A stretch of 64,000 nucleotides of DNA, taken from a virus. Taxonomy: Duplodnaviria; Caudoviricetes. Where the stretch lies: IMG/VR virus record IMGVR_UViG_3300021959_007005. One strand, 5' to 3'. Shown piece by piece: positions 1-64,000 of this stretch (positions within the stretch are counted from its first letter, which is position 1; each line of letters opens with the position of its first letter). The notes under the pieces were generated by a model that saw only the letters and a list, made by a program, of their open reading frames with translations, had not been told where the DNA came from and searched no databases. The translations under genes were made by a program, and so were the position numbers.

Positions 1-518
1 GCAATGACCCAGAAAGTGAAGAAGCACAGGGATGGGACGAAGATGCAGTTGAGGTAGATCCATACCACTTAATGAGTAGAGAATGTTATGCAAATAAAGA
101 AGAGCCTGAAGACTTGGAAGGTTATACTCCTGTATTGTGTTTTCATAGTGGTGAGAAAGGCGGCTTTGGCCAATGGTTTATTGAAACAGACAAACCATTT
201 GATCCTAAAAAACTAGCATACACACAAGTAGAAACAGATTTATGTGAACTAGTAGATGGCATGTACTATGATAAACAACATCTGGAAACTGTCTATGATT
301 ACATGGACTCAACTGGCAAAGGCTACTATGCATATGTAGGCTGGCTTAAAGATGAATGGCACGACACACCAGATGGTATAACTGAAGAACACTGGGAAGA
401 TGTTTGGACAGATTATGATGCTGAAATGGAAGAACTTAAACAACAAGAACGTAAAGAATACGAACAAGCAAGAGCACAAAAGATTGCTGACAATCCTGGA
501 TGGGAACCTGGACAATGA
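1..518 (+). CDS. Acidic hypothetical phage protein, 5' end outside the window
   Basis: The frame of ORF 72..518 stays open back to base 3 (NDPESEEAQGWDEDA...), so the gene starts before the window. No family recognised. Confidence 0.7.
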   Translation, partial: NDPESEEAQGWDEDAVEVDPYHLMSRECYANKEEPEDLEGYTPVLCFHSGEKGGFGQWFIETDKPFDPKKLAYTQVETDLCELVDGMYYDKQHLETVYDYMDSTGKGYYAYVGWLKDEWHDTPDGITEEHWEDVWTDYDAEMEELKQQERKEYEQARAQKIADNPGWEPGQ

Positions 519-640
519 TAACAGAAACAATTATAAACAACAGTGGTATTATCATAGGTAATTTACTGTTCTGGCCTATCTATATATGGGTATGTACTAT
601 ACCATATCGTATGTTACAAATGGGTATAGACAATGCATAA
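515..640 (+). CDS. Small hydrophobic protein (41 aa, MITETIINNSGIIIGNLLFWPIYIWVCTIPYRMLQMGIDNA)
   Basis: Read by hand. It fills the gap between neighbours, with an ATGA overlap at 515-518 and one TM-like segment. Confidence 0.55.
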   Translation: MITETIINNSGIIIGNLLFWPIYIWVCTIPYRMLQMGIDNA

Positions 641-818
641 ACAAACAGGCACAAACAGTTGGACAATCGAAGTCCAAGAAAACGGAAAAACAAAAGAGCT
701 ATTCATTGAGTTTCCGCCGGATGCACTTAGTCAAGTTGGATGGGATGTAGGCGATACATTGATTTGGGAAGAACTAGATCATGGCGGCTGGAGTATAAAA
801 AAATGCGAGTCAGAATAG
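633..818 (+). CDS. AbrB/MazE-like small DNA-binding protein
   Basis: The pattern LFIEFPPDALSQVGWDVGDTLIW resembles swapped-hairpin AbrB domains. Confidence 0.55.
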   Translation: MHKQTGTNSWTIEVQENGKTKELFIEFPPDALSQVGWDVGDTLIWEELDHGGWSIKKCESE

Positions 819-1165
819 GACCATACAGAAAGAATCGTGCTACAAGAGTTGAAATAGAACCGCACGACACATGGAGCATGGATTGTACACTTGCTATGAT
901 TATTCATCCTATGCTTGTACAACTCAAAGCAACAACACATGGATATCCTAGTGATCTTACTGAAGAACGTTGGAACGAAATACTAGATGAAATGATTTGG
1001 GCATTCGGACACAAAGCAAAAGAAATGGATGCTGGAGATATGTGTGCAGACAAATGTTCAAACTTTGGTGATCCAGTATGCAAGGCTTGCTTGAAAGAAA
1101 CACAAGAACGCCTTACAAATGCATTTACATTGTTTGGAAAATACTATGAAAACTTATGGGACTAA
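803..1165 (+). CDS. Hypothetical phage protein (MRVRIGPY...)
   Basis: Start moved to the in-frame ATG at 803, which overlaps the end of the previous gene. Confidence 0.7.
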   Translation: MRVRIGPYRKNRATRVEIEPHDTWSMDCTLAMIIHPMLVQLKATTHGYPSDLTEERWNEILDEMIWAFGHKAKEMDAGDMCADKCSNFGDPVCKACLKETQERLTNAFTLFGKYYENLWD

Positions 1166-1175
1166 TAAAAGTAGT

Positions 1176-1204
1176 TTGACAGACTAATAAAAAAGTAATA
1201 TAAT
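1176..1204 (+). promoter_or_regulatory. sigma70-type early promoter
   Basis: TTGACA-N17-TATAAT, perfect consensus, upstream of queE. Confidence 0.85.
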
Positions 1205-1234
1205 ATTAGAAAATACAATCTTATAGGAAAATTT

Positions 1235-2131
1235 ATGAAGTTAAGATATAGCGAAGCATTCTACAGTGTACAAGGTGAAGGCAAGTTTGTGGGAGTACCT
1301 AGTGTATTTCTGCGTACTTTTGGTTGTAACTTTCGTTGCATGAACTTTGGACTTGATAGAAGCGAGCCAATGCGTGACGTAAAACAAAAACAAGGTGTAA
1401 TACATAACGAAGAAGTACAAGGTCTATTAGACAATAAAGTACATGAAACTACAGAAGTATTTACAGACTTGCCCATTATACACACAGGCTGTGATACATA
1501 TGCAAGTATCTATCCAGAGTTTAAACACTTTAACAAGCAAGCTACAGTTGACGAAGTTGTAGAGCATTTAATTAGTTTACTGCCAGAAGGAAAGTGGACT
1601 TGTGATAACGGTCAAGACATACATTTGATAATGACCGGAGGTGAACCGTTGTTGGCGTGGCAACGACTGTACATAGAATTATTTGAACATCCACGTATGC
1701 AGGATCTAAAAAATGTTACATTTGAAACAAATACTACACAATTTCTCAAAGACGATCTCTTTGACTATCTCAACAATAGCGACAGGATTACTGTCACATG
1801 GTCATGTTCCCCGAAACTTAGTGTTAGTGGAGAACCTTGGGATACTGCTATTAAACCTAAAGTTGCTCATGAGTATAGTCTTGTGGACGGCAGTGACTTG
1901 TATCTCAAGTTTGTTGTCGCTGATCGTATGGACATTGAAGAAGCTGAGCAAGCTGTTGAAGAATATCGTGCTGAAGGTTTGGAATGCCCTGTGTACCTTA
2001 TGCCATTGGGTGGTAGGTCTGAAGAGTACAATCTTAACGTCCAAGAAGTTGCAAACATCTGCATGGAAAAAGGGTGGCGTTTCACCCCAAGACTTCACAT
2101 TTCACTCTTCGGAAATGCGTGGGGCACTTAA
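1235..2131 (+). CDS. queE: 7-carboxy-7-deazaguanine synthase (QueE-like radical SAM)
   Basis: N-terminal EAFYSVQGEG..G.PSVFLRTFGC, TGGEP, ETN, SPKL and C-terminal PRLH. The cysteine motif is split by an insertion. Confidence 0.85.
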   Translation: MKLRYSEAFYSVQGEGKFVGVPSVFLRTFGCNFRCMNFGLDRSEPMRDVKQKQGVIHNEEVQGLLDNKVHETTEVFTDLPIIHTGCDTYASIYPEFKHFNKQATVDEVVEHLISLLPEGKWTCDNGQDIHLIMTGGEPLLAWQRLYIELFEHPRMQDLKNVTFETNTTQFLKDDLFDYLNNSDRITVTWSCSPKLSVSGEPWDTAIKPKVAHEYSLVDGSDLYLKFVVADRMDIEEAEQAVEEYRAEGLECPVYLMPLGGRSEEYNLNVQEVANICMEKGWRFTPRLHISLFGNAWGT

Positions 2132-2213
2132 TAAAAAATATAAAAATAAGCAACACGAACGAGCTATGAAGGCACCCATTAATGAAGATAAAATTAGAAA
2201 GGCTGGATTATGA
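2115..2213 (+). CDS. Small basic hypothetical protein (32 aa)
   Basis: 3' end of the long alternative-frame ORF. It fills the queE-SnoaL gap and has an ATGA overlap with the next gene. Confidence 0.4.
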   Translation: MRGALNKKYKNKQHERAMKAPINEDKIRKAGL

Positions 2214-2557
2214 ATTTACATAGTATTACTAAAAAATATCTTTCTTCTTGGAATACAAGAGATAAATCTACGCTCCAAAGTATATTTGCAGAAGATATTA
2301 CACTACAAGATTGGAATGTTAAAGTACATGGCAGAGAAAACGTAATTAATGCTAATGCTGATATTTGGGAAAATGTACCAGATATACATGTATTGTTAAT
2401 GCATATTGGTGTTTGTGAAAAACTAAAAAAATCATATGCAGAAATTACTGTTGTAAGTCAAAAAGAAAATTTACACATAAAGGTAATTGATGTTATTTCT
2501 TTTGACAAAAACAATAAAATTATCAAGGTAGATGCATTCCACCAGGAGTCAACATAA
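2210..2557 (+). CDS. SnoaL/NTF2-like domain protein
   Basis: YLSSWNTRD..LQSIFAEDITLQDW...GRENV and a C-terminal FDKNNKIIKVDAF. Confidence 0.7.
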   Translation: MNLHSITKKYLSSWNTRDKSTLQSIFAEDITLQDWNVKVHGRENVINANADIWENVPDIHVLLMHIGVCEKLKKSYAEITVVSQKENLHIKVIDVISFDKNNKIIKVDAFHQEST

Positions 2558-3649
2558 ATGAACAACTATATCTTTACAAGCGAAAGCGTTAGTGATGGAC
2601 ACCCAGATAAAATAGCAGATCAAATCAGTGATGCACTAGTAGATGCCGGACTAACCAATGGCGACGAAACAACTCGTGTAGCTATTGAAACACTTGTAAC
2701 CACTAACCATGTAACGTTAGCGGGCGAAGTAAAAAACTTTAACGTAAGCAAAGACAAGGTAAAACAAATCGTTCGTGACAAAGTTAAAGAGATTGGTTAT
2801 GAACAAGAAGGATTTCATTGGGATAACTTGCGTATCTACAATGAGATTCACTCACAAAGTGGAGACATTGCGCTAGGCACAGACGACTTTGGTGCAGGAG
2901 ATCAAGGACTAATGTTTGGCTATGCTTGTAATCATACAGACAGTATGATGCCAGCACCTATTCATTACAGCCATGAGATACTAAAGAACTTGAAAAGCAA
3001 ACGTGGTGCTATACTAGGACCAGATGCTAAGAGTCAAGTAAGTGTAGAGTACTATGGTGCTCGAAGAGATGGTATAATTAAACGTATTGACCAAGTTGTA
3101 ATAAGTACTCAGCATACTGAAGGTAATGTAGAGGAAGCTAGACATCTTTGTAAACTTTCAGCAATGGAAGAACTTGGAGATTTAGTGGATGACAACACTA
3201 TATGGCATCTTAATCCTACAGGTAATTTTGTTATCGGTGGTCCTGACGGCGATGCTGGTGTCACAGGAAGAAAGATTATCGTGGACACTTATGGCGGTTT
3301 CGCTCCTCATGGTGGCGGTGCTTTTAGTGGCAAGGATCCTACTAAAGTCGACCGCTCTGCAGCCTATATGGCTCGTTGGCTTGCTAAAAATGTTGTAGCA
3401 GATAATATGGCAGACTGGTGTAATATCCAATTAAGTTATGCTATTGGTGTTAAAGAGCCCACAAGCATTTATGTTGATAGTAACGGGCACAACGCTAGTA
3501 TTGCTAAGTTTATTGAACGTGAGATTGATTTAACTCCAAAAGGAATTATTGACAGATTTGACTTGTTTAACTATACCAACTACAGCAAAAATTGTGTATA
3601 TGGACACTTTGGTGCTAAAGATGTTCCTTGGGAGAAAATTGGATGGTAA
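2558..3649 (+). CDS. metK: S-adenosylmethionine synthetase
   Basis: FTSESVSDGHPDKIADQISDA, GAGDQG, GGPDGDAGVTGRKIIVDTYGG, GGAFSGKDPTKVDRSAAY. Confidence 0.97.
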   Translation: MNNYIFTSESVSDGHPDKIADQISDALVDAGLTNGDETTRVAIETLVTTNHVTLAGEVKNFNVSKDKVKQIVRDKVKEIGYEQEGFHWDNLRIYNEIHSQSGDIALGTDDFGAGDQGLMFGYACNHTDSMMPAPIHYSHEILKNLKSKRGAILGPDAKSQVSVEYYGARRDGIIKRIDQVVISTQHTEGNVEEARHLCKLSAMEELGDLVDDNTIWHLNPTGNFVIGGPDGDAGVTGRKIIVDTYGGFAPHGGGAFSGKDPTKVDRSAAYMARWLAKNVVADNMADWCNIQLSYAIGVKEPTSIYVDSNGHNASIAKFIEREIDLTPKGIIDRFDLFNYTNYSKNCVYGHFGAKDVPWEKIGW

Positions 3650-3954
3650 AGAAAATAATAACTGAAGAAATAGTCAGAGAAGCATTACTAAACGTATATG
3701 ATCCAGAAGTTAGTCTTAGTGTACAAGAGCTAGGATTAATTTATGAAGTAAAAATTAACGGACAAGAAGTTTACATTAAGCATACATTGACAAGTATGAT
3801 GTGTCCGTTTGCAGATGAAATTTGTCAAGGTATTGAAGAAGCAGTTGGTGAAATTTCAGGTGTTGAATCAGTTAAAAGAGAACTAGTATTTGAACCACCA
3901 TTTAGTATAGAAATGGTACCAGAAGATACACGAATGATGATGGGATGGTATTAA
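3643..3954 (+). CDS. SufT/DUF59 Fe-S cluster assembly factor
   Basis: VREALLNVYDPEVSLSVQELGLIYEV and TLTSMMCPFA (conserved Cys-Pro). Confidence 0.88.
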   Translation: MVKKIITEEIVREALLNVYDPEVSLSVQELGLIYEVKINGQEVYIKHTLTSMMCPFADEICQGIEEAVGEISGVESVKRELVFEPPFSIEMVPEDTRMMMGWY

Positions 3955-4355
3955 TGCCGTATTATACAACTGCAAACTTATTTGAAGTAGGTGACTTTAT
4001 CAGTCACGCAGGAAACAAACTAGCATGGAAAATTGAGTGCGATGCTATACGCCCAGAGTGGTGGGACGGACTAGCACGTATGATCATGGACTATCAAACC
4101 GAGCCTTTTAGTAAAGTAGTTGGTATTCCACGTGGCGGGTTGCCACTACAGTATGCAATGGAAAAATATGTAACACCTGGTGATCATCCTTGGATGGTTG
4201 TAGATGATGTGTACACTACAGGCACAAGTTTTAGGGAGTTTTGCACAAGTAATCAAACAATGTTTGCATACAAGTGGTGTATTTTTGCACGTAAACCTAT
4301 CGAAGGCGATGAGCCACATGACGTGAGAGCGTTGTTTACTATGCCCACTAAATAG
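3954..4355 (+). CDS. Type I phosphoribosyltransferase (OPRT-like, short)
   Basis: GIPRGGLP and the PRPP loop VVDDVYTTGTS. Confidence 0.8.
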   Translation: MPYYTTANLFEVGDFISHAGNKLAWKIECDAIRPEWWDGLARMIMDYQTEPFSKVVGIPRGGLPLQYAMEKYVTPGDHPWMVVDDVYTTGTSFREFCTSNQTMFAYKWCIFARKPIEGDEPHDVRALFTMPTK

Positions 4356-4372
4356 ATTTAGAGAAAGTAAAT

Positions 4373-4642
4373 ATGTTAGACAAACTCAAGAATATTTTTA
4401 ATAAAAGTAAAGAAGTAGAAACTAAAGAAAATGCCAAAGGTCCGTGGGTCAAGGTAGTAGAGGTACACTTCGATAAAGACAACCCCACACAAGGTTATTT
4501 TGAATTAGACTGGAACGAAGATTTCGTTGGTCTACTAGGTGAGGCTGGCTATGCTGGTGAGACACCTGAACAAATTGTTGACCTATGGTTTAATGATTTA
4601 TGTCGTAGTGTAGCAGCAGATGCTGCTGGAGAAGATTTATGA
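4373..4642 (+). CDS. Hypothetical phage protein
   Basis: ORF with an RBS-like GAGAAAG, in the operon. Confidence 0.7.
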   Translation: MLDKLKNIFNKSKEVETKENAKGPWVKVVEVHFDKDNPTQGYFELDWNEDFVGLLGEAGYAGETPEQIVDLWFNDLCRSVAADAAGEDL

Positions 4643-4863
4643 ATGAACAGCCTAAATTAATACTACTTACTGATATAATCGAACAAAAAGTTCGCAAAGA
4701 GAAAGAACTACAATTTTACGAAAAAGAATTAGAAAAGCTACAAAGTAAAATGTATTGGCTTAGGCGTGAGATCGGATTGAATGAAACTATCATTGATATC
4801 ATTAAAAACGATGCTGTATTAGATGTTAAGGACAATATGGAAAAACGTATGATCGAAGAATGA
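4639..4863 (+). CDS. Hypothetical coiled-coil protein
   Basis: ATGA overlaps at both ends. Confidence 0.7.
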   Translation: MNEQPKLILLTDIIEQKVRKEKELQFYEKELEKLQSKMYWLRREIGLNETIIDIIKNDAVLDVKDNMEKRMIEE

Positions 4864-5057
4864 AAAACGCAGAATCGCAACGTATTCAAGATAGCGAAGA
4901 ACGTAGACAAGCTATGAAAAAAGAACGCCGGCAGCAAGAAGGCGAAATTATTCATCAAATTAAACAACCTAAAAAAATATACAAAGGCCGTAGTTTTAGT
5001 GGAATTGAAACTTCTTCAGGTACAGTTAATCGTGGGAAGGATTGGTACTCAAAATGA
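4860..5057 (+). CDS. Small hypothetical protein
   Basis: ATGA overlaps at both ends. Confidence 0.6.
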   Translation: MKNAESQRIQDSEERRQAMKKERRQQEGEIIHQIKQPKKIYKGRSFSGIETSSGTVNRGKDWYSK

Positions 5058-5749
5058 AAAACATTAAAGACGTGCTGTTTATAGTACAAGCAAGGACTAA
5101 TAGTCAACGTGTACCTGCAAAAATGACAAGAGAATTTGCAGGTACTTGTCTATTTGAGATATTCATTAATAAGATTAAACAAACCAATATACCAATGGAA
5201 AACTTTTACGCAAGTGTTTGCGATCAAGAACTTATTGATATATGTAACAAACATGAAGTTAACATATTTAATCGCAGTTTAGCGTCACGCAACAGCGAAA
5301 ATGATTTAGTACAAATGTACGAATGGTGGGACAAATTTCCACAATACAAGTATGTTGTATTATTCAATCCATGTTTGCCATTCTTAAGCGTAAATACTAT
5401 AAATCAGTTTGTAGATCAATATGTTAGTAGTGAGCACGATGGCCTTTTTGGTGTTATGTCTAAAAAGCAATACTATTGGAACACCCAAGGTGAAATGATC
5501 ACACCCTGGCCAGCTGGTGTAACTATTATGAACACCAAAGTAGTAGAACCTACACTTGAAGCTGCACATGCATTATACGCTGGAAGACTTGATCTAATTG
5601 GCCAAGAGCGTTGGATGGGTGACTTTACAAAAAACAATCCTGCACTATTTGAAATGAAAGAGTTCGAATGCCTTGATATTGATTACGAATGGCAATTCGA
5701 AGTATATACAACTTATTGGGAAAAACATTATGGTAAAAACAATAGCTGA
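5054..5749 (+). CDS. neuA: CMP-nonulosonic (sialic-type) acid synthetase / acylneuraminate cytidylyltransferase
   Basis: IVQARTNSQRVPAKM, LFNPCLPF, LDIDYEWQF; directly upstream of NeuB. Confidence 0.8.
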   Translation: MKNIKDVLFIVQARTNSQRVPAKMTREFAGTCLFEIFINKIKQTNIPMENFYASVCDQELIDICNKHEVNIFNRSLASRNSENDLVQMYEWWDKFPQYKYVVLFNPCLPFLSVNTINQFVDQYVSSEHDGLFGVMSKKQYYWNTQGEMITPWPAGVTIMNTKVVEPTLEAAHALYAGRLDLIGQERWMGDFTKNNPALFEMKEFECLDIDYEWQFEVYTTYWEKHYGKNNS

Positions 5750-6539
5750 AATTGGCATCAATCACAACGGTGATTTAGGGTTATGCAAAGAAATGATCAC
5801 ACTCGCAAAAAAAGCAGGTGCTGATTATGTAAAATTTCAAAAGCGTGATCCGAATGTTTGTGTACCAGAAGATCAAAAGTCTAAATTAAGAGATACTCCT
5901 TGGGGAGAAATGACATACCTTGAGTACAAGCATCGTATTGAGTTCAATGACGAGTTTTATGAAATTGATCAACATTGTAAAGAAGTAGGAATCAATTGGT
6001 TTGTAAGTGTATGGGATACAAATAGTATTCAGTTTATGGCTAATAATTTTGATACTAGTATAGTAAAAGTACCAAGTGCAAAAGCCACAGACACTGAAAT
6101 TTTAAATATGTGCAATGCCATATATGGTACAGTAATAGTAAGTACTGGTATGTGTACACTGGAAGAAATTGAACAAATTGTTAGATATGTAGACAAGAAT
6201 AAACTTGTACTAATGCACACTGTAAGTACATATCCAGCAAAGACGGCAGATCTACACATTGACACAATTGATTACTTAAAACGTTATCAGGTTCCTGTTG
6301 GATATAGTGGACATGAGTTGGGTAAATTTATTTCAGCTGCACTTGCTCTAAAGGATATTGACTGGCTAGAGCGTCATTTTACTAGTGACAAAACACTGTG
6401 GGGGACTGATCAAAGTTGTAGCTTAGAAACACACGAACTTAAAGAGCTCATAGGAAATATGCAGATGCTCGAGAAGGCACGTGGTACTAGAGTTGGTGTA
6501 TTAGAATGTGAAATCCCGATACTAGAGAAACTAAGGTAA
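5730..6539 (+). CDS. neuB: Nonulosonic acid synthase (NeuB/SpsE family), lacking the C-terminal SAF domain
   Basis: IAEIGINHNGD, VKFQKR, KVPSA, STGM, MHTVSTYP, GYSGHE, LERHFT. Confidence 0.92.
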   Translation: MVKTIAEIGINHNGDLGLCKEMITLAKKAGADYVKFQKRDPNVCVPEDQKSKLRDTPWGEMTYLEYKHRIEFNDEFYEIDQHCKEVGINWFVSVWDTNSIQFMANNFDTSIVKVPSAKATDTEILNMCNAIYGTVIVSTGMCTLEEIEQIVRYVDKNKLVLMHTVSTYPAKTADLHIDTIDYLKRYQVPVGYSGHELGKFISAALALKDIDWLERHFTSDKTLWGTDQSCSLETHELKELIGNMQMLEKARGTRVGVLECEIPILEKLR

Positions 6540-6549
6540 TTTAGTATAA

Positions 6550-7476
6550 ATGCATTTAAATAGAGATCTGGCAATTTTAATTCCAGGATTAACTTACGGT
6601 GGTAGTAAAAGTTCTGAATTTTTATCACATTGTGAACAAATCACAAATCAACTAAACAAAGGTAACATTAATGATGTTACTTTTTATATTAGTACGTGGG
6701 ATCATAAAAATAATAATACACATGATTTAATAACTGCAATTGAAAATTTTGGTTTTAAGTATAAATTAGATATAGAAACTTATCAAACATTTGATCAAAT
6801 CATACATGAAATAATATATGAAGATATGCCAGAGTTTGGAAAGCTCTGGGACAAATGGCTACACGAAGATTTACTCAAAGCTTCACAATGTTCAGCAGTT
6901 GACTACAAGCGTAGACATCTATCGATATACTATAAATTTTATAAAGTGTTTTATATGACACAACACGAACACCTAATTGTTAGGACCAAATCAAACAACG
7001 GAGTCAATCTACCAATACTAGATCTATTAGATTCTCTAGAAGAAACATTAGAATGGAATCAAACAAACAATAAGTTTAAACAACCTAGTAATTTCAATAA
7101 AGAATTAGGAAACGCAAATGAACTTATTAAATATGATAACTGGATATCATGTAACATTGATGGAGTGAGTAACAATGGTCTTGTAAAAGTCAATGAAAAT
7201 GGAATATTTGGATTAAGACCTGTTTTTGAACACAGGATATTTAACTATAATTCACCTAAGGAATTTATACTTAATGGTATAGCGTCTATATACTATCAGC
7301 AGTTCTTGGATAATTTTACAGCATCACAATTAAATAAAAATTTGTCAATGCCGCCTATAGCTAGTGGTAGTTTAGTGTGGGGTCAATATTTTACTAGCAA
7401 ACGTATACAGATACACCCAGTCTGGGCGTCTGCAAATCCTTTCTCTAAAGATGGACAGGTTCATAAAATGTACTAA
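6550..7476 (+). CDS. Hypothetical protein (possibly glycan-related)
   Basis: 308-aa AT-rich ORF after neuB. No family recognised with certainty. Confidence 0.65.
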   Translation: MHLNRDLAILIPGLTYGGSKSSEFLSHCEQITNQLNKGNINDVTFYISTWDHKNNNTHDLITAIENFGFKYKLDIETYQTFDQIIHEIIYEDMPEFGKLWDKWLHEDLLKASQCSAVDYKRRHLSIYYKFYKVFYMTQHEHLIVRTKSNNGVNLPILDLLDSLEETLEWNQTNNKFKQPSNFNKELGNANELIKYDNWISCNIDGVSNNGLVKVNENGIFGLRPVFEHRIFNYNSPKEFILNGIASIYYQQFLDNFTASQLNKNLSMPPIASGSLVWGQYFTSKRIQIHPVWASANPFSKDGQVHKMY

Positions 7477-7479
7477 ATG

Positions 7480-7490
7480 ATAAATAAATA
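7480..7490 (+). promoter_or_regulatory. T4-like late promoter (two overlapping ATAAATA)
   Basis: ATAAATAAATA in the intergenic gap upstream of the aaRS-like gene. Confidence 0.5.
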
Positions 7491-7503
7491 GATGGAAAAA
7501 TAA

Positions 7504-7538
7504 AGCTCAATTTTTTTTGAGCCAATTTTTTTTAGGCT
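7504..7538 (+). repeat. Tandem imperfect palindromes (GCTCAA-T6-TTGAGC and AGCCAA-T8-AGGCT) in the 5' leader
   Basis: Two ~18-nt units that overlap at 7520-7522 and could form mutually exclusive hairpins. Confidence 0.55.
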
Positions 7539-7564
7539 GAATTAACTAAAAAGGAAAAAGATAA

Positions 7565-8437
7565 ATGACGCAACTCATAAACCCACGAAAATTTACACAA
7601 ACAGTTGGCCTTTTAAGGTCATTTTTTTTGGACAAAGGATTCTTGGAAGTCCACACCCAAAACAGACTAAGCATACTTGCCGCATGTGAAGATCCATTCA
7701 ATGTAGCAACGTACAATTACGCAGGCAACACTTGGCCACTACCCCAAACAGGCCAGATGTGGTTAGAACATGAATTATTAAGTAGCCCCGATAGTAAGGG
7801 GTTTTTTTGTGTCTCCACTTCCTATAGACAAGAGCCAAATGCTATACCAGGCAGACACGATATTATCTTCCCAATGTTTGAATTTGAAATGCCAGGCAGT
7901 GTAGATGATCTCAAAGCAATGGAAATTGAACTGTGTGAATACTTAGGCTTTGATGCACTAACAGAAAAAACTTACAGAGAATGGCAACAGCATTGGGGTG
8001 TAAGTGCAGACACCGAAATGGATGACAGTCACGAAAAAGCTATGGAAATGAACTTTGGTAGTTGTTTGATTACTGACTTTCCAGAACTAACATCACCTTT
8101 CTGGAACATGGCACGTAACGATGATGGCGAAACTGCCAAGAAGATGGATGTTATACTAGGTGGTATGGAAACTATTGGATCAGCAGAACGCTCGTGTGAT
8201 GTTGATATGATGCGTGATACATTCCATAGCATTGTAGACGGAGAGTACGCAGAGTTGTTATTCAAACTATTCGGTAAAGAACGTGTAGAAGCAGAACTAG
8301 AAGAGTTTCTAAAGTTTGACTTCTTCCAAAGAGTAGGTGGCGGAATTGGTATTACACGTATGATCCCTGCACTAGAAAAAATAAATGCACTAAGTGAGCC
8401 AATGGGTATGATTCAACCCATGCTGCGTTCAGCATAA
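7565..8437 (+). CDS. Class IIb aminoacyl-tRNA synthetase paralog (Asp/Asn-like), catalytic domain only
   Basis: Motif 1 LRSFFLDKGFLEVHT, LPQTGQMWLE, motif 2 SYRQEP..RHD..FPMFEFE, ETIGSAER, motif 3 GGGIGITRM. At 290 aa it has no room for an N-terminal anticodon-binding OB fold. Confidence 0.85.
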   Translation: MTQLINPRKFTQTVGLLRSFFLDKGFLEVHTQNRLSILAACEDPFNVATYNYAGNTWPLPQTGQMWLEHELLSSPDSKGFFCVSTSYRQEPNAIPGRHDIIFPMFEFEMPGSVDDLKAMEIELCEYLGFDALTEKTYREWQQHWGVSADTEMDDSHEKAMEMNFGSCLITDFPELTSPFWNMARNDDGETAKKMDVILGGMETIGSAERSCDVDMMRDTFHSIVDGEYAELLFKLFGKERVEAELEEFLKFDFFQRVGGGIGITRMIPALEKINALSEPMGMIQPMLRSA

Positions 8438-8444
8438 AGTTTAT

Positions 8445-8547
8445 TCCAGCCTGGTGGAAATGGTAGACACGGCGGACTGTTTATCCGTTGATTAATAACT
8501 CGCAAAGTATTTAATCGTGCATGGTTCGAATCCTGCGGCTGGAGCCA
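8445..8547 (+). tRNA. trnN: tRNA-Asn(GUU) with a 30-nt variable region (class II-like), CCA encoded
   Basis: Acceptor TCCAGCC/GGCTGGA, discriminator G, CCA. D-arm GTG-GAAATGGTAGA-CAC. Anticodon stem GCGGA/TCCGT with loop CT-GTT-TA. T-loop TTCGAAT. Confidence 0.85.
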
Positions 8548-8556
8548 AAACAAAAC

Positions 8557-8585
8557 TTGACAATACCCTCGATTGTTGCTATTAT
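8557..8585 (+). promoter_or_regulatory. sigma70-type early promoter
   Basis: TTGACA-N17-TATTAT upstream of rnh. Confidence 0.8.
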
Positions 8586-8612
8586 AGGTAGATAAACAAT
8601 TGAGGGTTATTC

Positions 8613-9593
8613 ATGACATATATTCTAGTAGACACAGCAAACATGTTTTTTCGTGCAAGGCATGTAGTACGTGGAGATGATATTGATACCAAAATTGGTA
8701 TGGCATATCACATTATGTTTGCAAGTATTTTAAAAGCATATAGAGACTTTAACGGCAGTCATGTTGTATTCTGTTTAGAAGGACGCAGTTGGCGTAAAGA
8801 CTTTTATGAGCCTTACAAAGCTAATCGCAAAGTAGCTCGTGATGCACTTACTCCTAAGGAAGAGGAAGAAGATAAGGCATATTGGGAAGCATTTGACAAT
8901 CTTAAAGAGTTTATGGAAACTCGAACAAATTGCACAGTACTGCAACACAAACAATGTGAAGCAGATGACTTTATTGCTCGTTGGATACAGAATCATCCTG
9001 ATGATGAACATGTTATTATTAGTAGCGATAGTGACTTTTATCAGTTACTCACAGACAAAGTAACACAGTACAATGGAATTAGTAATCAGCATATTAAAAT
9101 AGATGGCGTTGTAAATGATCGTGGCAAGCCTGTAATTGACAAGAAAACTAAAGAGCAAAAACAAATTGGTGATCCCAGTTGGTTGCTGTTTGAAAAGTGT
9201 ATGAGAGGCGATAGCAGTGATAACGTGTTTAGTGCTTTTCCAGGTGTTCGTAAAAAAGGTACAAAAAACAAAGTTGGTCTACTTGAGGCATTTGCTGATA
9301 AAGATGCAAAAGGCTTTGACTGGAACAATATGATGCTACAACGTTGGGTGGATCATAATGGTGATGAACATCGAGTACTAGATGATTATCTACGTAATGT
9401 AACTCTAGTTGATCTCACACAACAACCTGACGACATTAAAGTAGCATTGGATGATGTTATCACTTCACAAGTACAGGCTACTCCAGTTAGTGGTGTAGGT
9501 ATTCATTTTATGCGGTTTTGTGGAACATATGATTTACAACGTATCAGCGATAACTCTCAAGCACATGCAGAATATTTAAATGCAGCCTACTGA
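8613..9593 (+). CDS. rnh: T4-like RNase H / 5'-3' exonuclease (FEN family)
   Basis: ILVDTANMFFR, WRKDFY..YKANR, EADDFIA, IISSDSDFYQL, GDSSDNV..FPGV. Confidence 0.92.
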   Translation: MTYILVDTANMFFRARHVVRGDDIDTKIGMAYHIMFASILKAYRDFNGSHVVFCLEGRSWRKDFYEPYKANRKVARDALTPKEEEEDKAYWEAFDNLKEFMETRTNCTVLQHKQCEADDFIARWIQNHPDDEHVIISSDSDFYQLLTDKVTQYNGISNQHIKIDGVVNDRGKPVIDKKTKEQKQIGDPSWLLFEKCMRGDSSDNVFSAFPGVRKKGTKNKVGLLEAFADKDAKGFDWNNMMLQRWVDHNGDEHRVLDDYLRNVTLVDLTQQPDDIKVALDDVITSQVQATPVSGVGIHFMRFCGTYDLQRISDNSQAHAEYLNAAY

Positions 9594-10089
9594 TACGTAT
9601 AAATATAATGCGAAGAGTGTTATAGAAGATAGTTTCTGGATTGTAGAAAATCGTGGTAATCGAGTTGGAACAATTAGAAAAAATTTAGATAGCTATACGT
9701 TTTATAATACTTTAGAAAAGACAGAAACGTTAGTGGATATCAAAGACTTTAATATTACAACTATTACTACAAAGACTACAAGTAACAATCAATCAGTATT
9801 AGGGTTTCCAACTAACCAGGATATAGTGTATAACGGTCAGCTACTAGATAATGTGCCTGCTTACACAAAGACACCCAAAAGCAACACATATTTTGTGGCT
9901 GGGTATTGGGCATTATTATTTGCTACAGGATGGAGGCCGAGCTTTTGTCCAAGACATAAAACACAGCAAGGTTACACTAGCTTAGGACCATTTAAAAACG
10001 AAGCTGACATGCATCTTGCTATAAAAAGACAAGGATCGGATTATGAAACTCTTACTAGCAGGAGCAATAGCACTACTACCAGTTATTAG
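9580..10089 (+). CDS. Hypothetical phage protein
   Basis: ORF overlapping the end of rnh. Confidence 0.65.
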   Translation: MQPTDTYKYNAKSVIEDSFWIVENRGNRVGTIRKNLDSYTFYNTLEKTETLVDIKDFNITTITTKTTSNNQSVLGFPTNQDIVYNGQLLDNVPAYTKTPKSNTYFVAGYWALLFATGWRPSFCPRHKTQQGYTSLGPFKNEADMHLAIKRQGSDYETLTSRSNSTTTSY

Positions 10090-10423
10090 TGTTGCACAAG
10101 AAAAACCCAAAGCTCTAAAATCGCCAACTGCGAAAACATTTTTTGCTACACAAGCATGTGACAATGTCATAACAATGACAGATCTAGTAGTGGAAAAATA
10201 CAGAGAACAACCATTATTTAAAGCAATGGGTCTGCAATTTTCTGCACAAGATGGAAAGGCATATGCTGGCAGTATGATGATGTTTGTTAATCAGGACACC
10301 GGATCATGGAGTTTGATTACACTATACCCAGACGGTACTGGATGTATGGTTGCTACTGGTAGAGAGTTTGAACCTTATAGTGGACCTAAAATTAATCCTT
10401 CTAAAAAGGAATATACTCCATAA
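10043..10423 (+). CDS. Hypothetical exported protein (signal peptide)
   Basis: MKLLLAGAIALLPVISVAQE has the form of a Sec signal. Two Cys residues. Preceded by AAGGA. Confidence 0.7.
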   Translation: MKLLLAGAIALLPVISVAQEKPKALKSPTAKTFFATQACDNVITMTDLVVEKYREQPLFKAMGLQFSAQDGKAYAGSMMMFVNQDTGSWSLITLYPDGTGCMVATGREFEPYSGPKINPSKKEYTP

Positions 10424-10611
10424 TGTGGACATTAGTTTTTATATACTTCTATGAAATAACACCTTATGTAGAGTTAATAAGCACCCATACCAATATGGTA
10501 GAGTGTTTCCAAGCAAGAGAAGAGTTAAGTGAATTTCATGGTATGGGAGGTGGCTATTTCAAACCAGAACAGCAAGCCATATGTATTAACATGAATGGGT
10601 CAGATATATAA
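10423..10611 (+). CDS. Small hypothetical protein (hydrophobic N-terminus, two Cys)
   Basis: TAATG coupling to the upstream gene. Confidence 0.65.
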   Translation: MWTLVFIYFYEITPYVELISTHTNMVECFQAREELSEFHGMGGGYFKPEQQAICINMNGSDI

Positions 10612-10681
10612 TTTAAATATCACAATTATATGGTGTTTTAACTAAATACATTAAAGCAGTATACAATGATGGAATTTAAAA

Positions 10682-10993
10682 ATGGCAAGACCTAAACCAA
10701 AAATATTAATGGAATTTACCGACCCTAAAAGTTATCGTAGCGAACAGATACTAGATGCAGATGCTATCTATGCAGTGTTTCATAATAACAAACCTATTAA
10801 TTTGCGTAGCTTAAATAGCTTAGTAAATTTTCCAGGACCTAAATATAAAAAAGTTAGCTTTAGTAATAGCGGCCATGCTTTCAACTTAGCAACTCGATTA
10901 AACAAGTTATTTAAAACAGATTCATTTACAGTAGTAAAGTTACTCGAGGGACAGACAGTAATAGAGAAAGATGACAACGGAAGCCTTTTATAA
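10682..10993 (+). CDS. Hypothetical phage protein
   Basis: ORF MARPKPKILM..., with a late-like CTAAATA at 10642-10648. Confidence 0.75.
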   Translation: MARPKPKILMEFTDPKSYRSEQILDADAIYAVFHNNKPINLRSLNSLVNFPGPKYKKVSFSNSGHAFNLATRLNKLFKTDSFTVVKLLEGQTVIEKDDNGSLL

Positions 10994-11333
10994 TAGCATA
11001 CTAACACATGCAAAAAATTCACATTGGGCTGACGAGAATATTTCATTACGTAATCTGTTTAAAAATTATCGTAATAATAGCGGTCTTAGTTTAACTAGGC
11101 TTGGACTTCGTATAATGCAAGATATGGGCATAGAATACGAAACATTTAAAAGTAATGATGAAATTAAATTTACTGCAAAATTTAGAATTGTCATGGACAG
11201 ATATAATCAATATCCATATTACTTTACTAAGAATCAGTTAATATTATTTGGTAGTGAAGATCGTATAATGTATAAATTATATGGTAAAAATCTTGATGCA
11301 TGGATCGAACATATGGAAGAACAATTGAATTAA
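10971..11333 (+). CDS. Hypothetical phage protein
   Basis: Overlaps the upstream gene. Confidence 0.7.
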   Translation: MTTEAFYNSILTHAKNSHWADENISLRNLFKNYRNNSGLSLTRLGLRIMQDMGIEYETFKSNDEIKFTAKFRIVMDRYNQYPYYFTKNQLILFGSEDRIMYKLYGKNLDAWIEHMEEQLN

Positions 11334-11347
11334 TTTCATTTCTGCTA

Positions 11348-11376
11348 TTGACACTTGGATATATTGGTGCTATAAG
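11348..11376 (+). promoter_or_regulatory. sigma70-type early promoter
   Basis: TTGACA-N17-TATAAG with TG at -15/-14. Confidence 0.75.
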
Positions 11377-11405
11377 CCAAATATACGTTAACAAGGAGAG
11401 TTGAA

Positions 11406-11825
11406 ATGGTACTTGAAGCAAAACTAGTTAATTATATTTTAGCCCAGCATGCCGAAGCAGATGCATTTGAAGCAGAAGCTCCAGGTAATTGGATGGGCCG
11501 TTTGCCATCACCACAAGATACTGCATACTGGACCGCCCGTGTCCCAACTGGAACGTTTGCAGAGTTTAATCGTATTGAACTTGAAGAGTCAGCATATTAT
11601 GCAACCGCAGATGCTTACAGTAAGTCATATGCTCGTAGCTTTGATTTCTCAACTATGTCAGATGCCCAGTTGGAAGCTGTTATTACAGAAGCATGTAATG
11701 AAATGGATTACCAGCATAAAGCTGAAGAAGCTTATAAAAAAGCTGAAGAACTTAAAATGACAGAACTTGCAAATTCACTTAACGTAGATATGAATACTCT
11801 TAACAGATGGATGGAGGCAGCATAA
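11406..11825 (+). CDS. Early hypothetical protein
   Basis: AAGGAGAG RBS, downstream of an early promoter. Confidence 0.8.
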   Translation: MVLEAKLVNYILAQHAEADAFEAEAPGNWMGRLPSPQDTAYWTARVPTGTFAEFNRIELEESAYYATADAYSKSYARSFDFSTMSDAQLEAVITEACNEMDYQHKAEEAYKKAEELKMTELANSLNVDMNTLNRWMEAA

Positions 11826-12034
11826 TGACCGAATATGATGAAATACATGGTGGACCGTTTGATAGGGGGAGTGCAGATAGTTATTACCGACGTCCACCAG
11901 AACCACATTATTATCCGCAAGGAACGTATACTGGACAGAGAATTGAAGAACATCAAATGACACCAGAACAAATTAAAGCATATTGTGCTGGTTTTGATGA
12001 TAATGAAGCTAACGGCGTGTATAAGGAGTGGTAA
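11825..12034 (+). CDS. Small hypothetical phage protein (HGGPFDRGSADSYY)
   Basis: GGAGG RBS and TAATG coupling; start moved to 11825. Confidence 0.75.
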   Translation: MTEYDEIHGGPFDRGSADSYYRRPPEPHYYPQGTYTGQRIEEHQMTPEQIKAYCAGFDDNEANGVYKEW

Positions 12035-12035
12035 A

Positions 12036-12284
12036 ATGTTCGATACATTAAATTTTAAACCAGTTCGTGAAGGACATTGGCAAGCAAAGGAACAGTTTGG
12101 CAAATACCAGTTGAGTATTGTTTTACTACCTGGAAAAACTTTATATGAAGCTGCCATATTTAAAGATGGTGATTTTGTACAATTGCCAGGTATCAACTAT
12201 GATGACGATGTTATTCCAGGCTTGACAAAGAATATGGTAACTGCTATTATGCAAAAATTGGAACTTATAAAAATAGCAAGTTAA
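12036..12284 (+). CDS. Hypothetical protein
   Basis: AAGGAG RBS; start moved to 12036. Confidence 0.7.
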   Translation: MFDTLNFKPVREGHWQAKEQFGKYQLSIVLLPGKTLYEAAIFKDGDFVQLPGINYDDDVIPGLTKNMVTAIMQKLELIKIAS

Positions 12285-12494
12285 ATGAAACCTAAATGGG
12301 CGGCATGTGTTGGACTTAGTAGAATTGGTGACAGTCGTTGGCCATGGAAACAACAACGAACAGAATGTTGGAATGATATGGTGCACCGTCCGTATCCATA
12401 TTATTTAAGATTAGTACCAAATCGATGGATATGGTATACTATTCGTGGAGCAAAAGTCTGCTTTTGGAAAAGAAAAAGAAAGGATATGAAATGA
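12285..12494 (+). CDS. Small Trp-rich basic hypothetical protein
   Basis: Abuts both neighbours. Confidence 0.5.
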   Translation: MKPKWAACVGLSRIGDSRWPWKQQRTECWNDMVHRPYPYYLRLVPNRWIWYTIRGAKVCFWKRKRKDMK

Positions 12495-12898
12495 CACCTG
12501 TATTATATATTTTGATGAGAACTGATTTGGGTTCAATGAATCCTGGTAAAGCTATGGCTCAAGCCAGTCATGCTAGTAATGCATTTGTACATTCAGCAGA
12601 GCCTGGATACAATGTAGATGAAAAACTGTTTGAAGAATGGCGACAGTCAACAACACAAGGTTTTGGTACTGTGTTGGTACTTGGTGTAAATGAAGCTCAA
12701 ATGAGAACCGCAGTTGATGTTGTGTTCAATTGTGGTGTAGATAAGTTTCCATGTGATATTATACATGATCCAACTTACCCACTACAAGATGGCGACACCA
12801 CACATTTTATTCCTGTGGACACTTGTGGTTATATATTTGGAGATAAAGATAACGTATTATTGCAATCAATATTAGGAAACTTTGAATTACACTATTGA
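12491..12898 (+). CDS. Peptidyl-tRNA hydrolase type 2 (Pth2)-like protein
   Basis: LYILMRTDLGSMNPGKAMAQASHA, TVLVL, IHD..T. Confidence 0.7.
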   Translation: MTPVLYILMRTDLGSMNPGKAMAQASHASNAFVHSAEPGYNVDEKLFEEWRQSTTQGFGTVLVLGVNEAQMRTAVDVVFNCGVDKFPCDIIHDPTYPLQDGDTTHFIPVDTCGYIFGDKDNVLLQSILGNFELHY

Positions 12899-12923
12899 CA
12901 ATAGTTTATAATGGCCTTATAAG
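12895..12923 (+). promoter_or_regulatory. sigma70-type early promoter
   Basis: TTGACA-N17-TATAAG. Confidence 0.7.
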
Positions 12924-12958
12924 CAAAGAGTAAGTTAACACAAACTAGGAGAAATAAA

Positions 12959-13225
12959 ATGGTAGATATGAATACAGCAATTAATCAAGTTCGTAATATG
13001 GATTCAGCTCAACTTAATGAAATGATTGCAGAAATTAAATTACGCCGGAATTATATTTCCAGTACTACTGCCCGTAGTTTAGTTAAAGGCGCAAAAGTAC
13101 AATTTACAGGCCGGGGTGGTGAAGTTATAACTGGCACTGTTACCAAAGTTAATCAGAAAACTGTTGTTGTAGACGCAGGCGTGATTAAGTGGAAAGTTAC
13201 TGCAAGCATGTTAACACAAATTTAA
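12959..13225 (+). CDS. Early hypothetical protein with an SH3/KOW-like C-terminus
   Basis: AGGAG RBS; KVQFTGRGG..ITGTVTKVNQKTVVV. Confidence 0.75.
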   Translation: MVDMNTAINQVRNMDSAQLNEMIAEIKLRRNYISSTTARSLVKGAKVQFTGRGGEVITGTVTKVNQKTVVVDAGVIKWKVTASMLTQI

Positions 13226-13229
13226 TAAT

Positions 13230-13266
13230 ATAGGGGCTTGACACTCAAGCCCCTATTTGCTATGAT
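13230..13266 (+). promoter_or_regulatory. sigma70 promoter whose -35 lies inside a perfect 12-bp inverted repeat (may also be a terminator)
   Basis: ATAGGGGCTTGA-CAC-TCAAGCCCCTAT. TTGACA at 13238, N17, TATGAT at 13261. Confidence 0.75.
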
Positions 13267-13289
13267 TACGTGTAACGAAGGAGAAAACA

Positions 13290-13691
13290 ATGTTAGATTC
13301 AGTAGTAAAATTTGAAGATGTAGACGAAACAGTTTTGTGGGACGAATGGTTTGATGAAATTTGTATTCACACCGCTGACCTCCAAGAAGAACTAGGATAC
13401 GACACTATTTGGAGCATTAGCGAAACAGGCTGTGCTGGTCTAGACCATAAGATTTTTAATGGCGAAAACTACTTGGTACATTACCGTTGCATTAAAGAAA
13501 TTAATAGCATGGATGATGTAACATACGTTGGTTATACTGCCGTTGCTAAAGATGGTTCAATTGGAGAGCTTTGGAAAGCTGCTGAAAGTTGCTTCCAACA
13601 AGCCCAAGCACACAACAGTGATTGGCATCACTTCATTGAAGACTTTGAAATGAAAGATGATGGAACACTAGAATTAATTACGGGATCATAA
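13290..13691 (+). CDS. Early acidic hypothetical protein
   Basis: AAGGAG RBS. Confidence 0.75.
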   Translation: MLDSVVKFEDVDETVLWDEWFDEICIHTADLQEELGYDTIWSISETGCAGLDHKIFNGENYLVHYRCIKEINSMDDVTYVGYTAVAKDGSIGELWKAAESCFQQAQAHNSDWHHFIEDFEMKDDGTLELITGS

Positions 13692-13728
13692 TTAAGGTGT
13701 TGACACTTTAATTGTAACCTGCTAATCT
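13690..13728 (+). promoter_or_regulatory. sigma70 promoter with the -35 at the apex of an inverted repeat
   Basis: AATTAAGGTGT-TG-ACACTTTAATT. TTGACA at 13700, N17, TAATCT at 13723. Confidence 0.65.
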
Positions 13729-13759
13729 AGTAAAGTAATATAAAACAGAGGAAAATAAA

Positions 13760-14860
13760 ATGTTAGATACTACTGAAACCCGTAGCGTTAAATTAAGTGA
13801 AGTAAGCAAGTATGCAAAGCATCACTTTAAAACTAAACGTCCCATGTTTGTTTGGGGACCTCCAGGAATCGGAAAATCAGAAACATTTCAACAGATTGTA
13901 GCAGATTACAATAAAAGTGGTAAAAAGGCAAAACTTATTGATTGTCGTTTAGCACTATGGGATCCAACAGATCTCAAAGGTTATCCTTACTATGATCCAG
14001 AATCAAATAAGATGAAATTCAGTGCGCCTGATGAACTTCCAGATGAAGAGATGGCTGCCGAATACGATATTATTGTATTATTCTTAGACGAACTTAATGG
14101 TGCCGCACCAGCAACGCAAGCCGCAGCATATCAGTTGATCCTTAATCGTGCAATTGGTAAATATAAACTGCCAGACAATGTAGTAATTGCCGCGGCAGGC
14201 AACCGTGAGACAGACAAGGGTGTTACATATCGTATGCCTAAGCCACTGGCTAATCGCTTCTTACATTACGAAGTACGTGTAGAATTTCATGATTGGTTTG
14301 ACTGGGCTGTACGTAATCATATACATCCTGATGTTGTAGGATATGTGACTACATTTAAAGAAGATCTTTATAACTTTGATCCAGGCTCAAGTGAGCGTAG
14401 TTTTGCAACACCACGTAGTTGGACTTTTGTAAGTGAAACAATCGAAGACGTAGAAGATTTTACTGAGGAAGAAGTAACTGATATGGTTGCTGCTGGTATT
14501 GGTGAAGGCATTGCACTAAAGTTTAAAGCACATCGTGAGATTGCTGGACAACTTCCTAATCCAAGTGATATACTTTCAGGAAGCGTAACAGAGTTAAATA
14601 CTGATAATATTAGTGCTAAATATAGCTTAACGACTGCACTATGTTACGAACTTAAATCAGCATTTGATAATGATGAAGAAGAGAAGCACAAATGGTTTGA
14701 TAATTTCTTAGCATTTATCCAAGCAAACTTTGAAGCAGAAATGGTTGTTATGGCTACTACTATTGCTCTTAGCAAATATGGTATACGTGTAAAGTTTAAC
14801 CAACTTAATAACTACAAGCCATTTATTGCAAAATATGGAAAACTTATTGAACAGGCGTAA
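13760..14860 (+). CDS. MoxR-like AAA+ ATPase
   Basis: Walker A WGPPGIGKS, Walker B LFLDELN, AAGNRETD, LANRF. Confidence 0.9.
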   Translation: MLDTTETRSVKLSEVSKYAKHHFKTKRPMFVWGPPGIGKSETFQQIVADYNKSGKKAKLIDCRLALWDPTDLKGYPYYDPESNKMKFSAPDELPDEEMAAEYDIIVLFLDELNGAAPATQAAAYQLILNRAIGKYKLPDNVVIAAAGNRETDKGVTYRMPKPLANRFLHYEVRVEFHDWFDWAVRNHIHPDVVGYVTTFKEDLYNFDPGSSERSFATPRSWTFVSETIEDVEDFTEEEVTDMVAAGIGEGIALKFKAHREIAGQLPNPSDILSGSVTELNTDNISAKYSLTTALCYELKSAFDNDEEEKHKWFDNFLAFIQANFEAEMVVMATTIALSKYGIRVKFNQLNNYKPFIAKYGKLIEQA

Positions 14861-14862
14861 AA

Positions 14863-15537
14863 ATGCAAACAATTCGATTTAAAAACCCAATACCAGAAAC
14901 AGACTTTGCACCCCAATGGAACTTTACCATTGGGGTTTGGAATTTCTTAGATTCAGATAATCTGAAAATAATTCGTGAATTTCTGATATCAAAAGAAGCA
15001 GATATACTTGACTTACCAAGTAATGGAGACGCTGGTACTGGAGTAGATGACAATTCGATAACTACACGATTTGGATCGTATAACTTATTTGATTTTGTGG
15101 ACCAATGCCCAGAACTAGATATACTTTTGGATTGGTTAAGAACATCATATATGGAATTTATACAACATGAAAGTTCTGAGATATGTGAATGTGAGATTGT
15201 ATGCTGGTACAATATACTCAGAGATGGCGAAGGAATGGATGAACATATACATAATGGTACCAATAATGCGTACCTTAGTGGCAATATTCAAATGAGTGAA
15301 TTTGATACTCAAACAAATTACCGATCTCCAATGTCTGATGAAAATGTACAAATAAATGGGCCAAGTGGTCAATTAATAATGTTTCCTAGTTTTGTACCTC
15401 ATGGTGTGAATCACGAATATCAAGGCGAAAGAATTAGTATAGCATTTGATTTATATCCAACACATTTAATAAATGATAATGGAGGGAGTCATAAAAAATT
15501 TATTGATGAAGATATCTTTAAAAGGTTGACATCATAG
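14863..15537 (+). CDS. Putative 2OG-Fe(II) oxygenase
   Basis: CWYNIL, EHIH, YLSG, GQLIMFPSFVPHGV, ERISIAF. Confidence 0.8.
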   Translation: MQTIRFKNPIPETDFAPQWNFTIGVWNFLDSDNLKIIREFLISKEADILDLPSNGDAGTGVDDNSITTRFGSYNLFDFVDQCPELDILLDWLRTSYMEFIQHESSEICECEIVCWYNILRDGEGMDEHIHNGTNNAYLSGNIQMSEFDTQTNYRSPMSDENVQINGPSGQLIMFPSFVPHGVNHEYQGERISIAFDLYPTHLINDNGGSHKKFIDEDIFKRLTS

Positions 15538-15553
15538 TAAATAATGCTATAAT
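15526..15553 (+). promoter_or_regulatory. sigma70-type promoter overlapping the 3' end of the oxygenase gene
   Basis: TTGACA-N16-TATAAT with TG extension. Confidence 0.65.
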
Positions 15554-15581
15554 ATAATGGTAACCAGAACAGGAGTTCATT

Positions 15582-16790
15582 ATGGAATATTCAAACGCTC
15601 GAGAAAAACTGCAAGCCGCACGTATTAAAATGCTATTTCAACAGCCGTTTTTTGGTAACATTGCCTGTCGTTTAACGTTGGTAGAAGAAGATCCAGATGG
15701 TTGGTGCAATACAGCCGCTACAGACGGACGCAACTTTTATTATAATCCAGAATTTGTAATGCAACTGGATATTGAGGAAACTGTATTTCTAGTTGGACAT
15801 GAGCTTGGACATTGTATATATGAACACTTTTTACGTGTAGGAGATCGTAATAAATCGTATTGGAATATGGCTGGCGACTATAAAATTAATGCTATGCTAG
15901 TTAAAGAAAAAATTGGACGTCTTATTACTACAGTAAAAGTACTATTTGATCCGATGTTTGCAAGTGATGATTGGTGGACTGAAACTGTATATGATTATTT
16001 GATGAAGACTAAACCACCAGTTGAAATGCCATTGGATATACATTTGGATATGGATGGTGATGGAGACGGGAATAAACAAGACGGCAAAGCAAAAGGCAAA
16101 CCTACTATTAGTAAGGAAGACGCTAAAGCAATTAGTGACGAACTTAAAAATGCAGTTATACAAGCGGCACAGGCAGTAGGTGCAGGAAATGTACCAGCAG
16201 ATATTAAGCGGATGATTGGACAACTTACTGCACCTAAGATGGATTGGCGGCAATTAATTCGTGTTAGTTTAGAAAGTAATGTTCAAAGTGATTTTACTTT
16301 TATGACACCAAATCGTAAAAGTCAGTTTAGCAGTTGCGTAATTCCAGGTATGGTAAATGATCAAGAGATTGATATCTGCATTGCACTGGATGTAAGTGGT
16401 TCTATTAGTATGCGAGACATAACTGACTTCATGAGTGAAGTACAAGGAATTATGGATCAGTTTACTAGCTATAAAATTCGGGTATGGTGTTTTGATACTA
16501 ATGTTACTGGTTATGATGAATTTACAAGTGATGATGGTCGTAGTATTACTGAATATCAGATTAGAGGTGGCGGAGGCACTGACTTTGTTGCTAATTGGGA
16601 TTATATGAAAAAACATGATATCGAACCAGATCAGTTTATTATGTTTACAGATGGTGAGCCTTGGAGAAGTTGGGGCGATAAAGACTACTGTGATACTATA
16701 TTCCTTATTAAAAATAGCTTTAGTAAGCCAGTAGCACCATTTGGTCAAAGTGTATATTATGAAAGTGCAAAAGTTAAAGAAGCAGCATGA
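15582..16790 (+). CDS. DUF2201-type metallopeptidase-VWA domain protein (MoxR partner)
   Basis: TAATDG, HELGH (HExxH), WNMAGDYKIN, VWA MIDAS LDVSGS, GGGGTDF, FTDG. Confidence 0.88.
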   Translation: MEYSNAREKLQAARIKMLFQQPFFGNIACRLTLVEEDPDGWCNTAATDGRNFYYNPEFVMQLDIEETVFLVGHELGHCIYEHFLRVGDRNKSYWNMAGDYKINAMLVKEKIGRLITTVKVLFDPMFASDDWWTETVYDYLMKTKPPVEMPLDIHLDMDGDGDGNKQDGKAKGKPTISKEDAKAISDELKNAVIQAAQAVGAGNVPADIKRMIGQLTAPKMDWRQLIRVSLESNVQSDFTFMTPNRKSQFSSCVIPGMVNDQEIDICIALDVSGSISMRDITDFMSEVQGIMDQFTSYKIRVWCFDTNVTGYDEFTSDDGRSITEYQIRGGGGTDFVANWDYMKKHDIEPDQFIMFTDGEPWRSWGDKDYCDTIFLIKNSFSKPVAPFGQSVYYESAKVKEAA

Positions 16791-17095
16791 TGCATTGGGT
16801 AGTATGGTCATACGAAGAGTATAACAGATACCATTTTGAATATCGCCAGCAAGATATTCAAAATGCGTATTCTGAGAGTATGAAAGTTAAAGTTTTAGAG
16901 AGGTTTCTAAAATCTGATCTTGCAGATTTTTATGTGGACATGGGAATACCGTTAACAGTTGAAGAGCGTGTTACATTAGGATCAGATCCAAAAAAACTAT
17001 TGTTTGAAGTGATAGCACACACTATTACTGAAGAACAGACTAATCGAACGAGAGAAAAACGTATAACGGATAAATTAATTAATGCGTATAATTGA
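16787..17095 (+). CDS. Hypothetical protein
   Basis: ATGA overlap. Confidence 0.6.
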   Translation: MMHWVVWSYEEYNRYHFEYRQQDIQNAYSESMKVKVLERFLKSDLADFYVDMGIPLTVEERVTLGSDPKKLLFEVIAHTITEEQTNRTREKRITDKLINAYN

Positions 17096-17360
17096 ACAAC
17101 AATTTAGTTTAAGTGATGATGATCTAGGACTACTCGCTGGTACTAAAATTTTAGAGGCAATGCTTAAACAACGATTAATTATAGAATTTGATGAAACACC
17201 AAATATTGAAGAAATTGATTTTGCAGGATGTACTGGATTTTATCATGCAAGAGTATTAGGTAAAAAAAGATACCAATTTTGGTTTGAAAAAAAACAAGAT
17301 TATGATTGTTTTAGAGAAAATATGATAGCATATAAATTGTCCAATTCAATCGAATCCTAG
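17082..17360 (+). CDS. Hypothetical protein
   Basis: Overlapping ORF in the operon. Confidence 0.65.
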   Translation: MRIIEQQFSLSDDDLGLLAGTKILEAMLKQRLIIEFDETPNIEEIDFAGCTGFYHARVLGKKRYQFWFEKKQDYDCFRENMIAYKLSNSIES

Positions 17361-17364
17361 ATGG

Positions 17365-17371
17365 ATAAATA
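17365..17371 (+). promoter_or_regulatory. T4-like late promoter ATAAATA
   Basis: Intergenic, upstream of an RBS and the ATG at 17406. Confidence 0.55.
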
Positions 17372-17405
17372 ACTACGTATATAACTTATAAGGAATATAA
17401 AAAAA

Positions 17406-17657
17406 ATGAATGACGAAGTTCAAACAGATAACAATAAGCAAGAAGCTGAAGTGCCAACACCAGGTGATCAACCGTCTACGGAAAATGTAACATTGGGTGT
17501 TGGAGATCTTCAAAATGCAATTCAAATAATTGATATTGCAATGACCAGAGGTGCATTCCGTGCTAATGAAGCAGCGCAAATTGGTACAGTATTTGATAAA
17601 CTCACAAAGTTTGTTGCAAGTGTACAAAATAGCATGAATGCTGATGATAACACTTAA
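17406..17657 (+). CDS. Hypothetical phage protein
   Basis: AAGGA RBS. Confidence 0.75.
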   Translation: MNDEVQTDNNKQEAEVPTPGDQPSTENVTLGVGDLQNAIQIIDIAMTRGAFRANEAAQIGTVFDKLTKFVASVQNSMNADDNT

Positions 17658-17669
17658 AGGAGAGTTATA

Positions 17670-18320
17670 ATGGCGAATAAAAAACATATTGGAAAAGTCA
17701 AGAACACAGGACTAAATTGTGTTGTTGTATTTAGAGCAATTTATGACGAGCGTGGGAATATCCAAGACGATACACACTGCTTGGTTCTTGAAACTGACAG
17801 ATTGCCAGACATGGAACATGACGATATTGTTCGTGTATGTGAAAGCATAAACGGGCAGGAAGCAAAAGAATTCTATGAAATTGCTTCACGCCAACAGTTT
17901 AGTGACGGTAGTCCAATGTTACAAAAATTACACAAAATGGGTTGGCTTAAAAAACATTCCACTGATAACATTTTAATGACACCAAATAGTAGTACTAGTG
18001 TTCTACTAAGTGAAGTTAACGAAATTATTAAAAAAAGTGCTAGTGGTATGTCGCCAAACGATATTAAAAATAGTATGGTTGATGACACAGACAGTGCGCC
18101 AAGATCACAAACTAGTCTAAATACACAACCTAGTGGTGAAGCAGTTCCTTCAAATGAAGGAGTACTTGACGATAGTGCGATTGCAAAAAGTATGTTAACA
18201 CAAGCAGAAACATTCCTGTCAGAAGCAGCAAGACTCAAAGAAGAAGCATTTACTATGGATCCAAGTTTAAAACCCAAGCGAGGACGCAAGCCGAAGGCTG
18301 TAGTTGATGCCAGTTCATAA
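17670..18320 (+). CDS. Hypothetical phage protein
   Basis: AGGAG RBS; basic C-terminal KPKRGRKPK. Confidence 0.8.
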   Translation: MANKKHIGKVKNTGLNCVVVFRAIYDERGNIQDDTHCLVLETDRLPDMEHDDIVRVCESINGQEAKEFYEIASRQQFSDGSPMLQKLHKMGWLKKHSTDNILMTPNSSTSVLLSEVNEIIKKSASGMSPNDIKNSMVDDTDSAPRSQTSLNTQPSGEAVPSNEGVLDDSAIAKSMLTQAETFLSEAARLKEEAFTMDPSLKPKRGRKPKAVVDASS

Positions 18321-18642
18321 AAGAGACAGAAACTTTCAAAATATTGTTCGTGATTTAAGTATTAGTAGTGTTCCAGCAGATTACATTCAATCGCTTAGTC
18401 TGATTACTATAGATGGAGATAAGATCACATTTCAAGGAGAAGATATTAGTTTAAATATTGAATCTGATAATCAAACTGACGTAGTTAGTCTTCTAATTGC
18501 TATGGTTGAAGAAAATGGTGATATTTCAGATGAAATAGCAGATGTTGAAATTATTATTGATTATAAAAAACTTGAAACCGATATTGCAGATCTTACCAAT
18601 AAATTATTAAAGGCAAATAAAAATGACAGTAAAACTAGTTAG
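18304..18642 (+). CDS. Acidic hypothetical protein
   Basis: Overlaps both neighbours. Confidence 0.7.
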   Translation: MMPVHKRDRNFQNIVRDLSISSVPADYIQSLSLITIDGDKITFQGEDISLNIESDNQTDVVSLLIAMVEENGDISDEIADVEIIIDYKKLETDIADLTNKLLKANKNDSKTS

Positions 18643-19288
18643 CTATTCAAAAGCTACAGAAGACTTTGCAGCAGAAGGTCTATCAGATCTCCAAGAGCTT
18701 ATTGCATTTTGTGCAAAAGTATCAAACCCTTCGGCGCAGATTAATACTGAAACAAGTGAACGACTGATTAGATATCTAATTAAACACCAACATTGGTCAC
18801 CATTAGAGATGGTTAATGCTACACTTGAAATCAACACTACCAGAGACATTGCACACCAAATTGTGCGACATCGAAGTTTTGCATTTCAAGAGTTCAGTCA
18901 ACGCTACGCTAATCCAGCAGAGTTTGGTGAAATGTTTGTCACCAGAGAAGCACGCCTGCAGGACACTAAGAATAGACAAAACAGTGTAGAGATCGATAGT
19001 GACGAAGATATTCACTATGCTTGGGCTGATAAACAACAAGAAGTGATCGACAAAGCTCGAGAAGTATATGACTGGGCGATTGCCGCCGGTATTGCAAAAG
19101 AACAGGCAAGGGTCGTGTTGCCCGAAGGAAATACCAAGACAAGATTATATATGAATGGAACCATCCGCAGTTGGGTACATTATATTGACTTACGTGGTGC
19201 AAATGGTACACAAAAAGAACACATGGATATCGCTCATGCATGTGCTAAAGTTATTGCTGATATCTTTCCGCTTATGAACGAACTATAA
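18623..19288 (+). CDS. thyX: Flavin-dependent thymidylate synthase
   Basis: HWSPLE and the ThyX motif RHRSFAFQEFSQRY, plus ARVVLP. Confidence 0.97.
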   Translation: MTVKLVSYSKATEDFAAEGLSDLQELIAFCAKVSNPSAQINTETSERLIRYLIKHQHWSPLEMVNATLEINTTRDIAHQIVRHRSFAFQEFSQRYANPAEFGEMFVTREARLQDTKNRQNSVEIDSDEDIHYAWADKQQEVIDKAREVYDWAIAAGIAKEQARVVLPEGNTKTRLYMNGTIRSWVHYIDLRGANGTQKEHMDIAHACAKVIADIFPLMNEL

Positions 19289-19298
19289 AGGAAAAGCT

Positions 19299-19880
19299 GT
19301 GGGCGTTTTTGAAACAGTAGTACTAAGTTACATAATTTATATGGCTGTTGCATTGTATGGAATCACACGTGGTTATCATAGATGCTTTAGTCATCGAGAG
19401 ATTAGTACATCAGTTGTACAAGAAACGCTCATGCTATATTGTGGACTACTGTGTGGGGTTAGAAGCCCGCTAGCATGGGCTGGCTTACATCGTATGCATC
19501 ACGCATATAGTGACACTGAACTAGACCCACACAGTCCCATACTAATGTCCAAATGGCGAGTGTTCTTTAGTGTGTACAAAGTACCAAATATACCAAGAAA
19601 ATTTATCAAAGACTTATTGCGCAATCCACGAGTTATGTTCTTTCACAAACACGGAAAAATTATATGGATTGCACATTTTGTAATCACTTATTTTGTATTT
19701 GGACCCATAGCTATTGCTGTAAACTTTTTAATAATCTTTTACAGTTATATTGGATACGGTGTACTCAACACGTTTGGACATGACAACAATGGTCCAGTTA
19801 ATAGGTTTTGGATTAATTTAATTGCACCGTTTGAGGGCCAACACAGAGATCATCATGAAAGAAGCCATATTAAATCTTAG
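19299..19880 (+). CDS. Membrane acyl-lipid/acyl-CoA desaturase family protein (short)
   Basis: His boxes HRCFSH, HRMHH, HRDHH; DPHSP; TM segments; GTG start after AAGGA. Confidence 0.85.
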   Translation: MGVFETVVLSYIIYMAVALYGITRGYHRCFSHREISTSVVQETLMLYCGLLCGVRSPLAWAGLHRMHHAYSDTELDPHSPILMSKWRVFFSVYKVPNIPRKFIKDLLRNPRVMFFHKHGKIIWIAHFVITYFVFGPIAIAVNFLIIFYSYIGYGVLNTFGHDNNGPVNRFWINLIAPFEGQHRDHHERSHIKS

Positions 19881-20604
19881 CACTGCAATACGCACACCAG
19901 TATTACCAGAAGTAAAAGATACAATAAAACATATACCAATAGACTACGACGGTGTTGTAAAATACAGCACCAATATTTGTGAGTGGCTCAAGCCAGTAAT
20001 TGATCTCAGTAATTATCATGTGTATCCAAGAAATGGTATTACGGAAGGGTTAGACTGGTGGTACAACCAAGAATCCAGAAGTGTATACATGGATAACGGC
20101 GATTACCAATGGATAAATCCTAGGGGTAATATGTACGATGAAAGTGTAAAGTACCAAAGCATACCCAGTAGTATTGACGGAAACTGGAGAGCAACTACAG
20201 GCGAAATACTTGACCTTGCATATGTTGGCAGTACAAGTATACAAAAGATTGATCACGATGCAGATATAGTTTTTTACAGTTTGAGCAAAAGTTTTGGTGT
20301 ACGCAACATCAGAACTGGATGGATATTTACACGTATGCCAGATGCGAAACTAGAAGCACTTACTCACAGTGCAAAATATTACAACTACTATGCTCACAGT
20401 GTTGCAGAAAATATCATAAGTAACTATGACATAGACTATGTTCACAGAAGATTACACAGTCAACAAGTAGATGTATGCAAGAAACTTGATATTATAGCCA
20501 GTGACAGTGTGTGGCTTGCTACCAGCACACATGATGATTATAGTAAATTTAGACGTAACGGAAATGTAGCAAGAGTCTGTTTAGCAGGAGTATATGAATT
20601 ATGA
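19855..20604 (+). CDS. Compact PLP-dependent (fold type I) aminotransferase/decarboxylase-like protein
   Basis: NGITEG, LDLAY, and the Schiff-base motif SLSKSFG...RTGW. Confidence 0.7.
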   Translation: MKEAILNLSTAIRTPVLPEVKDTIKHIPIDYDGVVKYSTNICEWLKPVIDLSNYHVYPRNGITEGLDWWYNQESRSVYMDNGDYQWINPRGNMYDESVKYQSIPSSIDGNWRATTGEILDLAYVGSTSIQKIDHDADIVFYSLSKSFGVRNIRTGWIFTRMPDAKLEALTHSAKYYNYYAHSVAENIISNYDIDYVHRRLHSQQVDVCKKLDIIASDSVWLATSTHDDYSKFRRNGNVARVCLAGVYEL

Positions 20605-21212
20605 GAAAACACCAATTGCCAAGTATGGCTAATTTAAACTTAGATATTGATTTAAATAAATTGCAAGGAGAAATGATTAGACTTGCTGAAAAGTTTGTAG
20701 ATGTACGCACTGCGAATCCAATGTTGTGTGATAATCACATGGAACTTGTTGATAGTGTATACGATAACTTTGAACAAATTAATCTAACAACACCTAGTGA
20801 AATATTACCTTACGAAGCAAGTATTAAAGAACGTATCAGGCGCAGAGAAGAACACTTATACAATATTCCTACACCAGAATACAAAGGCAGTTACTTTGAA
20901 GAAATAGTAACACAACTTAAAGCACCTGCAAGTCGTGTGCGTATTACAAAACTAGCACCAGGAAAAACTATTCCGTTTCACGTAGACTATGATGTGAACT
21001 ATGCTGTTAGATGCATTGTTCCTATTTACGGAGACAAGAATGTTGTTAATTTGTTTAGGCGTGACAGGGAATTAGAAGCATATAATTTAGAAAACGGCAA
21101 TGCATATTTTCTAAACATAGGATATCCACATGCTGTTGTTAACATGAGTAAACATGCTAGAATTGCGCTGATGTTTAGTTTGGATGGTACAGATGATCTG
21201 GAAGCTCTGTGA
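20601..21212 (+). CDS. 2OG-Fe(II) oxygenase, Asp/Asn beta-hydroxylase-like
   Basis: RVRITKLAPG..IPFHVD, NIGYPHAVVN, RIALMF. Confidence 0.8.
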   Translation: MRKHQLPSMANLNLDIDLNKLQGEMIRLAEKFVDVRTANPMLCDNHMELVDSVYDNFEQINLTTPSEILPYEASIKERIRRREEHLYNIPTPEYKGSYFEEIVTQLKAPASRVRITKLAPGKTIPFHVDYDVNYAVRCIVPIYGDKNVVNLFRRDRELEAYNLENGNAYFLNIGYPHAVVNMSKHARIALMFSLDGTDDLEAL

Positions 21213-21675
21213 AATAGATCCATATATAGCTGACATCGAGGATCTGTTTTCTAAAAATGCCGATCACAAACATGCACAGAATTATAGTAAGTATCCGTTG
21301 TTTCAGCACACTGTATTTGCTCGTATGGGATGGGATCAAGGGCGTATGGTTTACTACAGTGCAGCCGTAGAGCGTCCAGAGTATAACGGAAGTATAAGAA
21401 TAATTTGCAGACATACTAGAGATAGAGAATACAACTTTGGAGGATGGCGGGCTGATTTAAAGCGTGGACTAGAAACATTAGACAAGCTAACCCTTCGTGC
21501 CAAAGACCTGGGATATACTGATATATGGGTAAGCAGAGAAGAATCACCCGAGCTACTACACTACTTTGCTGAACATAGTAAATACTCATGGAATGTAACG
21601 CACCAACCTATGCCTGGAAGCGAAAACTGGAATACAGGAGTACAACATCAATATGTCTTACGAATACAAACTTAA
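21184..21675 (+). CDS. Possible GNAT-fold acyltransferase
   Basis: The pattern RIICRH ... AKDLGYTDIWVSRE suggests GNAT motifs A/B; weak. Confidence 0.45.
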   Translation: MVQMIWKLCEIDPYIADIEDLFSKNADHKHAQNYSKYPLFQHTVFARMGWDQGRMVYYSAAVERPEYNGSIRIICRHTRDREYNFGGWRADLKRGLETLDKLTLRAKDLGYTDIWVSREESPELLHYFAEHSKYSWNVTHQPMPGSENWNTGVQHQYVLRIQT

Positions 21676-22405
21676 ACTAATACTACTAGCAAATCATCTA
21701 GCACTAGTACTTGGCTTACTATATGCTGACTGGACATGGCTTGCTTTAAGTTTTGTAGGTTGGATATTATTTGGTAAAGTAGGAGGTGAAATTGCACTAC
21801 ATAGATATCTATGTCATAACAGTTTTAAAACAGGGTGGATTAGACATCGTTTGCTGATAGCTCTAAGTGTATTCAATTGTTTTGGATCTCCTGTGGCTTG
21901 GTGCGGCATACATCGTAAACATCATGCTAAAAGTGAAGGACCAGATGATCCACACGGCGGTCAATCAGGTTGGCGTATATGGAGTACATTTTGGGAACCA
22001 TTTACAATCGAAAGAAGATATGTAGTTGACCTTGTACGTGACCCTACTATCAAACTAGTACATAAACATTATCTAAAAATACTTTTAACTAGCTATGCAG
22101 TGGTAGCACTTATTGATTGGCGTATTGCGGTATTTTTGATCAGCGTTCCTGCTACACTAACATTTCACAGTGCTGGACTAGTAAATGTGTTTTGTCACAA
22201 GTGGGGATACAGACACTACGATACACCAGACCATAGCACAAACAACACATGGGTTAACTTGTTAACACTTGGTAGTGGATTACATAACACACATCATGCA
22301 AAGCCAAAGGCGTGGGATAATCGTGTTAAATGGTGGGAAATAGATTTACCTGCTATAATCATAAAATATTTGTTAATCAATGACTCAAAAACTCAAACTA
22401 CTTAA
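21653..22405 (+). CDS. Delta9-type membrane desaturase
   Basis: HRYLCH, WCGIHRKHH, DDPH, VNVFCHKWG, GSGLHNTHH, WWEID. Confidence 0.92.
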   Translation: MSYEYKLKLILLANHLALVLGLLYADWTWLALSFVGWILFGKVGGEIALHRYLCHNSFKTGWIRHRLLIALSVFNCFGSPVAWCGIHRKHHAKSEGPDDPHGGQSGWRIWSTFWEPFTIERRYVVDLVRDPTIKLVHKHYLKILLTSYAVVALIDWRIAVFLISVPATLTFHSAGLVNVFCHKWGYRHYDTPDHSTNNTWVNLLTLGSGLHNTHHAKPKAWDNRVKWWEIDLPAIIIKYLLINDSKTQTT

Positions 22406-22892
22406 TCAAATAGCTGAAAAATACAACTACAGCCTTAGTCACTTTTTAGTGCCTACAACTCAACGACAGGGATTACAAGGAGTGGGTAGATTCAGTGACG
22501 ACAATATTTCTCCGGATACATTAATAGCTATTATAGGTGGCGTCATAGTAGATGAGCCAGATCAAATGATATGCATGCCAATTGGTAATAAATTATATTT
22601 ACATCAAGTACACTCATTGTTTAGAGCAACAACTAATCACAGTTGTGAACCAAACTGCCGCATACGTGGATTTAATGAACTTGTTAGTTTTATAGACATC
22701 AGTCCAGGCGAAGAACTTACAATTGATTATGGCACAGTTAGTGTTGGTGACGGAAAAACTATTATTGATAAGTGTACGTGTGGTAGTAAATACTGTAGAG
22801 CCACAATACGTACAGATGATTATAAACAATTGCCTAAAGTATTACTTGCTGCTTATCCAAGATATATGAGAGACAAAAATGTGGATGATTGA
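22380..22892 (+). CDS. SET-domain methyltransferase with post-SET Cys cluster
   Basis: NHSCEPN, DISPGEELTIDY, CTCGSKYCR. Confidence 0.88.
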   Translation: MTQKLKLLNQIAEKYNYSLSHFLVPTTQRQGLQGVGRFSDDNISPDTLIAIIGGVIVDEPDQMICMPIGNKLYLHQVHSLFRATTNHSCEPNCRIRGFNELVSFIDISPGEELTIDYGTVSVGDGKTIIDKCTCGSKYCRATIRTDDYKQLPKVLLAAYPRYMRDKNVDD

Positions 22893-23457
22893 TTTTGAAC
22901 ATATAGGTGATCATGTAATACATGTGTTTGATTACAAAGATTACAATCAACAACAACTACTAGACGAAGCGTATAGTAGACAGTACGAGCCTTTTGTTGT
23001 GCCAATGGATGACGAAAACAGTGATCCAAATTGGTTTGAGAAAGACAGTGACGTGCAGATGAATAATTGGACACAAGCTAGATTTTTTCAAGAGCAAAAA
23101 GACGGCAGTGATCATTTAATTAACTATCCTGAAACAAAAAGGGTAACTAAATACTTTGCTAGTATAATACAAACCAATGATATTAGACCCAGGTATTATA
23201 AACTAGAAGCAAACACCAGCGTTCCTGAACATGTAGATCACAATACCAAATGTGGTGTAAATATCATTTTAAATGACAATGCAGGTCCAGTAGAGTTTGT
23301 TGGTGTTGGCTTGTTTGATTATCGTGTTGCACTGTTGAACACCAGTGAATTACATTGTGTACCTGCACATCCACAAGAAAGAATACTATTAAAATTAAGC
23401 ATAATGGACGTAGACTATGACACTGCTAAAAAGAGGATTAAACAAAATGTATCATGA
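22879..23457 (+). CDS. Putative 2OG-Fe(II) oxygenase
   Basis: VPEHVD, LLNTSELHCV, RILLKLS. Confidence 0.7.
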   Translation: MWMIDFEHIGDHVIHVFDYKDYNQQQLLDEAYSRQYEPFVVPMDDENSDPNWFEKDSDVQMNNWTQARFFQEQKDGSDHLINYPETKRVTKYFASIIQTNDIRPRYYKLEANTSVPEHVDHNTKCGVNIILNDNAGPVEFVGVGLFDYRVALLNTSELHCVPAHPQERILLKLSIMDVDYDTAKKRIKQNVS

Positions 23458-24085
23458 ACATGCTGACCCTATTAACTTTAAAATATGCGAGTCAATGCCA
23501 GTTGAATGGCATAATAAACTAAATGAAATATATGACAGATGTACTACACATATACTAGAATTTTCGTTCCATGCCAACCATGGAGACTTTGTTTGTGATC
23601 AAATATGGTGTGAAACACAACAAGATCAGCAATGGATTATTGATACTATACTTCCATACTATGGCATAGACTATGAAAATGTTGCTGAACTAGACTACAG
23701 TAATGCAGTAAGCAGTGATAGAAGCGGAAGTTTTACTGAAGGGTTTGCGCCTCCTTATCCAAAAAACAGCATCAACTTTACACGTTTTGTAGCAGGTAAA
23801 GCTGCTATTATGCAACACAATGCTGGTGTGGATCATGTATTATGCAAGCTCAATGTACCAGTTAAGAACATTGAAGCAGGAACATGTCGTTGGATTGACA
23901 CACAAGAAGGTTGGAATTACAAAGATAACACTGCACTATTACTAAACGTGCAAGCGGATCACACTGTGGACGGTTTAGAGGACCTAAAAGAAGATCGGGC
24001 ATTCCTTAGTATTGCGCTTAAAACAACTTTTGCAGAAAGTATAGCAGATGATAAAGTCTTACGATCTATACACAAACAAAAATAA
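23447..24085 (+). CDS. Putative 2OG-Fe(II)/cupin oxygenase (divergent)
   Basis: KLNVPV, LLNVQADHTVDG, RAFLSI parallel the neighbouring paralogs, but the HxD motif is atypical. Confidence 0.55.
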   Translation: MYHEHADPINFKICESMPVEWHNKLNEIYDRCTTHILEFSFHANHGDFVCDQIWCETQQDQQWIIDTILPYYGIDYENVAELDYSNAVSSDRSGSFTEGFAPPYPKNSINFTRFVAGKAAIMQHNAGVDHVLCKLNVPVKNIEAGTCRWIDTQEGWNYKDNTALLLNVQADHTVDGLEDLKEDRAFLSIALKTTFAESIADDKVLRSIHKQK

Positions 24086-24551
24086 ATTGTGGGACATATA
24101 TCGTAGGTGTACTCGCAGTGAAGATTACTATAATTTAAACGTAGCAAGTACCACAAATGTTTTTATTGACAATCCTGAGGATTGTGAGTATATAGAACAA
24201 AATATTGTTGAGCCATTGGGTATTGATATACAGTGGTTAAACAATCAATATGACGACAGTGTAGGATATAACTTTAATGTTGTCAAGCCCACAGGCTTTG
24301 TAAAGCCTCACAGAGACGTAAACAGTACTAAAGTAAATATTTTATTAAACCAAAAAACACTTGCACCATTTTTGTTTGTGGAAACACAACAAAAATACTA
24401 TTACGAACACCCAGTATTACTGGATGTGAGTCAACTACACACTGTTGATAATTGTGCTAGCATAACTAAAGATAGAGTAACACTGCAATTATTTTTAACA
24501 AAACCATATGATGAATGTGAAAGGATGATAAATGAAAATAGAAGATATTAA
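24048..24551 (+). CDS. Putative 2OG-Fe(II) oxygenase
   Basis: VKPHRD, LLDVSQLHTVDN, RVTLQL. Confidence 0.7.
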   Translation: MIKSYDLYTNKNKLWDIYRRCTRSEDYYNLNVASTTNVFIDNPEDCEYIEQNIVEPLGIDIQWLNNQYDDSVGYNFNVVKPTGFVKPHRDVNSTKVNILLNQKTLAPFLFVETQQKYYYEHPVLLDVSQLHTVDNCASITKDRVTLQLFLTKPYDECERMINENRRY

Positions 24552-25509
24552 AAGTAGTAGCGGATATACCGTAGCTGCAAGAGTACTAACACCATATAAA
24601 GATATGAAGGAACAAGACTTTATTGATCTTGTACGTGAGTATGGTACTGTGGTGTGGAAAAAAGACACAGCTACGGTAGACGAATATATTGATTTTCAGA
24701 TGCGAGTAGGTTATCATCAAGCAGCAGAAATCTGGTGTAATGACGACAAGTATCCACAAATTTATCGTGTTACCAATCTTAAAGTAAAAGACGAACACGA
24801 ATCAGAAGGTTTGTTTGGACACGGAGAACTAGACTGGCACTGTAATATATTGTTTACACCTGATAGTGAGGAAATGGTGGGCTTACGGGCAGTTGAAATA
24901 CCCAAAGGAAGTCAAACAATTATGGCCAACAGTATTCCTTTTTGGAATAATCTAAGTGAAGAAAAGCGTGAATTATATGACACACTGCATTTGAGTATCA
25001 CAAATAAAATGGAAGACACGTATGAAAATCGTCTAGCACACTATGTACTACCTACTGCAGAGCTCAAAGACTTTGACAAAAAACGTGCAAGCAGAGCTAT
25101 ACAAAGAAGTTTAAACTATGATCAACCTGAAGACAAATTTGCTGAGCCACGTTTTGAAAAAACGAACACTCTTAAAATGATCAGTAGACATCCACTGGGT
25201 ACCAAAGGTGTATACTTTCCACATTTAAATCTAAGTTATATATGTGACAAAGATGGAAACAAACTGGAAAACCATCGTGAAATTTATGAAGAAATTAAAG
25301 CAGAATATATTGATAGTGATCAATATCATTATGCACATGAATGGGAAGTTGGAGACATTTGTTTTATGGAACAGCTAACAGGCGTTCATAGACGTAATAA
25401 TGTATGGTTAGAAAAAGGATTAGATCCAGAAACTGCCAAACGTGAATTACAACGTACTAGCTTCTGGTACAAAACACCTTATAGACTGCACACAGAACGA
25501 TGCATCTAA
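24532..25509 (+). CDS. TauD/TfdA family dioxygenase
   Basis: GELDWHCN, GSQTIMAN, HPLG, HEWEVGD...GVHRR, RELQR. Confidence 0.82.
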   Translation: MKIEDIKSSSGYTVAARVLTPYKDMKEQDFIDLVREYGTVVWKKDTATVDEYIDFQMRVGYHQAAEIWCNDDKYPQIYRVTNLKVKDEHESEGLFGHGELDWHCNILFTPDSEEMVGLRAVEIPKGSQTIMANSIPFWNNLSEEKRELYDTLHLSITNKMEDTYENRLAHYVLPTAELKDFDKKRASRAIQRSLNYDQPEDKFAEPRFEKTNTLKMISRHPLGTKGVYFPHLNLSYICDKDGNKLENHREIYEEIKAEYIDSDQYHYAHEWEVGDICFMEQLTGVHRRNNVWLEKGLDPETAKRELQRTSFWYKTPYRLHTERCI

Positions 25510-26543
25510 GTAGCACTTTTTGTAGTAAGGCATGGAGTGATGTAAACATAGACTTTGCTCGACGAAGTGTTAGACATTGTTGTAAAAGTGTGAATGAATA
25601 TATGCCCGAGCAACTTGATACTGAATTTTTCAATGCAAGTCCTGGTATATTAGAACGCCGTGAAGCATTGCAAGCAGGCATAGAACATACAAATTGCAAA
25701 CACTGCTGGAGCAGTTATAGAAAGTCAGGCGGAGCCTACAGAGATGTTTACAACACAGGCAAGATTGAACCTATAAAATTTGTAGAAGTGAAACTAGACA
25801 ACTTGTGTGATATGACATGTCAGTATTGTGATGCTCGTAGTAGTCATAAAATTGCACAAAAACTAGGAATTAAACAATCAGTACTACAAGCTGATGACCA
25901 AGATTACGCTGTGTTTTTAGATTGGTTGCAAACACTTAAAGATCCTTATACACTAAGTTTTCTTGGCGGTGAAGTTACATACAGCAAAAACTTTGTAAAG
26001 TTTGCAGAACTTATGTTGCAAAAATTATATAAGCAAGACTTATTCATTTCTATTATGACAAATGCAAATACCCTACCAAAACAACAACAGAAATTTTTTG
26101 AGCTATTAGATCGATTTCCTAACAACTGGCGTGTTATTGTTGTAATTAGTAATGAAAGCACTGGCAACGTTAGTGAAACTGTTAGAGAAGGATTAAGTTG
26201 GCCAAGATTTGAAACTAATGTACGTAATTACTTTGCAAGAACACAACTAGAGTTTATAGGATTGAGTCCAACACTCAGCACACTTACTGTGGATCATTTC
26301 TCAGACTATATGTACTGGGTGGGTGAACTTGCACGTGAATACAATATACAACTTTATATCACAGGAAGCAGTGTAGATCATAGTGGTCCATTAAGTTTAC
26401 AATACTGCGACAACACAAAACAATCTTTGGTAAACAACTGGCGCAAACTGTTCAATCAGTATGCAGATGTCATTATGAATTTAGATGACTGTTTAATTTG
26501 GTTGGAAAAAGTACGAAAAGAAATTACAAGCAATGCTGTTTGA
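25500..26543 (+). CDS. Radical SAM protein with an N-terminal twitch domain
   Basis: FCSKAW..HCC, CKHC, NLCDMTCQYC, GGE. Confidence 0.85.
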   Translation: MHLSSTFCSKAWSDVNIDFARRSVRHCCKSVNEYMPEQLDTEFFNASPGILERREALQAGIEHTNCKHCWSSYRKSGGAYRDVYNTGKIEPIKFVEVKLDNLCDMTCQYCDARSSHKIAQKLGIKQSVLQADDQDYAVFLDWLQTLKDPYTLSFLGGEVTYSKNFVKFAELMLQKLYKQDLFISIMTNANTLPKQQQKFFELLDRFPNNWRVIVVISNESTGNVSETVREGLSWPRFETNVRNYFARTQLEFIGLSPTLSTLTVDHFSDYMYWVGELAREYNIQLYITGSSVDHSGPLSLQYCDNTKQSLVNNWRKLFNQYADVIMNLDDCLIWLEKVRKEITSNAV

Positions 26544-27213
26544 GTACATCAAATGCATCACTATGTACAGATAAAAAGAATTGATATGTACTTGAATCGC
26601 CTTGACTGCGAGCTGTGTGTATTAAGCTAGTGTCTACAATATACATCCTGCCTGGTTCAATATCTCCATGCCAATCTACCATGTCAGGTTCCATACTACT
26701 AACTGTTCCTGGTGTAGGAGCTCTGCGAAATTCTCTATCAAATTGAAACTTTACATTATCTGGATCTGTAGTTCCCCATAGTCTCAGTATTGGGCTAGGA
26801 AACCATGTATCGCTATGTGGATAAAAGAATGATTCACTATCCCATCTCAGTATACAACTACGACACCAATAATCATCAAAACATTTAAGAGGATCGAATA
26901 CACTGTGTTCAAACACTGGAGTTTTTTGTGTAAAGTCTCTGTCAAACACCCAGTCTTCTTCTTCTAATGGTTCTAGCCATTCATCTAATGGATAACACAC
27001 AGGCTCTGGATTGTTGTACATACTGCCGTTTTGATTTACCAATGGTAATCCGTATCTAGGAAAGTGTTTTTTCTTTTCACCCCAACTGCGAAATGCATAT
27101 TGGTGCTGTTGCATAAGACTTTCAAACTTATCGGGATCGATTACTATGTCTGTCGCTACAACAGGAGAAGTGTGCAATTGTAGATATTTGTCTAGTTCTA
27201 TCATAGCAGACAA
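26524..27213 (-). CDS. Putative 2OG-Fe(II) oxygenase
   Basis: FYPHSD, IVDTSLIHTA. Confidence 0.65.
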   Translation of the reverse strand: MSAMIELDKYLQLHTSPVVATDIVIDPDKFESLMQQHQYAFRSWGEKKKHFPRYGLPLVNQNGSMYNNPEPVCYPLDEWLEPLEEEDWVFDRDFTQKTPVFEHSVFDPLKCFDDYWCRSCILRWDSESFFYPHSDTWFPSPILRLWGTTDPDNVKFQFDREFRRAPTPGTVSSMEPDMVDWHGDIEPGRMYIVDTSLIHTARSQGDSSTYQFFLSVHSDAFDVLKQHCL

Positions 27214-27755
27214 GCAACCATGTGTATGCGATCTTCGTTACTGCCATTAAATGCTGTATGATAGCATTTTTTAGTTTCAGTCCAATACCATTTGTTTTTT
27301 TCTAAATGCTCTACTTCTTTTTCAATTACCATGTAGCACCCAAACTGTGTTTTGATAGGATAGTGTATTCTGTTGTTGTAGTCATAATGCCAGCTCATTG
27401 CATATCTAGGATTTGTACGCATCAGTCTTACTCTGCCTACAGTATAATCATTAGTAAGAGCAGTATATAATTGTTCAAACTGTGTGCCTGCAAACACACT
27501 GCACAGTTTAGTAAAATCTTGTTCACGTAGTGCAGTTTCACGTTTAGGTACATGCACTCCATTTTCTGTGTCACTGGCACGGGCCCAATCTAAATCCAAA
27601 CTACCTACTCCTGCATAAGGACTGTCATTGTCGGGTGTAGCATTGATACAGATTTGATTCATGTGTTGCCAACTTAAAACGTTGTTGTGCAACATCTGTT
27701 CTAGTTCTTGATGAACATCTATACTAGGAAGATCTTTTAACTGTTTAAAATGCAT
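27201..27755 (-). CDS. 2OG-Fe(II) oxygenase, Asp/Asn beta-hydroxylase-like
   Basis: RVRLM, SWHYD, RIHYPI, YHTAFNG..DRIHMV. Confidence 0.78.
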   Translation of the reverse strand: MHFKQLKDLPSIDVHQELEQMLHNNVLSWQHMNQICINATPDNDSPYAGVGSLDLDWARASDTENGVHVPKRETALREQDFTKLCSVFAGTQFEQLYTALTNDYTVGRVRLMRTNPRYAMSWHYDYNNRIHYPIKTQFGCYMVIEKEVEHLEKNKWYWTETKKCYHTAFNGSNEDRIHMVACLL

Positions 27756-28375
27756 CAGTAATGTTTTATTTTTATGGGTTCTTTTGGAATAGAATAGAAA
27801 ATTTTATCGTTGTCAGCATGATGTATGCGTCTATTCAAGTTAGGATTTTTATGACCCACCCCCATAAGCAATAATATCTTGCGGTCTGTTTGTAGTATCT
27901 CTTTTATTGGTTCTGGATCTAAGCATTGACAGCACCCTGTACTATATCCTAGCATTGTGCTAGTAAGATTTAAGTATCCACTTGCGATACCTAATGCAAT
28001 ATTGGCATCTCTTTGGATTATTGTCTGGTCACTGTTTTCATCTAGTTCATTTTTATCAAGCACTCTAGAACTTGACTCAGCACTTGTAAACACAAATAAA
28101 ATATTTGCTAGTACTTGGCTGTTTGTAATTATTTCCTGTTCTTCATTGAACATTCTGAATCCAAAAGTGTAATTGTGTATCTGTTCTATGATGTTTCTAT
28201 CTTGTACAACACTCAAACCATAAAATGCATTATTTTGTTTGCTAGGGCATTGCGTTGCTGCATGAATCATTAGATCAATATCAGTTTGAGGTATAGGTTG
28301 TGATAAGTCCCAGTTACGTTGACAATGTTGACTTTTAATTACGCTTTTATGTATATTTGTGTGTATGTCTAACAT
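27755..28375 (-). CDS. Nitroreductase/FMN oxidoreductase family protein
   Basis: CQRNW, AATQCPSKQN, IALGIASGYLNLTSTMLGYSTGCC, LLMGVG. Confidence 0.78.
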   Translation of the reverse strand: MLDIHTNIHKSVIKSQHCQRNWDLSQPIPQTDIDLMIHAATQCPSKQNNAFYGLSVVQDRNIIEQIHNYTFGFRMFNEEQEIITNSQVLANILFVFTSAESSSRVLDKNELDENSDQTIIQRDANIALGIASGYLNLTSTMLGYSTGCCQCLDPEPIKEILQTDRKILLLMGVGHKNPNLNRRIHHADNDKIFYSIPKEPIKIKHY

Positions 28376-28384
28376 GGCGTATTC

Positions 28385-28663
28385 CTAAAAAAGTTCGTTT
28401 GTGGTTTCAATGATAGTAAAGTTTGTATTGTCTACACCGTCTGCCATTTTTGTACCTAGTAGCGTAAAATATTCATTGCATTCTGTTTCGTTATTAAAAG
28501 TTAGCCACGTAATAATATTGTCAGCGTCATCTGGATCTGCATTACTTCCTGAATCTAATATTTTTCCATCGGCTACCCAGTCGTCAAAGACAGCAGTTGC
28601 TTCCGTGTTTAAAATATTTTCTGCTGAATCGACTTGAATTTTTAAAGTTCTTTTGTATGCCAT
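28385..28663 (-). CDS. Small acidic Asn/Asp/Thr-rich protein, late-expressed (possibly virion-associated)
   Basis: GGAGGTG RBS and ATAAATA upstream. Confidence 0.75.
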   Translation of the reverse strand: MAYKRTLKIQVDSAENILNTEATAVFDDWVADGKILDSGSNADPDDADNIITWLTFNNETECNEYFTLLGTKMADGVDNTNFTIIETTNELF

Positions 28664-28687
28664 TTAATTACACCTCCACTATATTGA

Positions 28688-28694
28688 TATTTAT
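28688..28694 (-). promoter_or_regulatory. T4-like late promoter ATAAATA
   Basis: Overlaps the stop codon of the upstream rSAM gene, 24 nt before the ATG at 28663. Confidence 0.5.
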
Positions 28695-29803
28695 GCCTTT
28701 CGTTTTGGAATCTTACTATCAGCACTACTAACACAATTGTCACTAATACAAACTCTAGGCTTATCAAATAATTTAAATCCTGTTTCAATATTACCAAGAG
28801 GGACGTCTGCACAACTATAACTGCGTTTGATACTTCCGTCAGGCTCTCTGATAATGATTCCACTGTATCCTGCATTACAACTCCATCCCTTAAACTCATT
28901 GAAGTTGAAAGCATTAAACCGTTCTGCTTGGTCCATGTACCATTTCTTGCCTGTAGAGTCTGTAAACTCTACTTGCATGTGCCATGGCACACTCTTGTCA
29001 TTCTCACCTATTGCGTAAGGCGGCAATTCGAAACTTGGCCGTGGACGATCCGCCCATTTGCGTTTCGATTCAGTATACGCCATTTGAGGCATACCGTTCC
29101 ACAATCGCTGTAGCATTTCATCTGTGTAACCGTCCACGACTCTAGACGCCGTTGGATCTGATTGTGGCTTGAGGGTAACGTTGATTCCTTGCTCGTGGAA
29201 GAACAATGCGTTTTCCCAGTCCCTCTCAAACCAGTTTGGAACCATAACCATATTGATTGTAACTTGAACATCATGCTCCTGACACAAGATTAGTTTATCT
29301 GCAAAGTCTTGTAACTTCTCAGTAGTATTTAAATGTTCTGTGTGTAAACTAGCGGTTATACTAGCTCTATGGAAGGGTTTTACACGTTCTACATAATCCT
29401 CATGCCACTTCATATTGCGTGACATATTAGTTGTCATATGAACACTAGTATAATTTGTGTTTAATATATCGCTGGCAAGGTGTTGTAGGATGTCAAGGTA
29501 GCCGGGATGAAAGGTAGGTTCTCCCCCAGACAGGGAGAAGTGGAAACTATTGAAGCCGTTAGCTCTTGCTTGGGATTTGATTTCATCCACTGTATGCAAG
29601 CAGAGCTCAGTAGGTCGGTGGTCTTTACGGTCGGAACGGGCGTAAGGCCAACAGTACGAGCATTTGTAGTTGCAAAATCTTCCGAGCAGCCAACTAACAG
29701 TAAACAAGTCGCGATAAAGCAAAGTCCTTTGCCCAACGCTGACGATATCGTCAAAGGGTATTTTAGTAAAATCATATTCACTCCATTTTAAGTCTTCTGT
29801 CAT
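28691..29803 (-). CDS. Radical SAM protein (C-terminal twitch/SPASM remnant)
   Basis: RFCNYKCSYC, SGGEPT, TTN, and CNAG...G..KRSYSC. Start moved to MTEDLKW. Confidence 0.88.
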   Translation of the reverse strand: MTEDLKWSEYDFTKIPFDDIVSVGQRTLLYRDLFTVSWLLGRFCNYKCSYCWPYARSDRKDHRPTELCLHTVDEIKSQARANGFNSFHFSLSGGEPTFHPGYLDILQHLASDILNTNYTSVHMTTNMSRNMKWHEDYVERVKPFHRASITASLHTEHLNTTEKLQDFADKLILCQEHDVQVTINMVMVPNWFERDWENALFFHEQGINVTLKPQSDPTASRVVDGYTDEMLQRLWNGMPQMAYTESKRKWADRPRPSFELPPYAIGENDKSVPWHMQVEFTDSTGKKWYMDQAERFNAFNFNEFKGWSCNAGYSGIIIREPDGSIKRSYSCADVPLGNIETGFKLFDKPRVCISDNCVSSADSKIPKRKA

Positions 29804-30354
29804 AATTTTGCAAATAACTCCAAAAATCGTTCTGCGCCATTTGCGACATTTTTTGACCATTCTTGGGCAGCATTTTCATCTGCCATATCACTAATGTATT
29901 TAAAACTTCTAAAAGGTATATTATATTCTTGTGCAACATATGCCAGTGCATAACCTTCCATGTCTACACAGTCAATGTCTGCTTCCACAAACCATTTGTC
30001 TGGACCCATAACAAAACTATCACCAGTACCACACCTTAATTGCATAACTGGACTCGCTGTACCAATATCACTGAGTATAGGATCGCTAAACGGTACTACA
30101 CCCCTATCAACCATAGGCATTGCCATCATATCACGCTGTACAAATGTACCTATCTCACGCATGCCTTTGACCATAGGATTAAGCCCACCTGCTGTGCCGT
30201 AATTGACAATTAGATTTGGCTTAGTGCTTTTACATAGTGCTTGTGCCAGTCGTGTTGCAGCTTGTACTTTACCAACACCTGTGTAAACTACTGTGGTATT
30301 TTTAGGAGGATTTGGAAGTTCTTCTTCCAATGCTACAACTAATAATATATTCAT
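29800..30354 (-). CDS. mtnN: 5'-methylthioadenosine/S-adenosylhomocysteine nucleosidase (Pfs-like)
   Basis: VVALEEE, TGVGKVQAA, NYGTAGG, TGDSF, VDMEGYA, KYISDMAD. Confidence 0.88.
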   Translation of the reverse strand: MNILLVVALEEELPNPPKNTTVVYTGVGKVQAATRLAQALCKSTKPNLIVNYGTAGGLNPMVKGMREIGTFVQRDMMAMPMVDRGVVPFSDPILSDIGTASPVMQLRCGTGDSFVMGPDKWFVEADIDCVDMEGYALAYVAQEYNIPFRSFKYISDMADENAAQEWSKNVANGAERFLELFAKL

Positions 30355-31310
30355 AATTCTTCCTTGATAAATTTATCTTGTTTCATTTGTTTGCATACTT
30401 GCATACATCGTGGAACAGGATTGTCGCTATCCCAACTCTGTTGAATATTTTGCCATACAGTACTATGTATTGCATCTTTTATGCTAACATTTTGTAAATT
30501 AATTGTATCAATATAATTGTTGTCCAACAACAGTTGTTCAAATTGATCTTTCACTTCACCTGTTACACTATATTCCATCATCTTGCTATTTAAATGACAA
30601 CAAGGAATAACATTGCCCATATGATTTATGAATATACGTTTTTGATTACCGTACTTACAACTAATATACGGTATTTCTGGCGCATTGTCAATCTTTTCAG
30701 TCTTGGCTGACTTGACTCCGCCAGTTGTGTCTTTTCTGTGACTGATAATAGTTTTAAAACTTTTAAATCCTTCAGTAGTTGCTTTGGCTTTTGCTTCTTC
30801 TAACTGATGTTCATTGTGTTCAAACACAATAAACTGCCAGTTACTTCTACCACCAGCGGCATTGAACGCACGATAGTTTTGTTCTACTTTTGTAAAATTA
30901 CTGCCTTGTCTATATACTTCACTTAGTTCATCACTGCCGTCAATACCCCAAGTAACAGCATGACTAGGCGGTAATATACCAGCTAGTTCAGTCCACCATT
31001 TTGTAGTACGCAAACTGCCATTAGTAGCAATGTTTATGTGAGCATTCCAGTCAGCAAAGTGACGTATAATATCAAAAAACTGTGGGTGTGTTGTAGGTTC
31101 GTCCACACTGCCGCAAAAATTAATAATTTTAATACTAGGAAATTGTCCACGCACAAATCGTTCACGTATAGTATCTATGGTAATGTAGTGTTTATTGAGT
31201 ATTTTATCAGCTTGTTTGCTAATAATTCTAAAACAACCTTTGCATTCTATGTTACAATAACTAGTAAGCTCTATGTCTAGCCATTCTATAGTATCCATGC
31301 TCCACATCAT
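30351..31310 (-). CDS. Radical SAM/SPASM(twitch) protein
   Basis: SYCNIECKGC, TNGS, IFINHMGNVIPCC, C-terminal CxxxC. Confidence 0.88.
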   Translation of the reverse strand: MMWSMDTIEWLDIELTSYCNIECKGCFRIISKQADKILNKHYITIDTIRERFVRGQFPSIKIINFCGSVDEPTTHPQFFDIIRHFADWNAHINIATNGSLRTTKWWTELAGILPPSHAVTWGIDGSDELSEVYRQGSNFTKVEQNYRAFNAAGGRSNWQFIVFEHNEHQLEEAKAKATTEGFKSFKTIISHRKDTTGGVKSAKTEKIDNAPEIPYISCKYGNQKRIFINHMGNVIPCCHLNSKMMEYSVTGEVKDQFEQLLLDNNYIDTINLQNVSIKDAIHSTVWQNIQQSWDSDNPVPRCMQVCKQMKQDKFIKEEL

Positions 31311-31852
31311 TGTCTCTCCTGCATGGGATCAATACTTAAATTGTTTACACAGTATCCTTGTGGCTGATCCAATACCCATTTGATATATTCAGCAGCTACA
31401 TCTGTGTGCATACATACCCTGTCAGGATGCTTATGTTGATTATTGTCGAGTGTTCCAAAACTAATCAGTGTTATCTTAGGACCACTGTGCCAAACTCCTA
31501 TTAGTCCCAGACTATTACAGTAATCAGCTAGCGCACGTTTCTCTGCATTGTACAACCAACTTGTGCCTTTACTAGTTCTGTCTGTTGTACTGCCTACACA
31601 TACAATATGTGCGTCATTGTTGGCTGTTTTACACGCCTTGTATACTAGATCCAGTAGCACAGTTTGATGGAAGCGCCATAGTGCGCTATTGATAATGATT
31701 TGACTGTGTTTAGCAGCTTCTTGTGCAAACCACTCCATATCACTGTTGTCAGTAAGGTTCACACCTGTGCTTCTACTCACAAACTTTGCATTAGGATACA
31801 GTTTGTGTATACTGTGTGCTAGTCCTTGTCTTGAATTGCCTGTTACTATCAT
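31307..31852 (-). CDS. Short-chain dehydrogenase/reductase-like protein
   Basis: IVTG...GLA, IINSA, VGS, catalytic YNAEK. Confidence 0.75.
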   Translation of the reverse strand: MIVTGNSRQGLAHSIHKLYPNAKFVSRSTGVNLTDNSDMEWFAQEAAKHSQIIINSALWRFHQTVLLDLVYKACKTANNDAHIVCVGSTTDRTSKGTSWLYNAEKRALADYCNSLGLIGVWHSGPKITLISFGTLDNNQHKHPDRVCMHTDVAAEYIKWVLDQPQGYCVNNLSIDPMQERQ

Positions 31853-33051
31853 CCAAATATACTCATGTCTTCTATATGTTGTGGCATAATTTCCATTAAT
31901 GCATCAAGCTCAGTTGCTTTGGGTGTACACATACCACATCCACAATGCTTACCTGGTCCCAGTGGACACGTAATAACAGGCATTGTTTTATTTTCCAAGT
32001 TAGTACGTAGTTCGTCTATAATTTTATCACAGTCTGTAATAGTACCAATCGGTCCACGAGTACCGTCAAACTTGGCTTGACATGTCTGATGATGCCATAT
32101 AGTATCTGTTTGTTGTTCAATGTGTAGGAAGAACCAGTTAACACTACACTGCCAGTTACGGAATTTAGCAAAGTCCAAGAATGTACTTTTACTCCAGCAA
32201 CCATCACTACCACATGTTTCCATTGTACGACTACCACAACATGGACGTCCTAGTTCTCTAGCAAACTTTTTCTCTGGGGGTTTCTCAGTTGCCATCATCA
32301 TTACACCCGCTGGTGGTTTCTTTACTGGAGCAGGCTTAGGCTTGTCGTTTAGTGCGGCGTTTTTATTTGCCCAGTAGTCTTTCATCCACTGTAGTTGCTC
32401 ATCTGTGTAGCGGTGTGCATATGAGTTTTTACTATCCTCATGCTCGCCAATCATTCGTGGCACATATCCAATACCATCACGCTCAAACTGTATACACAAG
32501 TCTTTACACTCGTCCCAGTACTCTGCGTGAAACATTACATTAATCTTAATTGGAAATTTATGCTCAGTAAAATAATATATATTATCTATTACTTGCTTTT
32601 TAAGATTGGCATGTGCTTCTGCATGGTAACTAATAGTCATAAATCCATAATTAGCAATAACATTATCTGCCATCTTCTTGCCAAATGCGCCGTTACTGGT
32701 AATAGTAAGGGTCATTTTAAAGTCGTCAGCATATTTCTCATTGTATGTATCACGTAACCACTGACCAAATGCTAAAAAGTTTGGATTATTTGTGGGCTCT
32801 CCACCAGTAAAGTTTAAATTAATACGCTTATTCTTTTTGTGTGGCATCATTAGTTGTGCGTAATCAAATACAAACTCTCCAGTCTTTTGCAGTGTAGCTA
32901 AGTCAGCATGTTTACTAAAGTTATCATGACGGTGTGGGGGACAATATGTACAATCATAGTTACAGCGTCTACCTACATCCCAAGTAACAGTTAAGTTGTC
33001 ACCATCCAGTAAATTAATAGCTGTGAAATCTTTTTGTTCTAATTCTAGCAT
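31849..33051 (-). CDS. Radical SAM protein
   Basis: RRCNYDCTYC, TGGEPT, and several C-terminal Cys clusters. Confidence 0.88.
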   Translation of the reverse strand: MLELEQKDFTAINLLDGDNLTVTWDVGRRCNYDCTYCPPHRHDNFSKHADLATLQKTGEFVFDYAQLMMPHKKNKRINLNFTGGEPTNNPNFLAFGQWLRDTYNEKYADDFKMTLTITSNGAFGKKMADNVIANYGFMTISYHAEAHANLKKQVIDNIYYFTEHKFPIKINVMFHAEYWDECKDLCIQFERDGIGYVPRMIGEHEDSKNSYAHRYTDEQLQWMKDYWANKNAALNDKPKPAPVKKPPAGVMMMATEKPPEKKFARELGRPCCGSRTMETCGSDGCWSKSTFLDFAKFRNWQCSVNWFFLHIEQQTDTIWHHQTCQAKFDGTRGPIGTITDCDKIIDELRTNLENKTMPVITCPLGPGKHCGCGMCTPKATELDALMEIMPQHIEDMSIFG

Positions 33052-34367
33052 CAGCGTGGGGTCTCCAAAAATTCAATTATATCAGCATGTAGATAATCAT
33101 TATAAGTTTGATTTCTACTTTTGTCAAATGCTGTTACTTCTTTGAGCATGTTAAGTCTATGTTGTTCAGTAACAGTCATCTCCAGATGCTGCTGTAAAAA
33201 TGTAATAATGTTTTGTGTATTAACAAAAAATTTAGTCTCTTCGTTGGGAATTATAGCACTTAGTTGTTGTATCAGATCTTGTTTTATATGTTTGGGCAAG
33301 AACTTTATATTAATGTACTTATTCTCTGGCCAAAGTAGGTCTATCCAAAAACTCCAACTTAGTTGAGATTTACCGTAGACTGTGTGCAACTGGTAATGGT
33401 AATTGTAAAGATCCACTAAGTGGTGTACGTTTAGTGCAGTTACTACTGGATTAAAATTCACTGTGCCCGGGCGAGTGTTTTTACTGAGATAGTTTTCCAC
33501 GCTGTGTGTTAAACGATCCCATGTCCATGGATAACGCATGTAATGATAATTGTTCCCAATACTGTCTATGCTTGCATTCAGTCTCAGTTCTTTAAATTGA
33601 TTTAATTTATTCATCAGCTTGTCAGTAAACTTTGTACAATTACTATGAAACTCTAATACAATATTCTTAGCACAGTCACGCTCAATAGCAGTGTCAAGGA
33701 ATTGTAAAAAACCACCACTGAGTGTTGTTTCGCCACCAGTGGCTTTAATCTGTGTTAATTCGTGAATATTATCTAATATATCTTGCCATTGATGATTGTC
33801 TTGATCAAAATTATGCACAGCATACTCATTACCTGGGTCACTGTTTAATGCCTGTGTAAAAGGATGATCACTGGCATAATCAAAGTCCTGCATACCAACA
33901 GTGTCGATGTCATTTTCTAAAAAATATCTATAATCTATTCTAAGTTTGTTGCTTAACCCTGGCATACATATACGACATCTTAAATTACAATTCTCTCCGA
34001 AACTAAAATCAATTACTTGTAATACGGGGTCAGTTAATAACTGGGAGTCGTGATATTTTATTTCACTTAGCCGATAACTACTTGCTCCACGATCTTCCAT
34101 ACGCCAACATACATCACAAGCACTGTGTCGCTCACCTGCTAACATGGTTGCTCGTAACTCAGACATCTCTTCACCGTGAAATATTTCTTTAGCAGTGGGA
34201 GTAGTGGTTTTAAGTTTAGTTACCAAGCCCATTGGATCAGGTGTTTCAGGACGTATCATATTACAACACGGTGTGGCATTGGTAATACTTTGAGAATTCC
34301 ATTCTTTAAGAGCTAGCTGTGTGAACGGATGCCAGCAAAATGTATTTTGTTTACTTGGATGCACCAA
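33051..34367 (-). CDS. Radical SAM protein with an N-terminal twitch domain
   Basis: FCWHPF..PCC, CDVCW, NCNLRCRIC, TGGE. Confidence 0.88.
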   Translation of the reverse strand: MVHPSKQNTFCWHPFTQLALKEWNSQSITNATPCCNMIRPETPDPMGLVTKLKTTTPTAKEIFHGEEMSELRATMLAGERHSACDVCWRMEDRGASSYRLSEIKYHDSQLLTDPVLQVIDFSFGENCNLRCRICMPGLSNKLRIDYRYFLENDIDTVGMQDFDYASDHPFTQALNSDPGNEYAVHNFDQDNHQWQDILDNIHELTQIKATGGETTLSGGFLQFLDTAIERDCAKNIVLEFHSNCTKFTDKLMNKLNQFKELRLNASIDSIGNNYHYMRYPWTWDRLTHSVENYLSKNTRPGTVNFNPVVTALNVHHLVDLYNYHYQLHTVYGKSQLSWSFWIDLLWPENKYINIKFLPKHIKQDLIQQLSAIIPNEETKFFVNTQNIITFLQQHLEMTVTEQHRLNMLKEVTAFDKSRNQTYNDYLHADIIEFLETPR

Positions 34368-35214
34368 CTACTCCCAATGCCCATGCTCTTTCTGCACACC
34401 AAAAACAACCCCCTTGTGAATTGTCGGTGATATCATTACAGGTCACCAATGGTGTAATACCATGTTCATATTCAGTATAGTCTTTGAATGGTTCTGACTC
34501 CATAAATTTAAACAAGTTTTTGTCACCTTCGCAACTTCTGGTGGTGTTGAATAAGTCCATCCAGTTATTGCGTATGTATTCATTAATAATAAAGTCTTTG
34601 GTTACTAGTTTCCAGGGATGACATCCTACAAAACCATTCTGCCGCTGATACTGCGGGCAGTATGTGGCAAATTCCAATTTTAACTGATCCCAACTTCTAT
34701 CCCATGGTTTTTCTCTGTGTGTTAGTTGTGAGTCAGATGGATTATTGGTTATAAAGTTGTACACTGCATCTAAGTTATAGGTATGTACAGCAAATTGATT
34801 AAAACTTCTTGTACATATTCTGTCACCAGTGGTGCCGATTTGTTCAATAACTCCTATAGCACCATCTTCTATCTCAGGCGGAATAAAATTTTGTACTCTT
34901 TGCATGATCACATCAGGAAACATTTCACGTAATTTATTGTATACTTCTACACTAATAGGGGCTGCCCATGGTCTATTGTTCCATACTCTCACATTGGTAA
35001 GCACTGTGATTGCTGTATTGTTTCCGTGTTCTAGTATAAGTTTACACAGTGTTGCAGTACCAACTGCACTGTCTGCTCCTCCACTTAGATTTACACCTAT
35101 ATTAGCCCAAGCAGGATCATATGGATAAAGTAATCCATTTACATCATGAAGTACACTTGGGTCTACACCAAACTTCTCGTAACTGCTATTGCTTAATTTA
35201 ATATTAAATGTCAT
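34351..35214 (-). CDS. QueC/ExsB-like PP-loop ATPase
   Basis: PP-loop LSGGADS, TRSC, and C-terminal GCFWCAER resembling the QueC zinc site. Confidence 0.72.
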   Translation of the reverse strand: MTFNIKLSNSSYEKFGVDPSVLHDVNGLLYPYDPAWANIGVNLSGGADSAVGTATLCKLILEHGNNTAITVLTNVRVWNNRPWAAPISVEVYNKLREMFPDVIMQRVQNFIPPEIEDGAIGVIEQIGTTGDRICTRSFNQFAVHTYNLDAVYNFITNNPSDSQLTHREKPWDRSWDQLKLEFATYCPQYQRQNGFVGCHPWKLVTKDFIINEYIRNNWMDLFNTTRSCEGDKNLFKFMESEPFKDYTEYEHGITPLVTCNDITDNSQGGCFWCAERAWALGVVGASK

Positions 35215-36607
35215 TGAATATATCTTTCATTTCTGGGAATGTTGCACTGAAACTGTTGTTGCGTTGACGATCACATAAACTTAAAAATTCTTTCATTTCA
35301 GGCAAGCGTACACTCCAGTCTTCACTTTCCATAAACTGTATCATACCTTCAAGTCGTTTAATACCGTAGTCAGCGGTTCGCCATTCTTCGTAAGTAACTT
35401 TGCCCTTGTGCCAACTGGGTATACTTAATTCCCAGTTTTCTTCCCACCATGGATAAAACTCCTTGTATTTTTTACGACACTCAGCTTTAAACCAGGCTGG
35501 TAGTACTTTAACATTTAAGTGTGCTGGATGATATACAAAGTGATAGTTTATACCACCTGCGCCAAACGGCCACATGTTTATTTTATTAAACCGTTGCTCT
35601 AGTTTCCAACGGATAAAGTCTGGTAGATAATAGATGTTTAGAGCTTGCACTGCACATGCAACTGTAATTTCAACATTATTACTTGTTTCTTTATCAAGTA
35701 TATGAAATACTTCTTCTGTGCGTTTCCATTTACTAGGATATCGAATATAATCATTCATTTCGTGTATACTATCTACACTATAATGGAATCTTACCAGTTT
35801 AAATTCTTTCCACAAGTCAAATAAATCCTCCCTCCATTCAACTCCATTTGAGTTATAACGTAGTTCTAAATTCTTTGCATGCCCTTGCTTAATACATTCT
35901 TCAAGTATCTCATAGTGTTCATCAATAATTAAACTCTCACCGCCAGCAAAATATATCTGTTGCATATTTGGAATCTGTTCGTAAAACTGTTCCCAGAATA
36001 CTGGATTATGTTTATGCCAGTTGTAACTGCTTCCATTAATACTGCCTTTGTCACGCCATTGTGTATTGCTTTTCAAACTTTCATTTTGTATTTGAGGATT
36101 TATTGCTTTCCAGTCTTTAATCCAACCTGATGAATCGTGTGGACTACACATAACACAAGCTAGTTGACACTTTGTGCCAAAGCGTAAATCAATGTATGCC
36201 AAGTTAGGAGGCACTTCTCCGTTCTCTTGTGTATTTTGTATGAGACTTTCTAGATCTGTGCGTTGCATCCAATATGCGGTCTCCCACTGACGTTTACTAC
36301 GATGCCCTGCTGCTTCTTCCTTGTAACATTTTACACAACTAGGAGGTTGTTCGCCGTTGAGCATTTGCTTGCGAACGTTCTTCATGTATGTACTGTTCCA
36401 CGAACTTTGAAAATCAGTTATGTTTAAATTGTTGGGTTTGCCTTCATCGTCTTTAAGTACTCCAACCATACCCCCGTGTTCTTTATCATTAGTGGCGCCA
36501 ACACTACTAGCATTTGCAGTACAACATACTCGCATACTGCCATCTGGCCTTGTACTAAGATGCACCCAGGGCAGTATACAAAATGTGTCACTTGGTATTT
36601 TTGTCAT
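35204..36607 (-). CDS. Radical SAM protein with an N-terminal twitch domain
   Basis: FCILPWVH...DGSMRVCC, CVKC, KCQLACVMC, FAGGE. Confidence 0.9.
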   Translation of the reverse strand: MTKIPSDTFCILPWVHLSTRPDGSMRVCCTANASSVGATNDKEHGGMVGVLKDDEGKPNNLNITDFQSSWNSTYMKNVRKQMLNGEQPPSCVKCYKEEAAGHRSKRQWETAYWMQRTDLESLIQNTQENGEVPPNLAYIDLRFGTKCQLACVMCSPHDSSGWIKDWKAINPQIQNESLKSNTQWRDKGSINGSSYNWHKHNPVFWEQFYEQIPNMQQIYFAGGESLIIDEHYEILEECIKQGHAKNLELRYNSNGVEWREDLFDLWKEFKLVRFHYSVDSIHEMNDYIRYPSKWKRTEEVFHILDKETSNNVEITVACAVQALNIYYLPDFIRWKLEQRFNKINMWPFGAGGINYHFVYHPAHLNVKVLPAWFKAECRKKYKEFYPWWEENWELSIPSWHKGKVTYEEWRTADYGIKRLEGMIQFMESEDWSVRLPEMKEFLSLCDRQRNNSFSATFPEMKDIFNDI

Positions 36608-37965
36608 TGTATTATCTCATAAAAGTTTGGAACAATATCTGTAATATTTTGTCCTCTGTGTTGGTCTAGTTGTTTTGTGTACTTGTGTAATTTTACAGCA
36701 AGTTCGGGCAGAGCTGTGTCATTGTACCAGTAACGCCACGAATTGTTTTGTTTATCAAAGCCCAATACTTCAATGTAAAGTGCAATATTAACAATTCTTT
36801 TTTTAAGTTTATCTAACTCTCTCCAATGATCTTGTACAGTTTGTGTTTGTGTATCCACGGTGTCTATTATACTGTTTAAATATTTTGTCACTGGCTGATA
36901 TACGTCTGTGTACCATGTGTACTTAGCAGATTTATTTAATTGTTTTGCTGACAAATAATCGGGATCATACAATAGATCATAACTCAGTGTAAATCTACTA
37001 CCCAGCTGTTGTTGGATCCATTTATCTGTATACCACCGTGTTAGGCGATCAATGTGCATTATGTTATATATTTGTATTACTGGAGTTAAATTTATTTGTA
37101 CATTTTTAATAGCAAGTAATTTATCAATGTTATGTTCAATTGTTACCCAGTCACTGGGATATCTAATATAATTGTTTACATCGTCGATGCCATCTATACT
37201 GCCGTTTATTTCTACACTGTCAAACTTGTGCATCAACTCTAAAAATCTCTGTTGTATATTAGTGAGATTACTGGTTAGTTTTAATCTAATGTTTTTAGCC
37301 AAGTTATTTTGCACAAGTTTATCAACAAGTTCATACATTTCATCGTGTAGTGTAGGTTCCCCTCCTACAAATGTAATCTCTTCAATCTCTGCAATGCCAT
37401 CATTGATACTACTCCACAGTTTAGCAGTATCCCACTCGGCAACATCATAGTGCTTGTAGTGTGTAGGAAGTCCCATAGATGCAAATTGTTTTTGCTCTCG
37501 AACTATCTGACTGCTAAAGTGAGGCCAGCACATACGACATTTTAAGTTACACAAGTTACTCAGTCTGATATCATAGTAGCGTATGCGTGGGTTATCAATG
37601 ATGTCTTCCCACTGATCATTGATTTTTGTGTGAGGCTTGTGTAGCCATTTTTGATTTTCTTTGCGCCGCTTACTGGGCAATTCTTCTTTTTTATGTTTGC
37701 TCCAGTCACTACTGAAAATCTCTTCTTCACGCCAACATGTCGCACACTCTGGCAATTGTTGATCTTGTTCCCATACTTTGTGTCTCAGTTCGCGATAATG
37801 TTTACTGTTCCATATCTCGTCAATGCTGTGAGTGTTAACGTTATAAGGCACACCATTGTCATCTAGTATAACATCGTGCTTGCTTACTTTGCAACACAAG
37901 CGACAGGTGCCTTCTGTTGTGGTTGCTAAATGTATAAAAGGAAGAATACAAAAGTTCTTGTGCAT
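36604..37965 (-). CDS. Radical SAM protein with an N-terminal twitch domain
   Basis: FCILPFIH...GTCRLCC, CATC, LCNLKCRMC, VGGEP. Confidence 0.9.
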   Translation of the reverse strand: MHKNFCILPFIHLATTTEGTCRLCCKVSKHDVILDDNGVPYNVNTHSIDEIWNSKHYRELRHKVWEQDQQLPECATCWREEEIFSSDWSKHKKEELPSKRRKENQKWLHKPHTKINDQWEDIIDNPRIRYYDIRLSNLCNLKCRMCWPHFSSQIVREQKQFASMGLPTHYKHYDVAEWDTAKLWSSINDGIAEIEEITFVGGEPTLHDEMYELVDKLVQNNLAKNIRLKLTSNLTNIQQRFLELMHKFDSVEINGSIDGIDDVNNYIRYPSDWVTIEHNIDKLLAIKNVQINLTPVIQIYNIMHIDRLTRWYTDKWIQQQLGSRFTLSYDLLYDPDYLSAKQLNKSAKYTWYTDVYQPVTKYLNSIIDTVDTQTQTVQDHWRELDKLKKRIVNIALYIEVLGFDKQNNSWRYWYNDTALPELAVKLHKYTKQLDQHRGQNITDIVPNFYEIIQ

Positions 37966-37970
37966 GTGTA

Positions 37971-38003
37971 TATTTATTAACGTAGTACTTAATAAGATAA
38001 ATA
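37971..38003. promoter_or_regulatory. Divergent pair of late promoters (ATAAATA on - at 37971-37977 and on + at 37997-38003)
   Basis: Each lies exactly 5 nt from an ATG (37965 and 38009). Confidence 0.65.
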
Positions 38004-38008
38004 TTAGA

Positions 38009-39277
38009 ATGGAACATCCTACTTATTGTAGCTTTCCGTTTGAAAGCATTGCTCCTAAAAGCTGGGTTGATGGTCGTCCACATCGTGTAACACCTTGTTG
38101 TAACATGAAGTCGGACAATACTGACGATCCAATGGGAGTAAAACCTCTAATAGACGCTGGTGCTAGTTTAGCAGATATTTTTGCTAGCCCACAGTTTGAT
38201 CAACTACGTTTAGACTTACTGAGTGGCATACGCAACCCAGCATGTGAGTATTGTTGGCGGCTGGAAAGTCGAACAGGACACAGCCCACGTATTACTACTA
38301 TTGAACCGCTAAAACAAAGTACAGCTCCAGCTACTAAAAAGTTAATGAAGTTAGATACTATGATAGACGAAAGTTGTAACCTCCAGTGTAGAATGTGTGC
38401 GCCCAGTGTTAGCAATAGTCTACGTAAAGACTACAATCAGATACTAGAACTTGACTTACCGTTACCTGAATATTATAACATAAAGCAGACAGAAAGTCAA
38501 GCTGATCCCAGTGGAACACAAGTATTTTTTGGACCTAATACAGAATATCAAAAAGAGATAATTGATATAGGAGACGAAATACGTGAGCTAAAGTTTACTG
38601 GCGGAGAGCCAACTGTTAGTAAAACATTTTGGAGTATCGTTAATAATTTAAACTATCCAGAAAATGTAAAAATACATTTAACAACCAATGCTACTAAATT
38701 TAATCATTTATTTTTAGACAGTATGAAGAAGTTCGGTAAACGCCACTTTACACTAAGCATAGACGGTACCCGTAGTACATATGAATACATACGATATCCC
38801 TTTAACTGGCGAAAGCTGGAAAATAATATAAACAAACTTTGTGAAACACAAAATCCAGACAGTACTGAGATACATATTTGTAGTGTGTTAACCACATATA
38901 ATATGTTAAACATACGTAACCTTATTGATTGGATTATACAACACAATTGGTATAGTGAACACAAGATTACATGGAAGTGTATCCCTGATCCACATCCAGT
39001 AGATAGTTGTTTAGATGTTAAGTGGGCAAGTACAGAACTATTGGACATAGTATATCAAACTATGTGTGCTGTAGAGTGTGATGAATATGTACAGGGTGGT
39101 GTACAAAAAACTATAAAGTATTTAGAATGGTGTTTGAATCAAACACATGATCCTGATGTACTAACGGAACGTAGAGCTAGGCTAAAACAAGACACACTAA
39201 CACTTGATATTGTACGTAAACAAAACTATGATGAAATGTTACAGCCACAAGTAGCTGATTTTATTCTGCATATTTGA
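38009..39277 (+). CDS. Radical SAM protein with an N-terminal twitch domain
   Basis: YCSFPF..PCC, CEYCW, SCNLQCRMC, TGGEP. Start moved to MEHPTYC. Confidence 0.9.
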   Translation: MEHPTYCSFPFESIAPKSWVDGRPHRVTPCCNMKSDNTDDPMGVKPLIDAGASLADIFASPQFDQLRLDLLSGIRNPACEYCWRLESRTGHSPRITTIEPLKQSTAPATKKLMKLDTMIDESCNLQCRMCAPSVSNSLRKDYNQILELDLPLPEYYNIKQTESQADPSGTQVFFGPNTEYQKEIIDIGDEIRELKFTGGEPTVSKTFWSIVNNLNYPENVKIHLTTNATKFNHLFLDSMKKFGKRHFTLSIDGTRSTYEYIRYPFNWRKLENNINKLCETQNPDSTEIHICSVLTTYNMLNIRNLIDWIIQHNWYSEHKITWKCIPDPHPVDSCLDVKWASTELLDIVYQTMCAVECDEYVQGGVQKTIKYLEWCLNQTHDPDVLTERRARLKQDTLTLDIVRKQNYDEMLQPQVADFILHI

Positions 39278-40295
39278 TTTCGTTTTGATATGCACGATTT
39301 TTGGCACAAGTCCGTATACAACGACTTATGTGCAAATTATGTCTTGGATCAAAACTATCGCTAAGTGTTTGTGCATAGTAATCAGTTGCAAGTATTTGAT
39401 CAATTGAGTGTGTGTTTAAATTATTCCAACCTTGCGTAAACCCACTATACTTGTCATTGATACCTTCTTTATTTTTAAAACTACTGTCCCATAAAAAACA
39501 ACAAGGCCATAGTGTACTGTTGGCGGCTACAAATATTTCTTTATCGTGATAAAATTTGCAACTTATACTGTCCAAAATTGATTCGATTTCTTCTTGACTT
39601 TTGTTTTCTTGTTGTATAAACTTATCTAATTGTTTTACTTCTTTTACTTTACTGTGTTCTTTTGCGCCAGTGGTTGTTATAGTCTTTTCTACTTTATTAT
39701 TCTTTTTGCCAATTTGTGCAACCCAGTTGTGATAACTATTACGCATTCCAGTACGAGTAGCAAACTTAAAATTCATGCTCTTCGCTAATGCACGAGCTTG
39801 TTCTAGTTCGTGTTCATTATGATCAAACACAATGTATATCCAAGTTGCTTCGCCACCGGCATCGGCGTATGCTTGCATATTACGTTTAATAATTTTATAA
39901 TTGGTGTTTACACGATATATATGATTGGTTTCAGTGCCGTCAACACAGAAGTGTACATCAACTCCTAACTGTGCTAATCGTGCCCACCAGTCTGCACTGT
40001 TGCGTCCACCATTGGTACTGTACTGTATGTGCGCTCCGTGATCAACTAAATGTTGTGTAATTTCTAAACATTCAGGATTAACAATTGGATCTCCCAGTAC
40101 TCCACAAAACTTAAAACGTTTACCTGCAATGTGTCTGCGATCAGGAAACCAAGTTTTAATTTGTTGTAGTGTTAAGTTTTGTGGTTTTAGTATATCTAAG
40201 TTTTGTGTTCTAGCACATCCTGGACATGCGGCATTACAATCGCTGCTTATTTCTAATTCAATTCGTTCAATTGTATCTATATTAATTAAGTACAT
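39261..40295 (-). CDS. Radical SAM/SPASM(twitch) protein
   Basis: DCNAACPGC, TNGG, IFVAANSTLWPCC. Confidence 0.88.
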   Translation of the reverse strand: MYLINIDTIERIELEISSDCNAACPGCARTQNLDILKPQNLTLQQIKTWFPDRRHIAGKRFKFCGVLGDPIVNPECLEITQHLVDHGAHIQYSTNGGRNSADWWARLAQLGVDVHFCVDGTETNHIYRVNTNYKIIKRNMQAYADAGGEATWIYIVFDHNEHELEQARALAKSMNFKFATRTGMRNSYHNWVAQIGKKNNKVEKTITTTGAKEHSKVKEVKQLDKFIQQENKSQEEIESILDSISCKFYHDKEIFVAANSTLWPCCFLWDSSFKNKEGINDKYSGFTQGWNNLNTHSIDQILATDYYAQTLSDSFDPRHNLHISRCIRTCAKNRAYQNEIKYAE

Positions 40296-40299
40296 ACAT

Positions 40300-40314
40300 T
40301 ATTTATGATAAATA
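40300..40314. promoter_or_regulatory. Palindromic back-to-back late promoters TATTTAT-G-ATAAATA
   Basis: ATGs lie 4 nt (40295, -) and 5 nt (40320, +) away. Confidence 0.65.
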
Positions 40315-40319
40315 CTAGT

Positions 40320-41672
40320 ATGAGAAACAAGCATAAACGTCACAGTGATGTCATCAAAGAATTCAATCTGCCAAATTTTTGTGCAAGTCCTTGGAACAGT
40401 TTTCACGAAGGACCAGAGGGTTTGGTTAGTACTTGCTGTAAAACCAGACAACCAATTGGCTGGAGTAACAAGCAAACCTATGAAGAAATGTACAACAGTG
40501 ATCATGCTAAAGACGTTAGGGCAGCTTTTTTGCGTGGCGAAAGACATTCACAGTGTGAAGCATGTTGGATACAAGAAGTAAACGGAGAGCCTAGTTTAAA
40601 CAGGGTACACGGCAATGCTATGAGTGATATGGATAACTTGCGTGAACTTGTTGCTAATACAGATGCAGACGGAACACTGCACGTACAAAAGCCTGAATGG
40701 CTAGACTTGTTGTGGACATCAAAGTGTAATTTTGCTTGTTTGGGGTGCGGCCCTGATCTTAGCAGTACAATTAACAACAAATATAGAAAAGAATTTGCTA
40801 TTCTAAATGATAATTCAGCAGATCAATATTATCCTCACATGACCAATTGGGATAACATGGGAAAGCACAAAGTAGATTATGTTCTAAAACACGCAGACAC
40901 TATTCGTAGCATACACTTAAATGGCGGCGAGCCGTGGATGCAACAAGAAACATATGAGCTATTAGAAGAACTTCTCAAGCGTGGATTGCACAAAACTATA
41001 CAAGTGTGGAGTCATACCAATGGTAGTATTACAAAAAGTTATAAAGGTGTTGATATTATTGAAGAGTATCTTGTACATTGGGGGCGAAACTGTAAAGTTA
41101 CTATGAGTAATGATGGGTTTGGCAGCGTAGGAGAATATACTCGTTACGGATACAAAGATAAAAAATGGTTGGAAACATATCGTAAAGTAAGAGAATCAGG
41201 TATAGAACTTACAATACAAACTTGTTGGAATATGTTTAACGCACCCAACATTGACGAAATTGGTACTTGGTATCTTGACAATTGCCCAGGTACGCACTAC
41301 GATCCGCCTTATAATGTACCAGACGGTAGCTTAACTATATGGACAAACACAACAACCCAGCCTTGTATGATAAACTATGTACCTGAACTACAGCAACAAG
41401 GGTTACAAGCACTCAAACGTTTGCAAAAATCTGAAATTCATCCTTACAGTTGGCGAGAAAATATACAGCGTTGGATCAATTGGTTAAATCAAGACTTAGA
41501 ACAATACAGTGTAGATTATAAAAATTTACTTGCATGGCGTCGAGGAATAGATGCATTGGATATTGCTCGTGGCACTGATTTGTGTACAAGTGTTCCACGG
41601 TTACAACCATTGTATGAGTTGGCTACTCAAATTGAGCAGCAAACGGATCAAACTCACTGCCACACTTCATAG
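40320..41672 (+). CDS. Radical SAM protein with an N-terminal twitch domain
   Basis: FCASPW..TCC, CEACW, KCNFACLGC, NGGEP. Confidence 0.88.
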   Translation: MRNKHKRHSDVIKEFNLPNFCASPWNSFHEGPEGLVSTCCKTRQPIGWSNKQTYEEMYNSDHAKDVRAAFLRGERHSQCEACWIQEVNGEPSLNRVHGNAMSDMDNLRELVANTDADGTLHVQKPEWLDLLWTSKCNFACLGCGPDLSSTINNKYRKEFAILNDNSADQYYPHMTNWDNMGKHKVDYVLKHADTIRSIHLNGGEPWMQQETYELLEELLKRGLHKTIQVWSHTNGSITKSYKGVDIIEEYLVHWGRNCKVTMSNDGFGSVGEYTRYGYKDKKWLETYRKVRESGIELTIQTCWNMFNAPNIDEIGTWYLDNCPGTHYDPPYNVPDGSLTIWTNTTTQPCMINYVPELQQQGLQALKRLQKSEIHPYSWRENIQRWINWLNQDLEQYSVDYKNLLAWRRGIDALDIARGTDLCTSVPRLQPLYELATQIEQQTDQTHCHTS

Positions 41673-42705
41673 AACACACGCCAAGTTTACCATTGGCAAC
41701 ACTGTCTTTTTGCCAACTCTCAGTTATGCTTTCTAATATACCGCTGTTAAATACACTTTCTAATCCGTGTAATGTAGCATCGATAGCTAATTTGCCGCCT
41801 GCACGTTCGATATGTTCCCATATTTGTTCTACACGATAATCTTTGTGCCACCATTTGTACATGCGTCCAGCAGTCCAACAGCAAGGCATCAATAGTCCTT
41901 CTGCTGTAATAAAGATTTCTTTTTTATCTATGGCTTTGCAATTTATACTACACTTATTGTAATAGTCGCTCATACTTCCGTATGTTTTTTCAATCTCTTT
42001 TTGTTTTAACAATGCTAAATTTTGATTATCTAACTTTTGAGGTTTTTGTAGTAGTTGTGTTTCTTGGCCTTTGCGATTTTGTGCTTGATGTTTATCTTTG
42101 CCTTTGTTACTTGCTGTAAAGAATCTGCCGCTTTTCTTACGCTGAAACTTTTCACATCCCCATTTAGCTGCAAGTGCTTCTGCTTCATCAACTTGATGTT
42201 CGTTGTGTCCGAAAATGATAAAGTCCCAACGAGCTCTACCACCTGCTAAGATAAAAGCCTTCATATTGCGTTCTACATTATCCCATACAACTCCTTGGCG
42301 ATATAAATGATTAGTGTCACGCAAACCGTCCACCGAAAATATGACGGTACCCATCCTTCCAAAAACTTCAGCCAGCTGTCTCCACCATTCTTCATTTTTT
42401 GCCCCTGCATTAGTATTCATACTTAGCCACATTGTAGGGTTGTGTTTTCTGAAGTACCGAAATATCTCTAGTGTATCCCGAGCAATAATAGGATCGCCCA
42501 AGTTACCACACATGTACATTGTTTTTAATTGTGCAATAAACTCTGGAGGGAAGATACGTTCGCAGTCTGCTAAACTTAGTTCACTATTATCTATATGGCG
42601 ATTGTCTACTCCGCCATTTTCATTACGGTCGCACATAGGACATGCTGCTTGGCAACGTTGTGTAACTTCTAAATGAACTTGTTTTATATCTTCATAGTTA
42701 TACAT
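41623..42705 (-). CDS. Radical SAM/SPASM(twitch) protein
   Basis: RCQAACPMC, CGNLGDP, IFITAEGLLMPCC. Confidence 0.88.
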   Translation of the reverse strand: MYNYEDIKQVHLEVTQRCQAACPMCDRNENGGVDNRHIDNSELSLADCERIFPPEFIAQLKTMYMCGNLGDPIIARDTLEIFRYFRKHNPTMWLSMNTNAGAKNEEWWRQLAEVFGRMGTVIFSVDGLRDTNHLYRQGVVWDNVERNMKAFILAGGRARWDFIIFGHNEHQVDEAEALAAKWGCEKFQRKKSGRFFTASNKGKDKHQAQNRKGQETQLLQKPQKLDNQNLALLKQKEIEKTYGSMSDYYNKCSINCKAIDKKEIFITAEGLLMPCCWTAGRMYKWWHKDYRVEQIWEHIERAGGKLAIDATLHGLESVFNSGILESITESWQKDSVANGKLGVCSMKCGSEFDPFAAQFE

Positions 42706-42922
42706 TGTATATTAGTTTTACATCCTTGCCAGGTCCAGTCTTGCTGGGCAAATCACCGTACTCTTCTATATACCATTCTATAACTGCACGATACCATTTT
42801 TGACTATCATGATGTGCTAGTTTATTAAATTTATAAATGTTATTGTTTGTGGCTTGCATAGTACTTAGTGCCCTGGCACTTTCCTGTTGCAACTGTCTTA
42901 ATTTTAAATTACTTATATCCAA
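42698..42922 (-). CDS. Small hypothetical protein
   Basis: Overlaps both neighbours in the operon. Confidence 0.65.
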   Translation of the reverse strand: MDISNLKLRQLQQESARALSTMQATNNNIYKFNKLAHHDSQKWYRAVIEWYIEEYGDLPSKTGPGKDVKLIYNV

Positions 42923-43988
42923 TTCTCATAAACCTTTTGTACTTAGGCAATGCTAGTTTGCCACTATATAGTACCTGTGACATTGGTGCCTGTGATTTAA
43001 ATTCTTCTATATCATTTACGCAATTAACATGCTCCGCTACTTTAAAGAAATTGTTGCTTTGTAGTACTACTAGTTTACCATCTGGAATCTTAGCATACCA
43101 TTCAGCAAAGTCGGAGATATGTTCGCAACTTGTATTAATAATAGTATCTGGCGTATCTGTTATGGGTCGGCTCATCCTGTTGTTAGCATTACTCCAAGAT
43201 TGCCACTTGTGAGTGTCATAGTCAATATCCATTATATCTTGTGTAATACTTTTGAAGCGCCATGTCTCCATAAACCATGGCTTGTTAAATGTTTCAGCAA
43301 TGTCTATACAACTAGGATCAATGTCAAAAGATCTAACTTTATCTACTTTAATGTCGCTTTCAAATAACATTGTAGCAAGTGTAGCGTACCATCCTGCACA
43401 TAAAAATACAGTTCCTAGTTCTACATTACACTTTTTAAGTTCGTCGATTAACCATAGCTTACTTTGTAATTGCCCTCTGCTAAAACAATCATTGTCAATA
43501 TCTGTACTGTTTATAAAAAAACTTTTAAACGCACTAGTGAATTGTGTGTCCACATAACTACTGAGTATAGGCCACAGTTTATACACGTTTTCATCAATGA
43601 TTAATTTACGTAAATTGTCATTGCCAAGTAATTTAAAGATACTGCGTAAATTTTTATTAACTATTGCTGTACGATATAAGTGTATATTCTCGTCTTGTTC
43701 AGAAAACAATCTAAACAAACTATATAAATTGTTTTCAATAACAGCTCTTCTTAGATCGTCACTGTGTCCACTTACATCCCATTCACTAGCTATTCTAAAC
43801 ATACTATGAAGATTTTCGTCAACTACTGCTTTTCTTAGTTCTTCGTTTTCGTCACACAATCTAAATATACTGCTTAAATCTCGGTCAATAAACGCACGTC
43901 TTAGATCAGCTATCGCAGACACTTCTGGATAAAGTAATTCGTAACGGTCTAGCAGTTCGTTTAAAGGTAATTCCAATGTATTAGTCAA
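42909..43988 (-). CDS. Class I SAM-dependent methyltransferase-like protein with N-terminal helical repeats
   Basis: VFLCAGWY, RSFDID, IINTSCEH; paralog of 51021-51674. Confidence 0.7.
   Translation of the reverse strand: MTNTLELPLNELLDRYELLYPEVSAIADLRRAFIDRDLSSIFRLCDENEELRKAVVDENLHSMFRIASEWDVSGHSDDLRRAVIENNLYSLFRLFSEQDENIHLYRTAIVNKNLRSIFKLLGNDNLRKLIIDENVYKLWPILSSYVDTQFTSAFKSFFINSTDIDNDCFSRGQLQSKLWLIDELKKCNVELGTVFLCAGWYATLATMLFESDIKVDKVRSFDIDPSCIDIAETFNKPWFMETWRFKSITQDIMDIDYDTHKWQSWSNANNRMSRPITDTPDTIINTSCEHISDFAEWYAKIPDGKLVVLQSNNFFKVAEHVNCVNDIEEFKSQAPMSQVLYSGKLALPKYKRFMRIGYK
43560..43915 (-). repeat. Five degenerate protein-level repeats (D/E-LRxAxxxxNLxSxFRL)
   Basis: DLRRAFIDRDLSSIFRL / ELRKAVVDENLHSMFRI / DLRRAVIENNLYSLFRL / LYRTAIVNKNLRSIFKL / NLRKLIIDENVYKLWPI. 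Confidence 0.7.
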
Positions 43989-44718
43989 AAGCGCCAGCCT
44001 CCAGTGGAGTGTCCTCCACTGCGTCAGAAAATGTTTCTCTTAGCCAAGAAAAGTCATTAATTTTATTTAAACGTTTTAAATCATTACGGTAATATTCACC
44101 AAAGTCAGAACCTTGATTTGCTCCTAAGATACAATAATCACCAAACGGGCGATCTTTGCCTCTTGAACACCAAGTCTCTAATCTGTATGCATTGTCAACA
44201 CTATCGCCATTATCGATGATACTGCTAGATAGTTTCGCACATTCTCTAAACGCACTGCGCCATGCATCGAATGGCGATGTATTAAATGCCGTTACGTTGC
44301 TAATCTGAAACTTTGGCACAAACGTACACCCTAAACTAGTAGTCATATCTACTGTCCAACGATTAGCTAGTAACATTGCCTTACGTGGGAATAATTTAGC
44401 ACCACCATAACCATATATTAGATCATTGACTGGGTTACGTGAGCGCCAACAATATATACACTCGTTTTGTGGTCTAAACCCATATTCCACTTCTTCTCTA
44501 TTAGGTGTAAAATTAAAATTAAATCCTTCTTCAATTACTGCATCCGCATCCATTACATAAAAGTTACTAGTTTCAGCAATCCTAGCTGCTTCTTTATGTG
44601 CTGCAAATATACCTTTGACTCCCTGAACACGCTTTGCGTGGGGAGCATAGTATTTTAAAATTTCAAAGTTTTCATCAGCTTGTGGTTCATTATAGCTAAT
44701 TTGTATTACGTCTAGCAA
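43981..44718 (-). CDS. GT-A glycosyltransferase-like protein
   Basis: ISYNE, AHKEAA, and a DxD motif in YVMDADA. TTG start after AGGAG. Confidence 0.55.
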   Translation of the reverse strand: MLDVIQISYNEPQADENFEILKYYAPHAKRVQGVKGIFAAHKEAARIAETSNFYVMDADAVIEEGFNFNFTPNREEVEYGFRPQNECIYCWRSRNPVNDLIYGYGGAKLFPRKAMLLANRWTVDMTTSLGCTFVPKFQISNVTAFNTSPFDAWRSAFRECAKLSSSIIDNGDSVDNAYRLETWCSRGKDRPFGDYCILGANQGSDFGEYYRNDLKRLNKINDFSWLRETFSDAVEDTPLEAGAFD

Positions 44719-44741
44719 AGGTTACTTCTCCTATACACTTC

Positions 44742-44770
44742 ATTATACAGTATGATAGTTTAGATGTCAA
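44742..44770 (-). promoter_or_regulatory. sigma70-type early promoter
   Basis: TTGACA-N17-TATAAT on the minus strand, perfect consensus. Confidence 0.85.
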
Positions 44771-44887
44771 TTATTCGTAAATGAACGGATCTTTTTTACG
44801 TAACTCTTCTAATCTCTTTTTTAGCTTTTTCTTTTTTTGATATCTATCCCAAGGATACATAAAAAAGTTTCTAATTTTATTAAGCAT
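44771..44887 (-). CDS. Small basic protein (38 aa, ...RKKDPFIYE)
   Basis: Read by hand: GGAG RBS and an open frame from ATG to TAA. Confidence 0.65.
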   Translation of the reverse strand: MLNKIRNFFMYPWDRYQKKKKLKKRLEELRKKDPFIYE

Positions 44888-44889
44888 AT

Positions 44890-45867
44890 TCATTCACTCC
44901 ATATAGTTTTTTTAACTCGTATTTTTGATTTAGTATGCGCTAGTACACACCCTAGAGCACTACTGGCATCACCAGGACTTGGCATAATCCAAGTATTATC
45001 AAAATATTTATTAGATGATTCTCGACAAGCACCATTCATTGCACAGCCACCCATAAGAACAATATTTTTACTACAAGTTAGTTTTAGACTACACAAGATT
45101 AACGAGTCAACTATCTCTGCAAATATACGCTGTGTTGCAGCGGCAATATCTGTTAAGTCTTGTACTGTATTTAATTCAGGTCGCCAATCTCTGCATCCCC
45201 TGTGACAATTCCTTTTAAAAAGTAATCGTGGGTCATTTATATCTGGCATTTTCATAATAAATTCTGTTTTAATTAATTCATAAAATCTATCACTGTTACC
45301 AACTTGTGCCATTTCAGATATTACATGTTCTTGTATTTGTGGTTTTAGACCTATTCGTTGTGTCATTGCACTATACCAAATACCTATACTGTGTGGATAG
45401 TTCTGTGAAAACTTACGAGTTAGTTCTCCGTCATTACCTTCCCAAATAGTAATTGTATTCCATTCACCAATACTGTCCATTACTAATACAGCCGCATTAT
45501 CAAAAGAACTAGTGTAATATCCTGCGGCTGCATGGCTTAAATGATGACTAACTGTAGTGCTTTTAGGGGCATCTTTCCATAGACTACGCATATATCTTGT
45601 AGGTGATTCTTTACTGAGTAGTGTGTATTGTCCTGCGTATAACTGACGTGTTTTTTTAAGCCAGGGCTGTTCATAAAAATAAACTTGACTGGGTTTACCC
45701 CATTGTAATGCATGTTGAATTAATGGTAAACATAATGTTTTATCATTAACAACATGCGTATACTGTTGTGTGCGTCTAGCCCATTTAAACTGGTCACCAA
45801 CAAACACTGCCAGACTTGCATCGTGGCTCATTCCAGTCCAACCCCAAGTTACTTTATTTTTTGCCAA
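44890..45867 (-). CDS. Carbamoyltransferase (NodU/CmcH family), N-terminal Kae1-like domain only
   Basis: SHDASLA, HHLSHAAAGYYTS, MDSIGE, SIGIWYSAMT, GGCAMN, PSPGDASSALG. Confidence 0.8.
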   Translation of the reverse strand: MAKNKVTWGWTGMSHDASLAVFVGDQFKWARRTQQYTHVVNDKTLCLPLIQHALQWGKPSQVYFYEQPWLKKTRQLYAGQYTLLSKESPTRYMRSLWKDAPKSTTVSHHLSHAAAGYYTSSFDNAAVLVMDSIGEWNTITIWEGNDGELTRKFSQNYPHSIGIWYSAMTQRIGLKPQIQEHVISEMAQVGNSDRFYELIKTEFIMKMPDINDPRLLFKRNCHRGCRDWRPELNTVQDLTDIAAATQRIFAEIVDSLILCSLKLTCSKNIVLMGGCAMNGACRESSNKYFDNTWIMPSPGDASSALGCVLAHTKSKIRVKKTIWSE

Positions 45868-46058
45868 TGTAATTCACCTTGTTGTGGTAGTTGACCTCTA
45901 TATTCAACTCCAGTCTCTTCATCTATTAATCGCCATTTGGTTGGACATTTAGTAACTACTTTGAGTTCTACTGCTATGTCAATGGCAGGTACTACGGTAC
46001 CATCTTGTAGTGTTCTATTCAAGTTCGCCCTTCTCTCTCCAATATTGGTACCTTTCAA
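45849..46058 (-). CDS. Small hypothetical protein
   Basis: Fills the cysC-carbamoyltransferase gap; start uncertain. Confidence 0.55.
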   Translation of the reverse strand: MKGTNIGERRANLNRTLQDGTVVPAIDIAVELKVVTKCPTKWRLIDEETGVEYRGQLPQQGELHWQKIK

Positions 46059-46452
46059 CTGCTTGCATTAGTGTTTCGTGGGTATTGTCAAACCATTCTG
46101 ATATATGATAATGTACTTGCTCAGGAGGTTCAAACAAATCATTTGTATCTTCGTATCTGCCTCGAGAAATAGTATCCATCCACACTGTAAAGTCTGGATT
46201 AAAGTTTTTCCTTGCTTCTTCTGTAGGACAAATAAAATCACACACTGCAATCTTACCTGCCATAACTACGCCATCTGCTAGATGCTTCATGCGAACAGAC
46301 TGTCTAATACGACCAGACAAACTAAAGTCCCAATCATCATAACTCTTTCTAATTTCGTCTGCATTAATATGCACACCACCTACTAATTCTGCAAATGGTT
46401 TTGCCAGTGTAGATTTACCACTTCCTGGCAATCCAAATATTAATATTTTCAT
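46015..46452 (-). CDS. cysC: Adenylyl-sulfate (APS) kinase-like P-loop kinase
   Basis: GLPGSGKST, NADEIR, CDFICP, FEPP. Confidence 0.75.
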   Translation of the reverse strand: MKILIFGLPGSGKSTLAKPFAELVGGVHINADEIRKSYDDWDFSLSGRIRQSVRMKHLADGVVMAGKIAVCDFICPTEEARKNFNPDFTVWMDTISRGRYEDTNDLFEPPEQVHYHISEWFDNTHETLMQAVERYQYWREKGELE

Positions 46453-46481
46453 TGGTGTTATTTCCATTAAGTGCTACTATA

Positions 46482-46495
46482 ATAAATATATTTAT
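46482..46495. promoter_or_regulatory. Palindrome ATAAATA-TATTTAT: face-to-face late promoters
   Basis: The + copy lies 5 nt before the ATG at 46494; the - copy points at cysC. Confidence 0.55.
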
Positions 46496-46847
46496 GATAC
46501 TTTATATTGACATTGACGGCACTATCTGCACCGAGAAAAAAGTAATGGGAAAGAGTGCCAAAGATTATGAGGGAGCTAACCCTCACATGGACAGAATTGC
46601 AGTAATTAACAAACTGTATGACGAAGGACATGAGATACACTACTGGACTGCCAGAGGCACCACTAGCGGTATTGACTGGACAGATCTTACTACAGAACAA
46701 CTTAATGGTTGGGGCTGCAAATATCACGAACTTCATGTAGGCAGCAAGCCACATTTTGATGCATATATTTGCGACAAAAGTTGGAATAGTGAACATTGGT
46801 TTACTCAAAATTTGTATGAACAAATACCTCCGCCGGAAAGTGACTAA
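46494..46847 (+). CDS. Small HAD-family phosphatase (capsule biosynthesis type)
   Basis: IDIDGTIC, YWTARG, KP..D.YICDK. Confidence 0.82.
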   Translation: MILYIDIDGTICTEKKVMGKSAKDYEGANPHMDRIAVINKLYDEGHEIHYWTARGTTSGIDWTDLTTEQLNGWGCKYHELHVGSKPHFDAYICDKSWNSEHWFTQNLYEQIPPPESD

Positions 46848-47289
46848 TTAATTTTTCAAATATGTAAATGAACCCTAGCTCATGATAGCTTTTCATGAGC
46901 ATGGGTAATTTACTTTCACTGTATTCAATACAAATATCAGTTGAACTACTGATACGGCCATTGGCATTAAATGTGATACTCATAGTTTTTGCATTAGTCT
47001 TCTGTGCAATATCTATGTAGGCAAAACTGCTGGCAGTATTTCCACTAGCTGTTACAAACACAACAAGATCTCTACTATCTAAATTGGGCACTTGTAAGTC
47101 TTCACTGTGGTACGCTCGTAATCCTTGTTGACTTAGCCGCTGCATAAACATCTTACATGCTAGTCCTACTCTACCTTTGGCAACAAACACAATGTTTCTT
47201 GCACGTTGTAGTTCAACTAGTATTGCTTGCTGTTTATCAGGATCATACAATTTAGTATAATCACACCATGCTTTGTCAAAATCACTCAT
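46801..47289 (-). CDS. SIS-domain sugar isomerase (HxlB/6-phospho-3-hexuloisomerase-like)
   Basis: KGRVGLACKMFMQRL, DLVVFVTASGNT. Confidence 0.75.
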   Translation of the reverse strand: MSDFDKAWCDYTKLYDPDKQQAILVELQRARNIVFVAKGRVGLACKMFMQRLSQQGLRAYHSEDLQVPNLDSRDLVVFVTASGNTASSFAYIDIAQKTNAKTMSITFNANGRISSSTDICIEYSESKLPMLMKSYHELGFIYIFEKLISHFPAEVFVHTNFE

Positions 47290-47290
47290 A

Positions 47291-47737
47291 TCAGTGATTC
47301 TGATTAGCTGGTGTAATGTTATCACCATGCTCAATTGTTTTAATATTATGACAATTACTACACAGTGTAACTAAGTTTCCTGGATCATTATTTGCATGAT
47401 TACCATCAATATGATCAACTGTTAAGGAAGCACGTAATAAACTGTTATACATTTTAGGATCACTTTCTTTATATTTCTTAACACGTGGCAACTCCGACGG
47501 ATCAAACTGACATTCACTACATTTACTTTCACGAAGCTGACTGTATGCTTTTGCTGGTGTTGCTAAACCACCAAATGCACTAAAGTTTCGCTGACAAGGA
47601 TCACAATAGTCTTTCTCACCTGGCCCTTTCCACAGTGTTAAATGACTGTTACAACCAGGTGTTTTACACTTGCCGCGCAGTGCCGACTTCATTTCAACAG
47701 TCGACTTTCTTACACGTTCCGTAGCTTCACGTATCAT
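47291..47737 (-). CDS. HNH endonuclease with Zn-binding Cys pairs
   Basis: CSEC...LTVDHIDGNHANNDPGNLVTLCSNCH. Confidence 0.85.
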   Translation of the reverse strand: MIREATERVRKSTVEMKSALRGKCKTPGCNSHLTLWKGPGEKDYCDPCQRNFSAFGGLATPAKAYSQLRESKCSECQFDPSELPRVKKYKESDPKMYNSLLRASLTVDHIDGNHANNDPGNLVTLCSNCHNIKTIEHGDNITPANQNH

Positions 47738-48930
47738 TATTTTACATCCTCTTCAGTAAAGTTAAATGTCTCACTAAACACTGGCAGTTTTTTACTAAAT
47801 CCAGCTACCTTTAATGCTGTTGTAATCCAATAAGGTCCGACAATTGTTTGGTTACAACGATAAGTCTTACCCTCCATCATACGCCCTGCTGCCTTTTCAA
47901 TATTACAGTGATTCTGATATGCTTCTTGTACCTTGCGTCCTTTAATGGTTCCACTAGGTGCCCATGTGTTCTGTGTAATCTTACTCAGTATTTCAGACAT
48001 TTCATCAATATATGTATTTGTAATAGTGATTCCCTGATTCATACATTGCCGAAAAAATACACTAAGGTTATCAATCTCCATTGCTACAAACGGTTTGTTA
48101 GTATTGCTAACTGAATGATAATACATTACACGCTCAAACACTTCCACTGGAAAATTACGGTTCATAACTTCTGTCATACGTGACCAAGCACCGGCACGTT
48201 TCTCATCACCAAACTTTTCGCTAGTAGCAAAGTATGAGTATTGCTCAAAGTATTCTTGTAGTTTAACACATCGTATATTCCAAAAGTCTGTTAACCCATC
48301 ATGACGGAACCCTGCAACATACTGCTTATACAAATCAATTGCTTCAAGTTTTTTACTTGTACGTCCACTATTAAATTCTACAAACCGTCTGCGAATTGCT
48401 GCACGATCATCACCTGGATATTGATCCACTGGAACCATTGCTTGTGCGGGATCAATACCAAATCCATATACTGCAATAACCCAAAGAGCAATTCCAGTAT
48501 GTTGCCCATCCCATGCTACATGCCTATCAATCTTACCATCTGCTCGCTTTGTGTCTAAATAAGTGCGTATCCGATTAATAAAATCTGGATTAAATTCTGC
48601 AACAATATTAATTAAGTTTTCACGATCTGGCCAACGCTGCATAGTGTCATTAATATCAATTTCACTAGCTGGTACATATTGTATGCTGCCCATGCCTACT
48701 ACATCTTTAACCATGTCATGATATGATTCATACCCCATAGCTCCTACCATACCTTCAGCAAGCGCACGGAACATCATTTCTAAATCACTATCTTTAGCAT
48801 ACATTTCCTGTAGTCGTTCGCCAATAGTTACAAAATGATCTTCATCTGTATGATATGAACTATTAATAATGTCTGCATATGGACTTGTTTTAATAGTATT
48901 AGCTTTATTGGTTGTCATTAGTGTCATCAT
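47737..48930 (-). CDS. ParB/Srx-like domain protein (DGQH motif)
   Basis: TMQRWPD...AWDGQHT...FVEFNSG..KKL..ID. Confidence 0.65.
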   Translation of the reverse strand: MMTLMTTNKANTIKTSPYADIINSSYHTDEDHFVTIGERLQEMYAKDSDLEMMFRALAEGMVGAMGYESYHDMVKDVVGMGSIQYVPASEIDINDTMQRWPDRENLINIVAEFNPDFINRIRTYLDTKRADGKIDRHVAWDGQHTGIALWVIAVYGFGIDPAQAMVPVDQYPGDDRAAIRRRFVEFNSGRTSKKLEAIDLYKQYVAGFRHDGLTDFWNIRCVKLQEYFEQYSYFATSEKFGDEKRAGAWSRMTEVMNRNFPVEVFERVMYYHSVSNTNKPFVAMEIDNLSVFFRQCMNQGITITNTYIDEMSEILSKITQNTWAPSGTIKGRKVQEAYQNHCNIEKAAGRMMEGKTYRCNQTIVGPYWITTALKVAGFSKKLPVFSETFNFTEEDVK

Positions 48931-49029
48931 TTATATTCTCTTCTGCTCCAATTAAAAAATTGTTGTTTAAAGTTTAGATGTCTTCGTTGTACAGTATTAT
49001 AACACATGAGTCAATATAAAAAGGCAAGA

Positions 49030-50430
49030 TTACGTACTATATTTGTGCAAATGCTGCATTGACCACAAAAATAATTGATGATTTAACTGAGCATCAACAT
49101 TTAATGGTGCCATTGACAACCATATGGCACCTACACCCAGTTCAATTTTTTGCCAGTTATTTTTGTAAATATCTGAATCTCTGAATTTATTTAAACGTAT
49201 TAAGTCTTTTTCAGTAACAGTAACTCCATCAGTTACCATATGATTTAAGTTAATATTGTGCAGCCATAAGCTATGATAAAATTTACAGATATCATAAAAT
49301 ATGTCATTGACTACGCCAGCACGATGGTCTATATAATTTATACTATCTGGTGTTACAACGATATTGTCTAATACAAGATCCCCATGACATGGTCCTAGTA
49401 TCCCATTATTAAGTATATCCCAATTAATTGATTCAACTAGACGAGTACAATCGACATTAACACCATTAATGTCTAATACGCCGCCATACTTCTCGTCTTG
49501 ATCGCACATCATTTCAAAACGTTGCCAAGTCTTATCTTGCCACAATTCTTTATTATTAACAACTACATTGTTGTTTAAACAATATGTCCATAAATTTTCT
49601 AAGTTGTTGTAGATTCTATCATAATTTCCATTATACGGATTAACATCTCCATTAACAAATTCATAACTTAATGACGTTGGTGTACATATTACTGGTGATG
49701 GATGTGGAAATGTAGTATTTGTTACATTAATATTAGTTTCCGTACTAAACAGTTTAATTATTCTGTCATTTACTTTATATACTTCTTGATGTGACTTATC
49801 AAGAACTAAAAATTCATCCTCAAAATGAGTAAACGCTCCGCTACTGCTTTCTCTGTTTCCTACATCATACCAAGTATCTAATGCATGCTCATTTAAGTTG
49901 TTGAGCTCTTTTAATATCAATAAATCATTACGACTATGATTGCTGTCTTGGAGTATGCGATAATAATCTTTACTGTCTTTTATAAAACTTATGCCGCTAT
50001 ACACTGAGCAGTTATCTGAATCATAATATTCACTATTTTCTGGATAACATACGAACCAAGTATTTTCATCAACCAGAGGAACCAATGTACTCCAATTGTC
50101 ACATGCGTTATAGTAAAATGGCTTATCAAATACATACTCAGGTATTTGTTTAAAGCTAGCAATTTGGCCACTGTTCCAGTTTGCTATTTCGATAAATTCT
50201 ATATTTTTATATCCAGCATGTGTCAAGTATTCACGTACTCGATCACCTTCATACCCAAGAGTAATATATATTGTATCTATGTCAGTATAGCTAGCAATAA
50301 TATGATCTATTACAGCATATGGTCCAACACGATTTAATGTTTTATGAAATTTGGTATAGCCAGCACTCCTAGTACCAGGCCCACTACATGGAATAAGTAA
50401 GTTTTTGCATGTTTTGTGTATAGTCTTCAT
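49030..50430 (-). CDS. Fused sugar nucleotidyltransferase and choline/aminoglycoside-type phosphotransferase
   Basis: N-terminal LIPCSGPGTR...K and ACDN; C-terminal HGDLVLDNI, YIDHR, YDICK. Confidence 0.78.
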   Translation of the reverse strand: MKTIHKTCKNLLIPCSGPGTRSAGYTKFHKTLNRVGPYAVIDHIIASYTDIDTIYITLGYEGDRVREYLTHAGYKNIEFIEIANWNSGQIASFKQIPEYVFDKPFYYNACDNWSTLVPLVDENTWFVCYPENSEYYDSDNCSVYSGISFIKDSKDYYRILQDSNHSRNDLLILKELNNLNEHALDTWYDVGNRESSSGAFTHFEDEFLVLDKSHQEVYKVNDRIIKLFSTETNINVTNTTFPHPSPVICTPTSLSYEFVNGDVNPYNGNYDRIYNNLENLWTYCLNNNVVVNNKELWQDKTWQRFEMMCDQDEKYGGVLDINGVNVDCTRLVESINWDILNNGILGPCHGDLVLDNIVVTPDSINYIDHRAGVVNDIFYDICKFYHSLWLHNINLNHMVTDGVTVTEKDLIRLNKFRDSDIYKNNWQKIELGVGAIWLSMAPLNVDAQLNHQLFLWSMQHLHKYST

Positions 50431-51013
50431 TGAATATTATTTTACTTCCTGCTATTAACCGAATGTTGTCTTGATTTTTAAAACGCTCATATGTTTCATA
50501 TGTTACACCACCGTCTATTGTAACATGTCTTTGCGTATCTGTCAATTTATCCAAGTCAAAGAAGCTATTTTGTACTTTAATTCCTGGGTTATACGCCATA
50601 AGCAAAAAAGAGTCTACATCCAATCTATCACATATATTATCCATTTTTTGTACTGTGTGGTATGGCTTAAATGCTAATTTAAGTCTTGGGTCTTGACTTA
50701 AGAAGTCAACACAATGTTGTTCACTGTGAAAACTTTCATAGTGTGCAAATATAACATCTGCGCTGCTATTCAGTATTGCATCCCATGCAGGATTATTACA
50801 TGTTATCATGGCATGCACATCTATGTGTTCTGCAAAATGTTTTCTAGCTTCATCTATAGCTTCAGGGTGACATCCTAATCTAGGAACAAAACTGCCATCC
50901 ATAAAGTCCATGTGTAATCCTACTGATCCTTTTGCAAAACTTCTAGACAGATCGTTATGGGTGTTTCTAATATTAATCCAGCTATCACATATATAACTTA
51001 AACTTAATTGCAT
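50384..51013 (-). CDS. rpe: Ribulose-phosphate 3-epimerase family protein
   Basis: HMDFMDGSFVP, DVHAMI, LMAYNPG, IDGGV, IAGS. Confidence 0.85.
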   Translation of the reverse strand: MQLSLSYICDSWINIRNTHNDLSRSFAKGSVGLHMDFMDGSFVPRLGCHPEAIDEARKHFAEHIDVHAMITCNNPAWDAILNSSADVIFAHYESFHSEQHCVDFLSQDPRLKLAFKPYHTVQKMDNICDRLDVDSFLLMAYNPGIKVQNSFFDLDKLTDTQRHVTIDGGVTYETYERFKNQDNIRLIAGSKIIFNEDYTQNMQKLTYSM

Positions 51014-51020
51014 ATTTTGC

Positions 51021-51674
51021 CTACACTTTCTTTTTTCCTATTAACATATAACGATCATACTTTAATGTGGGTAATGTTTTACACAAATAAGTATTAATAT
51101 TACTTATGTGCATAAATTCCTTTAAATCTGTACAGCATCTAATATGCTCATCCAAGTCAATATAATTATTACTTTGCAATACAATAGTAGCATGATCTGG
51201 TTGATTACTTAACCATTGATCGTATTGTTCTTGTGTAATATGTTCGCAGCTAGTATTTACAACAACATCAGCAGTCTTATCTACAAATGTTGTCATATCT
51301 GCGGTTATTGCACTAAATTTTCCTTGATCCAAATAAAGTGTATTTACTGTGTTTGCAATTTCTTCACACACAGGATCTATATCTACACTTTTAATTGTGT
51401 TTATATTAATATTAGAGTTAAATAATATACTTGCAAGTACTCCATTCCACCCACCGTATATAACAATATCTAACGGTCTGACAGGCACAAACCCTACTAG
51501 GTTCTCAGCTAACCATATTTTACTATTAACTTGGCCCTTCCAAAAACTTTCAAGTGTGCGATATCGGTCATCACTATCGCGAATCGCATCCATCCAAAAT
51601 AATACATCTTGTATGTTAATTTTCATTGGCATTCCGTATAGCTCAATAGGAAGTAACGGTGATTTGGAATTCAT
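51021..51674 (-). CDS. Class I SAM-dependent methyltransferase-like protein
   Basis: GQVNSKIWL, VIYGGWNG, SVDID, VNTSCEH. Confidence 0.72.
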   Translation of the reverse strand: MNSKSPLLPIELYGMPMKINIQDVLFWMDAIRDSDDRYRTLESFWKGQVNSKIWLAENLVGFVPVRPLDIVIYGGWNGVLASILFNSNININTIKSVDIDPVCEEIANTVNTLYLDQGKFSAITADMTTFVDKTADVVVNTSCEHITQEQYDQWLSNQPDHATIVLQSNNYIDLDEHIRCCTDLKEFMHISNINTYLCKTLPTLKYDRYMLIGKKKV

Positions 51675-51736
51675 TATTGCTCTCTTAAGGTTACATAAAT
51701 ACTTATGTACGTATATAATAAAGGATTTTTTACAAA

Positions 51737-52972
51737 ATGTCAAATGTTGGGTTTATAGGGGTTGGTAAACTAGGTATGCCTTGTGCAGAAGCAATAGCTA
51801 AAAAAGGTCATTATGTGGTTGGTTACGATATATCATCTAGACATAGTGATATTATTAAAACTGTGGAAACTATTAAAGAAGTTACACAAGGTAAAGATAT
51901 TGTATTTGTTGCTGTTCCAACACCACATGATCCTAAGTATGATGGAGATGCACCTACTGCACACTTGGATCCAAAAGATTTTAGTTACGATATTGTTAAA
52001 CAGTGTTTAGCAGAAGCTAACAAATACATGAACAAAGATCAATTATTAATCCTAATTAGTACAGTATTGCCTGGAACAACAAGAAGAGAATTTATCGATC
52101 TCGTTCCAAATACAAGATTTATATACAATCCATATTTAATTGCAATGGGCAGTGTAGCATGGGATATGGTAAATCCCGAAATGGTTATGATTGGCACAGA
52201 AGACGGAAGTGAAACAGGCGATGCAAAAAAATTAGTAGACTTCTACAAGACTATAATGGAAAACAATCCACGCTACGTAATAGGTACATGGGACGAGTGT
52301 GAATGTATCAAAGTATTTTATAACACATTTATTAGTGCTAAGTTAGGGCTAGTTAATATGATACAAGATGTTGCAGAAAAGCAAGGAAATATTAATGTAG
52401 ACGTTGTCACAAAAGCACTTGCTGAAAGTGATATGAGAATTATGGGTAAACAATTTATGACAGCAGGAATGGGCGACGGTGGTGCATGTCATCCAAGAGA
52501 TAATATCGCACTACGTTATATGGCAGAAAAATTAGATTTAGGTTACGACTTATTTGATAGCATTATGAATGCTAGAGAAATTCAAGCACAAAATATGGCT
52601 AAATCTGTTGCACATCTAGCAAAATTGCATCGCATGCCAGTGGTTATACACGGAAAAGCATACAAACCAAATGTACCATATCAAGAAGGCAGCTATAGCA
52701 AACTAGTAGGACATTATGTAGCACAAGCAGGTATCAGTGATATAAATTATGTTGATCCGCAAACAGACGACTATTATAAACCCACTGGTCCTTGCGTGTT
52801 TTTGCTTGCACATAGTGCTAGTATCACATACGAATATACTGGTAAATTACAAGAAGATAAATTATATTGTGATATTCCAGACGGTAGTATTGTAGTTGAC
52901 CCATGGCGTAAGTTCCAAAGCGATACTTGTACAGTTATACATTATGGAAATTCCAGGGAAATAAATAACTAG
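51737..52972 (+). CDS. ugd: UDP-glucose/GDP-mannose 6-dehydrogenase
   Basis: GFIGVGKLG, VAVPTP, STVLPGT, IKVFYN, catalytic GGAC..RD, GKAYKP. Confidence 0.9.
   Translation: MSNVGFIGVGKLGMPCAEAIAKKGHYVVGYDISSRHSDIIKTVETIKEVTQGKDIVFVAVPTPHDPKYDGDAPTAHLDPKDFSYDIVKQCLAEANKYMNKDQLLILISTVLPGTTRREFIDLVPNTRFIYNPYLIAMGSVAWDMVNPEMVMIGTEDGSETGDAKKLVDFYKTIMENNPRYVIGTWDECECIKVFYNTFISAKLGLVNMIQDVAEKQGNINVDVVTKALAESDMRIMGKQFMTAGMGDGGACHPRDNIALRYMAEKLDLGYDLFDSIMNAREIQAQNMAKSVAHLAKLHRMPVVIHGKAYKPNVPYQEGSYSKLVGHYVAQAGISDINYVDPQTDDYYKPTGPCVFLLAHSASITYEYTGKLQEDKLYCDIPDGSIVVDPWRKFQSDTCTVIHYGNSREINN
52961..52967 (+). promoter_or_regulatory. T4-like late promoter ATAAATA, 6 nt before ATG 52974
   Basis: Lies inside the last codons of ugd; no SD sequence before the rSAM start. 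Confidence 0.45.
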
Positions 52973-52973
52973 T

Positions 52974-54851
52974 ATGAAAAACGTTTATCTCAGTCAGATG
53001 AGTTTAGAACTACCTGGTTCTAAATATTATTACTTTCCCTACAGTGTTGGTGTAGTATGGTGTTACGCATCAAATGATCCAGTAGTTAAAGAAAATTATC
53101 AATTGAAAGAACTTTATTTTTTAAAAGATGATCTTGATACTATAGTCAATAATATGGAAGATCCTGCTGTTCTAGGACTTAGTAGTTATATATGGAATAC
53201 TAATTATAATGAAGAGTTTGCTAAGAAAGTTAAAGCACGTTGGCCAGAATGTAAGATTATTGTCGGTGGCGCAAATGCACCGGACAGTGATATAGAATAT
53301 TTTAAAAACAAACCATATATTGATTATCTTATACACCAAGAGGGAGAAATTAGTTTTCTCGGGCTTCTTAAAAGTTTTATAGGCGAACAAGATGAAGAGA
53401 AAGTACCTGGTATTAGTATTAACCGCAATGGTGAAAGAATTACAACAGGTAAAAGTGTCAGAGTCAATGACTTAACTAATGTACCCAGTCCATACTTAAC
53501 TGGATTATTCGATGACATTATAGCCAAGTACAGCAATCGTGATGATATGATATTAAACGGTATTATTGAAACTAACAGAGGGTGTCCATTCATGTGTACG
53601 TTCTGTGATTGGGGAGGTACTACATTTAGTAAAGTTAAGAAGTTCGATATAACAAGAATTGAAGCAGAAGTTAAATGGTTTGCTGAAAACAAAATTGAAT
53701 ACATCAACAACACTGATGCTAACTTTGGCATATTTAAAGAACGTGATATGGCTATTACTGATATGCTTATTGCTACAAAAGAAAAATATGGTTTCCCAGA
53801 AATATTTGATACAAACTGGAATAAAAATAACAATCAGGCAACAGTAGAGATGGCAAGCAAATTGTTAAATGCTGGTATGATGCGTAGATTTACTGCTAGC
53901 TTACAAAGTATGAACCCTGATGTACTTAAAGCTATTAAACGCACAAACCTAAATGGTGAGCAACTGGATAATATTGTAGATGATGCACGTAAGATTGGTA
54001 TTAGTGTTAGTACTGAGATGATTGTTGGATTGCCGGAAGAAACATACGAAAGTTGGAAGGAAGGTATTTGCCAACTACTAAAAGATGATTTCATTGTGGA
54101 AAGTTATCCACTTGCATTGTTGCAAAATAGTGAAATGAATGATCCTGTATATAAAGAGAAATATGGAATTATCACAAAGAAAGTAAAAAGTTATTTTAGT
54201 AACTATGTAGACGAATGGCAAGATATGGTTGTAGGCACACGTACTATGCCAGAAAACATGATGAGTCGTGTGTGGTTGTGGACCTGGTTAACAAACAAAC
54301 TCGAAGCAAACGGATTTACGCATCTTCTTAGTCGTTACTTAGAAAAGTATCATAACATTGAACAAAAAGATTTCTATGAGGCTTTACTAGAAACATTCTT
54401 GAATAACGAAGACAGTGTCTATTACCCGCACCTACAAAAATGGGGGAAACATGCTGCAGATTTACAATTCCAATACTTTATAGCAGGATTTATATACGGA
54501 GAAGTATTAGTAGATATTGGACAATACCGTAGAGCAAAATTCTTTAAAGAAGTTTATGAAGTTGCAAATAGCTTGTTGGATAAATTTGACCCTATGCTAA
54601 GTCAAGTTATCGATCTTCAGGAAAAAATTCAGAGACAAAAAGGCGAACACAAACATGTAATCAGATGTGATGCTAACCTATATGAGTATATTGTAGAAAA
54701 TAAAAAATTAGAATTAGAAGAAACGAACTACGTGATTACAAATAAAAATATACAAGAGCGATTCGAAGGCGACTGGATAGCTTTTCTGAACTTTGCTCGC
54801 AAAAATAAGGGATGGACCAATGAGTTGGAAACAGCCCAAATGTCAGTATAG
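52974..54851 (+). CDS. Cobalamin-binding radical SAM protein (class B methylase-like)
   Basis: B12-domain motifs GLSSYIWN, IIVGGAN, HQEGE; ETNRGCPFMCTFCDW; EMIVGLPEET. Confidence 0.9.
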   Translation: MKNVYLSQMSLELPGSKYYYFPYSVGVVWCYASNDPVVKENYQLKELYFLKDDLDTIVNNMEDPAVLGLSSYIWNTNYNEEFAKKVKARWPECKIIVGGANAPDSDIEYFKNKPYIDYLIHQEGEISFLGLLKSFIGEQDEEKVPGISINRNGERITTGKSVRVNDLTNVPSPYLTGLFDDIIAKYSNRDDMILNGIIETNRGCPFMCTFCDWGGTTFSKVKKFDITRIEAEVKWFAENKIEYINNTDANFGIFKERDMAITDMLIATKEKYGFPEIFDTNWNKNNNQATVEMASKLLNAGMMRRFTASLQSMNPDVLKAIKRTNLNGEQLDNIVDDARKIGISVSTEMIVGLPEETYESWKEGICQLLKDDFIVESYPLALLQNSEMNDPVYKEKYGIITKKVKSYFSNYVDEWQDMVVGTRTMPENMMSRVWLWTWLTNKLEANGFTHLLSRYLEKYHNIEQKDFYEALLETFLNNEDSVYYPHLQKWGKHAADLQFQYFIAGFIYGEVLVDIGQYRRAKFFKEVYEVANSLLDKFDPMLSQVIDLQEKIQRQKGEHKHVIRCDANLYEYIVENKKLELEETNYVITNKNIQERFEGDWIAFLNFARKNKGWTNELETAQMSV

Positions 54852-54862
54852 AGAGTATATTA

Positions 54863-55825
54863 TTATTTGAAAGAATAAGTATTATTTGATAATGTAACTG
54901 ATGTTTTAACAATATCAGTGTCAAAAATTATTTTGTCAAGTGTACACTGTTGCCCATACTTCAAAAACCATTGCCTGTCCTTCTGAGATCCATTATGATT
55001 TATTCCCATAATATGACGTCCAGGACGGTGTATCCAATGATTAACGTCTACACCGTATTGTGCAATGTTATGCTCTTTTGCAAGTTTATTCATCCATTCA
55101 ATTCTTTCTTTATCTGTTTGTTCTGTATTAGTGATAATATTATCAGATTGTGGTACACAGATAGCAAACCACGGGCTTACAGTTTCCTTAGGAACCATTT
55201 CCTGTCTTTCAAGTAAATGAAAATGTTTATCATTTAATATCATTTCTAAATCTTTACCCAGACTGGCATAACTTAAAAATAAACAATGTTTTTTTGTAAA
55301 GTCAGTATTTTTTGATTTTTGATCATCTTGTGTTAGGTATTTTAAATCTTGCGGATCATCCGCTGCATGCCATTGTTTTAATACACTTCTTAAATAACTT
55401 TGTAGTCCATTACCAGAAGACATTGCAGCTTCTAGTGTGTGTATCTGATGATTTAATTCAATTAAGATCTTTTTAAATTCAGGGTCATCATTACTATTAA
55501 CAATATTTACATTTTCAGCAAAATCGTCGTGAATCACATTTAGCATTTCCTGAGTATACGGCGGCTTGTCCCATCCTTCTACAATATCGACACCGTACTG
55601 ATTGACTAAACTTTGACATCTAACAAAAACTTCATTATGGTAGTAGTCGAGAGAATTAATAGTTGTTGGTGACTCACTATTCATTTCAAAATCTACATGG
55701 CCCGTATCTCTATAAAATTTCCAAAGTTTTAACCATTTTTCTACTACAGTGTGATCTGTTTGTAAAGTATAGTCTAGCGAAATACTTTCATCACCACAAG
55801 AATATATTAGTGTTACCATATTCAT
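54863..55825 (-). CDS. Hypothetical His/Glu-motif protein (paralog of 57470-58450)
   Basis: LNVIHDDF, ELNHQIHTLE, LFLSYASLGKD. Confidence 0.7.
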   Translation of the reverse strand: MNMVTLIYSCGDESISLDYTLQTDHTVVEKWLKLWKFYRDTGHVDFEMNSESPTTINSLDYYHNEVFVRCQSLVNQYGVDIVEGWDKPPYTQEMLNVIHDDFAENVNIVNSNDDPEFKKILIELNHQIHTLEAAMSSGNGLQSYLRSVLKQWHAADDPQDLKYLTQDDQKSKNTDFTKKHCLFLSYASLGKDLEMILNDKHFHLLERQEMVPKETVSPWFAICVPQSDNIITNTEQTDKERIEWMNKLAKEHNIAQYGVDVNHWIHRPGRHIMGINHNGSQKDRQWFLKYGQQCTLDKIIFDTDIVKTSVTLSNNTYSFK

Positions 55826-55857
55826 AATTATAAAGATCCTCTATATATGTTAAATAC

Positions 55858-55871
55858 TATTTATATAAATA
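55858..55871. promoter_or_regulatory. Perfect palindrome TATTTATATAAATA: back-to-back late promoters
   Basis: Lies between the divergent genes starting at 55825 (-) and 55895 (+). Confidence 0.6.
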
Positions 55872-55894
55872 AGTATGTAGTTAATGGATACCCA

Positions 55895-56410
55895 ATGAAA
55901 GCACTGATAATTATTGATATGTGGGATAGATATCATCCTGGGCATACAAGATTTCAAAACATACTAGAACAAACTGTTAATAGATTAAGTAATGTAATAA
56001 AAAGATGGCAAGGGCCTGTTGTACTAGCTTGCTATAATACACACAAAGATCTAGTTACAAATCAATGGCAGACTACTAATTTGCCGTGGACTAGTCCTAA
56101 CTTGTTGCTTGAAATAACAACAAATGATCATTCCAACAGTATTATTGATTGGGATAAGGATAGTGTGTTTGAATTTTTAGTAAAACACAACACAACAGAA
56201 CTTGTGTATGCAGGTGCTAGTTTGCCTGGATGTATATTAGATAGACCGCTTGGAATAAAATCAATGCAACAACATTTTAATTGTAGTGTACTAATAGATT
56301 GTGCTATAAACTTAACCAGTACAGGTTATAATGAACAAGAAATAATCCATGACGCTTATAGATTTGCCCTCAATAACAACTACAATTTGTACACGAGTAA
56401 TAACATATGA
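55895..56410 (+). CDS. Isochorismatase/cysteine hydrolase-like protein
   Basis: ALIIIDMW and LVYAGASLPGCI (Cys nucleophile position). Confidence 0.7.
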   Translation: MKALIIIDMWDRYHPGHTRFQNILEQTVNRLSNVIKRWQGPVVLACYNTHKDLVTNQWQTTNLPWTSPNLLLEITTNDHSNSIIDWDKDSVFEFLVKHNTTELVYAGASLPGCILDRPLGIKSMQQHFNCSVLIDCAINLTSTGYNEQEIIHDAYRFALNNNYNLYTSNNI

Positions 56411-57495
56411 TACCAGCTGAATTTTATAAAACAAAATTAGACGCTTATAGTCAAAGATATCTATATCGTCAGTATGTACGTCAACGCACAGCCCAAGATG
56501 AAAAATTTGTATTTTTTATTGCTACCACTGATCGGGATGCTCCACCAGGTAGATACGTAAATTCTAATAAAGGATTATTTAATTGGTTAGATGATATTAT
56601 ATTGCCCTTGGAAATAATACAAAGTGTACATAATAAAAAGTGTAGTATAATAATAGATGATTCTATAGAAGGTTTTGAAACAGAATGGGTACATCCTGGT
56701 ATTTGTAATTTTTTAAATAGAAACCAAATATCCGGAGAACAAGTTTATTATGTTACAGGTAATACAGGATTTAATTCAGTTACTGAATACAATGTAATAA
56801 AAGATCATTTTGTAGTTGAAGTCGCGAATCAAAATTGGGATAAAATGCACACAGATACTGTGAGTCAGATATCACAGCAACGAGCATCACAGGATTGGCT
56901 TTTTGAATTTATCTGTTTACAACAACGTCCTCGTGATTTTAGAGTAACACTTAGAAACAAACTAAGAAATTTGTATACAACACAAACAAGTGTTTGTACT
57001 ATGAAAACAGGAACCCCTGGCGAATACATATACGATAGCGATTGGATAGAAAGTAATCCGCTGGATTCAAAGTTACAAAGTGTTTATGAATGGTGGGAAA
57101 TAGAACCTAATAACTTTGCACGTAGTAAGGTTGCAGTGGTAAGCGAGTGCAGTTATCAAGGATTAGATAAGAAGTTTGTTACTGAAAAAACTTTAAAAAA
57201 TTTGCTATTCCCTCAACCTTTTGTACTATGCGGGCATCAGCATCAGATTCAGGAACTTCGTAATATTGGATTTAATTTCTACGATAATATCGTAGATCAC
57301 AGTTATGACGCACAAGATGATACCACACGTATGGATTCAATGATAAAAGAATTAGATAGGTTAATTAACAAACAAGTATTGTTAGATGAATGTCTTGAAG
57401 TGGTTAATCATAACAAACAAGTTGCAAATTTATATAAGCCTTACAAAACAGCATTAGAAATGATATACTATGACACAGATAACCTTAGCATTTAG
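56407..57495 (+). CDS. Glycosyltransferase-like protein (GT10-like C-terminus)
   Basis: FVTEKTLK...PFVLCG...GFNFYDNIVDHSYD. Confidence 0.55.
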   Translation: MIPAEFYKTKLDAYSQRYLYRQYVRQRTAQDEKFVFFIATTDRDAPPGRYVNSNKGLFNWLDDIILPLEIIQSVHNKKCSIIIDDSIEGFETEWVHPGICNFLNRNQISGEQVYYVTGNTGFNSVTEYNVIKDHFVVEVANQNWDKMHTDTVSQISQQRASQDWLFEFICLQQRPRDFRVTLRNKLRNLYTTQTSVCTMKTGTPGEYIYDSDWIESNPLDSKLQSVYEWWEIEPNNFARSKVAVVSECSYQGLDKKFVTEKTLKNLLFPQPFVLCGHQHQIQELRNIGFNFYDNIVDHSYDAQDDTTRMDSMIKELDRLINKQVLLDECLEVVNHNKQVANLYKPYKTALEMIYYDTDNLSI

Positions 57496-58450
57496 TGAAT
57501 TGCCAAGATCAGAGTTTGATAATACTGATCCCAATGGCTCTAGCCAACTTACAACTAGTGCTGACGAAATACTCGATAATCAATTACATTCTCTAAAAAC
57601 TATTAAATTCAATGTAGTAGATACTGAATATTCACGTATATTTTTAGACCAATGGGAACGTACAAAAACCGTTGACAATACAAGATCAATTATATACAAT
57701 GTATATGAGGAAATCAGTAAAGAACAATTAGTTGTTAACCAAAAAGAAATGTTGGCAACAATTGAAACTATCACAAAAAACTGGCCTGAATATCCAATTC
57801 CAGATGATATTGTAATCGTAATTAACGAAGATGATCAACAATTGGCCAAATTAAATGCATTGCATGAATATTTTGAAGACACAAGTCATGCTAACAATAG
57901 CAGTGAAAAAAATATCGAACTTTATAATCTATTAGAAAGAATAAATTACCTAGTTCATAAAATGGAAAGTGGCGCTAGTACGTCACCGTTACGACATACA
58001 GTTATTAGAGCAGATAGTAGAATTGAGGAACATTATCGTTTAACGACAGAAGACTATGCAAATTTTGAAGCTATTCAAAGTGGAATACTATACATTGACT
58101 ATGCTACTGTAGGGAAAGATTTTCATACATGTCGTGTCACCAATGACATTGAATTAGTTAAATTAAAAAAAGTAAGTCCACAAGAGTTTATTTTACCTAG
58201 TATGATTTTTACAGTAGAACATCGGGGACGACAAAATGAAAAATTCTACAAAGCTCGTAGTAGAGCAATGAAAAGGCATGCAGAGTACTGGGTCAACAAA
58301 AATAATTTGTCTGAATATATTGATGTTAATGATCCCAAGCATACGTACGGTCGTATACGATTGGGAGAACCTGTTAATGAAATAACTATAGATCAATTAA
58401 CAGATATAAATTCTACCCATCCGTATTTGTATGGGGCATATATCGAATGA
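57470..58450 (+). CDS. Hypothetical His/Glu-motif protein (paralog of 54863-55825)
   Basis: LNALHEYFED, ERINYLVHKME, LYIDYATVGKD. Confidence 0.7.
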   Translation: MTQITLAFSELPRSEFDNTDPNGSSQLTTSADEILDNQLHSLKTIKFNVVDTEYSRIFLDQWERTKTVDNTRSIIYNVYEEISKEQLVVNQKEMLATIETITKNWPEYPIPDDIVIVINEDDQQLAKLNALHEYFEDTSHANNSSEKNIELYNLLERINYLVHKMESGASTSPLRHTVIRADSRIEEHYRLTTEDYANFEAIQSGILYIDYATVGKDFHTCRVTNDIELVKLKKVSPQEFILPSMIFTVEHRGRQNEKFYKARSRAMKRHAEYWVNKNNLSEYIDVNDPKHTYGRIRLGEPVNEITIDQLTDINSTHPYLYGAYIE

Positions 58451-59751
58451 ATAATATGCTATGGGGTCCATTTACTGCAAATGGTCACGATTTAAATTCT
58501 AGTCGAATAGTATTGTTTCAAGAATATCAAAAGAATGTATTTGAAGCAATTCATACGTATAAAGAGCATTCTCATACTAAAATAGTACCTAATAGAATCA
58601 TATATTTTGAGTCTGCAAAAAGGCTTTTTGATTTCTTAGAGGATGAACAATTCTTAGGAGATCCAAAAACTCTTACATTTAGTATACCAAAAAATCATGA
58701 AGAACTAAGAACACAACGAATAGAAAAAGATAAGCGTACTTTTAATTCTCTACCGATAGAAGTTAGAGAAGCAATTAAAAACGAAAATACATTAGTATAT
58801 GTTGATCATTCAATTGAAGGTTGGGATAATATACTATTTGATCGTGTGTGTGAGATTTTTAATATACCGAAAGAAAGACTTGTTTGGATTACATCTATAT
58901 ATAGACTCCGTAACAAGCCTCCATTCACTGAAGTGAAATCTTTATACTATAATTTTTGGGAACACAATTTACACACTCACATAGCCCGTGATAAAAATAA
59001 TGAGCGTATGTTTGAACAGCAAATACAACACTCATTGGATTTAAAACCAAGACAGAAGTTATGTACTTCGTATATGCGTAGACGTAGACATGCCCGTATG
59101 ACTATGGCCATGTTATTAAAAGAGAACGATTTATTGAAAGATATGTATTGGTCACTGGGAACTCTAGTAGATGGTAATAGAAAGTTAAAAAGTGTATTAA
59201 AGCAATTAGATTATATAGTTAGTATTGTAGAAAAATCACATCCAGGACTATTGAACAAAGATACAATAGATTGGGCTTATTCGATTGATAAAAATATAAC
59301 ATGTGATGACAATACATTAGATACTAATTTAGCACTTGGGTTTTTAACATGGGAGCATATATTTGATACTAAATTTATGCTTGTCAATGAAACTATACCG
59401 GGAAATCTAGTACATAATACTTCTACGCTTAGGCCATTCTTATCTGAAAAAATTTATAAACCGTTTGCCGCAGGTCAAATGTTTTTAGTACACGGTTGTG
59501 CAGGAACAGTTGCAGCGATCAAAGAAAAAGGATATAAAACATTTGATGGATTTATAAATCATAGTTATGATAATGAATTATGTCCAACCACTAGAGCAAA
59601 CATGATAGCTAAGGAAATGAAAAGATTATCACAAATACCAGAAGATGTTTGGTTAAAGCATCTACGTGATATTGTACCTCAGTTAAGATACAACTATGAT
59701 CATTTTATTAATTGCAATCCTATAGTAACTACTAGTAATAATGGATGGTAA
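58447..59751 (+). CDS. Glycosyltransferase-like protein (paralog of 56407-57495)
   Basis: FLSEKIYKP...FLVHG...GYKTFDGFINHSYD. Confidence 0.55.
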   Translation: MNNMLWGPFTANGHDLNSSRIVLFQEYQKNVFEAIHTYKEHSHTKIVPNRIIYFESAKRLFDFLEDEQFLGDPKTLTFSIPKNHEELRTQRIEKDKRTFNSLPIEVREAIKNENTLVYVDHSIEGWDNILFDRVCEIFNIPKERLVWITSIYRLRNKPPFTEVKSLYYNFWEHNLHTHIARDKNNERMFEQQIQHSLDLKPRQKLCTSYMRRRRHARMTMAMLLKENDLLKDMYWSLGTLVDGNRKLKSVLKQLDYIVSIVEKSHPGLLNKDTIDWAYSIDKNITCDDNTLDTNLALGFLTWEHIFDTKFMLVNETIPGNLVHNTSTLRPFLSEKIYKPFAAGQMFLVHGCAGTVAAIKEKGYKTFDGFINHSYDNELCPTTRANMIAKEMKRLSQIPEDVWLKHLRDIVPQLRYNYDHFINCNPIVTTSNNGW

Positions 59752-59771
59752 GTAGTTAACAAAAGTAAACT

Positions 59772-60923
59772 CTATTTATTTTTAACACTTTCGCTGACTT
59801 TTTTCCATGTTTGATTTGTTTCAGTACCACAAAACATACTACATACTCTCAATCTTTTGTTTGTGATGTCATTATCTCGCCAATTGTCTGGCCAATCAGT
59901 TTGGAATATTTTACTATTAACAATAGACTCTAATGTGTTGTTATTCAAACTAATCTTATCACGGCCTCCACTGTTTACAAATTCTCTAAGTTGTACAGCT
60001 TCTGGCGTACCAGGTGCATATAATTTTCCTGCTGTCATACAGCAAGGAAATACCAAGCCTTCTGATGTTATAAAAATACTTCGCTTATTAAGTACTTGGC
60101 AATCAATACAAGTATTACCCAACTTAACTTCCCACTCATTCAATGGAGTTGATGCATTGTATTTAAATTTAACATGTTTGTTTTTTGTATCTGGATTTTG
60201 ATTACCGTCAACAATATCTTGAATTATTTCTGTATTATTAGACTTTCCATCAGGTGCATGAATACTATATAGGAAATTGTTTTGTTCATTGTATACACCA
60301 AAACTAGACTTTTTATTATTGTTAATCATTGTGTCTTCGAATCCAAATGCTTCCTTTGCATAAAATTCAGTGATTCCTATCTTCTCTGCTAGTTGTCTAG
60401 CTTCTTCAACTTGATGTTGGTTGTGTTTAAAAACTAAAAACTCCCATTTGCTATGACCCGGACCGCTAGCATAGCTTTCCATTGCTGTAATAATTTTATC
60501 CCATTTAGTGCCTCTTCTGTAGATCCAGTTTGTATTTTCTAAACCGTCGACACTAAATGTCAGATGTCCATTGGTATTAATTATCTCACTTAGCTCAGCC
60601 CAAAACTCAGGAGTTCTTCCGCTGGCGTTAGTATTCATAGTAATTTCTATTTTTGGATTAATGTCCTTTGTGTACCTTAGTATATCCAACAACTCAGGAT
60701 TTGTCATTGGATCACCATAGTTTCCACACAAACTAATACCTCTAAGATTTTTTAGAAAGTCTAGGTTAAACCAATCTTTGAACTGATTAAATGTAATGTA
60801 TGTTTCTACCATATTTTCAACTTTTTGTCCGCCAGAATATCTTCTGTTGCATATAGCACATAAAGCATTACACAAGCTGCTCGCTTCTAAATCTAAATAT
60901 TGGAGTTCATTGAATGTGTACAT
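59772..60923 (-). CDS. Radical SAM/SPASM(twitch) protein
   Basis: LCNALCAIC, CGNYGDP, IFITSEGLVFPCC. Confidence 0.88.
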   Translation of the reverse strand: MYTFNELQYLDLEASSLCNALCAICNRRYSGGQKVENMVETYITFNQFKDWFNLDFLKNLRGISLCGNYGDPMTNPELLDILRYTKDINPKIEITMNTNASGRTPEFWAELSEIINTNGHLTFSVDGLENTNWIYRRGTKWDKIITAMESYASGPGHSKWEFLVFKHNQHQVEEARQLAEKIGITEFYAKEAFGFEDTMINNNKKSSFGVYNEQNNFLYSIHAPDGKSNNTEIIQDIVDGNQNPDTKNKHVKFKYNASTPLNEWEVKLGNTCIDCQVLNKRSIFITSEGLVFPCCMTAGKLYAPGTPEAVQLREFVNSGGRDKISLNNNTLESIVNSKIFQTDWPDNWRDNDITNKRLRVCSMFCGTETNQTWKKVSESVKNK

Positions 60924-61788
60924 TTATTTTTTTCCAAATATTATCACTAGCAATTGAAGTACCTTCAGTGTTCCAATGTGCATCAGTATCTGAAAGCCAA
61001 TAGTTTCTAACATTGGGTAAAATGTATTTTATTTTTCTTAGGTTGCTAGATTGTTCTAATTTACTAAGTTGCTCACGAAATATGGAGGTATCTTGGTTAT
61101 TAAGCCAGTGTAAACATCTATCAGGTAACCAATAATAGATAGGTATATTTGTCGCACGTGATATCCAGTATAATCTTTTAACTGCTAATTGTAAATTTAT
61201 TAAATTTGTTACTGGTGTCACTTGGTATTGATAATAATGATCCCATTGTTGTTTCGCATACTTAAACACTTCTGGAACGCTGGAAGCCCGAATACGTTCT
61301 TTAGAAATACGATGATTAGGTACTAATTTTTCAACCCATTGATTGTTATTATCAAATATACTAATATCTGGCGTATCACCAATCTGTGTATACTCGGTAT
61401 TATAGTATATGGTATCTCTTAATCCATCAGTTAGTCCAACAAAAATCACAGGACTATCTTGATGTGTGTTTATCCATTGTTCTAATCTCATTAAAATATC
61501 GACATTACTAGATCCAGGATTAGCAAAATTAAGATAACAGTTCTTAGGGTCTAATTTAGATAAATTAGCGTCGATAGTTTCATTATGAGGTAAGCCTTGT
61601 CCAAATATAAAGCTATCTCCAAATAAAGGAATAACCAATCCTTCATTATTCACATATTTTGTTATGTCAGACCTAGTAGGCATATCATATTGCCAATTCT
61701 CTTCTGGGCATTGAGGACCGATTGGTAATCCCTTCGCTTGCCCGTTCCATTTAATATCTGAAAATATAGATAGCTTATTACTTTTCAT
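60907..61788 (-). CDS. SGNH/GDSL hydrolase-like protein
   Basis: FGDSFIFG, ANPGSSN, C-terminal DAH; start moved to MKSNKL. Confidence 0.7.
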   Translation of the reverse strand: MKSNKLSIFSDIKWNGQAKGLPIGPQCPEENWQYDMPTRSDITKYVNNEGLVIPLFGDSFIFGQGLPHNETIDANLSKLDPKNCYLNFANPGSSNVDILMRLEQWINTHQDSPVIFVGLTDGLRDTIYYNTEYTQIGDTPDISIFDNNNQWVEKLVPNHRISKERIRASSVPEVFKYAKQQWDHYYQYQVTPVTNLINLQLAVKRLYWISRATNIPIYYWLPDRCLHWLNNQDTSIFREQLSKLEQSSNLRKIKYILPNVRNYWLSDTDAHWNTEGTSIASDNIWKKINVHIQ

Positions 61789-62962
61789 TGAATTCTTCCA
61801 AAAAATCTTGTATGTTGTGTCCACGAATTTTATCAAGCCGCAGTGTATATTCTAACGCATGTTTCCATTTTTCTGGTCTGTCTGGACCGCCAAACATATT
61901 TGTTAACTCATTTACTTTGTACTCTGGAAAAGAGTTATGTAATTTTGTATGTACAAGATCTCGAATTTCCTTGGGAAGTACTGCTGGACTTAGAATAGCT
62001 GGATCGTATACATAGTTATGGTGTACCCATACTCCATGTTCTCTATGAAAGAAGTCATAAAAGTCTCCTAAAGTACTATAGTTCATAAAGCTCACGGTTT
62101 GTGTTACGTCTAGTTCAAAATCCTCTTGTTTAAGACGCAGGAAATTTTTCATTACATCGTCCCATTTGGTAGGATATCTAATATATTCATTTCTCTTACC
62201 CAAGTCATCTATACTACAACTAACCTTTACATGATCAAATTTTCTCCATAACTCAATAACTTTCTCATTCATTAATGTCATGTTAATATTGTACCATAGC
62301 TTAATATCAGTTTTGCCTAATTCAACAAGTCGTTCTAAGAACTTAAAGTGCTGTTTGATTAACATAGGCTCACCACCATTAATATAAAACGTTTTTACAT
62401 TATCACAATGTTTGAGTAAATCTTCCCAAAACTCTTCACGTTCCGGCCAACGAAAGCCTTGCATTGTATTATAATCAGTTAGTTTGAATGATAAACTATT
62501 TTGTAATTTGTCATAATCATTACGCCACTTACTACTACTTGCCGGATTGCATGTTCTACAAGCAACATTACAAGTATTACCCAGACGTAGCTCTACAAAT
62601 TCTAGTTGTACATCTTGTATGTAGCCTTGCGCATCAGTTGCTAATTGAGCTACATCTTGTGTATATTCGGGATAATTTTTTATTTCCTCTAGACGTTTAC
62701 TAGTCATACCTTTTGCTTCTTCGCTAAAACAACGCATACATGCTTTAGGCTTTTTACCTTCCAATACCTGCAATCTTGCTTGTTTAAATGTATCACTATT
62801 CATAGTATCATGTACAGTATCAACATTTAGATTAAAATACTTGTTGTCTGTTCTACTACTGCTGAGTGCCTGTCTGTGATCAGCAATACAACAATGAGTA
62901 ACGCCGCCGTGCGGGTGTGTTGCTAAGTGTTGAAATAACAGGGGGCAAAATGTATTACTCAT
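61778..62962 (-). CDS. Radical SAM protein with an N-terminal twitch domain
   Basis: FCPLLFQH...GGVTHCC, CMRC, TCNVACRTC, NGGEP. Confidence 0.9.
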   Translation of the reverse strand: MSNTFCPLLFQHLATHPHGGVTHCCIADHRQALSSSRTDNKYFNLNVDTVHDTMNSDTFKQARLQVLEGKKPKACMRCFSEEAKGMTSKRLEEIKNYPEYTQDVAQLATDAQGYIQDVQLEFVELRLGNTCNVACRTCNPASSSKWRNDYDKLQNSLSFKLTDYNTMQGFRWPEREEFWEDLLKHCDNVKTFYINGGEPMLIKQHFKFLERLVELGKTDIKLWYNINMTLMNEKVIELWRKFDHVKVSCSIDDLGKRNEYIRYPTKWDDVMKNFLRLKQEDFELDVTQTVSFMNYSTLGDFYDFFHREHGVWVHHNYVYDPAILSPAVLPKEIRDLVHTKLHNSFPEYKVNELTNMFGGPDRPEKWKHALEYTLRLDKIRGHNIQDFLEEFNEK

Positions 62963-64000
62963 AAAATTCCTCAAGCTCTGGCAAAATATCATTTAACGAT
63001 TCAGATCGTATTTCATCCAGTTTTCGAGACCAACTTACAAAGTAATTAAACTTATCTACTTTTTTATCTAGCAAAAATTTCTTGTATGCTTCTAACTGGA
63101 TAAAATGAGTGTCTGTAATATTATAATCTCGTATATACTTATCTACCTTTTGTAGTGCTATTTGTAATACAGAATCAGGCAATACTTGTGCCCTTAGATG
63201 TTCAGGAAATTGTACAATGTTAATAAAAAAATCATTTTTTGTTACCCATTTTTTATCAATACAATACTGAAAAAAATCAATGCAGTGTAATGCATTATAA
63301 GCACTAACAGTACAGTTTATTTTAAAATCAACTTCTGGACTAGTTGCTCTAAGATGCTCTATGTTATTCTCAATATCTTTCCACACTGTGCCACGACGAA
63401 TATATTCAGCATGCTTTCCGTAACCATCTAAACTTGCTTCTACTCTAACACTTTTAAAATGCTTCCATAGATCAATCACATTATGTTGTTTATATACGAG
63501 CTTGCTCAAATTACTGTTATAACTTAGTTCAATATCTGTTTTGTTATTTTCAATAAGATATTCTAAGATTCTATAGTGCTCATCCATTATTAATGGCTCA
63601 CCACCTGCAAAGTAAATTTTTTCAACAGTATCAATCCAAGTTTCGATATCATCCCAAATTTCTTCAATCGTATTTTTTACTCTCGTAATACGTGGCCAAG
63701 AGCCCTCGTTCATTTGTTCCCATTCGTCCTTCCACATACTACTAAAGTCTGGTCCACAGCTTCTACACTTAAAATTGCATATGTTACTAAATCTTATATC
63801 CATATACGACATATCCACTTGTTCAACGGTGCCATCAGGCAATGTTGAATCGATATTTAAAAATTTATGGCTAAATGATTTGTTCATATGTTGGCGCATA
63901 CTAGTACTACCAAAACGTTCTGTTTCAAAACATTTATTACATGCAGCATGTTTTTTATTTGCCAACATTGTTAAACGTAATTCTTTCATACGCTCACTGT
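62955..64000 (-). CDS. Radical SAM protein with an N-terminal twitch domain, 5' end outside the window
   Basis: CNKC, DIRFSNICNFKCRSC, FAGGEP; the frame is open to the window edge. Confidence 0.88.
   Translation of the reverse strand, partial: SERMKELRLTMLANKKHAACNKCFETERFGSTSMRQHMNKSFSHKFLNIDSTLPDGTVEQVDMSYMDIRFSNICNFKCRSCGPDFSSMWKDEWEQMNEGSWPRITRVKNTIEEIWDDIETWIDTVEKIYFAGGEPLIMDEHYRILEYLIENNKTDIELSYNSNLSKLVYKQHNVIDLWKHFKSVRVEASLDGYGKHAEYIRRGTVWKDIENNIEHLRATSPEVDFKINCTVSAYNALHCIDFFQYCIDKKWVTKNDFFINIVQFPEHLRAQVLPDSVLQIALQKVDKYIRDYNITDTHFIQLEAYKKFLLDKKVDKFNYFVSWSRKLDEIRSESLNDILPELEEFYE

Follow-up and report, generated by a model that had tools for sequence, protein, structure and literature searches.

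Organization of the locus

The two genes described here lie on the plus strand of a 64,000-nucleotide stretch of DNA (the window) from a marine jumbo phage. The first, an ORF at 7565-8437 (+), encodes a mini-AsnRS-like protein of 290 amino acids, which is a class IIb aminoacyl-tRNA synthetase catalytic core without an anticodon-binding domain. Its TAA stop codon occupies positions 8435-8437, and after a gap of 7 nt the second gene, a 103-nt tRNA, begins at 8445 and extends to 8547 (+). A terminator-like hairpin followed by a T run at 7505-7522 (+) is the probable upstream boundary of this unit. On the other side, the unit is closed by the promoter of the next gene, a strong sigma-70-type TTGACA-17-TATTAT element at 8557-8585 (+; 11/12 positions, with an extended TG), which starts 10 nt past the CCA of the tRNA. 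The gene that it precedes, an rnh/flap endonuclease (8613-9593), shares 54% identity with the RNase H/exonuclease of phage PA5oct. The coordinates that an earlier note on this DNA had assigned to the ORF, the 7-nt gap, the 103-nt tRNA and the promoter 10 nt after the CCA all hold. A marine metatranscriptome contig, corresponding to positions 7501-8561, spans exactly the ORF and the tRNA; this is a weak observation, as the transcript ends are not given and DNA carry-over is possible, and the start of the contig at 7501 is likewise no more than a weak hint at the upstream boundary.

Fold and active site of the enzyme

The sole Pfam domain of the 290-residue protein is tRNA-synt_2 (D/K/N; PF00152, residues 12-271, E 4e-16). 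Pfam finds no OB-fold anticodon-binding domain in it, the protein begins at motif 1, and its AF2 model (pLDDT 94.6) consists of the catalytic core alone, which bears out the earlier description of class II motifs without an anticodon-binding domain. Motif 1 reads GFLEVHTQ, with Gln in place of the usual Pro; motif 2 is YRQE..GRH..FPMFEFE and motif 3 is GGGIGITR. Clustered at 90% identity, the sequences of this gene fall into more than 8000 groups.

A Foldseek search with the model retrieved the cores of AsnRS, AspRS and LysRS. When the profile of the enzyme family was compared with the PDB, the top match was the AsnRS 2xti (E 1e-14), and the archaeal-type asparagine synthetase AS-AR (2e-7) and EpmA (5e-5) were also matched. 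The enzyme scores below the curated cut-offs of all the NCBIfam models that could have named it: 33.1 bits against 342.6 for asnS (TIGR00457), 19.7 bits over residues 169-244 against 389 for AS-AR (NF005055), and 14.7 bits against 286.9 for EpmA/GenX (TIGR00462), whose LysRS-type pocket it does not have. The bacterial AsnA model, TIGR00669, is absent from its NCBIfam matches (E up to 1). A search of genome G000 with the TIGR00457 profile gave no match.

All the adenylate-forming residues are retained and the pocket is of the AsnRS type. Fifteen pocket and catalytic sites are identical across all phage members examined, and 12 of these 15 (Q64, E68, R88, R97, H98, F102, E106, E108, D195, E202, R209 and R265) equal those of a genuine AsnRS. 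When the enzyme is aligned with 2xti and with two synthetases of genome G002, AsnRS and AspRS, its QTGQMWLE falls on QSSQLYLE of AsnRS, unlike QSPQLFKQ of AspRS. Alongside the class II motifs, the enzyme has the Glu of QSxQLxxE and the Arg of GSxR and does not have the Lys of AspRS, and its R209 corresponds to the Arg of the Asp/Asn type.

These details bear on whether the amino acid might be one other than Asn, that is, whether the GUU tRNA would receive Asp, to be amidated later by the host GatCAB, or a non-standard Asn-like acid, giving an indirect route or a recoding of AAY. The motif-2 loop exceeds that of AsnRS by 1 residue, bacterial AsnRS has other residues at the positions of Q61 and L67, and U1-A72 of the tRNA, the bacterial GatCAB determinant, is invariant, all of which would suit such an enzyme. 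However, the phage enzyme has a Leu at the site of the Lys by which AspRS binds the Asp carboxylate, the Glu specific to AsnRS (E68) never varies and R209 is retained, and we regard another amino acid as very unlikely.

By its pocket residues, an AsnRS cannot be told from an asparagine synthetase of the AS-AR type, which has the same fold origin and is likewise devoid of an anticodon domain. An enzyme of the latter type would make Asn from Asp, NH3 and ATP independently of any tRNA, and the adjacent tRNA would be charged by the host AsnRS, or by a non-discriminating AspRS (ND-AspRS) followed by GatCAB; the two genes would then form an asparagine supply pair whose products have no direct contact. 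The architecture, a class IIb core of about 290 residues, is the same and the family profile matches the AS-AR structures 3p8t and 1nnh, but the AS-AR model score lies far below its cut-off and the AsnRS matches are stronger. If the enzyme only makes free Asn, we are dealing with a modest metabolic gene that has an unexplained tRNA neighbour.

The partner tRNA

The acceptor stem of the tRNA has 7 bp, starts with U1-A72 and is followed by G73 and an encoded CCA. The D stem has 3 bp and is Leu-like, and the D arm as a whole is nearly identical to that of tRNA-Leu(UAA) of the same phage. The anticodon loop, CUGUUUA (8477-8483, +), carries the GUU anticodon at 8479-8481 and a U at position 37 (8482), where A37 is the usual base. 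The variable arm (8489-8518, +) is 30 nt long and folds into about 10 bp with two bulges and a CGCAA loop cap, and the T stem, GCA(U)GG/CCUGC, contains one bulged U. Compared with the normal tRNA-Asn of genome G002, the molecule has the bacterial tRNA-Asn marks GUU, G73 and U1-A72, but it has neither A37 nor the class I body with its 4-bp D stem and short variable loop. The combination noted earlier, Asn marks on a Leu-like body with a 30-nt arm, is therefore present.

Standard tools are silent about this gene. ARAGORN found no tRNA in the whole window. The only Rfam match of the tRNA was tRNA-Sec (15.9 bits, E 6), with the 29-bit gathering threshold of RF00005 not reached, and its single-sequence fold was no better than that of shuffled sequences (z -0.99). 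We do not take the silence of ARAGORN and Rfam to mean that there is no tRNA, since neither program copes with the long arm and the bulged T stem. ARAGORN labels long-arm relatives wrongly, as Asp(atc), Glu(ctc), Gly(acc) or 'Stop', and calls short-arm relatives tRNA-Asn(GTT), and the copies of phages P-SSM2 and P-SSM7 reach 52.5 and 52.8 bits, respectively, against the Rfam tRNA threshold of 29.

As these three approaches give no support, the case for a real tRNA is a comparative one, built on the sequence itself, a covariance model, covariation and 159 distinct relatives. The covariance model R1, constructed from 46 relatives, gives the window copy 97.8 bits, and its top non-self matches are tRNA-Leu genes. 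In the 46-sequence alignment, compensatory changes occur at 17 of 24 consensus pairs, and U1-A72 is invariant, whereas the pairs 2-71, 3-70 and 4-69 covary. The base of the variable arm also covaries among relatives (GAUUAA/UUAAUC, GGUA/UACC, CUUA/UAAG), and the tertiary core of the family is canonical, with U8, A14, G18-G19 and a TTCGA T loop. These patterns show that the window copy is a real tRNA.

Linkage of the two genes across phages

A tRNA of this kind lies on the same strand, 5-250 nt downstream of the enzyme gene, in about 95% of the phage loci, of which there are more than 300 (50-100% protein identity). It follows in 77 of 78 near relatives for which downstream sequence is available, in 54 of 65 loci at 50-60% identity and in 73 of 79 cyanophage-type loci. 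The pair is present in isolates, namely the Prochlorococcus phages P-SSM2, P-SSM5 and P-SSM7, and the complete 252-kb genome of P-SSM2 has exactly one tRNA, which is the partner. The enzyme has no other conserved neighbour, the next commonest ORF cluster occurring in 29 of 327 loci, and at numerous loci further phage tRNA genes surround the pair. The joint inheritance of the two genes, seen in hundreds of ocean phages, makes it probable that they function as a unit. The earlier note had proposed to check whether a long-arm tRNA consistently follows the homologues. An odd tRNA does follow consistently, but its arm is not always long (77-111 nt in total length). The note's suggestion of a link to a 'tailoring island' is not supported, because the neighbours differ by locus.

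The association has its exceptions. Some 10 contigs with the enzyme have no tRNA within 1.5-2 kb, and distant homologues in huge phages and cellular genomes, some of them catalytically intact, have no such tRNA. One of the genomes without the special tRNA also encodes a true AsnRS and has two asnB genes as well as a normal tRNA-Asn. Because of these distant members, the enzyme family does not need the tRNA in general.

Such members without a special tRNA, cellular as well as from huge phages, are what a tRNA-independent asparagine synthetase would lead one to expect. In bacteria, ND-AspRS or AsnRS and GatCAB recognize tRNA-Asn by GUU, G73 and U1-A72, so the invariance of these elements among the partners would also fit charging by host enzymes. 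On the other hand, the linkage to the tRNA argues against a tRNA-independent role, although it is an argument from context and not a test of activity. An asparagine synthetase would leave unexplained why the tRNA is the single conserved neighbour and the only tRNA of P-SSM2, and why its body is not that of a tRNA-Asn. Furthermore, free Asn would be useless for translation in hosts that have no AsnRS. Hence, we consider the asparagine synthetase explanation unlikely.

Two other arrangements were rejected. A split enzyme, its anticodon domain being supplied by a second gene, does not agree with the finding that no ORF is conserved beside the gene, and a tie to the upstream NeuA/NeuB and deazaguanine genes fails because this synteny is not conserved. 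Our literature searches for a description of the pair turned up nothing beyond the name 'tRNA ligase' in one table listing sporadic genes, and no paper studying the pair.

Variation among the partner tRNAs

For a comparison of the partners, we collected 159 distinct tRNAs from 287 phage loci with a regular-expression detector, which fixes U1, G34 and U35 by construction; U1 is supported separately by hits of the covariance model. One false positive (L326), the control tRNA-Asn of genome G002 (L117) and one failure of the D-arm filter (L194/L196) were removed from the set. The features that remain constant are U1-A72, G73 (159/159), GUU and a D arm that has a 3-bp stem and resembles that of tRNA-Leu. 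With G34 and U35 fixed by the detector, the anticodon is GUU in 158 of 159 partners, and the exception, L123, has GUC together with G33.

The partners are 77-111 nt long. In the shortest (77-80 nt), the variable loop is unpaired and has about 8 nt, and the longest (110-111 nt) have a 12-bp arm. As the variable region runs from a short unpaired loop to such an arm, the arm is dispensable. The earlier proposal that the long arm serves as a recognition handle is weakened by this spread among the partners of related enzymes.

The anticodon loop, judged from its sequence, is poor for a decoder. Position 37 is U in 131 of the 159 partners (82%), A in 18, G in 6 and C in 4; the resulting pyrimidine in 85% of the partners makes t6A impossible. 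U33 is found in 135 of 159 partners and has been replaced in the other 24 (15%). The motif U36-A37-A38-U39 is retained in only 11 of 159. Bacterial TGT needs U33, and a deazaguanine/TGT link is disfavoured because U33 is not conserved among the partners.

A loop of this kind raises the question of whether the enzyme charges the tRNA but the product is mainly non-ribosomal, acting as an aminoacyl donor for a transferase, a regulator or a decoy that, for example, soaks up a GUU-reading host enzyme or nuclease. The GUU is constant while the positions that matter to a decoder are not: of the 159 partners, 24 do not have U33 and just 24 have a purine at 37, and L123 combines G33 with GUC. Such a pattern would suit recognition of bases 34-36 by a protein. 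In work on PARIS, it has been raised as a possibility that overexpressed phage tRNAs act as competitors (PMC12409363). However, the neighbourhood has no conserved transferase or other partner gene, the tRNA core, the T loop and the encoded CCA are fully canonical, the pair is often found within phage tRNA arrays, and U33 remains in 85% of the partners. We consider a mainly non-ribosomal use quite unlikely.

Proposed function

The reading that we prefer, and to which we give an even chance, is that the two genes form a self-contained Asn-charging pair, i.e. a module that makes Asn-tRNA. The AsnRS-derived core would activate asparagine with ATP and load it onto the 3' end of the tRNA encoded directly downstream. 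Because the enzyme has no anticodon-binding domain, recognition would be off the anticodon and would rest on the acceptor end, with its invariant U1-A72 and G73, and probably on the Leu-type body. The GUU would persist because the charged tRNA reads AAC and AAU on the ribosome, which together make up about 6.5% of the codons in this 36% GC phage.

The identity of the amino acid, its loading onto this tRNA, the use of the tRNA on the ribosome and two benefits to the phage are inferred from the evidence above. First, the pair would provide direct Asn charging in hosts such as Prochlorococcus, which have no AsnRS and make Asn-tRNA indirectly. No asnS above the cut-off was found in three complete Prochlorococcus genomes and Synechococcus RCC307, nor was any member of the phage enzyme family found in these same genomes. 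The absence of AsnRS from the Prochlorococcus genomes checked adds weight to host-independent Asn charging. Second, the flanks of the tRNA-Asn anticodon loop could change, for instance to escape a nuclease, while the synthetase is kept. The PARIS nuclease AriB cleaves tRNA-Lys, tRNA-Thr and tRNA-Asn(GUU), whose common U36-A37-A38-U39 adjoins the cut site, and the resistant tRNAs of phage T5 carry substitutions at or around this site (PMC12409363). The loss of this motif from all but 11 of the 159 partners would fit such an escape.

A bolder version of the Asn-charging reading, which we put forward only tentatively, places the identity rules wholly off the anticodon loop. An AsnRS core of 270-290 residues would need nothing but the acceptor end and Leu-type body to recognize its dedicated tRNA, would charge Asn directly in hosts without AsnRS, and would leave positions 33, 37 and 38 free to evade host tRNA nucleases. 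If this were true, no smaller class IIb tRNA-charging enzyme would be known, and the pair would be a ready candidate for an orthogonal pair; such a compact, anticodon-blind pair would be of interest to genetic-code engineers.

Charging of the tRNA by this enzyme, if it occurs, would mean that a catalytic core alone is enough for a class IIb synthetase that has a co-evolved tRNA, and this would bear on the evolution of tRNA identity and on the minimum size of a synthetase. Very abundant ocean phages would then bring with them a direct formation of Asn-tRNA that hosts like Prochlorococcus lack. In addition, the odd anticodon loop ties the pair to the question of how phage tRNAs escape tRNA-cutting defences.

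Comparison with known systems

The closest structural counterpart is the catalytic domain of the class IIb AsnRS (Brugia malayi 2XTI/2XGT, P. horikoshii 1X54 and T. thermophilus 9SH8), which has the same fold (Foldseek E ~1e-16, TM 0.7-0.76). Both have motifs 2 and 3, the same ligands for ATP and Mg, and an Asn-type pocket with the Glu of QSxQLxLE and the Arg of GSxR. However, AsnRS has an N-terminal OB fold, whereas the phage enzyme is devoid of it, has Gln instead of Pro in motif 1 and a longer motif-2 loop, and is accompanied by a non-canonical tRNA.

AS-AR (P. abyssi 3P8T and P. furiosus 1NNH) is likewise a stand-alone class IIb core of about 290 residues derived from an Asp/Asn synthetase, but it acts without tRNA and is not linked to one, whereas the phage gene is joined to its tRNA in about 95% of loci. 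EpmA/GenX/PoxA, which lysylates EF-P, is another truncated class IIb paralogue with a changed acceptor, and its structure 3A5Z is among the Foldseek matches. EpmA derives from LysRS, whereas the phage enzyme keeps the Asp/Asn-type R209 and has no apparent link to EF-P.

Recognition without reading the anticodon is known from SerRS/tRNA-Ser and PylRS/tRNA-Pyl. Unlike SerRS, the phage enzyme has no coiled coil for holding a variable arm, and the arm length of its partner is not conserved. The partner also differs from tRNA-Leu, which has A73, by its G73, its Asn-type acceptor start and its Asn-type anticodon arm.

In phage T5, the tRNAs for Lys, Thr and Asn that resist PARIS AriB provide a similar case of a phage tRNA-Asn(GUU) altered around the anticodon loop, and U37 in the present tRNA removes U36-A37-A38-U39 (PMC12409363). 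The T5 tRNAs are ordinary class I molecules charged by the host, and a nuclease link for the present pair would be by analogy. Finally, in the 'code-change' operons of phages, a TrpRS adjoins the suppressor tRNA-Trp(UCA) that it is thought to charge (bioRxiv 10.1101/2025.10.30.685624). Those operons combine a full-length synthetase with a suppressor anticodon and reassign a stop codon, whereas the pair described here combines a truncated enzyme with a sense anticodon on a chimeric tRNA body.

The gene pair and its surroundings

Re-reading of the window bore out the positions at which the earlier note had placed the synthetase-like gene, the tRNA and the promoter behind them. The ORF (290 aa by ORF call) spans 7565-8437 on the plus strand, including the stop codon, and the 103-nt tRNA, read directly from the sequence, starts at 8445 on the same strand. 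A terminator-like hairpin (7505-7522) precedes the ORF, and an extended-TG promoter, TTGACA-17-TATTAT (8557-8585), follows the tRNA. The acceptor stem of the tRNA, UCCAGCC/GGCUGGA, provides the U1-A72 pair and is followed by G73 and CCA; the D stem has 3 bp, the anticodon arm reads GCGGA-CUGUUUA-UCCGU, the variable region comprises 30 nt and the T arm is GCA(U)GG-UUCGAAU-CCUGC. The phage record that holds the window (IMG/VR, 198 kb, ~55% complete, 36% GC) has six ordinary tRNAs at one end (G000:C1:562-1346; Thr, Leu(UAA), Ser, Trp, Met and Arg(UCU)), all with an encoded CCA, and no canonical tRNA-Asn was found in this 198-kb fragment.

Marine metatranscriptome assemblies contain the stretch, and one contig corresponds exactly to 7501-8561, i.e. 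to the ORF and the tRNA, with 0 mismatches. As transcript ends cannot be read from such contigs and the libraries may contain DNA, this is only a hint that the pair is expressed. Just upstream of the contig start at 7501, GATAAATAAATAG (7478-7495) is similar to TATAAATA, the T4-type late promoter motif. On the other side of the pair, an imperfect hairpin at 8562-8611 overlaps two elements of the rnh/flap-endonuclease gene, its -10 region and its ribosome-binding site; the hairpin's Rfam match to mir-96, at 22 bits, was rejected as spurious. Three ORFs of 235, 288 and 308 aa lie upstream of the pair (5042-7476), and comparison of loci showed no conservation of them beside the pair in other phages.

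Identification of the tRNA

ARAGORN reported no tRNA in the whole window, Rfam returned only tRNA-Sec at 15.9 bits for the window copy, and the single-sequence fold energy was ordinary (z -0.99). Comparison with relatives settled the question. An alignment of 46 distinct copies gives a cloverleaf with compensatory changes in 17 of 24 pairs, in which U1-A72, G73 and U33-GUU are invariant and pairs 2-71, 3-70 and 4-69 covary. The covariance model built from this alignment (R1) scores the window copy at 97.8 bits. On this comparative evidence, the 103-nt sequence is a genuine tRNA. It groups with the copies of two other loci (L004 and L009) in a small clade in which the T stem is bulged and the arm is among the longer ones, and these two features are the reason why the standard detectors fail on it. 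Among its relatives, ARAGORN called the short-arm forms correctly and miscalled or missed the long-arm forms.

Linkage of the enzyme and the tRNA

The Prochlorococcus myoviruses P-SSM7, P-SSM2 and P-SSM5 encode homologues that are 63-68% identical to the window's protein and are annotated as ‘tRNA ligase’, each followed within ~10 nt by an 85-88-nt tRNA-Asn(GUU). The accessible literature on the pair consists of annotation labels only (‘tRNA ligase’ in PMC3037559), and the P-SSM2 genome paper does not discuss it. The earlier note had proposed testing whether a long-arm tRNA consistently follows the homologues. An odd tRNA does follow: it was present in 77 of the 78 near relatives from IMG/VR with downstream sequence, on the same strand in 54 of 65 loci whose enzyme is 50-60% identical to that of the window, and in 73 of 79 cyanophage-type loci, most of the remainder ending at a contig edge. 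About ten contigs truly have no tRNA within 1.5-2 kb of the enzyme.

The arm, however, is inconstant. After filtering, the partner set comprised 159 distinct sequences from 287 loci, 77-111 nt in length, in which the D arm with its 3-bp stem is constant. Their variable region is an unpaired loop of ~8 nt at one extreme (L286-L309) and a 12-bp arm at the other (L314, L320). A long arm, common as it is, is therefore neither constant nor required. All ORFs of 327 loci were clustered. No gene other than the tRNA travels with the enzyme; the next commonest cluster occurs in 29 loci, leaving aside antisense ORFs inside the enzyme gene itself. Rfam detected no tRNA other than the partner in the P-SSM2 genome, which is complete (252 kb). 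Hence, the module consists of the enzyme and the tRNA only. The earlier interpretation stands in part: the two genes are a genuine, linked and widely distributed pair, whereas neither the long arm as a recognition handle nor a link to the tailoring island is supported.

Four related marine phage contigs also carry tmRNA genes near the pair (L014:1018-1382, L016:2480-2895, L035:2528-2914 and L080:1101-1483), with tag peptides such as ANNNYAPEMALAA, as well as arrays of ordinary tRNAs.

Substrate of the enzyme

The only domain recognised by Pfam is tRNA-synt_2 (class II D/K/N; residues 12-271, E 4e-16). The 290-aa protein stays far below the cut-offs of the NCBI curated models for asnS (33 bits against 343), archaeal asparagine synthetase A, AS-AR (20 against 389) and EpmA (15 against 287), and does not match that for AsnA. 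Its AlphaFold model has a confident class II core (pLDDT 94.6), for which Foldseek retrieved the catalytic domains of AsnRS, AspRS and LysRS. A profile of 50 diverse family members matched AsnRS best (2xti, E 1e-14), followed by archaeal AspRS (1e-12), AS-AR (2e-7) and EpmA (5e-5). The motif QTGQMWLE aligns with QSSQLYLE of AsnRS, whereas AspRS has QSPQLFKQ; Leu occupies the place of the Lys by which AspRS holds the Asp carboxylate, and the Glu specific to AsnRS is present. Fifteen positions of the catalytic site and pocket show the same residue in all phage members examined, and 12 of them equal a true AsnRS. Judged by these residues, the enzyme very probably activates Asn or Asp as an adenylate. 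A pair that charges an amino acid other than Asn is very improbable.

AS-AR derives from the same Asp/Asn-synthetase fold, and different pocket residues cannot be assumed for it. For this reason, the catalytic and pocket residues alone would not separate AsnRS from AS-AR chemistry. An AS-AR-like asparagine synthetase accompanied by a tRNA that the host charges is unlikely, and dedicated Asn charging, to which we would give about an even chance, is the most likely function of the pair.

Cyanobacterial genomes found via the psbA gene of P-SSM7 bear on both readings. In the complete chromosomes of Prochlorococcus MIT 1012, MIT 9302 and SS51, and in Synechococcus RCC307, no asnS exceeded the cut-off (best 117 bits against 342.6); the best matches were ORFs of LysRS and AspRS size. 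Asn-tRNA must be made by the indirect route in these four hosts. Three of them have asnB-type genes, and none has a member of the mini-synthetase family. Direct charging with Asn would come from the phage enzyme alone in these hosts.

Distribution of the enzyme family

At 50% identity the family forms a small set of 681 clusters, and near the window sequence it is very abundant (>8000 clusters at 90% identity). Its tree has two halves (support 97/98). One is marine myoviral and tRNA-linked, with sporadic losses (e.g. L049, L322); the other comprises ‘giant virus’ bin contigs, huge phages and cellular genomes and is without the partner tRNA except at L123. The homologues at L324 and L336, on contigs binned as giant-virus MAGs (GVMAG), group together, and neither locus has a partner tRNA. 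Cellular members are located among housekeeping genes on Mb-sized contigs, and most retain all catalytic residues. In one such genome (G002), the family member is accompanied by a true asnS, two asnB genes and a normal tRNA-Asn; a long-arm tRNA was not found there. Two distant cellular members may be pseudo-enzymes, judging by their substitutions: P0190 (L087) has lost several catalytic residues, its motif-3 Arg being Ala, and P0227 (L086) is changed at D195, E202 and R209. The private tRNA characterises one phage lineage, and the tRNA-linked half need not show what the family did ancestrally.

Three bacterial contigs of 1.0-3.8 Mb (L089, L090, L091) carry catalytically intact members without an anticodon domain, which adjoin MutY, photolyase or OMP decarboxylase and lie near LRR and IcsB-like proteins; the genome with a true AsnRS and two asnB genes is among these.

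The anticodon loop and likeness to known tRNAs

All 159 partners have G73 and 158 have the GUU anticodon, where the detector fixes U1, G34 and U35 by construction and leaves U36 and G73 free to vary. The only non-GUU partner among those found is that of L123 (2767-2874), a 191-kb phage contig of 61% GC, which has GUC and G33 and a variable arm of ~33 nt; 424 nt, with a 135-aa ORF, separate this tRNA from the enzyme gene upstream of it. Position 33 is U in 135 partners (C in 16, A in 6, G in 2), position 37 is U in 131 (A in 18, G in 6, C in 4) and position 38 is A in 102 (C in 42, G in 15). A pyrimidine at 37 (85%) and a non-U at 33 (15%) are unusual for a decoding tRNA.

One possible reading is escape from nucleases. 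AriB of the PARIS system cleaves three tRNAs, tRNA-Lys, tRNA-Thr and tRNA-Asn(GUU), at the bond that joins positions 40 and 41; these targets have U36-A37-A38-U39 in common beside the cleavage site, and substituted tRNAs allow phage T5 to escape (PMC12409363). Only 11 of the 159 partners keep this tetranucleotide. A synthetase that takes no account of the loop would make such a reading feasible. It is also possible that decoding is not the main task of the tRNA and that GUU is retained because a protein reads bases 34-36; for the pair, a non-ribosomal or decoy role is quite unlikely.

The D arm of the partner tRNA is almost the same as that of tRNA-Leu(UAA) of the window phage, and tRNA-Leu genes are the best matches of model R1 outside the partner family. 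At the beginning of its acceptor stem and in its anticodon loop, the partner is similar to ordinary tRNA-Asn, which in G002 starts with UCCUCAG and has the loop CUGUUAA. By these likenesses, the partner tRNA is a chimera in which a Leu-type body is combined with Asn-type ends and A37 is replaced.

Follow-up and report, generated by a model that had tools for sequence, protein, structure and literature searches.

What function can be served by a tRNA that carries the anticodon GUU of asparagine on a body that is not that of an ordinary tRNA-Asn? The question is raised by positions 8445-8547 of the phage window studied here (the window being the whole stretch of 64,000 nucleotides that was analysed, from a phage with a 198-kb record). 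The first-pass annotation had described a tRNA-Asn with a variable arm of 30 nt, U37 and a bulged T stem, and all three features are present in the sequence at the coordinates listed below. It had missed the enzyme context, in which the tRNA starts 7 nt after an AsnRS-type gene that has no anticodon domain. We propose that the molecule is a functional tRNA, most likely a private asparagine carrier of the adjoining AsnRS-derived enzyme rather than a routine decoder, a reading to which we lean while giving it somewhat less than an even chance. The features on which the argument draws are as follows.

7505..7522, + strand: terminator-like hairpin ending the upstream gene; the unit's 5' boundary
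7565..8437, + strand: 290-aa class IIb (AsnRS-type) catalytic core (PF00152 at 4e-16), upstream partner of the tRNA
8438..8444, + strand: spacer of 7 nt from the stop codon to tRNA nucleotide 1
8445..8547, + strand: tRNA(GUU), 103 nt with the encoded CCA, class-II shape, with U1-A72 and G73
8445-8451 / 8537-8543, + strand: acceptor stem
within the tRNA, + strand: D stem of 3 bp, GTG/CAC
8472-8476 / 8484-8488, + strand: anticodon stem
8477..8483, + strand: anticodon loop CUGUUUA (C32, U33, G34 U35 U36, U37 at 8482, A38)
8489..8518, + strand: variable arm of 30 nt, a hairpin with a 2x2 internal loop and the loop CGCAA
8490-8495/8511-8516, + strand: outer helix of the variable arm, 6 bp, covarying in homologues
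8498-8500/8506-8508, + strand: inner helix of the variable arm, 3 bp
8519..8536, + strand: T arm with the stem GCA(T8522)GG/CCTGC and a bulged U at 8522
8544, + strand: G73
8545-8547, + strand: encoded CCA
8557..8585, + strand: sigma-70-like promoter for the next gene, TTGACA-17-TATTAT with 11/12 matches, 3' boundary of the unit
8613-9593: 5'-3' exonuclease ORF (PF02739), the next gene downstream

It is noted first that the arrangement of enzyme gene and tRNA is not peculiar to this phage. When the enzyme gene was taken as the starting point, the tRNA was found linked to it in 76 of the 77 usable IMG/VR loci, the spacer in the window clade being 4-10 nt (78 loci), and in the cyanophage clade the same arrangement was found in about 74 loci, with a spacer of 7-12 nt in about 71. 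When a tRNA-only pattern was searched for instead, the enzyme gene lay upstream in all the 75 usable loci. Over 150 loci of marine phages have the unit, the spacer being 4-12 nt throughout, and it is present in P-SSM7 and P-SSM2, which are Prochlorococcus phages, and in P-SSM5. The gene order in both search directions shows that the tRNA and the enzyme gene form a fixed two-gene unit in the sampled phage loci. In the window clade other phage tRNA genes are often nearby, shuffling around the enzyme-linked tRNA. In addition, the unit is abundant: each clade counts about 600 IMG/VR loci or more, and the protein clusters run into thousands.

A contig of a metatranscriptomic library spans 7501-8561, including both gene and tRNA, which is contig cover alone and speaks for neither transcription nor processing; a contig of another run, likewise contig cover only, ends at 8435, before the tRNA. 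We found no description of the enzyme/tRNA pair in the literature, where P-SSM2 and P-SSM7 are merely listed with a 'tRNA ligase' (Sullivan 2010). The enzyme family is unannotated, and the NCBI label on its members is 'transposase'.

Is the element a tRNA at all? ARAGORN, by which the first-pass annotation would have compared isotype with anticodon, called no tRNA in the whole window, and Rfam with fast filters at the gathering threshold gave no tRNA match in the window. We regard both as detection failures, because of the 30-nt arm and the bulge. With lax filters RF00005 matches the window tRNA over model positions 1-71 at 38.7 bits versus the gathering score of 29 (E=6e-7). RNAalifold recovers the cloverleaf from 46 distinct homologues, with compensatory changes in 17 of the 24 pairs. 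These fall in every stem and include acceptor pair 7-66 and T-stem pair 50-64 inside the window's own subclade, the latter being C-G in the window versus G-C in the other clades of the alignment, a compensatory switch. U8, A14, G18 G19 and TTCGA are invariant in the aligned homologues. The fold energy of the single tRNA sequence is not significant (z=-1.0). From the RF00005 score and the covariation of the cloverleaf we conclude that the element is a real tRNA, structurally constrained and under selection, so that the tRNA(GUU) called by the first-pass annotation at this place stands.

The same covariation bears on the reading that the element is a tRNA pseudogene in decay, retained only for RNase P processing or for stabilising the 3' end of the enzyme mRNA. 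The fixed spacer, the failure of ARAGORN, the bulged T stem and U37 would all suit such a relic. By contrast, compensatory changes in every stem, the window's subclade included, are not what decay would leave, and the anticodon, the discriminator and the 1-72 pair, needless for a processing signal, are invariant; we thus consider this reading very improbable.

We then ask which amino acid the tRNA would be expected to carry. The identity of tRNA-Asn for AsnRS is given by the anticodon and G73, and for ND-AspRS by the anticodon; the determinants for GatCAB are U1-A72 and the absence of U20a, and t6A37 is an antideterminant against AspRS (PMC9976931; PMC1635274). In the aligned sequences the D loop reads GGTA, with no supernumerary U20a after G18 G19. 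As judged from its nucleotides, the window tRNA carries the bacterial Asn charging identity set, i.e. G34 U35 U36, G73, U1-A72 and no extra base in the D loop. Moreover, GUU, U1-A72, G73 and the class-II body are constant across the family in the IMG/VR loci of both clades, with the invariance of U1-A72, G73 and GUU read from extractions that did not require those features.

This set can be held against the suggestion of the first-pass annotation that a body of Leu/Ser type with a switched anticodon mis-decodes Asn codons, which, extended to bacterial Tyr, would have host SerRS, LeuRS or TyrRS charge the tRNA. The class-II arm and the Leu-like 3-bp D arm are indeed there, and the cyanophage clade has the Ser-like marks G2-C71 and C11-G24. 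LeuRS and TyrRS have an antideterminant in G73, and SerRS has one in C2-G71 (PMC9976931). Since the window tRNA has G73, it is excluded from LeuRS and TyrRS, and since its pairs 2-71 and 11-24 are C2-G71 and U11-A24, as is the case in its clade, charging by SerRS is disfavoured too. It is also expected that a global exchange of Ser for Asn would harm the Asn-rich proteome of the phage. With U1-A72, G73 and GUU making up an Asn set, the Leu/Ser-type shape that was noticed is real and charging by these enzymes is extremely unlikely.

While the charging identity is fixed, other parts of the molecule are not. The window tRNA lacks the class-I traits, having a 30-nt arm instead of a loop of 4-5 nt, a D stem of 3 bp instead of 4, and U37 instead of A37. 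Among 139 distinct tRNAs, position 37 is U in 119, A in 15, C in 5 and G in none, and is thus a pyrimidine in 124, while position 33 is C in 9; the canonical Asn loop CUGUUAA is found in 11% to 20% of the family members. The first-pass annotation had allowed that U37 and the extra arm might prove sporadic. U37 is not so, as it is the majority base and occurs in every tRNA of the cyanophage clade, but when mapped on the enzyme tree position 37 flips to A or C at least nine times. An extra-long arm turns up repeatedly without being indispensable: all members have a class-II arm, its length in the distinct tRNAs ranges from 11 to 43 nt, arms of 27-32 nt alternate with arms of 13-17 nt among homologues, and the arm hairpins of homologues reach 12 bp. 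The bulge in the T stem is local to the clade, being confined to the window and its four closest relatives. The alignments thus show that positions weighing on ribosomal decoding or EF-Tu binding are free to vary (U33 to C, U, A or C at 37, the T-stem bulge). Because GUU, U1-A72 and G73 are constant while positions 37 and 33, the arm and the bulge vary, the charging identity is kept and the decoding-critical features are not.

An invariant anticodon with flanks that vary and flip repeatedly could also be explained in another way, namely that this is an ordinary supply tRNA-Asn hitch-hiking with a metabolic gene, charged by the host and decoding AAY, with the loop flanks (32, 33, 37, 38) selected to escape anticodon nucleases or modification-dependent attack. 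A fixed anticodon with altered flanks is what has been proposed for phage tRNAs insensitive to nucleases (PMC10264068). The six further tRNAs of the window phage match its AT-rich codons, Asn codons make up 6.55% of its codons with no other tRNA-Asn in the 198-kb record, and the canonical tertiary nucleotides and the encoded CCA are what a supply tRNA would have. This explanation leaves unaccounted for both the constant tie to the enzyme gene, which persists while the other phage tRNAs shuffle, and the universal class-II body. To our knowledge, pyrimidine 37 and C33 are almost unknown among working elongator tRNAs, and we know of no nuclease targeting tRNA-Asn in these hosts, both of which count against it. 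We consider it a serious explanation and nevertheless an unlikely one.

The constant tie directs attention to the enzyme. It has 290 aa and begins at the catalytic core, with no N-terminal OB-fold anticodon-binding domain; the AF2 model (pLDDT 94) comprises the catalytic domain only, and its top Foldseek matches are the catalytic domains of AsnRS and AspRS. The family profile, when compared with the PDB, scores best on AsnRS (2.8e-14), with AS-AR at 1e-5 (3p8t at 1.2e-5, over partial length) and EpmA at 1e-4. The enzyme is no complete synthetase by TIGR00457 (asnS), which gives 33 bits versus a cut-off of 343. Membership of the archaeal asparagine synthetases AS-AR/AsnA was considered and is ruled out by NF005055, at 19.7 bits versus a cut-off of 389, and by the partial match to 3p8t. 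In the alignment to AsnRS and AspRS, L67/E68 correspond to the 'LE' of AsnRS where AspRS has 'KQ', E106 to the Glu of AsnRS where AspRS has Asp, and R209 is conserved. Recognition of the amide by AsnRS relies on Glu, Arg and Leu/water (PMC7387524). Conservation is 90% or higher at R88, E90, R97/H98, E106, E108, E202, R209, R265 and L67. By homology, then, the amino-acid pocket of the enzyme is of the AsnRS type, its ATP and Mg motifs (class II motifs 2 and 3) are intact, and it lacks an anticodon reader. Across both phage clades and the cellular group some 95 residues reach a conservation of 90% or more, the group-specific differences being conservative only, which speaks for one function in phage and cell. 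With a net charge of about -20 the phage enzymes are strongly acidic, and they have no phage-specific basic residues. Recognition of the distal part of the variable arm by the enzyme was considered and rejected, as near-identical enzymes on the enzyme tree adjoin arms of 13 nt and of 28 nt alike.

The cellular orthologues, which are 43-60% identical to the enzyme and have the same motifs, have no dedicated tRNA of the phage type. One of them is followed, 200 nt downstream, by a canonical tRNA-Asn; with a terminator between the two and only this single case, we dismiss it as a linked pair and take it as coincidence. Because four of the five cellular genomes with the enzyme family also have a full-length AsnRS, the family is not a housekeeping charger. 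Its distribution bears on pyrimidine synthesis. A pyrB above the cut-off is found in 0 of 7 family-positive genomes, versus 52 of 63 family-negative relatives and 14 of 14 controls, where the 7 positive genomes represent about 5 lineages and two are chlamydiae, possibly without the pathway anyway. Similarly, pyrC above the cut-off is found in 0 of 5 family-positive genomes. The family gene adjoins DHO_dh in three unrelated contexts, and pyrD is often the neighbour of the cellular orthologues. In the window phage, some 8 kb upstream, there are a DHO_dh-like gene and one for a phosphoribosyltransferase; neither P-SSM2 nor P-SSM7 carries a DHO_dh. Since the orthologues work beside a full AsnRS, with no such tRNA, in pyrB-less genomes, a job in the pyrimidine pathway is suggested. 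The gene distribution points to such a job for the enzyme, and in several bacterial lineages the family apparently takes the place of pyrB and pyrC.

These properties must be weighed against the reading that enzyme and tRNA form a private (orthogonal) mini-AsnRS/tRNA pair for translation, in which the enzyme would charge the tRNA with Asn by way of U1-A72, G73 and the class-II body and the tRNA would decode AAU/AAC independently of the host's Asn-tRNA route. The reciprocal gene linkage resembles that of pylS-pylT, the AsnRS-type pocket and the catalytic motifs are intact, and the Asn codon demand noted above, met by no other tRNA-Asn in the record, would give such a pair its use. Class II synthetases approach the tRNA from the side of the variable arm, so that the long arm could block host AsnRS or AspRS, calling for a domain-less enzyme. 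By contrast, with no anticodon reader the invariant GUU would be unexplained unless by decoding, and the decoding-critical U33 and purine 37 are not conserved. The active-site residues are shared by the cellular orthologues, which occur beside a full AsnRS, are accompanied by no such tRNA and follow the absence of pyrB; the phage enzymes have no phage-specific residues that hint at a gained binding of tRNA, and short-arm and long-arm tRNAs stand beside near-identical enzymes. We therefore judge the pair to be improbable, though not negligible.

Note also that the window phage has deazaguanine genes and a Vut_1 transporter near the unit, and that U33-G34-U35 is the recognition element of TGT. 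It could thus be conceived, following the logic of GluQ-RS, that the tRNA is a base-modification substrate, with phage TGT-like/deazaguanine enzymes modifying G34 and the AsnRS-like core then acylating the modified base. Against this stand C33 in nine distinct family members, which destroys the UGU element, and the cellular orthologues of the enzyme, which have no such tRNA; we give it hardly any weight.

We return to the private asparagine carrier, in line with the non-translational tRNA that the first-pass annotation had listed among its readings and that fits best. Because the marks for loading with Asn are kept and those for good decoding are not, the tRNA probably serves the enzyme and not ordinary translation. 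As the partner enzyme cannot read the anticodon, the invariant GUU would be read by host class IIb enzymes, namely AsnRS, or else non-discriminating AspRS with GatCAB acting after it (U1-A72 being required by GatCAB), and these would load the tRNA with Asn. The adjoining enzyme would then dock on the Asn-bearing CCA end by its AsnRS-type active site and use the tRNA-bound Asn for its own reaction, probably in the synthesis of the pyrimidine ring. The carrier would be of importance where the host makes Asn on tRNA alone. In the record of the window phage (198 kb, 55% complete) neither an AsnB-type asparagine synthase nor asnS was found. The long arm, U37 and the bulge would be either tolerated or of help in excluding the molecule from translation.

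A more specific proposal, which we put forward as a fairly unlikely one, is that Asn on the private tRNA, supplied by host ND-AspRS and GatCAB, is the substrate with which the AsnRS-derived enzyme closes the pyrimidine ring, bypassing aspartate carbamoyltransferase and dihydroorotase. The ring closure might proceed as Asn + CO2 + ATP -> dihydroorotate, or by a similar reaction.

Several observations tell against the carrier. The acidic phage enzymes have gained no basic residues of their own, and the cellular orthologues evidently work with no dedicated tRNA. The canonical tertiary nucleotides, the encoded CCA (in the window clade), the nearby phage tRNA genes and the heavy use of Asn codons are together the profile expected of a decoder. 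Moreover, a part of the family has the fully canonical loop, and DHO_dh is absent from P-SSM2 and P-SSM7.

This is a natural class-II tRNA with Asn identity, pyrimidine 37 and sometimes C33, abundant in the ocean, that breaks several near-universal tRNA rules while under selection. Its coupling to the enzyme would give either a natural orthogonal pair or the first tRNA dedicated to a nucleotide-synthesis enzyme. If pyrB and pyrC are truly replaced, this would be a new route into pyrimidines, and if the ring is closed as proposed, a tRNA carrier would take part in nucleotide biosynthesis, introduced by phages where the host has no free asparagine pool. As P-SSM2 and P-SSM7 on Prochlorococcus are cultured systems, the proposals are directly testable.

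Finally, we compare the unit with known systems. With bacterial tRNA-Asn the phage tRNA shares GUU, G73 and U1-A72, and a minority of its family shares the loop CUGUUAA; the anticodon stem of the window, GCGGA/UCCGU, is presumably also that of E. coli tRNA-Asn. It differs in having an arm of 13-32 nt where that of tRNA-Asn is 5 nt, a 3-bp D stem, U/C37 instead of t6A37, in some cases C33, the T-stem bulge of the window clade and a constant enzyme-gene neighbour. The long paired variable arm and the short D stem are those of the class II tRNAs (Leu, Ser, bacterial Tyr, Sec), and allo-tRNAs likewise combine a class-II body with an unexpected anticodon (PMC5389517). Unlike these, the phage tRNA has acceptor/T geometry 7/5 and not 8/4 or 9/3, it has Asn identity, and its arm, of up to 11-12 bp, is longer than usual. 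The putatively nuclease-resistant phage tRNAs also have a fixed anticodon in a mutated flanking loop, whereas they are otherwise ordinary, being no class-II chimeras and having no tie to an enzyme (PMC10264068).

On the side of the enzyme, the phage protein, a class IIb core alone of some 280 aa in which motifs 2 and 3 are preserved, resembles the anticodon-domain-less paralogues (AS-AR/AsnA, EpmA/PoxA, GluQ-RS, HisZ), while it has a profile nearer to AsnRS and a Leu/Glu/Arg pocket, and the known paralogues have no dedicated tRNA gene. We know of no role of Asn-tRNA of the carrier kind beyond translation. Non-decoding carriers of other kinds, i.e. tRNA-Asn/Gln in transamidosomes, Glu-tRNA in haem synthesis and the non-proteinogenic Staphylococcus tRNA-Gly, have in common with the phage tRNA that the charging identity is kept and the EF-Tu/ribosome features are relaxed; none of them is tied genetically to a synthetase-derived enzyme, and the carrier role of the phage tRNA is our proposal. 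The other precedent is pylS-pylT. PylRS ignores the anticodon, which there defines a recoded stop codon, whereas the phage anticodon is an invariant sense one and charging by the phage enzyme is putative; in both systems the enzyme gene and the gene of a special tRNA are adjacent and co-inherited.

All the features that the first-pass annotation had listed for the tRNA, namely the 30-nt variable arm, U37 and the bulged T stem, are borne out by a sequence reading of window 8300-8700. The parts of the tRNA, its partner enzyme and the signals flanking this unit are as follows.

8445-8451 paired with 8537-8543, plus strand: acceptor stem
Plus strand: D stem of 3 bp
8472-8476 paired with 8484-8488, plus strand: anticodon stem
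Plus strand: anticodon loop CUGUUUA, with GUU at positions 34-36 and U37 at 8482
8489-8518, plus strand: variable region, 30 nt, two-part hairpin
Plus strand: T stem GCA(U8522)GG/CCUGC, with bulged U8522
8544, plus strand: discriminator G73
8545-8547, plus strand: encoded CCA
7565-8437, plus strand: partner enzyme, 290 aa, class IIb synthetase catalytic core (PF00152)
7505-7522: terminator-like hairpin, 5' side of the unit
8557-8585: strong sigma-70-like promoter for the next gene, 3' side of the unit

ARAGORN calls no tRNA over the whole window and Rfam with default filters gives no tRNA match in it; once the filters are relaxed, the Rfam tRNA model is matched at 38.7 bits (gathering score 29, E=6e-7). 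Since the single-sequence fold energy is unremarkable, it is the comparison with relatives that carries the case for tRNA function.

The enzyme ORF stops 7 nt upstream of the tRNA, a context that the annotation, sound on the tRNA features, had left unused. In the Prochlorococcus phages P-SSM7, P-SSM2 and P-SSM5 the same gene is annotated with an 85-86-nt class-II 'tRNA-Asn' behind it, and each of two clades is represented in IMG/VR by at least ~600 loci. In the window's clade the tRNA is present in 76 of the 77 loci with enough sequence, at a spacer of 4-10 nt, and in the cyanophage clade it is found in ~74 loci, with a spacer of 7-12 nt in nearly all. The reverse search of IMG/VR, with a pattern derived from the tRNA alone, gives 78 new loci, in 75 of which the enzyme gene lies immediately upstream, the other 3 being cut by the contig end. 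Because each partner is recovered by searching with the other, the coupling is reciprocal; the genes flanking the unit vary from locus to locus. One contig from a library labelled metatranscriptomic covers 7501-8561 with no mismatch, spanning gene and tRNA; as an assembled contig, with DNA carry-over possible, it shows presence only. The 4-12-nt spacer has one clear exception, a phage-like contig (L176, 1743-1915) in which gene and tRNA stand ~170 nt apart with a small ORF in between. A hairpin (ATGCTG-CGTT-CAGCAT, 6 bp, 4-nt loop) lies at window 8420-8435, in the last enzyme codons just before the stop codon and the tRNA.

When compared, 46 distinct tRNA sequences align as a cloverleaf, with compensatory changes in 17 of the 24 pairs. 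The constant features, taken from extractions that did not demand them, are U1-A72, G73, G34 U35 U36, the 3-bp D stem and a base-paired variable arm, together with U8, A14, G18 G19 and the TTCGA T loop. AsnRS identity consists of the anticodon and G73, that of non-discriminating AspRS of the anticodon, and the GatCAB determinant is U1-A72 without U20a (PMC9976931, PMC1635274); judged from sequence, the constant set corresponds to the identity by which bacterial tRNA-Asn is charged. Among the reviewed antideterminants, t6A37 acts against AspRS, G73 against LeuRS and TyrRS, and C2-G71 against SerRS (PMC9976931). Because of its G73 and C2-G71, the window tRNA is unlikely to be mis-charged with Leu, Tyr or Ser, which makes the annotation's proposal of a Leu/Ser body with a switched anticodon that mis-decodes Asn codons unlikely too; we regard a mis-decoding tRNA as a minor possibility.

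U33, a purine at position 37 and a regular T stem matter for the U-turn, codon reading and EF-Tu binding, and all three are variable in this family. Among 139 distinct tRNAs, position 37 is U in 119, A in 15, C in 5 and G in 0; position 33 is C in 9, each of which keeps a perfect 5-bp anticodon stem and a 7-nt loop; position 32 is C or U, position 38 is A or C, and the variable region is mostly 11-33 nt, with outliers to 43 nt. Mapped on the enzyme tree, position 37 has changed at least 9-10 times, and long arms (27-32 nt) and short arms (13-17 nt) adjoin near-identical enzymes, e.g. in loci L041 and L045. The long arm folds as a hairpin reaching 12 bp, capped by the loop C(N)GCAA, and its outer helix covaries. 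The bulge is limited to the window and four homologous loci (L004, L005, L006 and L009), where C-G has replaced G-C at pair 50-64 and acceptor pair 7-66 is switched too, which argues that the tRNA of this subclade is still under structural selection. As to whether arm and U37 are sporadic in close homologues, as the annotation had allowed, U37 is the rule and not an accident, yet it is not fixed, and the extra-long arm recurs without being indispensable; the bulge is confined to a single subclade. The C33 members contradict a substrate for GluQ-like modification, which we give little weight, as we do a mere processing element.

The enzyme has no anticodon-binding domain. Its AF2 model is confident (pLDDT 94), with the AsnRS and AspRS catalytic domains as best structural matches. 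AsnRS reads the amide via Glu, Arg and a Leu-held water, and AspRS uses Lys and Arg (PMC7387524). Where the family has L67-E68, AsnRS has LE whereas AspRS has KQ, and its E106 corresponds to Glu in AsnRS but to Asp in AspRS; the alignments also show conservation of R209 and of every ATP and Mg residue. Because these residues match the AsnRS pattern, the pocket is AsnRS-like.

Such an enzyme cannot account for the invariant GUU, which must thus be accounted for by the ribosome or an anticodon-reading host synthetase. On one reading the tRNA would be a hitch-hiking decoder, the anticodon-loop flanks of which evade anticodon nucleases (PMC10264068). In its favour are heavy Asn codon use (6.55% of codons, 68% AAT), the canonical tertiary nucleotides and the fact that none of the six further tRNAs of the phage is a tRNA-Asn, but enzyme linkage and class-II body are left unexplained, and we hold it to be rather unlikely. 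Separately, ARAGORN calls a 90-nt A34 tRNA-Ser (anticodon ACT) outside the window, at C1:826-915 of the whole phage record (G000), and also at 7661-7750 of L064; in the phage, AGT far outnumbers every other Ser codon (2235 of ~4400). An A34 tRNA-Ser is unusual in bacteria.

The enzyme family is large (173 clusters at 50% identity with E<1e-30), and its more distant viral members have no tRNA alongside. Cellular orthologues, sought in species-representative genomes, are 43-60% identical with the same motifs, some on megabase contigs, in Bacteroidota, Chlamydiae, Dependentiae, CPR bacteria, DPANN archaea and Alphaproteobacteria; the odd tRNA is absent beside them, only mis-binned phage contigs carrying it. 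At ~95 positions, conservation reaches 90% or more over the two phage clades and the cellular group taken together, and group-specific differences are limited to V/I, M/L, C/L and I/L; phage and cellular enzymes thus very probably catalyse the same reaction. Since 4 of 5 cellular genomes with the family also have full-length asnS, it is not the housekeeping AsnRS. A private mini-AsnRS/tRNA pair for translation, weakened both by these orthologues and by the relaxed anticodon loop, is in our view unlikely.

Note also that NCBI labels cellular members 'transposase' or 'amino acid--tRNA ligase-related protein', the former (L217, L183, L225 and other cellular loci, nr) being an evident propagated mis-annotation. 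At L247 3021-3093 a canonical 73-nt tRNA-Asn, with an acceptor stem resembling the phage tRNAs, lies ~200 nt downstream of a 43% identical cellular orthologue, past a rho-independent terminator, probably by coincidence. At L220 1986-2780 (an Absconditabacterales MAG) the orthologue stops after 20 codons under table 11 and tblastn aligns residues 10-270, consistent with UGA = Gly (code 25) in that lineage. At L090 3437-4069 a distant member, next to pyrD and pyrF/E and beside a gene with a faint RING-finger match, suggests that the enzyme is present in a virus of eukaryotes as well.

pyrB is over cut-off in 0 of 7 family-positive genomes, against 4/4 and 48/59 family-negative genomes from within the same order or family and 14/14 controls (hypergeometric p ~7e-6, uncorrected, ~5 lineages); for pyrC the count is 0 of 5. 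The enzyme gene adjoins DHO_dh in a Chitinophagales chromosome and two viral contigs. In the phage record (198 kb, 36% GC, 55% complete), a DHO_dh-like protein and a phosphoribosyltransferase are encoded just before the window, ~8 kb upstream of the enzyme.

DHO_dh-family protein (230 aa, 45 bits) and, immediately after it, phosphoribosyltransferase (186 aa): G000 C1:175104-176349, ending 0.3 kb and starting 1.5 kb ahead of the window; L254 1105-2350, minus strand

One relative has DHO_dh; P-SSM2 and P-SSM7 have none. Based on the pyrB and pyrC absence and the DHO_dh neighbourhood, we infer with moderate confidence a metabolic enzyme of the pyrimidine pathway, the chemistry of which would use an Asn-like substrate and ATP. 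The next ORF after the phosphoribosyltransferase (266 aa, no family match) extends into window 1-518, and the three may form a phage pyrD-pyrE(-pyrF?) set. Upstream of the enzyme, window 5042-7476 encodes a cytidylyltransferase, NeuB and a 308-aa protein without family match; in P-SSM2, too, a cytidylyltransferase lies 2 kb upstream of the enzyme copy.

The best reading, held tentatively as possible rather than probable, is that the tRNA serves the enzyme as a private carrier of Asn. It would be loaded by host enzymes that read the anticodon, and the AsnRS-type active site would handle its aminoacyl end. This would explain the reciprocal linkage, the conserved charging identity alongside relaxed decoding features and, on the premise that the hosts make Asn only on tRNA, why phage enzymes alone would need it.

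In full-text literature searches no description of the enzyme-tRNA pair turned up; Sullivan et al. 2010 give the gene as 'tRNA ligase' without comment, and GenBank annotates the phage tRNA as tRNA-Asn. If the carrier mechanism is true, the tRNA would be categorically new. As to known systems, the profile of 41 diverse family members matches the archaeal asparagine synthetase AS-AR at 1e-5 only and EpmA at 1e-4 only, while its best match is AsnRS (2.8e-14), with AspRS next.

Follow-up and report, generated by a model that had tools for sequence, protein, structure and literature searches.

Organization of the oxygenase-rich region

The window, a stretch of 64,000 nt, derives from an uncultured marine jumbo phage whose 198-kb contig carries an oxygenase-rich region (Table 1). 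Eleven plus-strand ORFs lie at 19299–26543 with neighbours overlapping by 4–41 nt, in agreement with the first-pass annotation, and three minus-strand ORFs occupy 26524–28375. The two groups had been described as meeting head to head; however, because their 3' ends overlap at 26524–26543, the strands are in fact convergent (tail to tail). All 14 genes are real and can be assigned to families, the SET, TauD and nitroreductase genes scoring above Pfam cut-offs, but the original roster of enzymes had overlooked the radical-SAM gene at 25500–26543. Nor is 19299–28375 a self-contained block, its limits being arbitrary and both units extending beyond it. The plus-strand unit spans 15582–26543 with a largest intergenic gap of at most 45 nt, and the minus-strand unit runs from 26524 through a radical-SAM array to about 37965. 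The upstream remainder of the latter, which is context for the finding and lies outside it, has gaps of at most 27 nt (checked up to 31852), and its SDR-like gene was assigned from motifs in the translation.

A candidate promoter ahead of the plus-strand unit matches at 12 of 12 hexamer positions and has an extended -10; it amounts to a match to the sigma-70 consensus, and shuffled sequence yields such matches at least as often as this region. We infer promoter function at this site from its sequence. The plus-strand part is probably transcribed from it along with thyX and AAA/VWA genes, and sigma-70 transcription would make this part early, with a host-directed function. No T4-type late motif (TATAAATA) was found in 9606–55857.

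Table 1. Features of the oxygenase-rich region and its surroundings (positions in the window)
Feature	Position	Strand	Comment
Sigma-70-type promoter candidate	15526..15553	+	TTGACA, 16 nt, TGnTATAAT; ahead of plus-strand unit
g1, minimal membrane desaturase, delta-9 type, 193 aa	19299..19880	+	core cassette
g2, compact fold-type-I, class-I PLP enzyme, about 250 aa	19852..20604	+	core cassette
g3, AspH-type Fe/2OG oxygenase, 203 aa	20601..21212	+	core cassette, most conserved member
g4, small GNAT-fold acyltransferase, 163 aa	21184..21675	+	core cassette; identity by fold
g5, second delta-9-type desaturase, 250 aa	21653..22405	+	variable; Pfam FA_desaturase E 1.9e-14
g6, SET-domain methyltransferase	22380..22892	+	variable; post-SET Cys cluster; Pfam SET E 4.7e-8
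g7, AspH-type cupin paralogue	22879..23457	+	variable; HxD...H...R; iterated profile E 1.3e-18
g8, AspH-type cupin paralogue	23417..24085	+	variable; HxA...H...R; iterated profile E 1.7e-13
g9, AspH-type cupin paralogue	24048..24551	+	variable; HxD...H...R; iterated profile E 2.8e-16
g10, TauD/TfdA-family protein	24532..25509	+	WHxN; Pfam TauD E 7.2e-21; frequent fifth cassette companion
g11, radical-SAM enzyme	25500..26543	+	variable; best match N_Twi_rSAM
g12, AspH-type cupin paralogue	26524..27204	-	HxD...H, without canonical Arg; iterated profile E 6.3e-16
g13, AspH-type Fe/2OG oxygenase	27201..27755	-	HxD...H...R; Pfam Asp_Arg_Hydrox 23.9 bits (cut-off 22.6); iterated profile E 2.8e-29
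g14, nitroreductase-family flavoprotein	27755..28375	-	variable; Pfam Nitroreductase 27.2 bits (cut-off 23.5)
Remainder of minus-strand operon (upstream)	28385..37965	-	five Pfam-confirmed radical-SAM genes, PNP_UDP_1 nucleosidase, compact SDR-like gene, 92-aa ORF

Desaturase, PLP enzyme and GNAT of the core

The desaturase g1 matches the NCBIfam DesA family and falls slightly below the Pfam FA_desaturase cut-off (E 1.1e-6, 29.1 bits against 29.7). Among 50 homologues the nine His ligands of this di-iron enzyme (H27, H32, H64, H67, H68, H161, H182, H185 and H186) do not vary, and 49 of the 50 keep N157. Hydrophobic segments occupy residues 1–23 and 119–157, and the enzyme is predicted to be membrane-bound; orthologues were found at 35 loci.

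The ORF of g2 opens at a TTG (19822), with the ATG at 19852 being the likely start, and its match to Pfam Aminotran_1_2 (E 7e-4, 19.3 bits) is slightly below the cut-off of 19.7. Across 26 homologues G110, D121, S143, S145, K146, R154, R235 and R241 do not vary, N111 being nearly invariant. The AlphaFold model (pLDDT 93.7) gave 478 Foldseek matches at E<=1e-3, the best being Trp aminotransferase, HisC, alliinase, C-S lyases and ACC synthase; DegT-family sugar aminotransferases are absent among the best structural matches listed. Fold-type-I PLP enzymes with a carboxylate-binding Arg use free amino or keto acids as substrates, and g2 keeps the residues to bind an alpha-amino or alpha-keto acid.

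Sequence searches of Pfam, NCBIfam, PHROG and PDB gave no match for g4, which has homologues in 182 metagenome clusters. Its AlphaFold model (pLDDT 92.9) returned 219 Foldseek matches at E<=1e-3, GNATs throughout among the matches listed, and in a wide VIA-align search (top Z 11.7) the best 50 were all GNAT-fold chains. The protein is structurally equidistant from RimI, LasI, FeeM and EctA. The family is confined almost wholly to phage sequence, the prokaryote genome collection yielding one match only, on a contig with phage synteny.

AspH-type oxygenases

Protein and peptide hydroxylases belong to the AspH family, as does LpxO. The core member g3 scores above the Pfam Asp_Arg_Hydrox cut-off (28.2 bits against 22.6), carries an HxD...H...R motif and has orthologues at 36 loci (55–94% identity), one of them in Pelagibacter phage Mosig (68%). 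Hydrophobic-segment analysis found no membrane segment in g3, unlike LpxO and OlsC, and likewise no membrane anchor in the cupins.

An iterated profile search of the whole 198-kb contig recovered exactly six AspH-type cupin ORFs, and since all lie within this 9 kb their clustering is far from chance. The annotation of six further 2OG oxygenases beside TauD thus stands, two being confirmed by Pfam and four by the iterated profile only. Pfam gave no match for g7, g8 and g12 and E 0.11 only for g9 (Asp_Arg_Hydrox); by BLASTP g7 matches g3 at 1e-3, and g8 matches g9 at 1e-4 and g3 at 6e-3. The motif of g8 shows that it lacks the acidic ligand; of the 209 island cupins, 158 carry HxD...H...R. The final gene of the long minus-strand operon is g12, which shares 20 nt at its 3' end with g11; its ATG start at 27204 is backed by the ESM Atlas, where its neighbours are viral clusters with PF05118 in about half of the members.

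The AspH-type cupins could hydroxylate Asp/Asn or other residues of phage fibre/collar or host proteins (e.g. the translation apparatus), each diverged cupin serving a separate site or protein. The same targets would be acetylated by the GNAT, methylated by the SET protein and, where relatives encode sulfotransferases, sulfated. We consider such protein modification somewhat unlikely. Membership of a family that takes in protein and peptide hydroxylases is consistent with it, as is the conservation of g3 above its neighbours (mean pairwise distance 0.22–0.28 vs 0.38 for the flanking DUF2201 gene), as a macromolecular substrate would lead one to expect. Tail-fibre genes on the same strand follow immediately after the g3 orthologue and a GNAT in Mosig, and two metagenomic clusters show g4 fused to a domain whose match to sulfotransferases is weak. 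The idea is kept alive by the report of operons in which genes for beta-hydroxylases, sulfotransferases and acetyltransferases accompany those for tail-collar or collagen-like proteins, the latter being proposed as the substrates (Iyer et al. 2010; PMC2938197), and AspH is among the reported pelagimyophage core proteins, with peptide deformylase and ribosomal protein S21 (PMC7029224). However, protein modification leaves no role for the strictly linked PLP enzyme, with its alpha-carboxylate-binding Arg kept, or for the membrane desaturase. Within this window the cassette neither contains nor adjoins a fibre, collagen-like or repeat-peptide gene, and the plus-strand unit appears early-promoted, with no late motif.

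Other variable genes

The second desaturase, g5, shares 26% identity with g1 and forms a separate lineage. Its orthologues (nine loci, 67–87% identity) include one in a complete 328-kb phage genome without g4, where an FNR-like flavoprotein reductase is encoded one ORF upstream. The g6 translation shows NHSCxPN and ELTIDY motifs, its PDB sequence matches are BurB (1.6e-5) and histone lysine methyltransferases, and homologues of about 30% identity occur at six other loci. Pfam upholds the TauD assignment of g10, and a profile of 13 homologues matches TfdA (4.6e-19) and TauD (4.5e-15), but the ligand motif departs from the family: the Asn of WHxN aligns with the Asp ligand of WHxD, the distal His and the Arg being kept. 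TauD-like genes adjoin g2 in at least 11 loci. The radical-SAM protein g11 matches NCBIfam NF033640 at E 2.7e-39 and 135 bits, below the cut-off of 170, and Pfam Radical_SAM at 25.1 bits, and has a CDMTCQYC motif (CxxxCxxC). Homologues of g14 were found at three related loci, and the Mosig island also holds a nitroreductase.

Conservation of the cassette among related phages

The cassette recurs in dozens of related ocean and lake phages, and a freshwater contig has the same g1–g4 synteny. The desaturase, PLP enzyme, AspH-type oxygenase and GNAT (19299–21675) are found together in all 28–29 distinct g4-bearing viral loci, counting only those with enough flanking sequence. A conserved core is thus present for genes 1–4, but genes 5–14 may be kept, missing or exchanged, even where the relative belongs to the same genus (L003, which lacks g11). 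Because only g1–g4 are constant in gene content, the region is not one 14-gene cluster but a four-gene core in a hypervariable array. It has two layers, the conserved cassette and swappable tailoring genes (five AspH-type cupins, TauD-like, SET, second desaturase, radical-SAM and nitroreductase). Tandem dioxygenase arrays in marine phages have already been published; no description of the four-gene cassette was found in the literature.

The core occurs in three gene orders: g1-g2-g3-g4; g1-g4 with g3 and g2 inverted 3–9 kb away; and desaturase-g3-g4 with g2 inverted. In L003 g1 and g2 are exchanged for 46% and 55% identical alleles, g3 is 94% identical and the order is kept. Looser versions also exist: Mosig has a desaturase and PLP enzyme and, further along, a GNAT of another family, non-orthologous to g4, next to its g3 orthologue; L011 has a cupin, a g5-type desaturase and a Mosig-type GNAT; and L006–L010 carry a PLP paralogue (28% identity) near a g5-type desaturase.

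Every locus with the cassette belongs to a single phage lineage in which the flanking synteny is conserved, and therefore the co-occurrence may partly be inheritance. Taken further, the region could be a hypervariable island gathering unrelated auxiliary genes (a membrane-fluidity desaturase, assorted oxygenases, redox enzymes) that share no pathway, the adjacency of g1–g4 being synteny inherited within one lineage. This fits the free variation of g5–g14, same-genus relatives included, and the flanking AAA, DUF2201, x83 and x216 genes, which are as syntenic as the cassette. Pairwise-distance matrices give no sign of special co-evolution, the core genes correlating with each other (r 0.3–0.7) no better than with flanking genes (0.25–0.64). 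Hypervariable regions have been described for pelagimyophages and cyanomyophages (PMC7029224), and viral delta-9 desaturases have been proposed to work alone on host lipids (PMC5776448). We nevertheless judge the lack of a common pathway unlikely: g1–g4 keep to a shared neighbourhood through at least three rearrangements and allele replacement, and elsewhere GNATs, desaturases and PLP enzymes that are not orthologous to these make up the same combination of families. The catalytic residues are also under strong constraint, the desaturase ligand set and the aminotransferase Gly/Asp/Lys/Arg set being invariant.

Companions of the cassette in relatives include an AMP-binding enzyme, SDR-like proteins and weak sulfotransferase-like matches, and the relatives' islands also hold genes for a carbamoyltransferase, a UDP-glucose dehydrogenase and an ArnB-like aminotransferase. 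Such sugar genes, together with the three minus-strand genes closing a radical-SAM operon, raise the prospect that the cassette belongs to a neighbouring supercluster for glycan or LPS tailoring. The aminotransferase and GNAT would then make an acetamido sugar, LpxO-like hydroxylases and the desaturase would alter lipid A or a glycolipid anchor, and the radical-SAM array would edit the sugar. The place of LpxO within the AspH family agrees with this, and LPS-related genes abound in pelagimyophage islands (PMC7029224). We regard it as distinctly unlikely, however, since g2 resembles amino-acid aminotransferases and C-S lyases and keeps the alpha-carboxylate Arg, with no DegT enzyme among the best structural matches listed; some cassettes, such as those of L020–L022, have no adjacent sugar genes; and the cupins are without a membrane anchor.

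Proposed function of the cassette

A small molecule or lipid as substrate is favoured by the PLP enzyme and by the membrane desaturase. The AMP-binding, SDR-like and weakly sulfotransferase-like companions in relatives lean the same way, as does the FNR-like reductase encoded one ORF upstream of a g5-type desaturase. Our tentative explanation, to which we give a probability of about 0.4, is a module for tailoring a small molecule or lipid that derives from an amino acid and is N-acylated and hydroxylated. The phage-encoded lipid or small-molecule pathway suggested in the first-pass annotation accordingly retains g1–g4 as its conserved core, but g5–g14 fall outside any fixed cluster. Several observations speak against tailoring. 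The g4 homologues, at 151–167 aa, match simple acetyltransferases in length, and structurally g4 is no nearer to one of RimI, LasI, FeeM and EctA than to the others; g3 lacks a membrane segment, and the Mosig cassette runs straight into tail-fibre genes, a setting with parallels in the published operons (PMC2938197); and single-lineage inheritance and the lack of a special distance correlation among core genes weigh in the same direction.

The analysis shows families, catalytic residues, folds and co-occurrence; what we say on substrate, order of steps and timing is inferred. In the proposed tailoring pathway, g2 would make or convert an amino-acid-derived amine, which g4 would N-acylate or N-acetylate. 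The desaturase and AspH-type hydroxylase would then alter the acyl chain or beta-carbon at the membrane, for which OlsC and LpxO serve as a model. Further decoration may come from the variable oxygenases and the methyltransferase, joined in relatives by sulfotransferases, SDRs and an adenylating enzyme. Such a pathway would yield an aminolipid- or lipoamino-acid-like compound, or else a remodelled lipid of the host envelope.

Conservation and synteny of the cassette

Fourteen adjacent genes (g1-g14) were read in the first-pass annotation as one operon resembling a biosynthetic gene cluster. Among related loci the first four of these, encoding a desaturase (g1), a PLP enzyme (g2), an AspH-type oxygenase (g3) and a GNAT (g4), co-occur as the genes of such a cluster should, while g5-g14 do not. 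A search with the g4 alignment gave 40 IMG/VR loci, from which the neighbourhoods of the metagenomic homologues were read; the counts use the 29 loci with distinct g4 sequences. A desaturase lies within 6 kb in all 29, orthologues of g3 and g2 are found in 28 and 25 of them, respectively, and every case of a missing g2 or g3 orthologue coincides with too little flanking DNA. Three gene orders are seen. In the first, g1-g2-g3-g4 are contiguous. In the second, g1 and g4 are adjacent; g3 and g2 are inverted 3-9 kb downstream, and a TauD-like gene comes after them. The third runs desaturase-g3-g4 with g2 inverted. The SET, nitroreductase and other cupin genes are sporadic among related loci. Because a conserved core exists, gene content does not shuffle freely across the whole block among relatives, but the core is of four genes, not fourteen. 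Co-occurrence of the kind expected of a cluster is thus seen for g1-g4, which stay together in three architectures, and not for g5-g14; a co-evolution signal is absent.

The entire block is repeated in a 99%-identical contig. A same-genus relative (L003/L012) carries g1-g10, g12 and g13 in the same order, without g11, g14 and thyX. Within this colinear operon the identity is a mosaic, with g3 at 94%, g10 at 96% and g8 at 93% versus g1 at 46%, g2 at 55% and g13 at 53%. Such a pattern, in the alignment with 19299-27755, implies frequent gene-sized recombination in the island. A 6.9-kb contig filed under a freshwater Phycisphaerales MAG (L055; JBIKJV010000344.1) has the order DUF2201-x92-x83-x216-x112...g1-g2-g3-g4, where the x labels denote flanking ORFs. 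It is probably a mis-binned phage fragment, and the cassette would thus also occur in lake phages.

That the four families keep recurring through rearrangements, replaced alleles and substitution by non-orthologous genes speaks for a functional link between them. All cassette loci come from one phage lineage with conserved flanks, and the genes may instead be independent auxiliary genes held together by descent, an explanation that we regard as unlikely. A mirror-tree style distance correlation gave r of 0.3-0.7 among g1-g4, no better than against flanking genes (r 0.25-0.64); since this test does not discriminate, it adds no support for a functional link.

A megablast search of the 9-kb block against cultured phages gave no match, and PHROGs gave nothing useful for the block genes. 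Single-sequence PDB searches returned none for g2, g4, g7 and g12, and one chance-level match each for g3 and the g4 profile. DNA hypermodification was considered, as the cassette lies behind thyX, and was rejected: a membrane desaturase does not fit this role, and thyX is adjacent solely in this genome and its closest relative.

Genome setting and gene layout

The window is the minus strand of 110821-174820 in a 197,947-bp IMG/VR viral contig with a CheckV completeness of 55%. For the genes of 19299-28375 the nearest cultured relative is Pelagibacter phage Mosig (family Kyanoviridae). No psbA was found on the fragment. The gene layout was as first noted, with eleven overlapping + strand ORFs (overlaps of 4-41 nt) and then three - strand ORFs. 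The junction between them had been described as head to head, which is wrong; g11 and g12 share 20 nt at their stop-codon ends, so the blocks are convergent. Both blocks belong to longer units. The + strand continues without gaps back to 15582, with a DUF2201 gene, four small ORFs and thyX upstream of g1, and the - strand runs on upstream to about 37965 through a 92-aa ORF, radical-SAM genes, a PNP_UDP_1 nucleosidase gene and an SDR-like gene. Homologues of the DUF2201 gene are found in 751 cultured phages, with jumbo phages among the best. The T4-type late promoter motif TATAAATA does not occur between 9606 and 55857 and is rarer than chance across the window, and a terminator scan gave sites no more numerous than in shuffled sequence.

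Features of the island and its surroundings (window coordinates)
Feature	Coordinates	Strand	Remarks
SAM synthetase gene	2558-3649	+	25 kb upstream
2OG-FeII_Oxy_5 gene	14863-15537	+	upstream of the block
Predicted sigma-70-type promoter	15526-15553	+	perfect consensus match; sequence match only
g1-g11	19299-26543	+	overlapping ORFs
g1, desaturase	19299-19880	+	core
g2, PLP enzyme	19852-20604	+	core
g3, AspH-type oxygenase	20601-21212	+	core
g4, GNAT	21184-21675	+	core
g12-g14	26524-28375	-	convergent with g1-g11
92-aa ORF	28385-28663	-	
Radical-SAM gene	28691-29860	-	
PNP_UDP_1 nucleosidase gene	29800-30354	-	amid radical-SAM genes
SDR-like gene	31307-31852	-	compact, 181 aa

Several neighbouring genes have features of their own. 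The nucleosidase and the SAM synthetase fit a phage supply of SAM and the removal of 5'-deoxyadenosine. The 2OG-FeII_Oxy_5 oxygenase gene is only 51% identical in a related contig (L002/L004) whose identity is otherwise 96-100%, which looks like local allele replacement. The SDR-like protein has TGxxxG and YxxxK motifs, read by eye, and lacks a Pfam match; in L006-L010 its gene travels with the tabulated radical-SAM gene and a 28%-identical PLP paralogue, a set that may be a second recurring module.

Enzymes of the core

The two genes first called desaturases, g1 and g5, both match FA_desaturase (PF00487) and have boxes of the delta-9 type (DesC-SCD). The family is defined by the His boxes HxxxxH, HxxHH and HxxHH, which give eight ligands, by a ninth His and an Asn, and by transmembrane hairpins. 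Among 50 homologues aligned from related loci none departs from the nine His and 49 retain N157. Hydrophobic segments were also seen, and both g1 and g5 belong to the family. The Pfam score of g5 is above the cut-off (54.5 bits) and that of g1 just below it (29.1 against 29.7). At 193 aa, g1 is a minimal form (orthologues 186-212 aa), apparently with one N-terminal hydrophobic segment. Searches of cultured cyanophages with g1 and g5 (tblastn) gave no match.

The distribution of g5 is its own and includes a complete 328-kb phage genome (L008) without g4, where a g5-type desaturase is surrounded by carbamoyltransferase, UDP-glucose dehydrogenase and radical-SAM genes. At 8597-10732 of the same genome an FNR-like flavoprotein (FAD_binding_6 and NAD_binding_1) is followed by an unknown 221-aa ORF and then by this desaturase; flavoprotein and desaturase may form a phage-supplied electron chain.

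The PLP enzyme call was correct. Class I/II aminotransferases are recognized by the SxSK Schiff-base Lys, the Asp to the pyridine N, a preceding Gly/Asn, a phosphate Arg, a distal carboxylate-binding Arg and the large-domain fold. Across 26 aligned members of the g2 family G110, D121, S143, S145, K146, R154, R235 and R241 are invariant and N111 is near-invariant, so the catalytic residues are kept. The AlphaFold model (pLDDT 93.7) gave 478 Foldseek matches at E<=1e-3, and those listed include class-I aminotransferases and related enzymes (Trp aminotransferase TAA1, HisC, alliinase, C-S lyases and ACC synthase). The score for Aminotran_1_2 (PF00155) is 19.2-19.3 bits, formally under the cut-off of 19.7, and at 250 aa the protein is about 100 residues below the usual size. 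Judged by its predicted model, g2 is a real yet compact fold-type-I PLP enzyme. Class-I PLP enzymes with an alpha-carboxylate Arg have free amino or keto acids as substrates. A role for g2 as a serine-palmitoyltransferase-like enzyme of sphingolipid or ceramide synthesis was rejected: its fold is nearest to those of class-I aminotransferases and C-S lyases, the motif is SxSK...RxG, and no alpha-oxoamine synthase is among the structural matches listed.

The third core gene, g3, belongs to Asp_Arg_Hydrox (PF05118), a family recognized by a Pfam score above the gathering cut-off, a double-stranded beta-helix, an HxD/G...H iron site and a 2OG-binding Arg. Both g3 and g13 pass the cut-off of 22.6 bits (28.2 and 23.9 bits, respectively) and contain HxD...H...R. 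They are two of the six 2OG oxygenases counted in addition to TauD in the first-pass annotation; the other four (g7, g8, g9 and g12) are below the Pfam cut-off, g9 at E 0.11, and have weak mutual BLASTP links. These four join g3 and g13 solely through a cupin profile seeded with g3 and iterated over a set of 1,765 ORFs, drawn from the contig and some 45 related loci (E 1e-13 to 1e-18). From the whole 198-kb contig this profile recovers exactly the six ORFs, at E 1e-13 to 1e-60. In its alignment g3, g13, g7 and g9 have HxD...H...R, g8 has HxA...H...R, and g12 keeps HxD...H but lacks the Arg. In the ESM Atlas g12 has viral clusters as neighbours, with PF05118 in about half of their members. Two-His sites such as that of g8 are known from human AspH and Fe/2OG halogenases.

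Across the related loci the AspH-type family comprises 209 ORFs, 158 of them with a full HxD-H-R site. About half (103 of 209) have a BLASTP match to any of the six copies in the window. Variant sites are HxA (3), HxG (2), HxH (6) and HxE (7). As judged from these alignments, the AspH-type cupins are a large, fast-diverging, phage-borne expansion of one family.

GNATs are recognized by a mixed beta-sheet with a beta-bulge, a CoA site at alpha3/alpha4 and a Q/RxxGxG/A pyrophosphate loop. The AlphaFold model of g4 is confident (pLDDT 92.9), and the Foldseek matches listed are GNATs throughout. An independent all-against-representatives comparison with VIA-align gave a top Z of 11.7, with the best 50 all of the GNAT fold. 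The model thus places g4 in the GNAT fold, and the original call was right. The CoA-loop motif is atypical (F85, G86, R94 and G95 are invariant), so cofactor binding is putative. No sequence-family match to g4 was obtained in Pfam, NCBIfam, PHROGs or PDB searches, nor any tblastn match in cultured phages. Public metagenomes hold 182 sequence clusters of g4, and a pattern scan of one genome per species for 185,579 prokaryote species gave a single match, on the freshwater contig L055 with its phage synteny. An ectoine-like logic (aminotransferase, GNAT, cupin) was rejected, since g3 retains the full 2OG-oxygenase site and EctA is one of many similarly distant GNATs. In one related locus (L038) a 175-aa ORF among cupins has a weak Sulfotransfer_2 match (25.1 bits; no single stretch passes).

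Variable genes

Among the variable genes, g6 is a SET protein, as originally called (PF00856, 33.8 bits against a cut-off of 22.4), with NHSCxPN and ELxxDY motifs and a post-SET Cys cluster. Its best PDB sequence match is BurB of Burkholderia (E 1.6e-5), narrowly above histone methyltransferases (KMT2/NSD SET domains). Carnitine-like and DMSP-like pathways that would draw on SET, TauD and PLP enzymes were rejected because SET is outside the conserved core. The nitroreductase was also correctly named, g14 scoring 27.2 bits for PF00881 against a cut-off of 23.5.

The TauD call for g10 stands at the level of the family (TauD/TfdA, PF02668, 75.7 bits), and a profile of its homologues matches TfdA at E 4.6e-19, but the HxD part of the HxD...H facial triad reads WHCN. 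Asn occupies the position aligned to the Asp ligand of TfdA/TauD, both in g10 and in most of 15 homologues from phages; the distal His and the 2OG Arg remain. With this replacement g10 is a family member by homology for which canonical dioxygenase chemistry is not assured. WHxN homologues occur in nine related loci (L036, L046, L048, L050, L038, L041, L035, L051 and L053), and a few homologues have D or A instead.

A radical-SAM enzyme, g11, had been missed. It contains CDMTCQYC (CxxxCxxC), and its best match is N_Twi_rSAM (NF033640; 135 bits against a cut-off of 170), with 25.1 bits against 29.5 for Pfam Radical_SAM. From motif and profile match its superfamily assignment is secure, while the subfamily cut-off is not reached. 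RiPP maturation was rejected: a precursor-peptide gene is absent, and no conserved small ORF lies in or beside the cassette, as the genes overlap throughout. The 92-aa ORF next to g14 is conserved at 35% in L003 and has no repeat or leader-core features.

Relation to known systems

In Mosig (EXVC030M) a related island (MT647606, Mosig_00072-00082) contains an orthologue of g3 (68% identity) and homologues of g2 (42%) and g1 (32%), in the order desaturase, aminotransferase, TauD-like gene, GNAT, g3 orthologue and then tail-fibre genes. The island shares with the window a TauD-like and a nitroreductase gene, a further AspH-type gene, and radical-SAM genes that run on the other strand. Unlike the window, it has FMN reductase, peroxiredoxin and methylase genes interposed, it abuts tail fibres, and its GNAT, located before the g3 orthologue, is of a different family; with an hhalign probability of 1.8% against the g4 profile it was rejected as a g4 orthologue. 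A Mosig-type GNAT directly follows a g5-type desaturase and a cupin in another related locus (L011). The Mosig island is known from annotations alone.

In bacterial aminolipid and lipid A tailoring, OlsB is a GNAT-like N-acyltransferase, and OlsC and LpxO are AspH-family 2-hydroxylases of acyl chains. The cassette is similar at the family level, as a GNAT-fold acyltransferase and an AspH-family hydroxylase would serve an N-acylated amino compound at the membrane. However, OlsB is a far larger protein than g4, the membrane segments of LpxO and OlsC are missing from g3, and the Ols pathway has no PLP enzyme or PF00487 desaturase; the proposed likeness is one of families.

Cyanophage vFADs (Roitman et al. 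2017, PMC5776448) are DesC/delta-9 membrane desaturases with three His boxes and have been read as auxiliary metabolic genes for lipids. Both g1 and g5 are likewise phage-encoded membrane desaturases of this type, yet g1 is much shorter, and the two are linked to PLP, AspH and GNAT genes instead of standing alone. Pelagimyophages have a "core" aspartyl/asparaginyl beta-hydroxylase and a hypervariable host-recognition cluster (Zaragoza-Solas et al. 2020, PMC7029224). The marine T4-like Synechococcus phage Syn9 has a tandem array of ten dioxygenases, with classical 2OGFeDO families, one JmjC (MINA-type) protein and tryptophan halogenases, and for such arrays modification of peptides or secondary metabolites was proposed (Iyer et al. 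2010, PMC2938197). The window similarly holds many diverged tandem Fe/2OG dioxygenase genes mixed with other tailoring enzymes, but these appear to be of a single expanded AspH-type (PF05118) family anchored by the desaturase-PLP-AspH-GNAT cassette, which is not described in that paper. Marine dioxygenase arrays, pelagimyophage AspH and viral delta-9 desaturases are published; full-text searches gave no account of the cassette.

Possible functions of the cassette

With the corrections given above the original observation is confirmed, and its interpretation is partly supported. We rank small-molecule or lipid tailoring first, with a probability of roughly 0.4, because g2 has the alpha-carboxylate Arg, the membrane-bound desaturase is complete, relatives add further enzymes, and the AspH family includes LpxO and OlsC. 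The added enzyme is an AMP-binding one; SDR-like and sulfotransferase-like matches are weaker. A compound at the membrane that derives from an amino acid and is N-acylated and hydroxylated would account for all four core families. More tentatively, the cassette could be a self-contained phage pathway to an undescribed metabolite of the lipoamino-acid or aminolipid type, hydroxylated and in some phages sulfated or methylated, made during infection of SAR11-type and further streamlined bacteria of the sea and of fresh water. The surrounding AspH-type cupins, more than 200 and diverged, would then form, with the H-x-N TauD-like proteins, a diversifying toolkit for phage-specific variants of the compound.

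Modification of proteins is a rather unlikely alternative. Iyer et al. 2010 (PMC2938197) connected operons of beta-hydroxylase, acetyltransferase and sulfotransferase genes with tail-collar and collagen-like proteins, the Mosig island adjoins fibre genes, and two metagenomic proteins (P0121 and P0122, 352-353 aa) are g4-type GNATs fused to a C-terminal domain with a weak Sulfotransfer_1 match (E 0.0017, below the cut-off). That the cassette belongs to an adjacent glycan-tailoring supercluster seems to us quite improbable.

What had been a vague fourteen-gene cluster call narrows to four defined genes as a target, for which a model system exists in culture, and a related cassette in a cultured phage-host pair offers a clear experimental handle. 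The 190-aa desaturase, the 250-aa aminotransferase fold and the TauD-like proteins with Asn for the iron-binding Asp are enzyme variants worth biochemistry. Phages of the cassette lineage infect some of the ocean's most abundant bacteria, and the cassette is widespread. If the cassette serves to make or remodel lipids or metabolites, as in the small-molecule or lipid reading, infection would have a common, unrecognised effect on cell-envelope or dissolved organic chemistry; if virion proteins are modified instead, the cassette would add a new layer of host-range variation.
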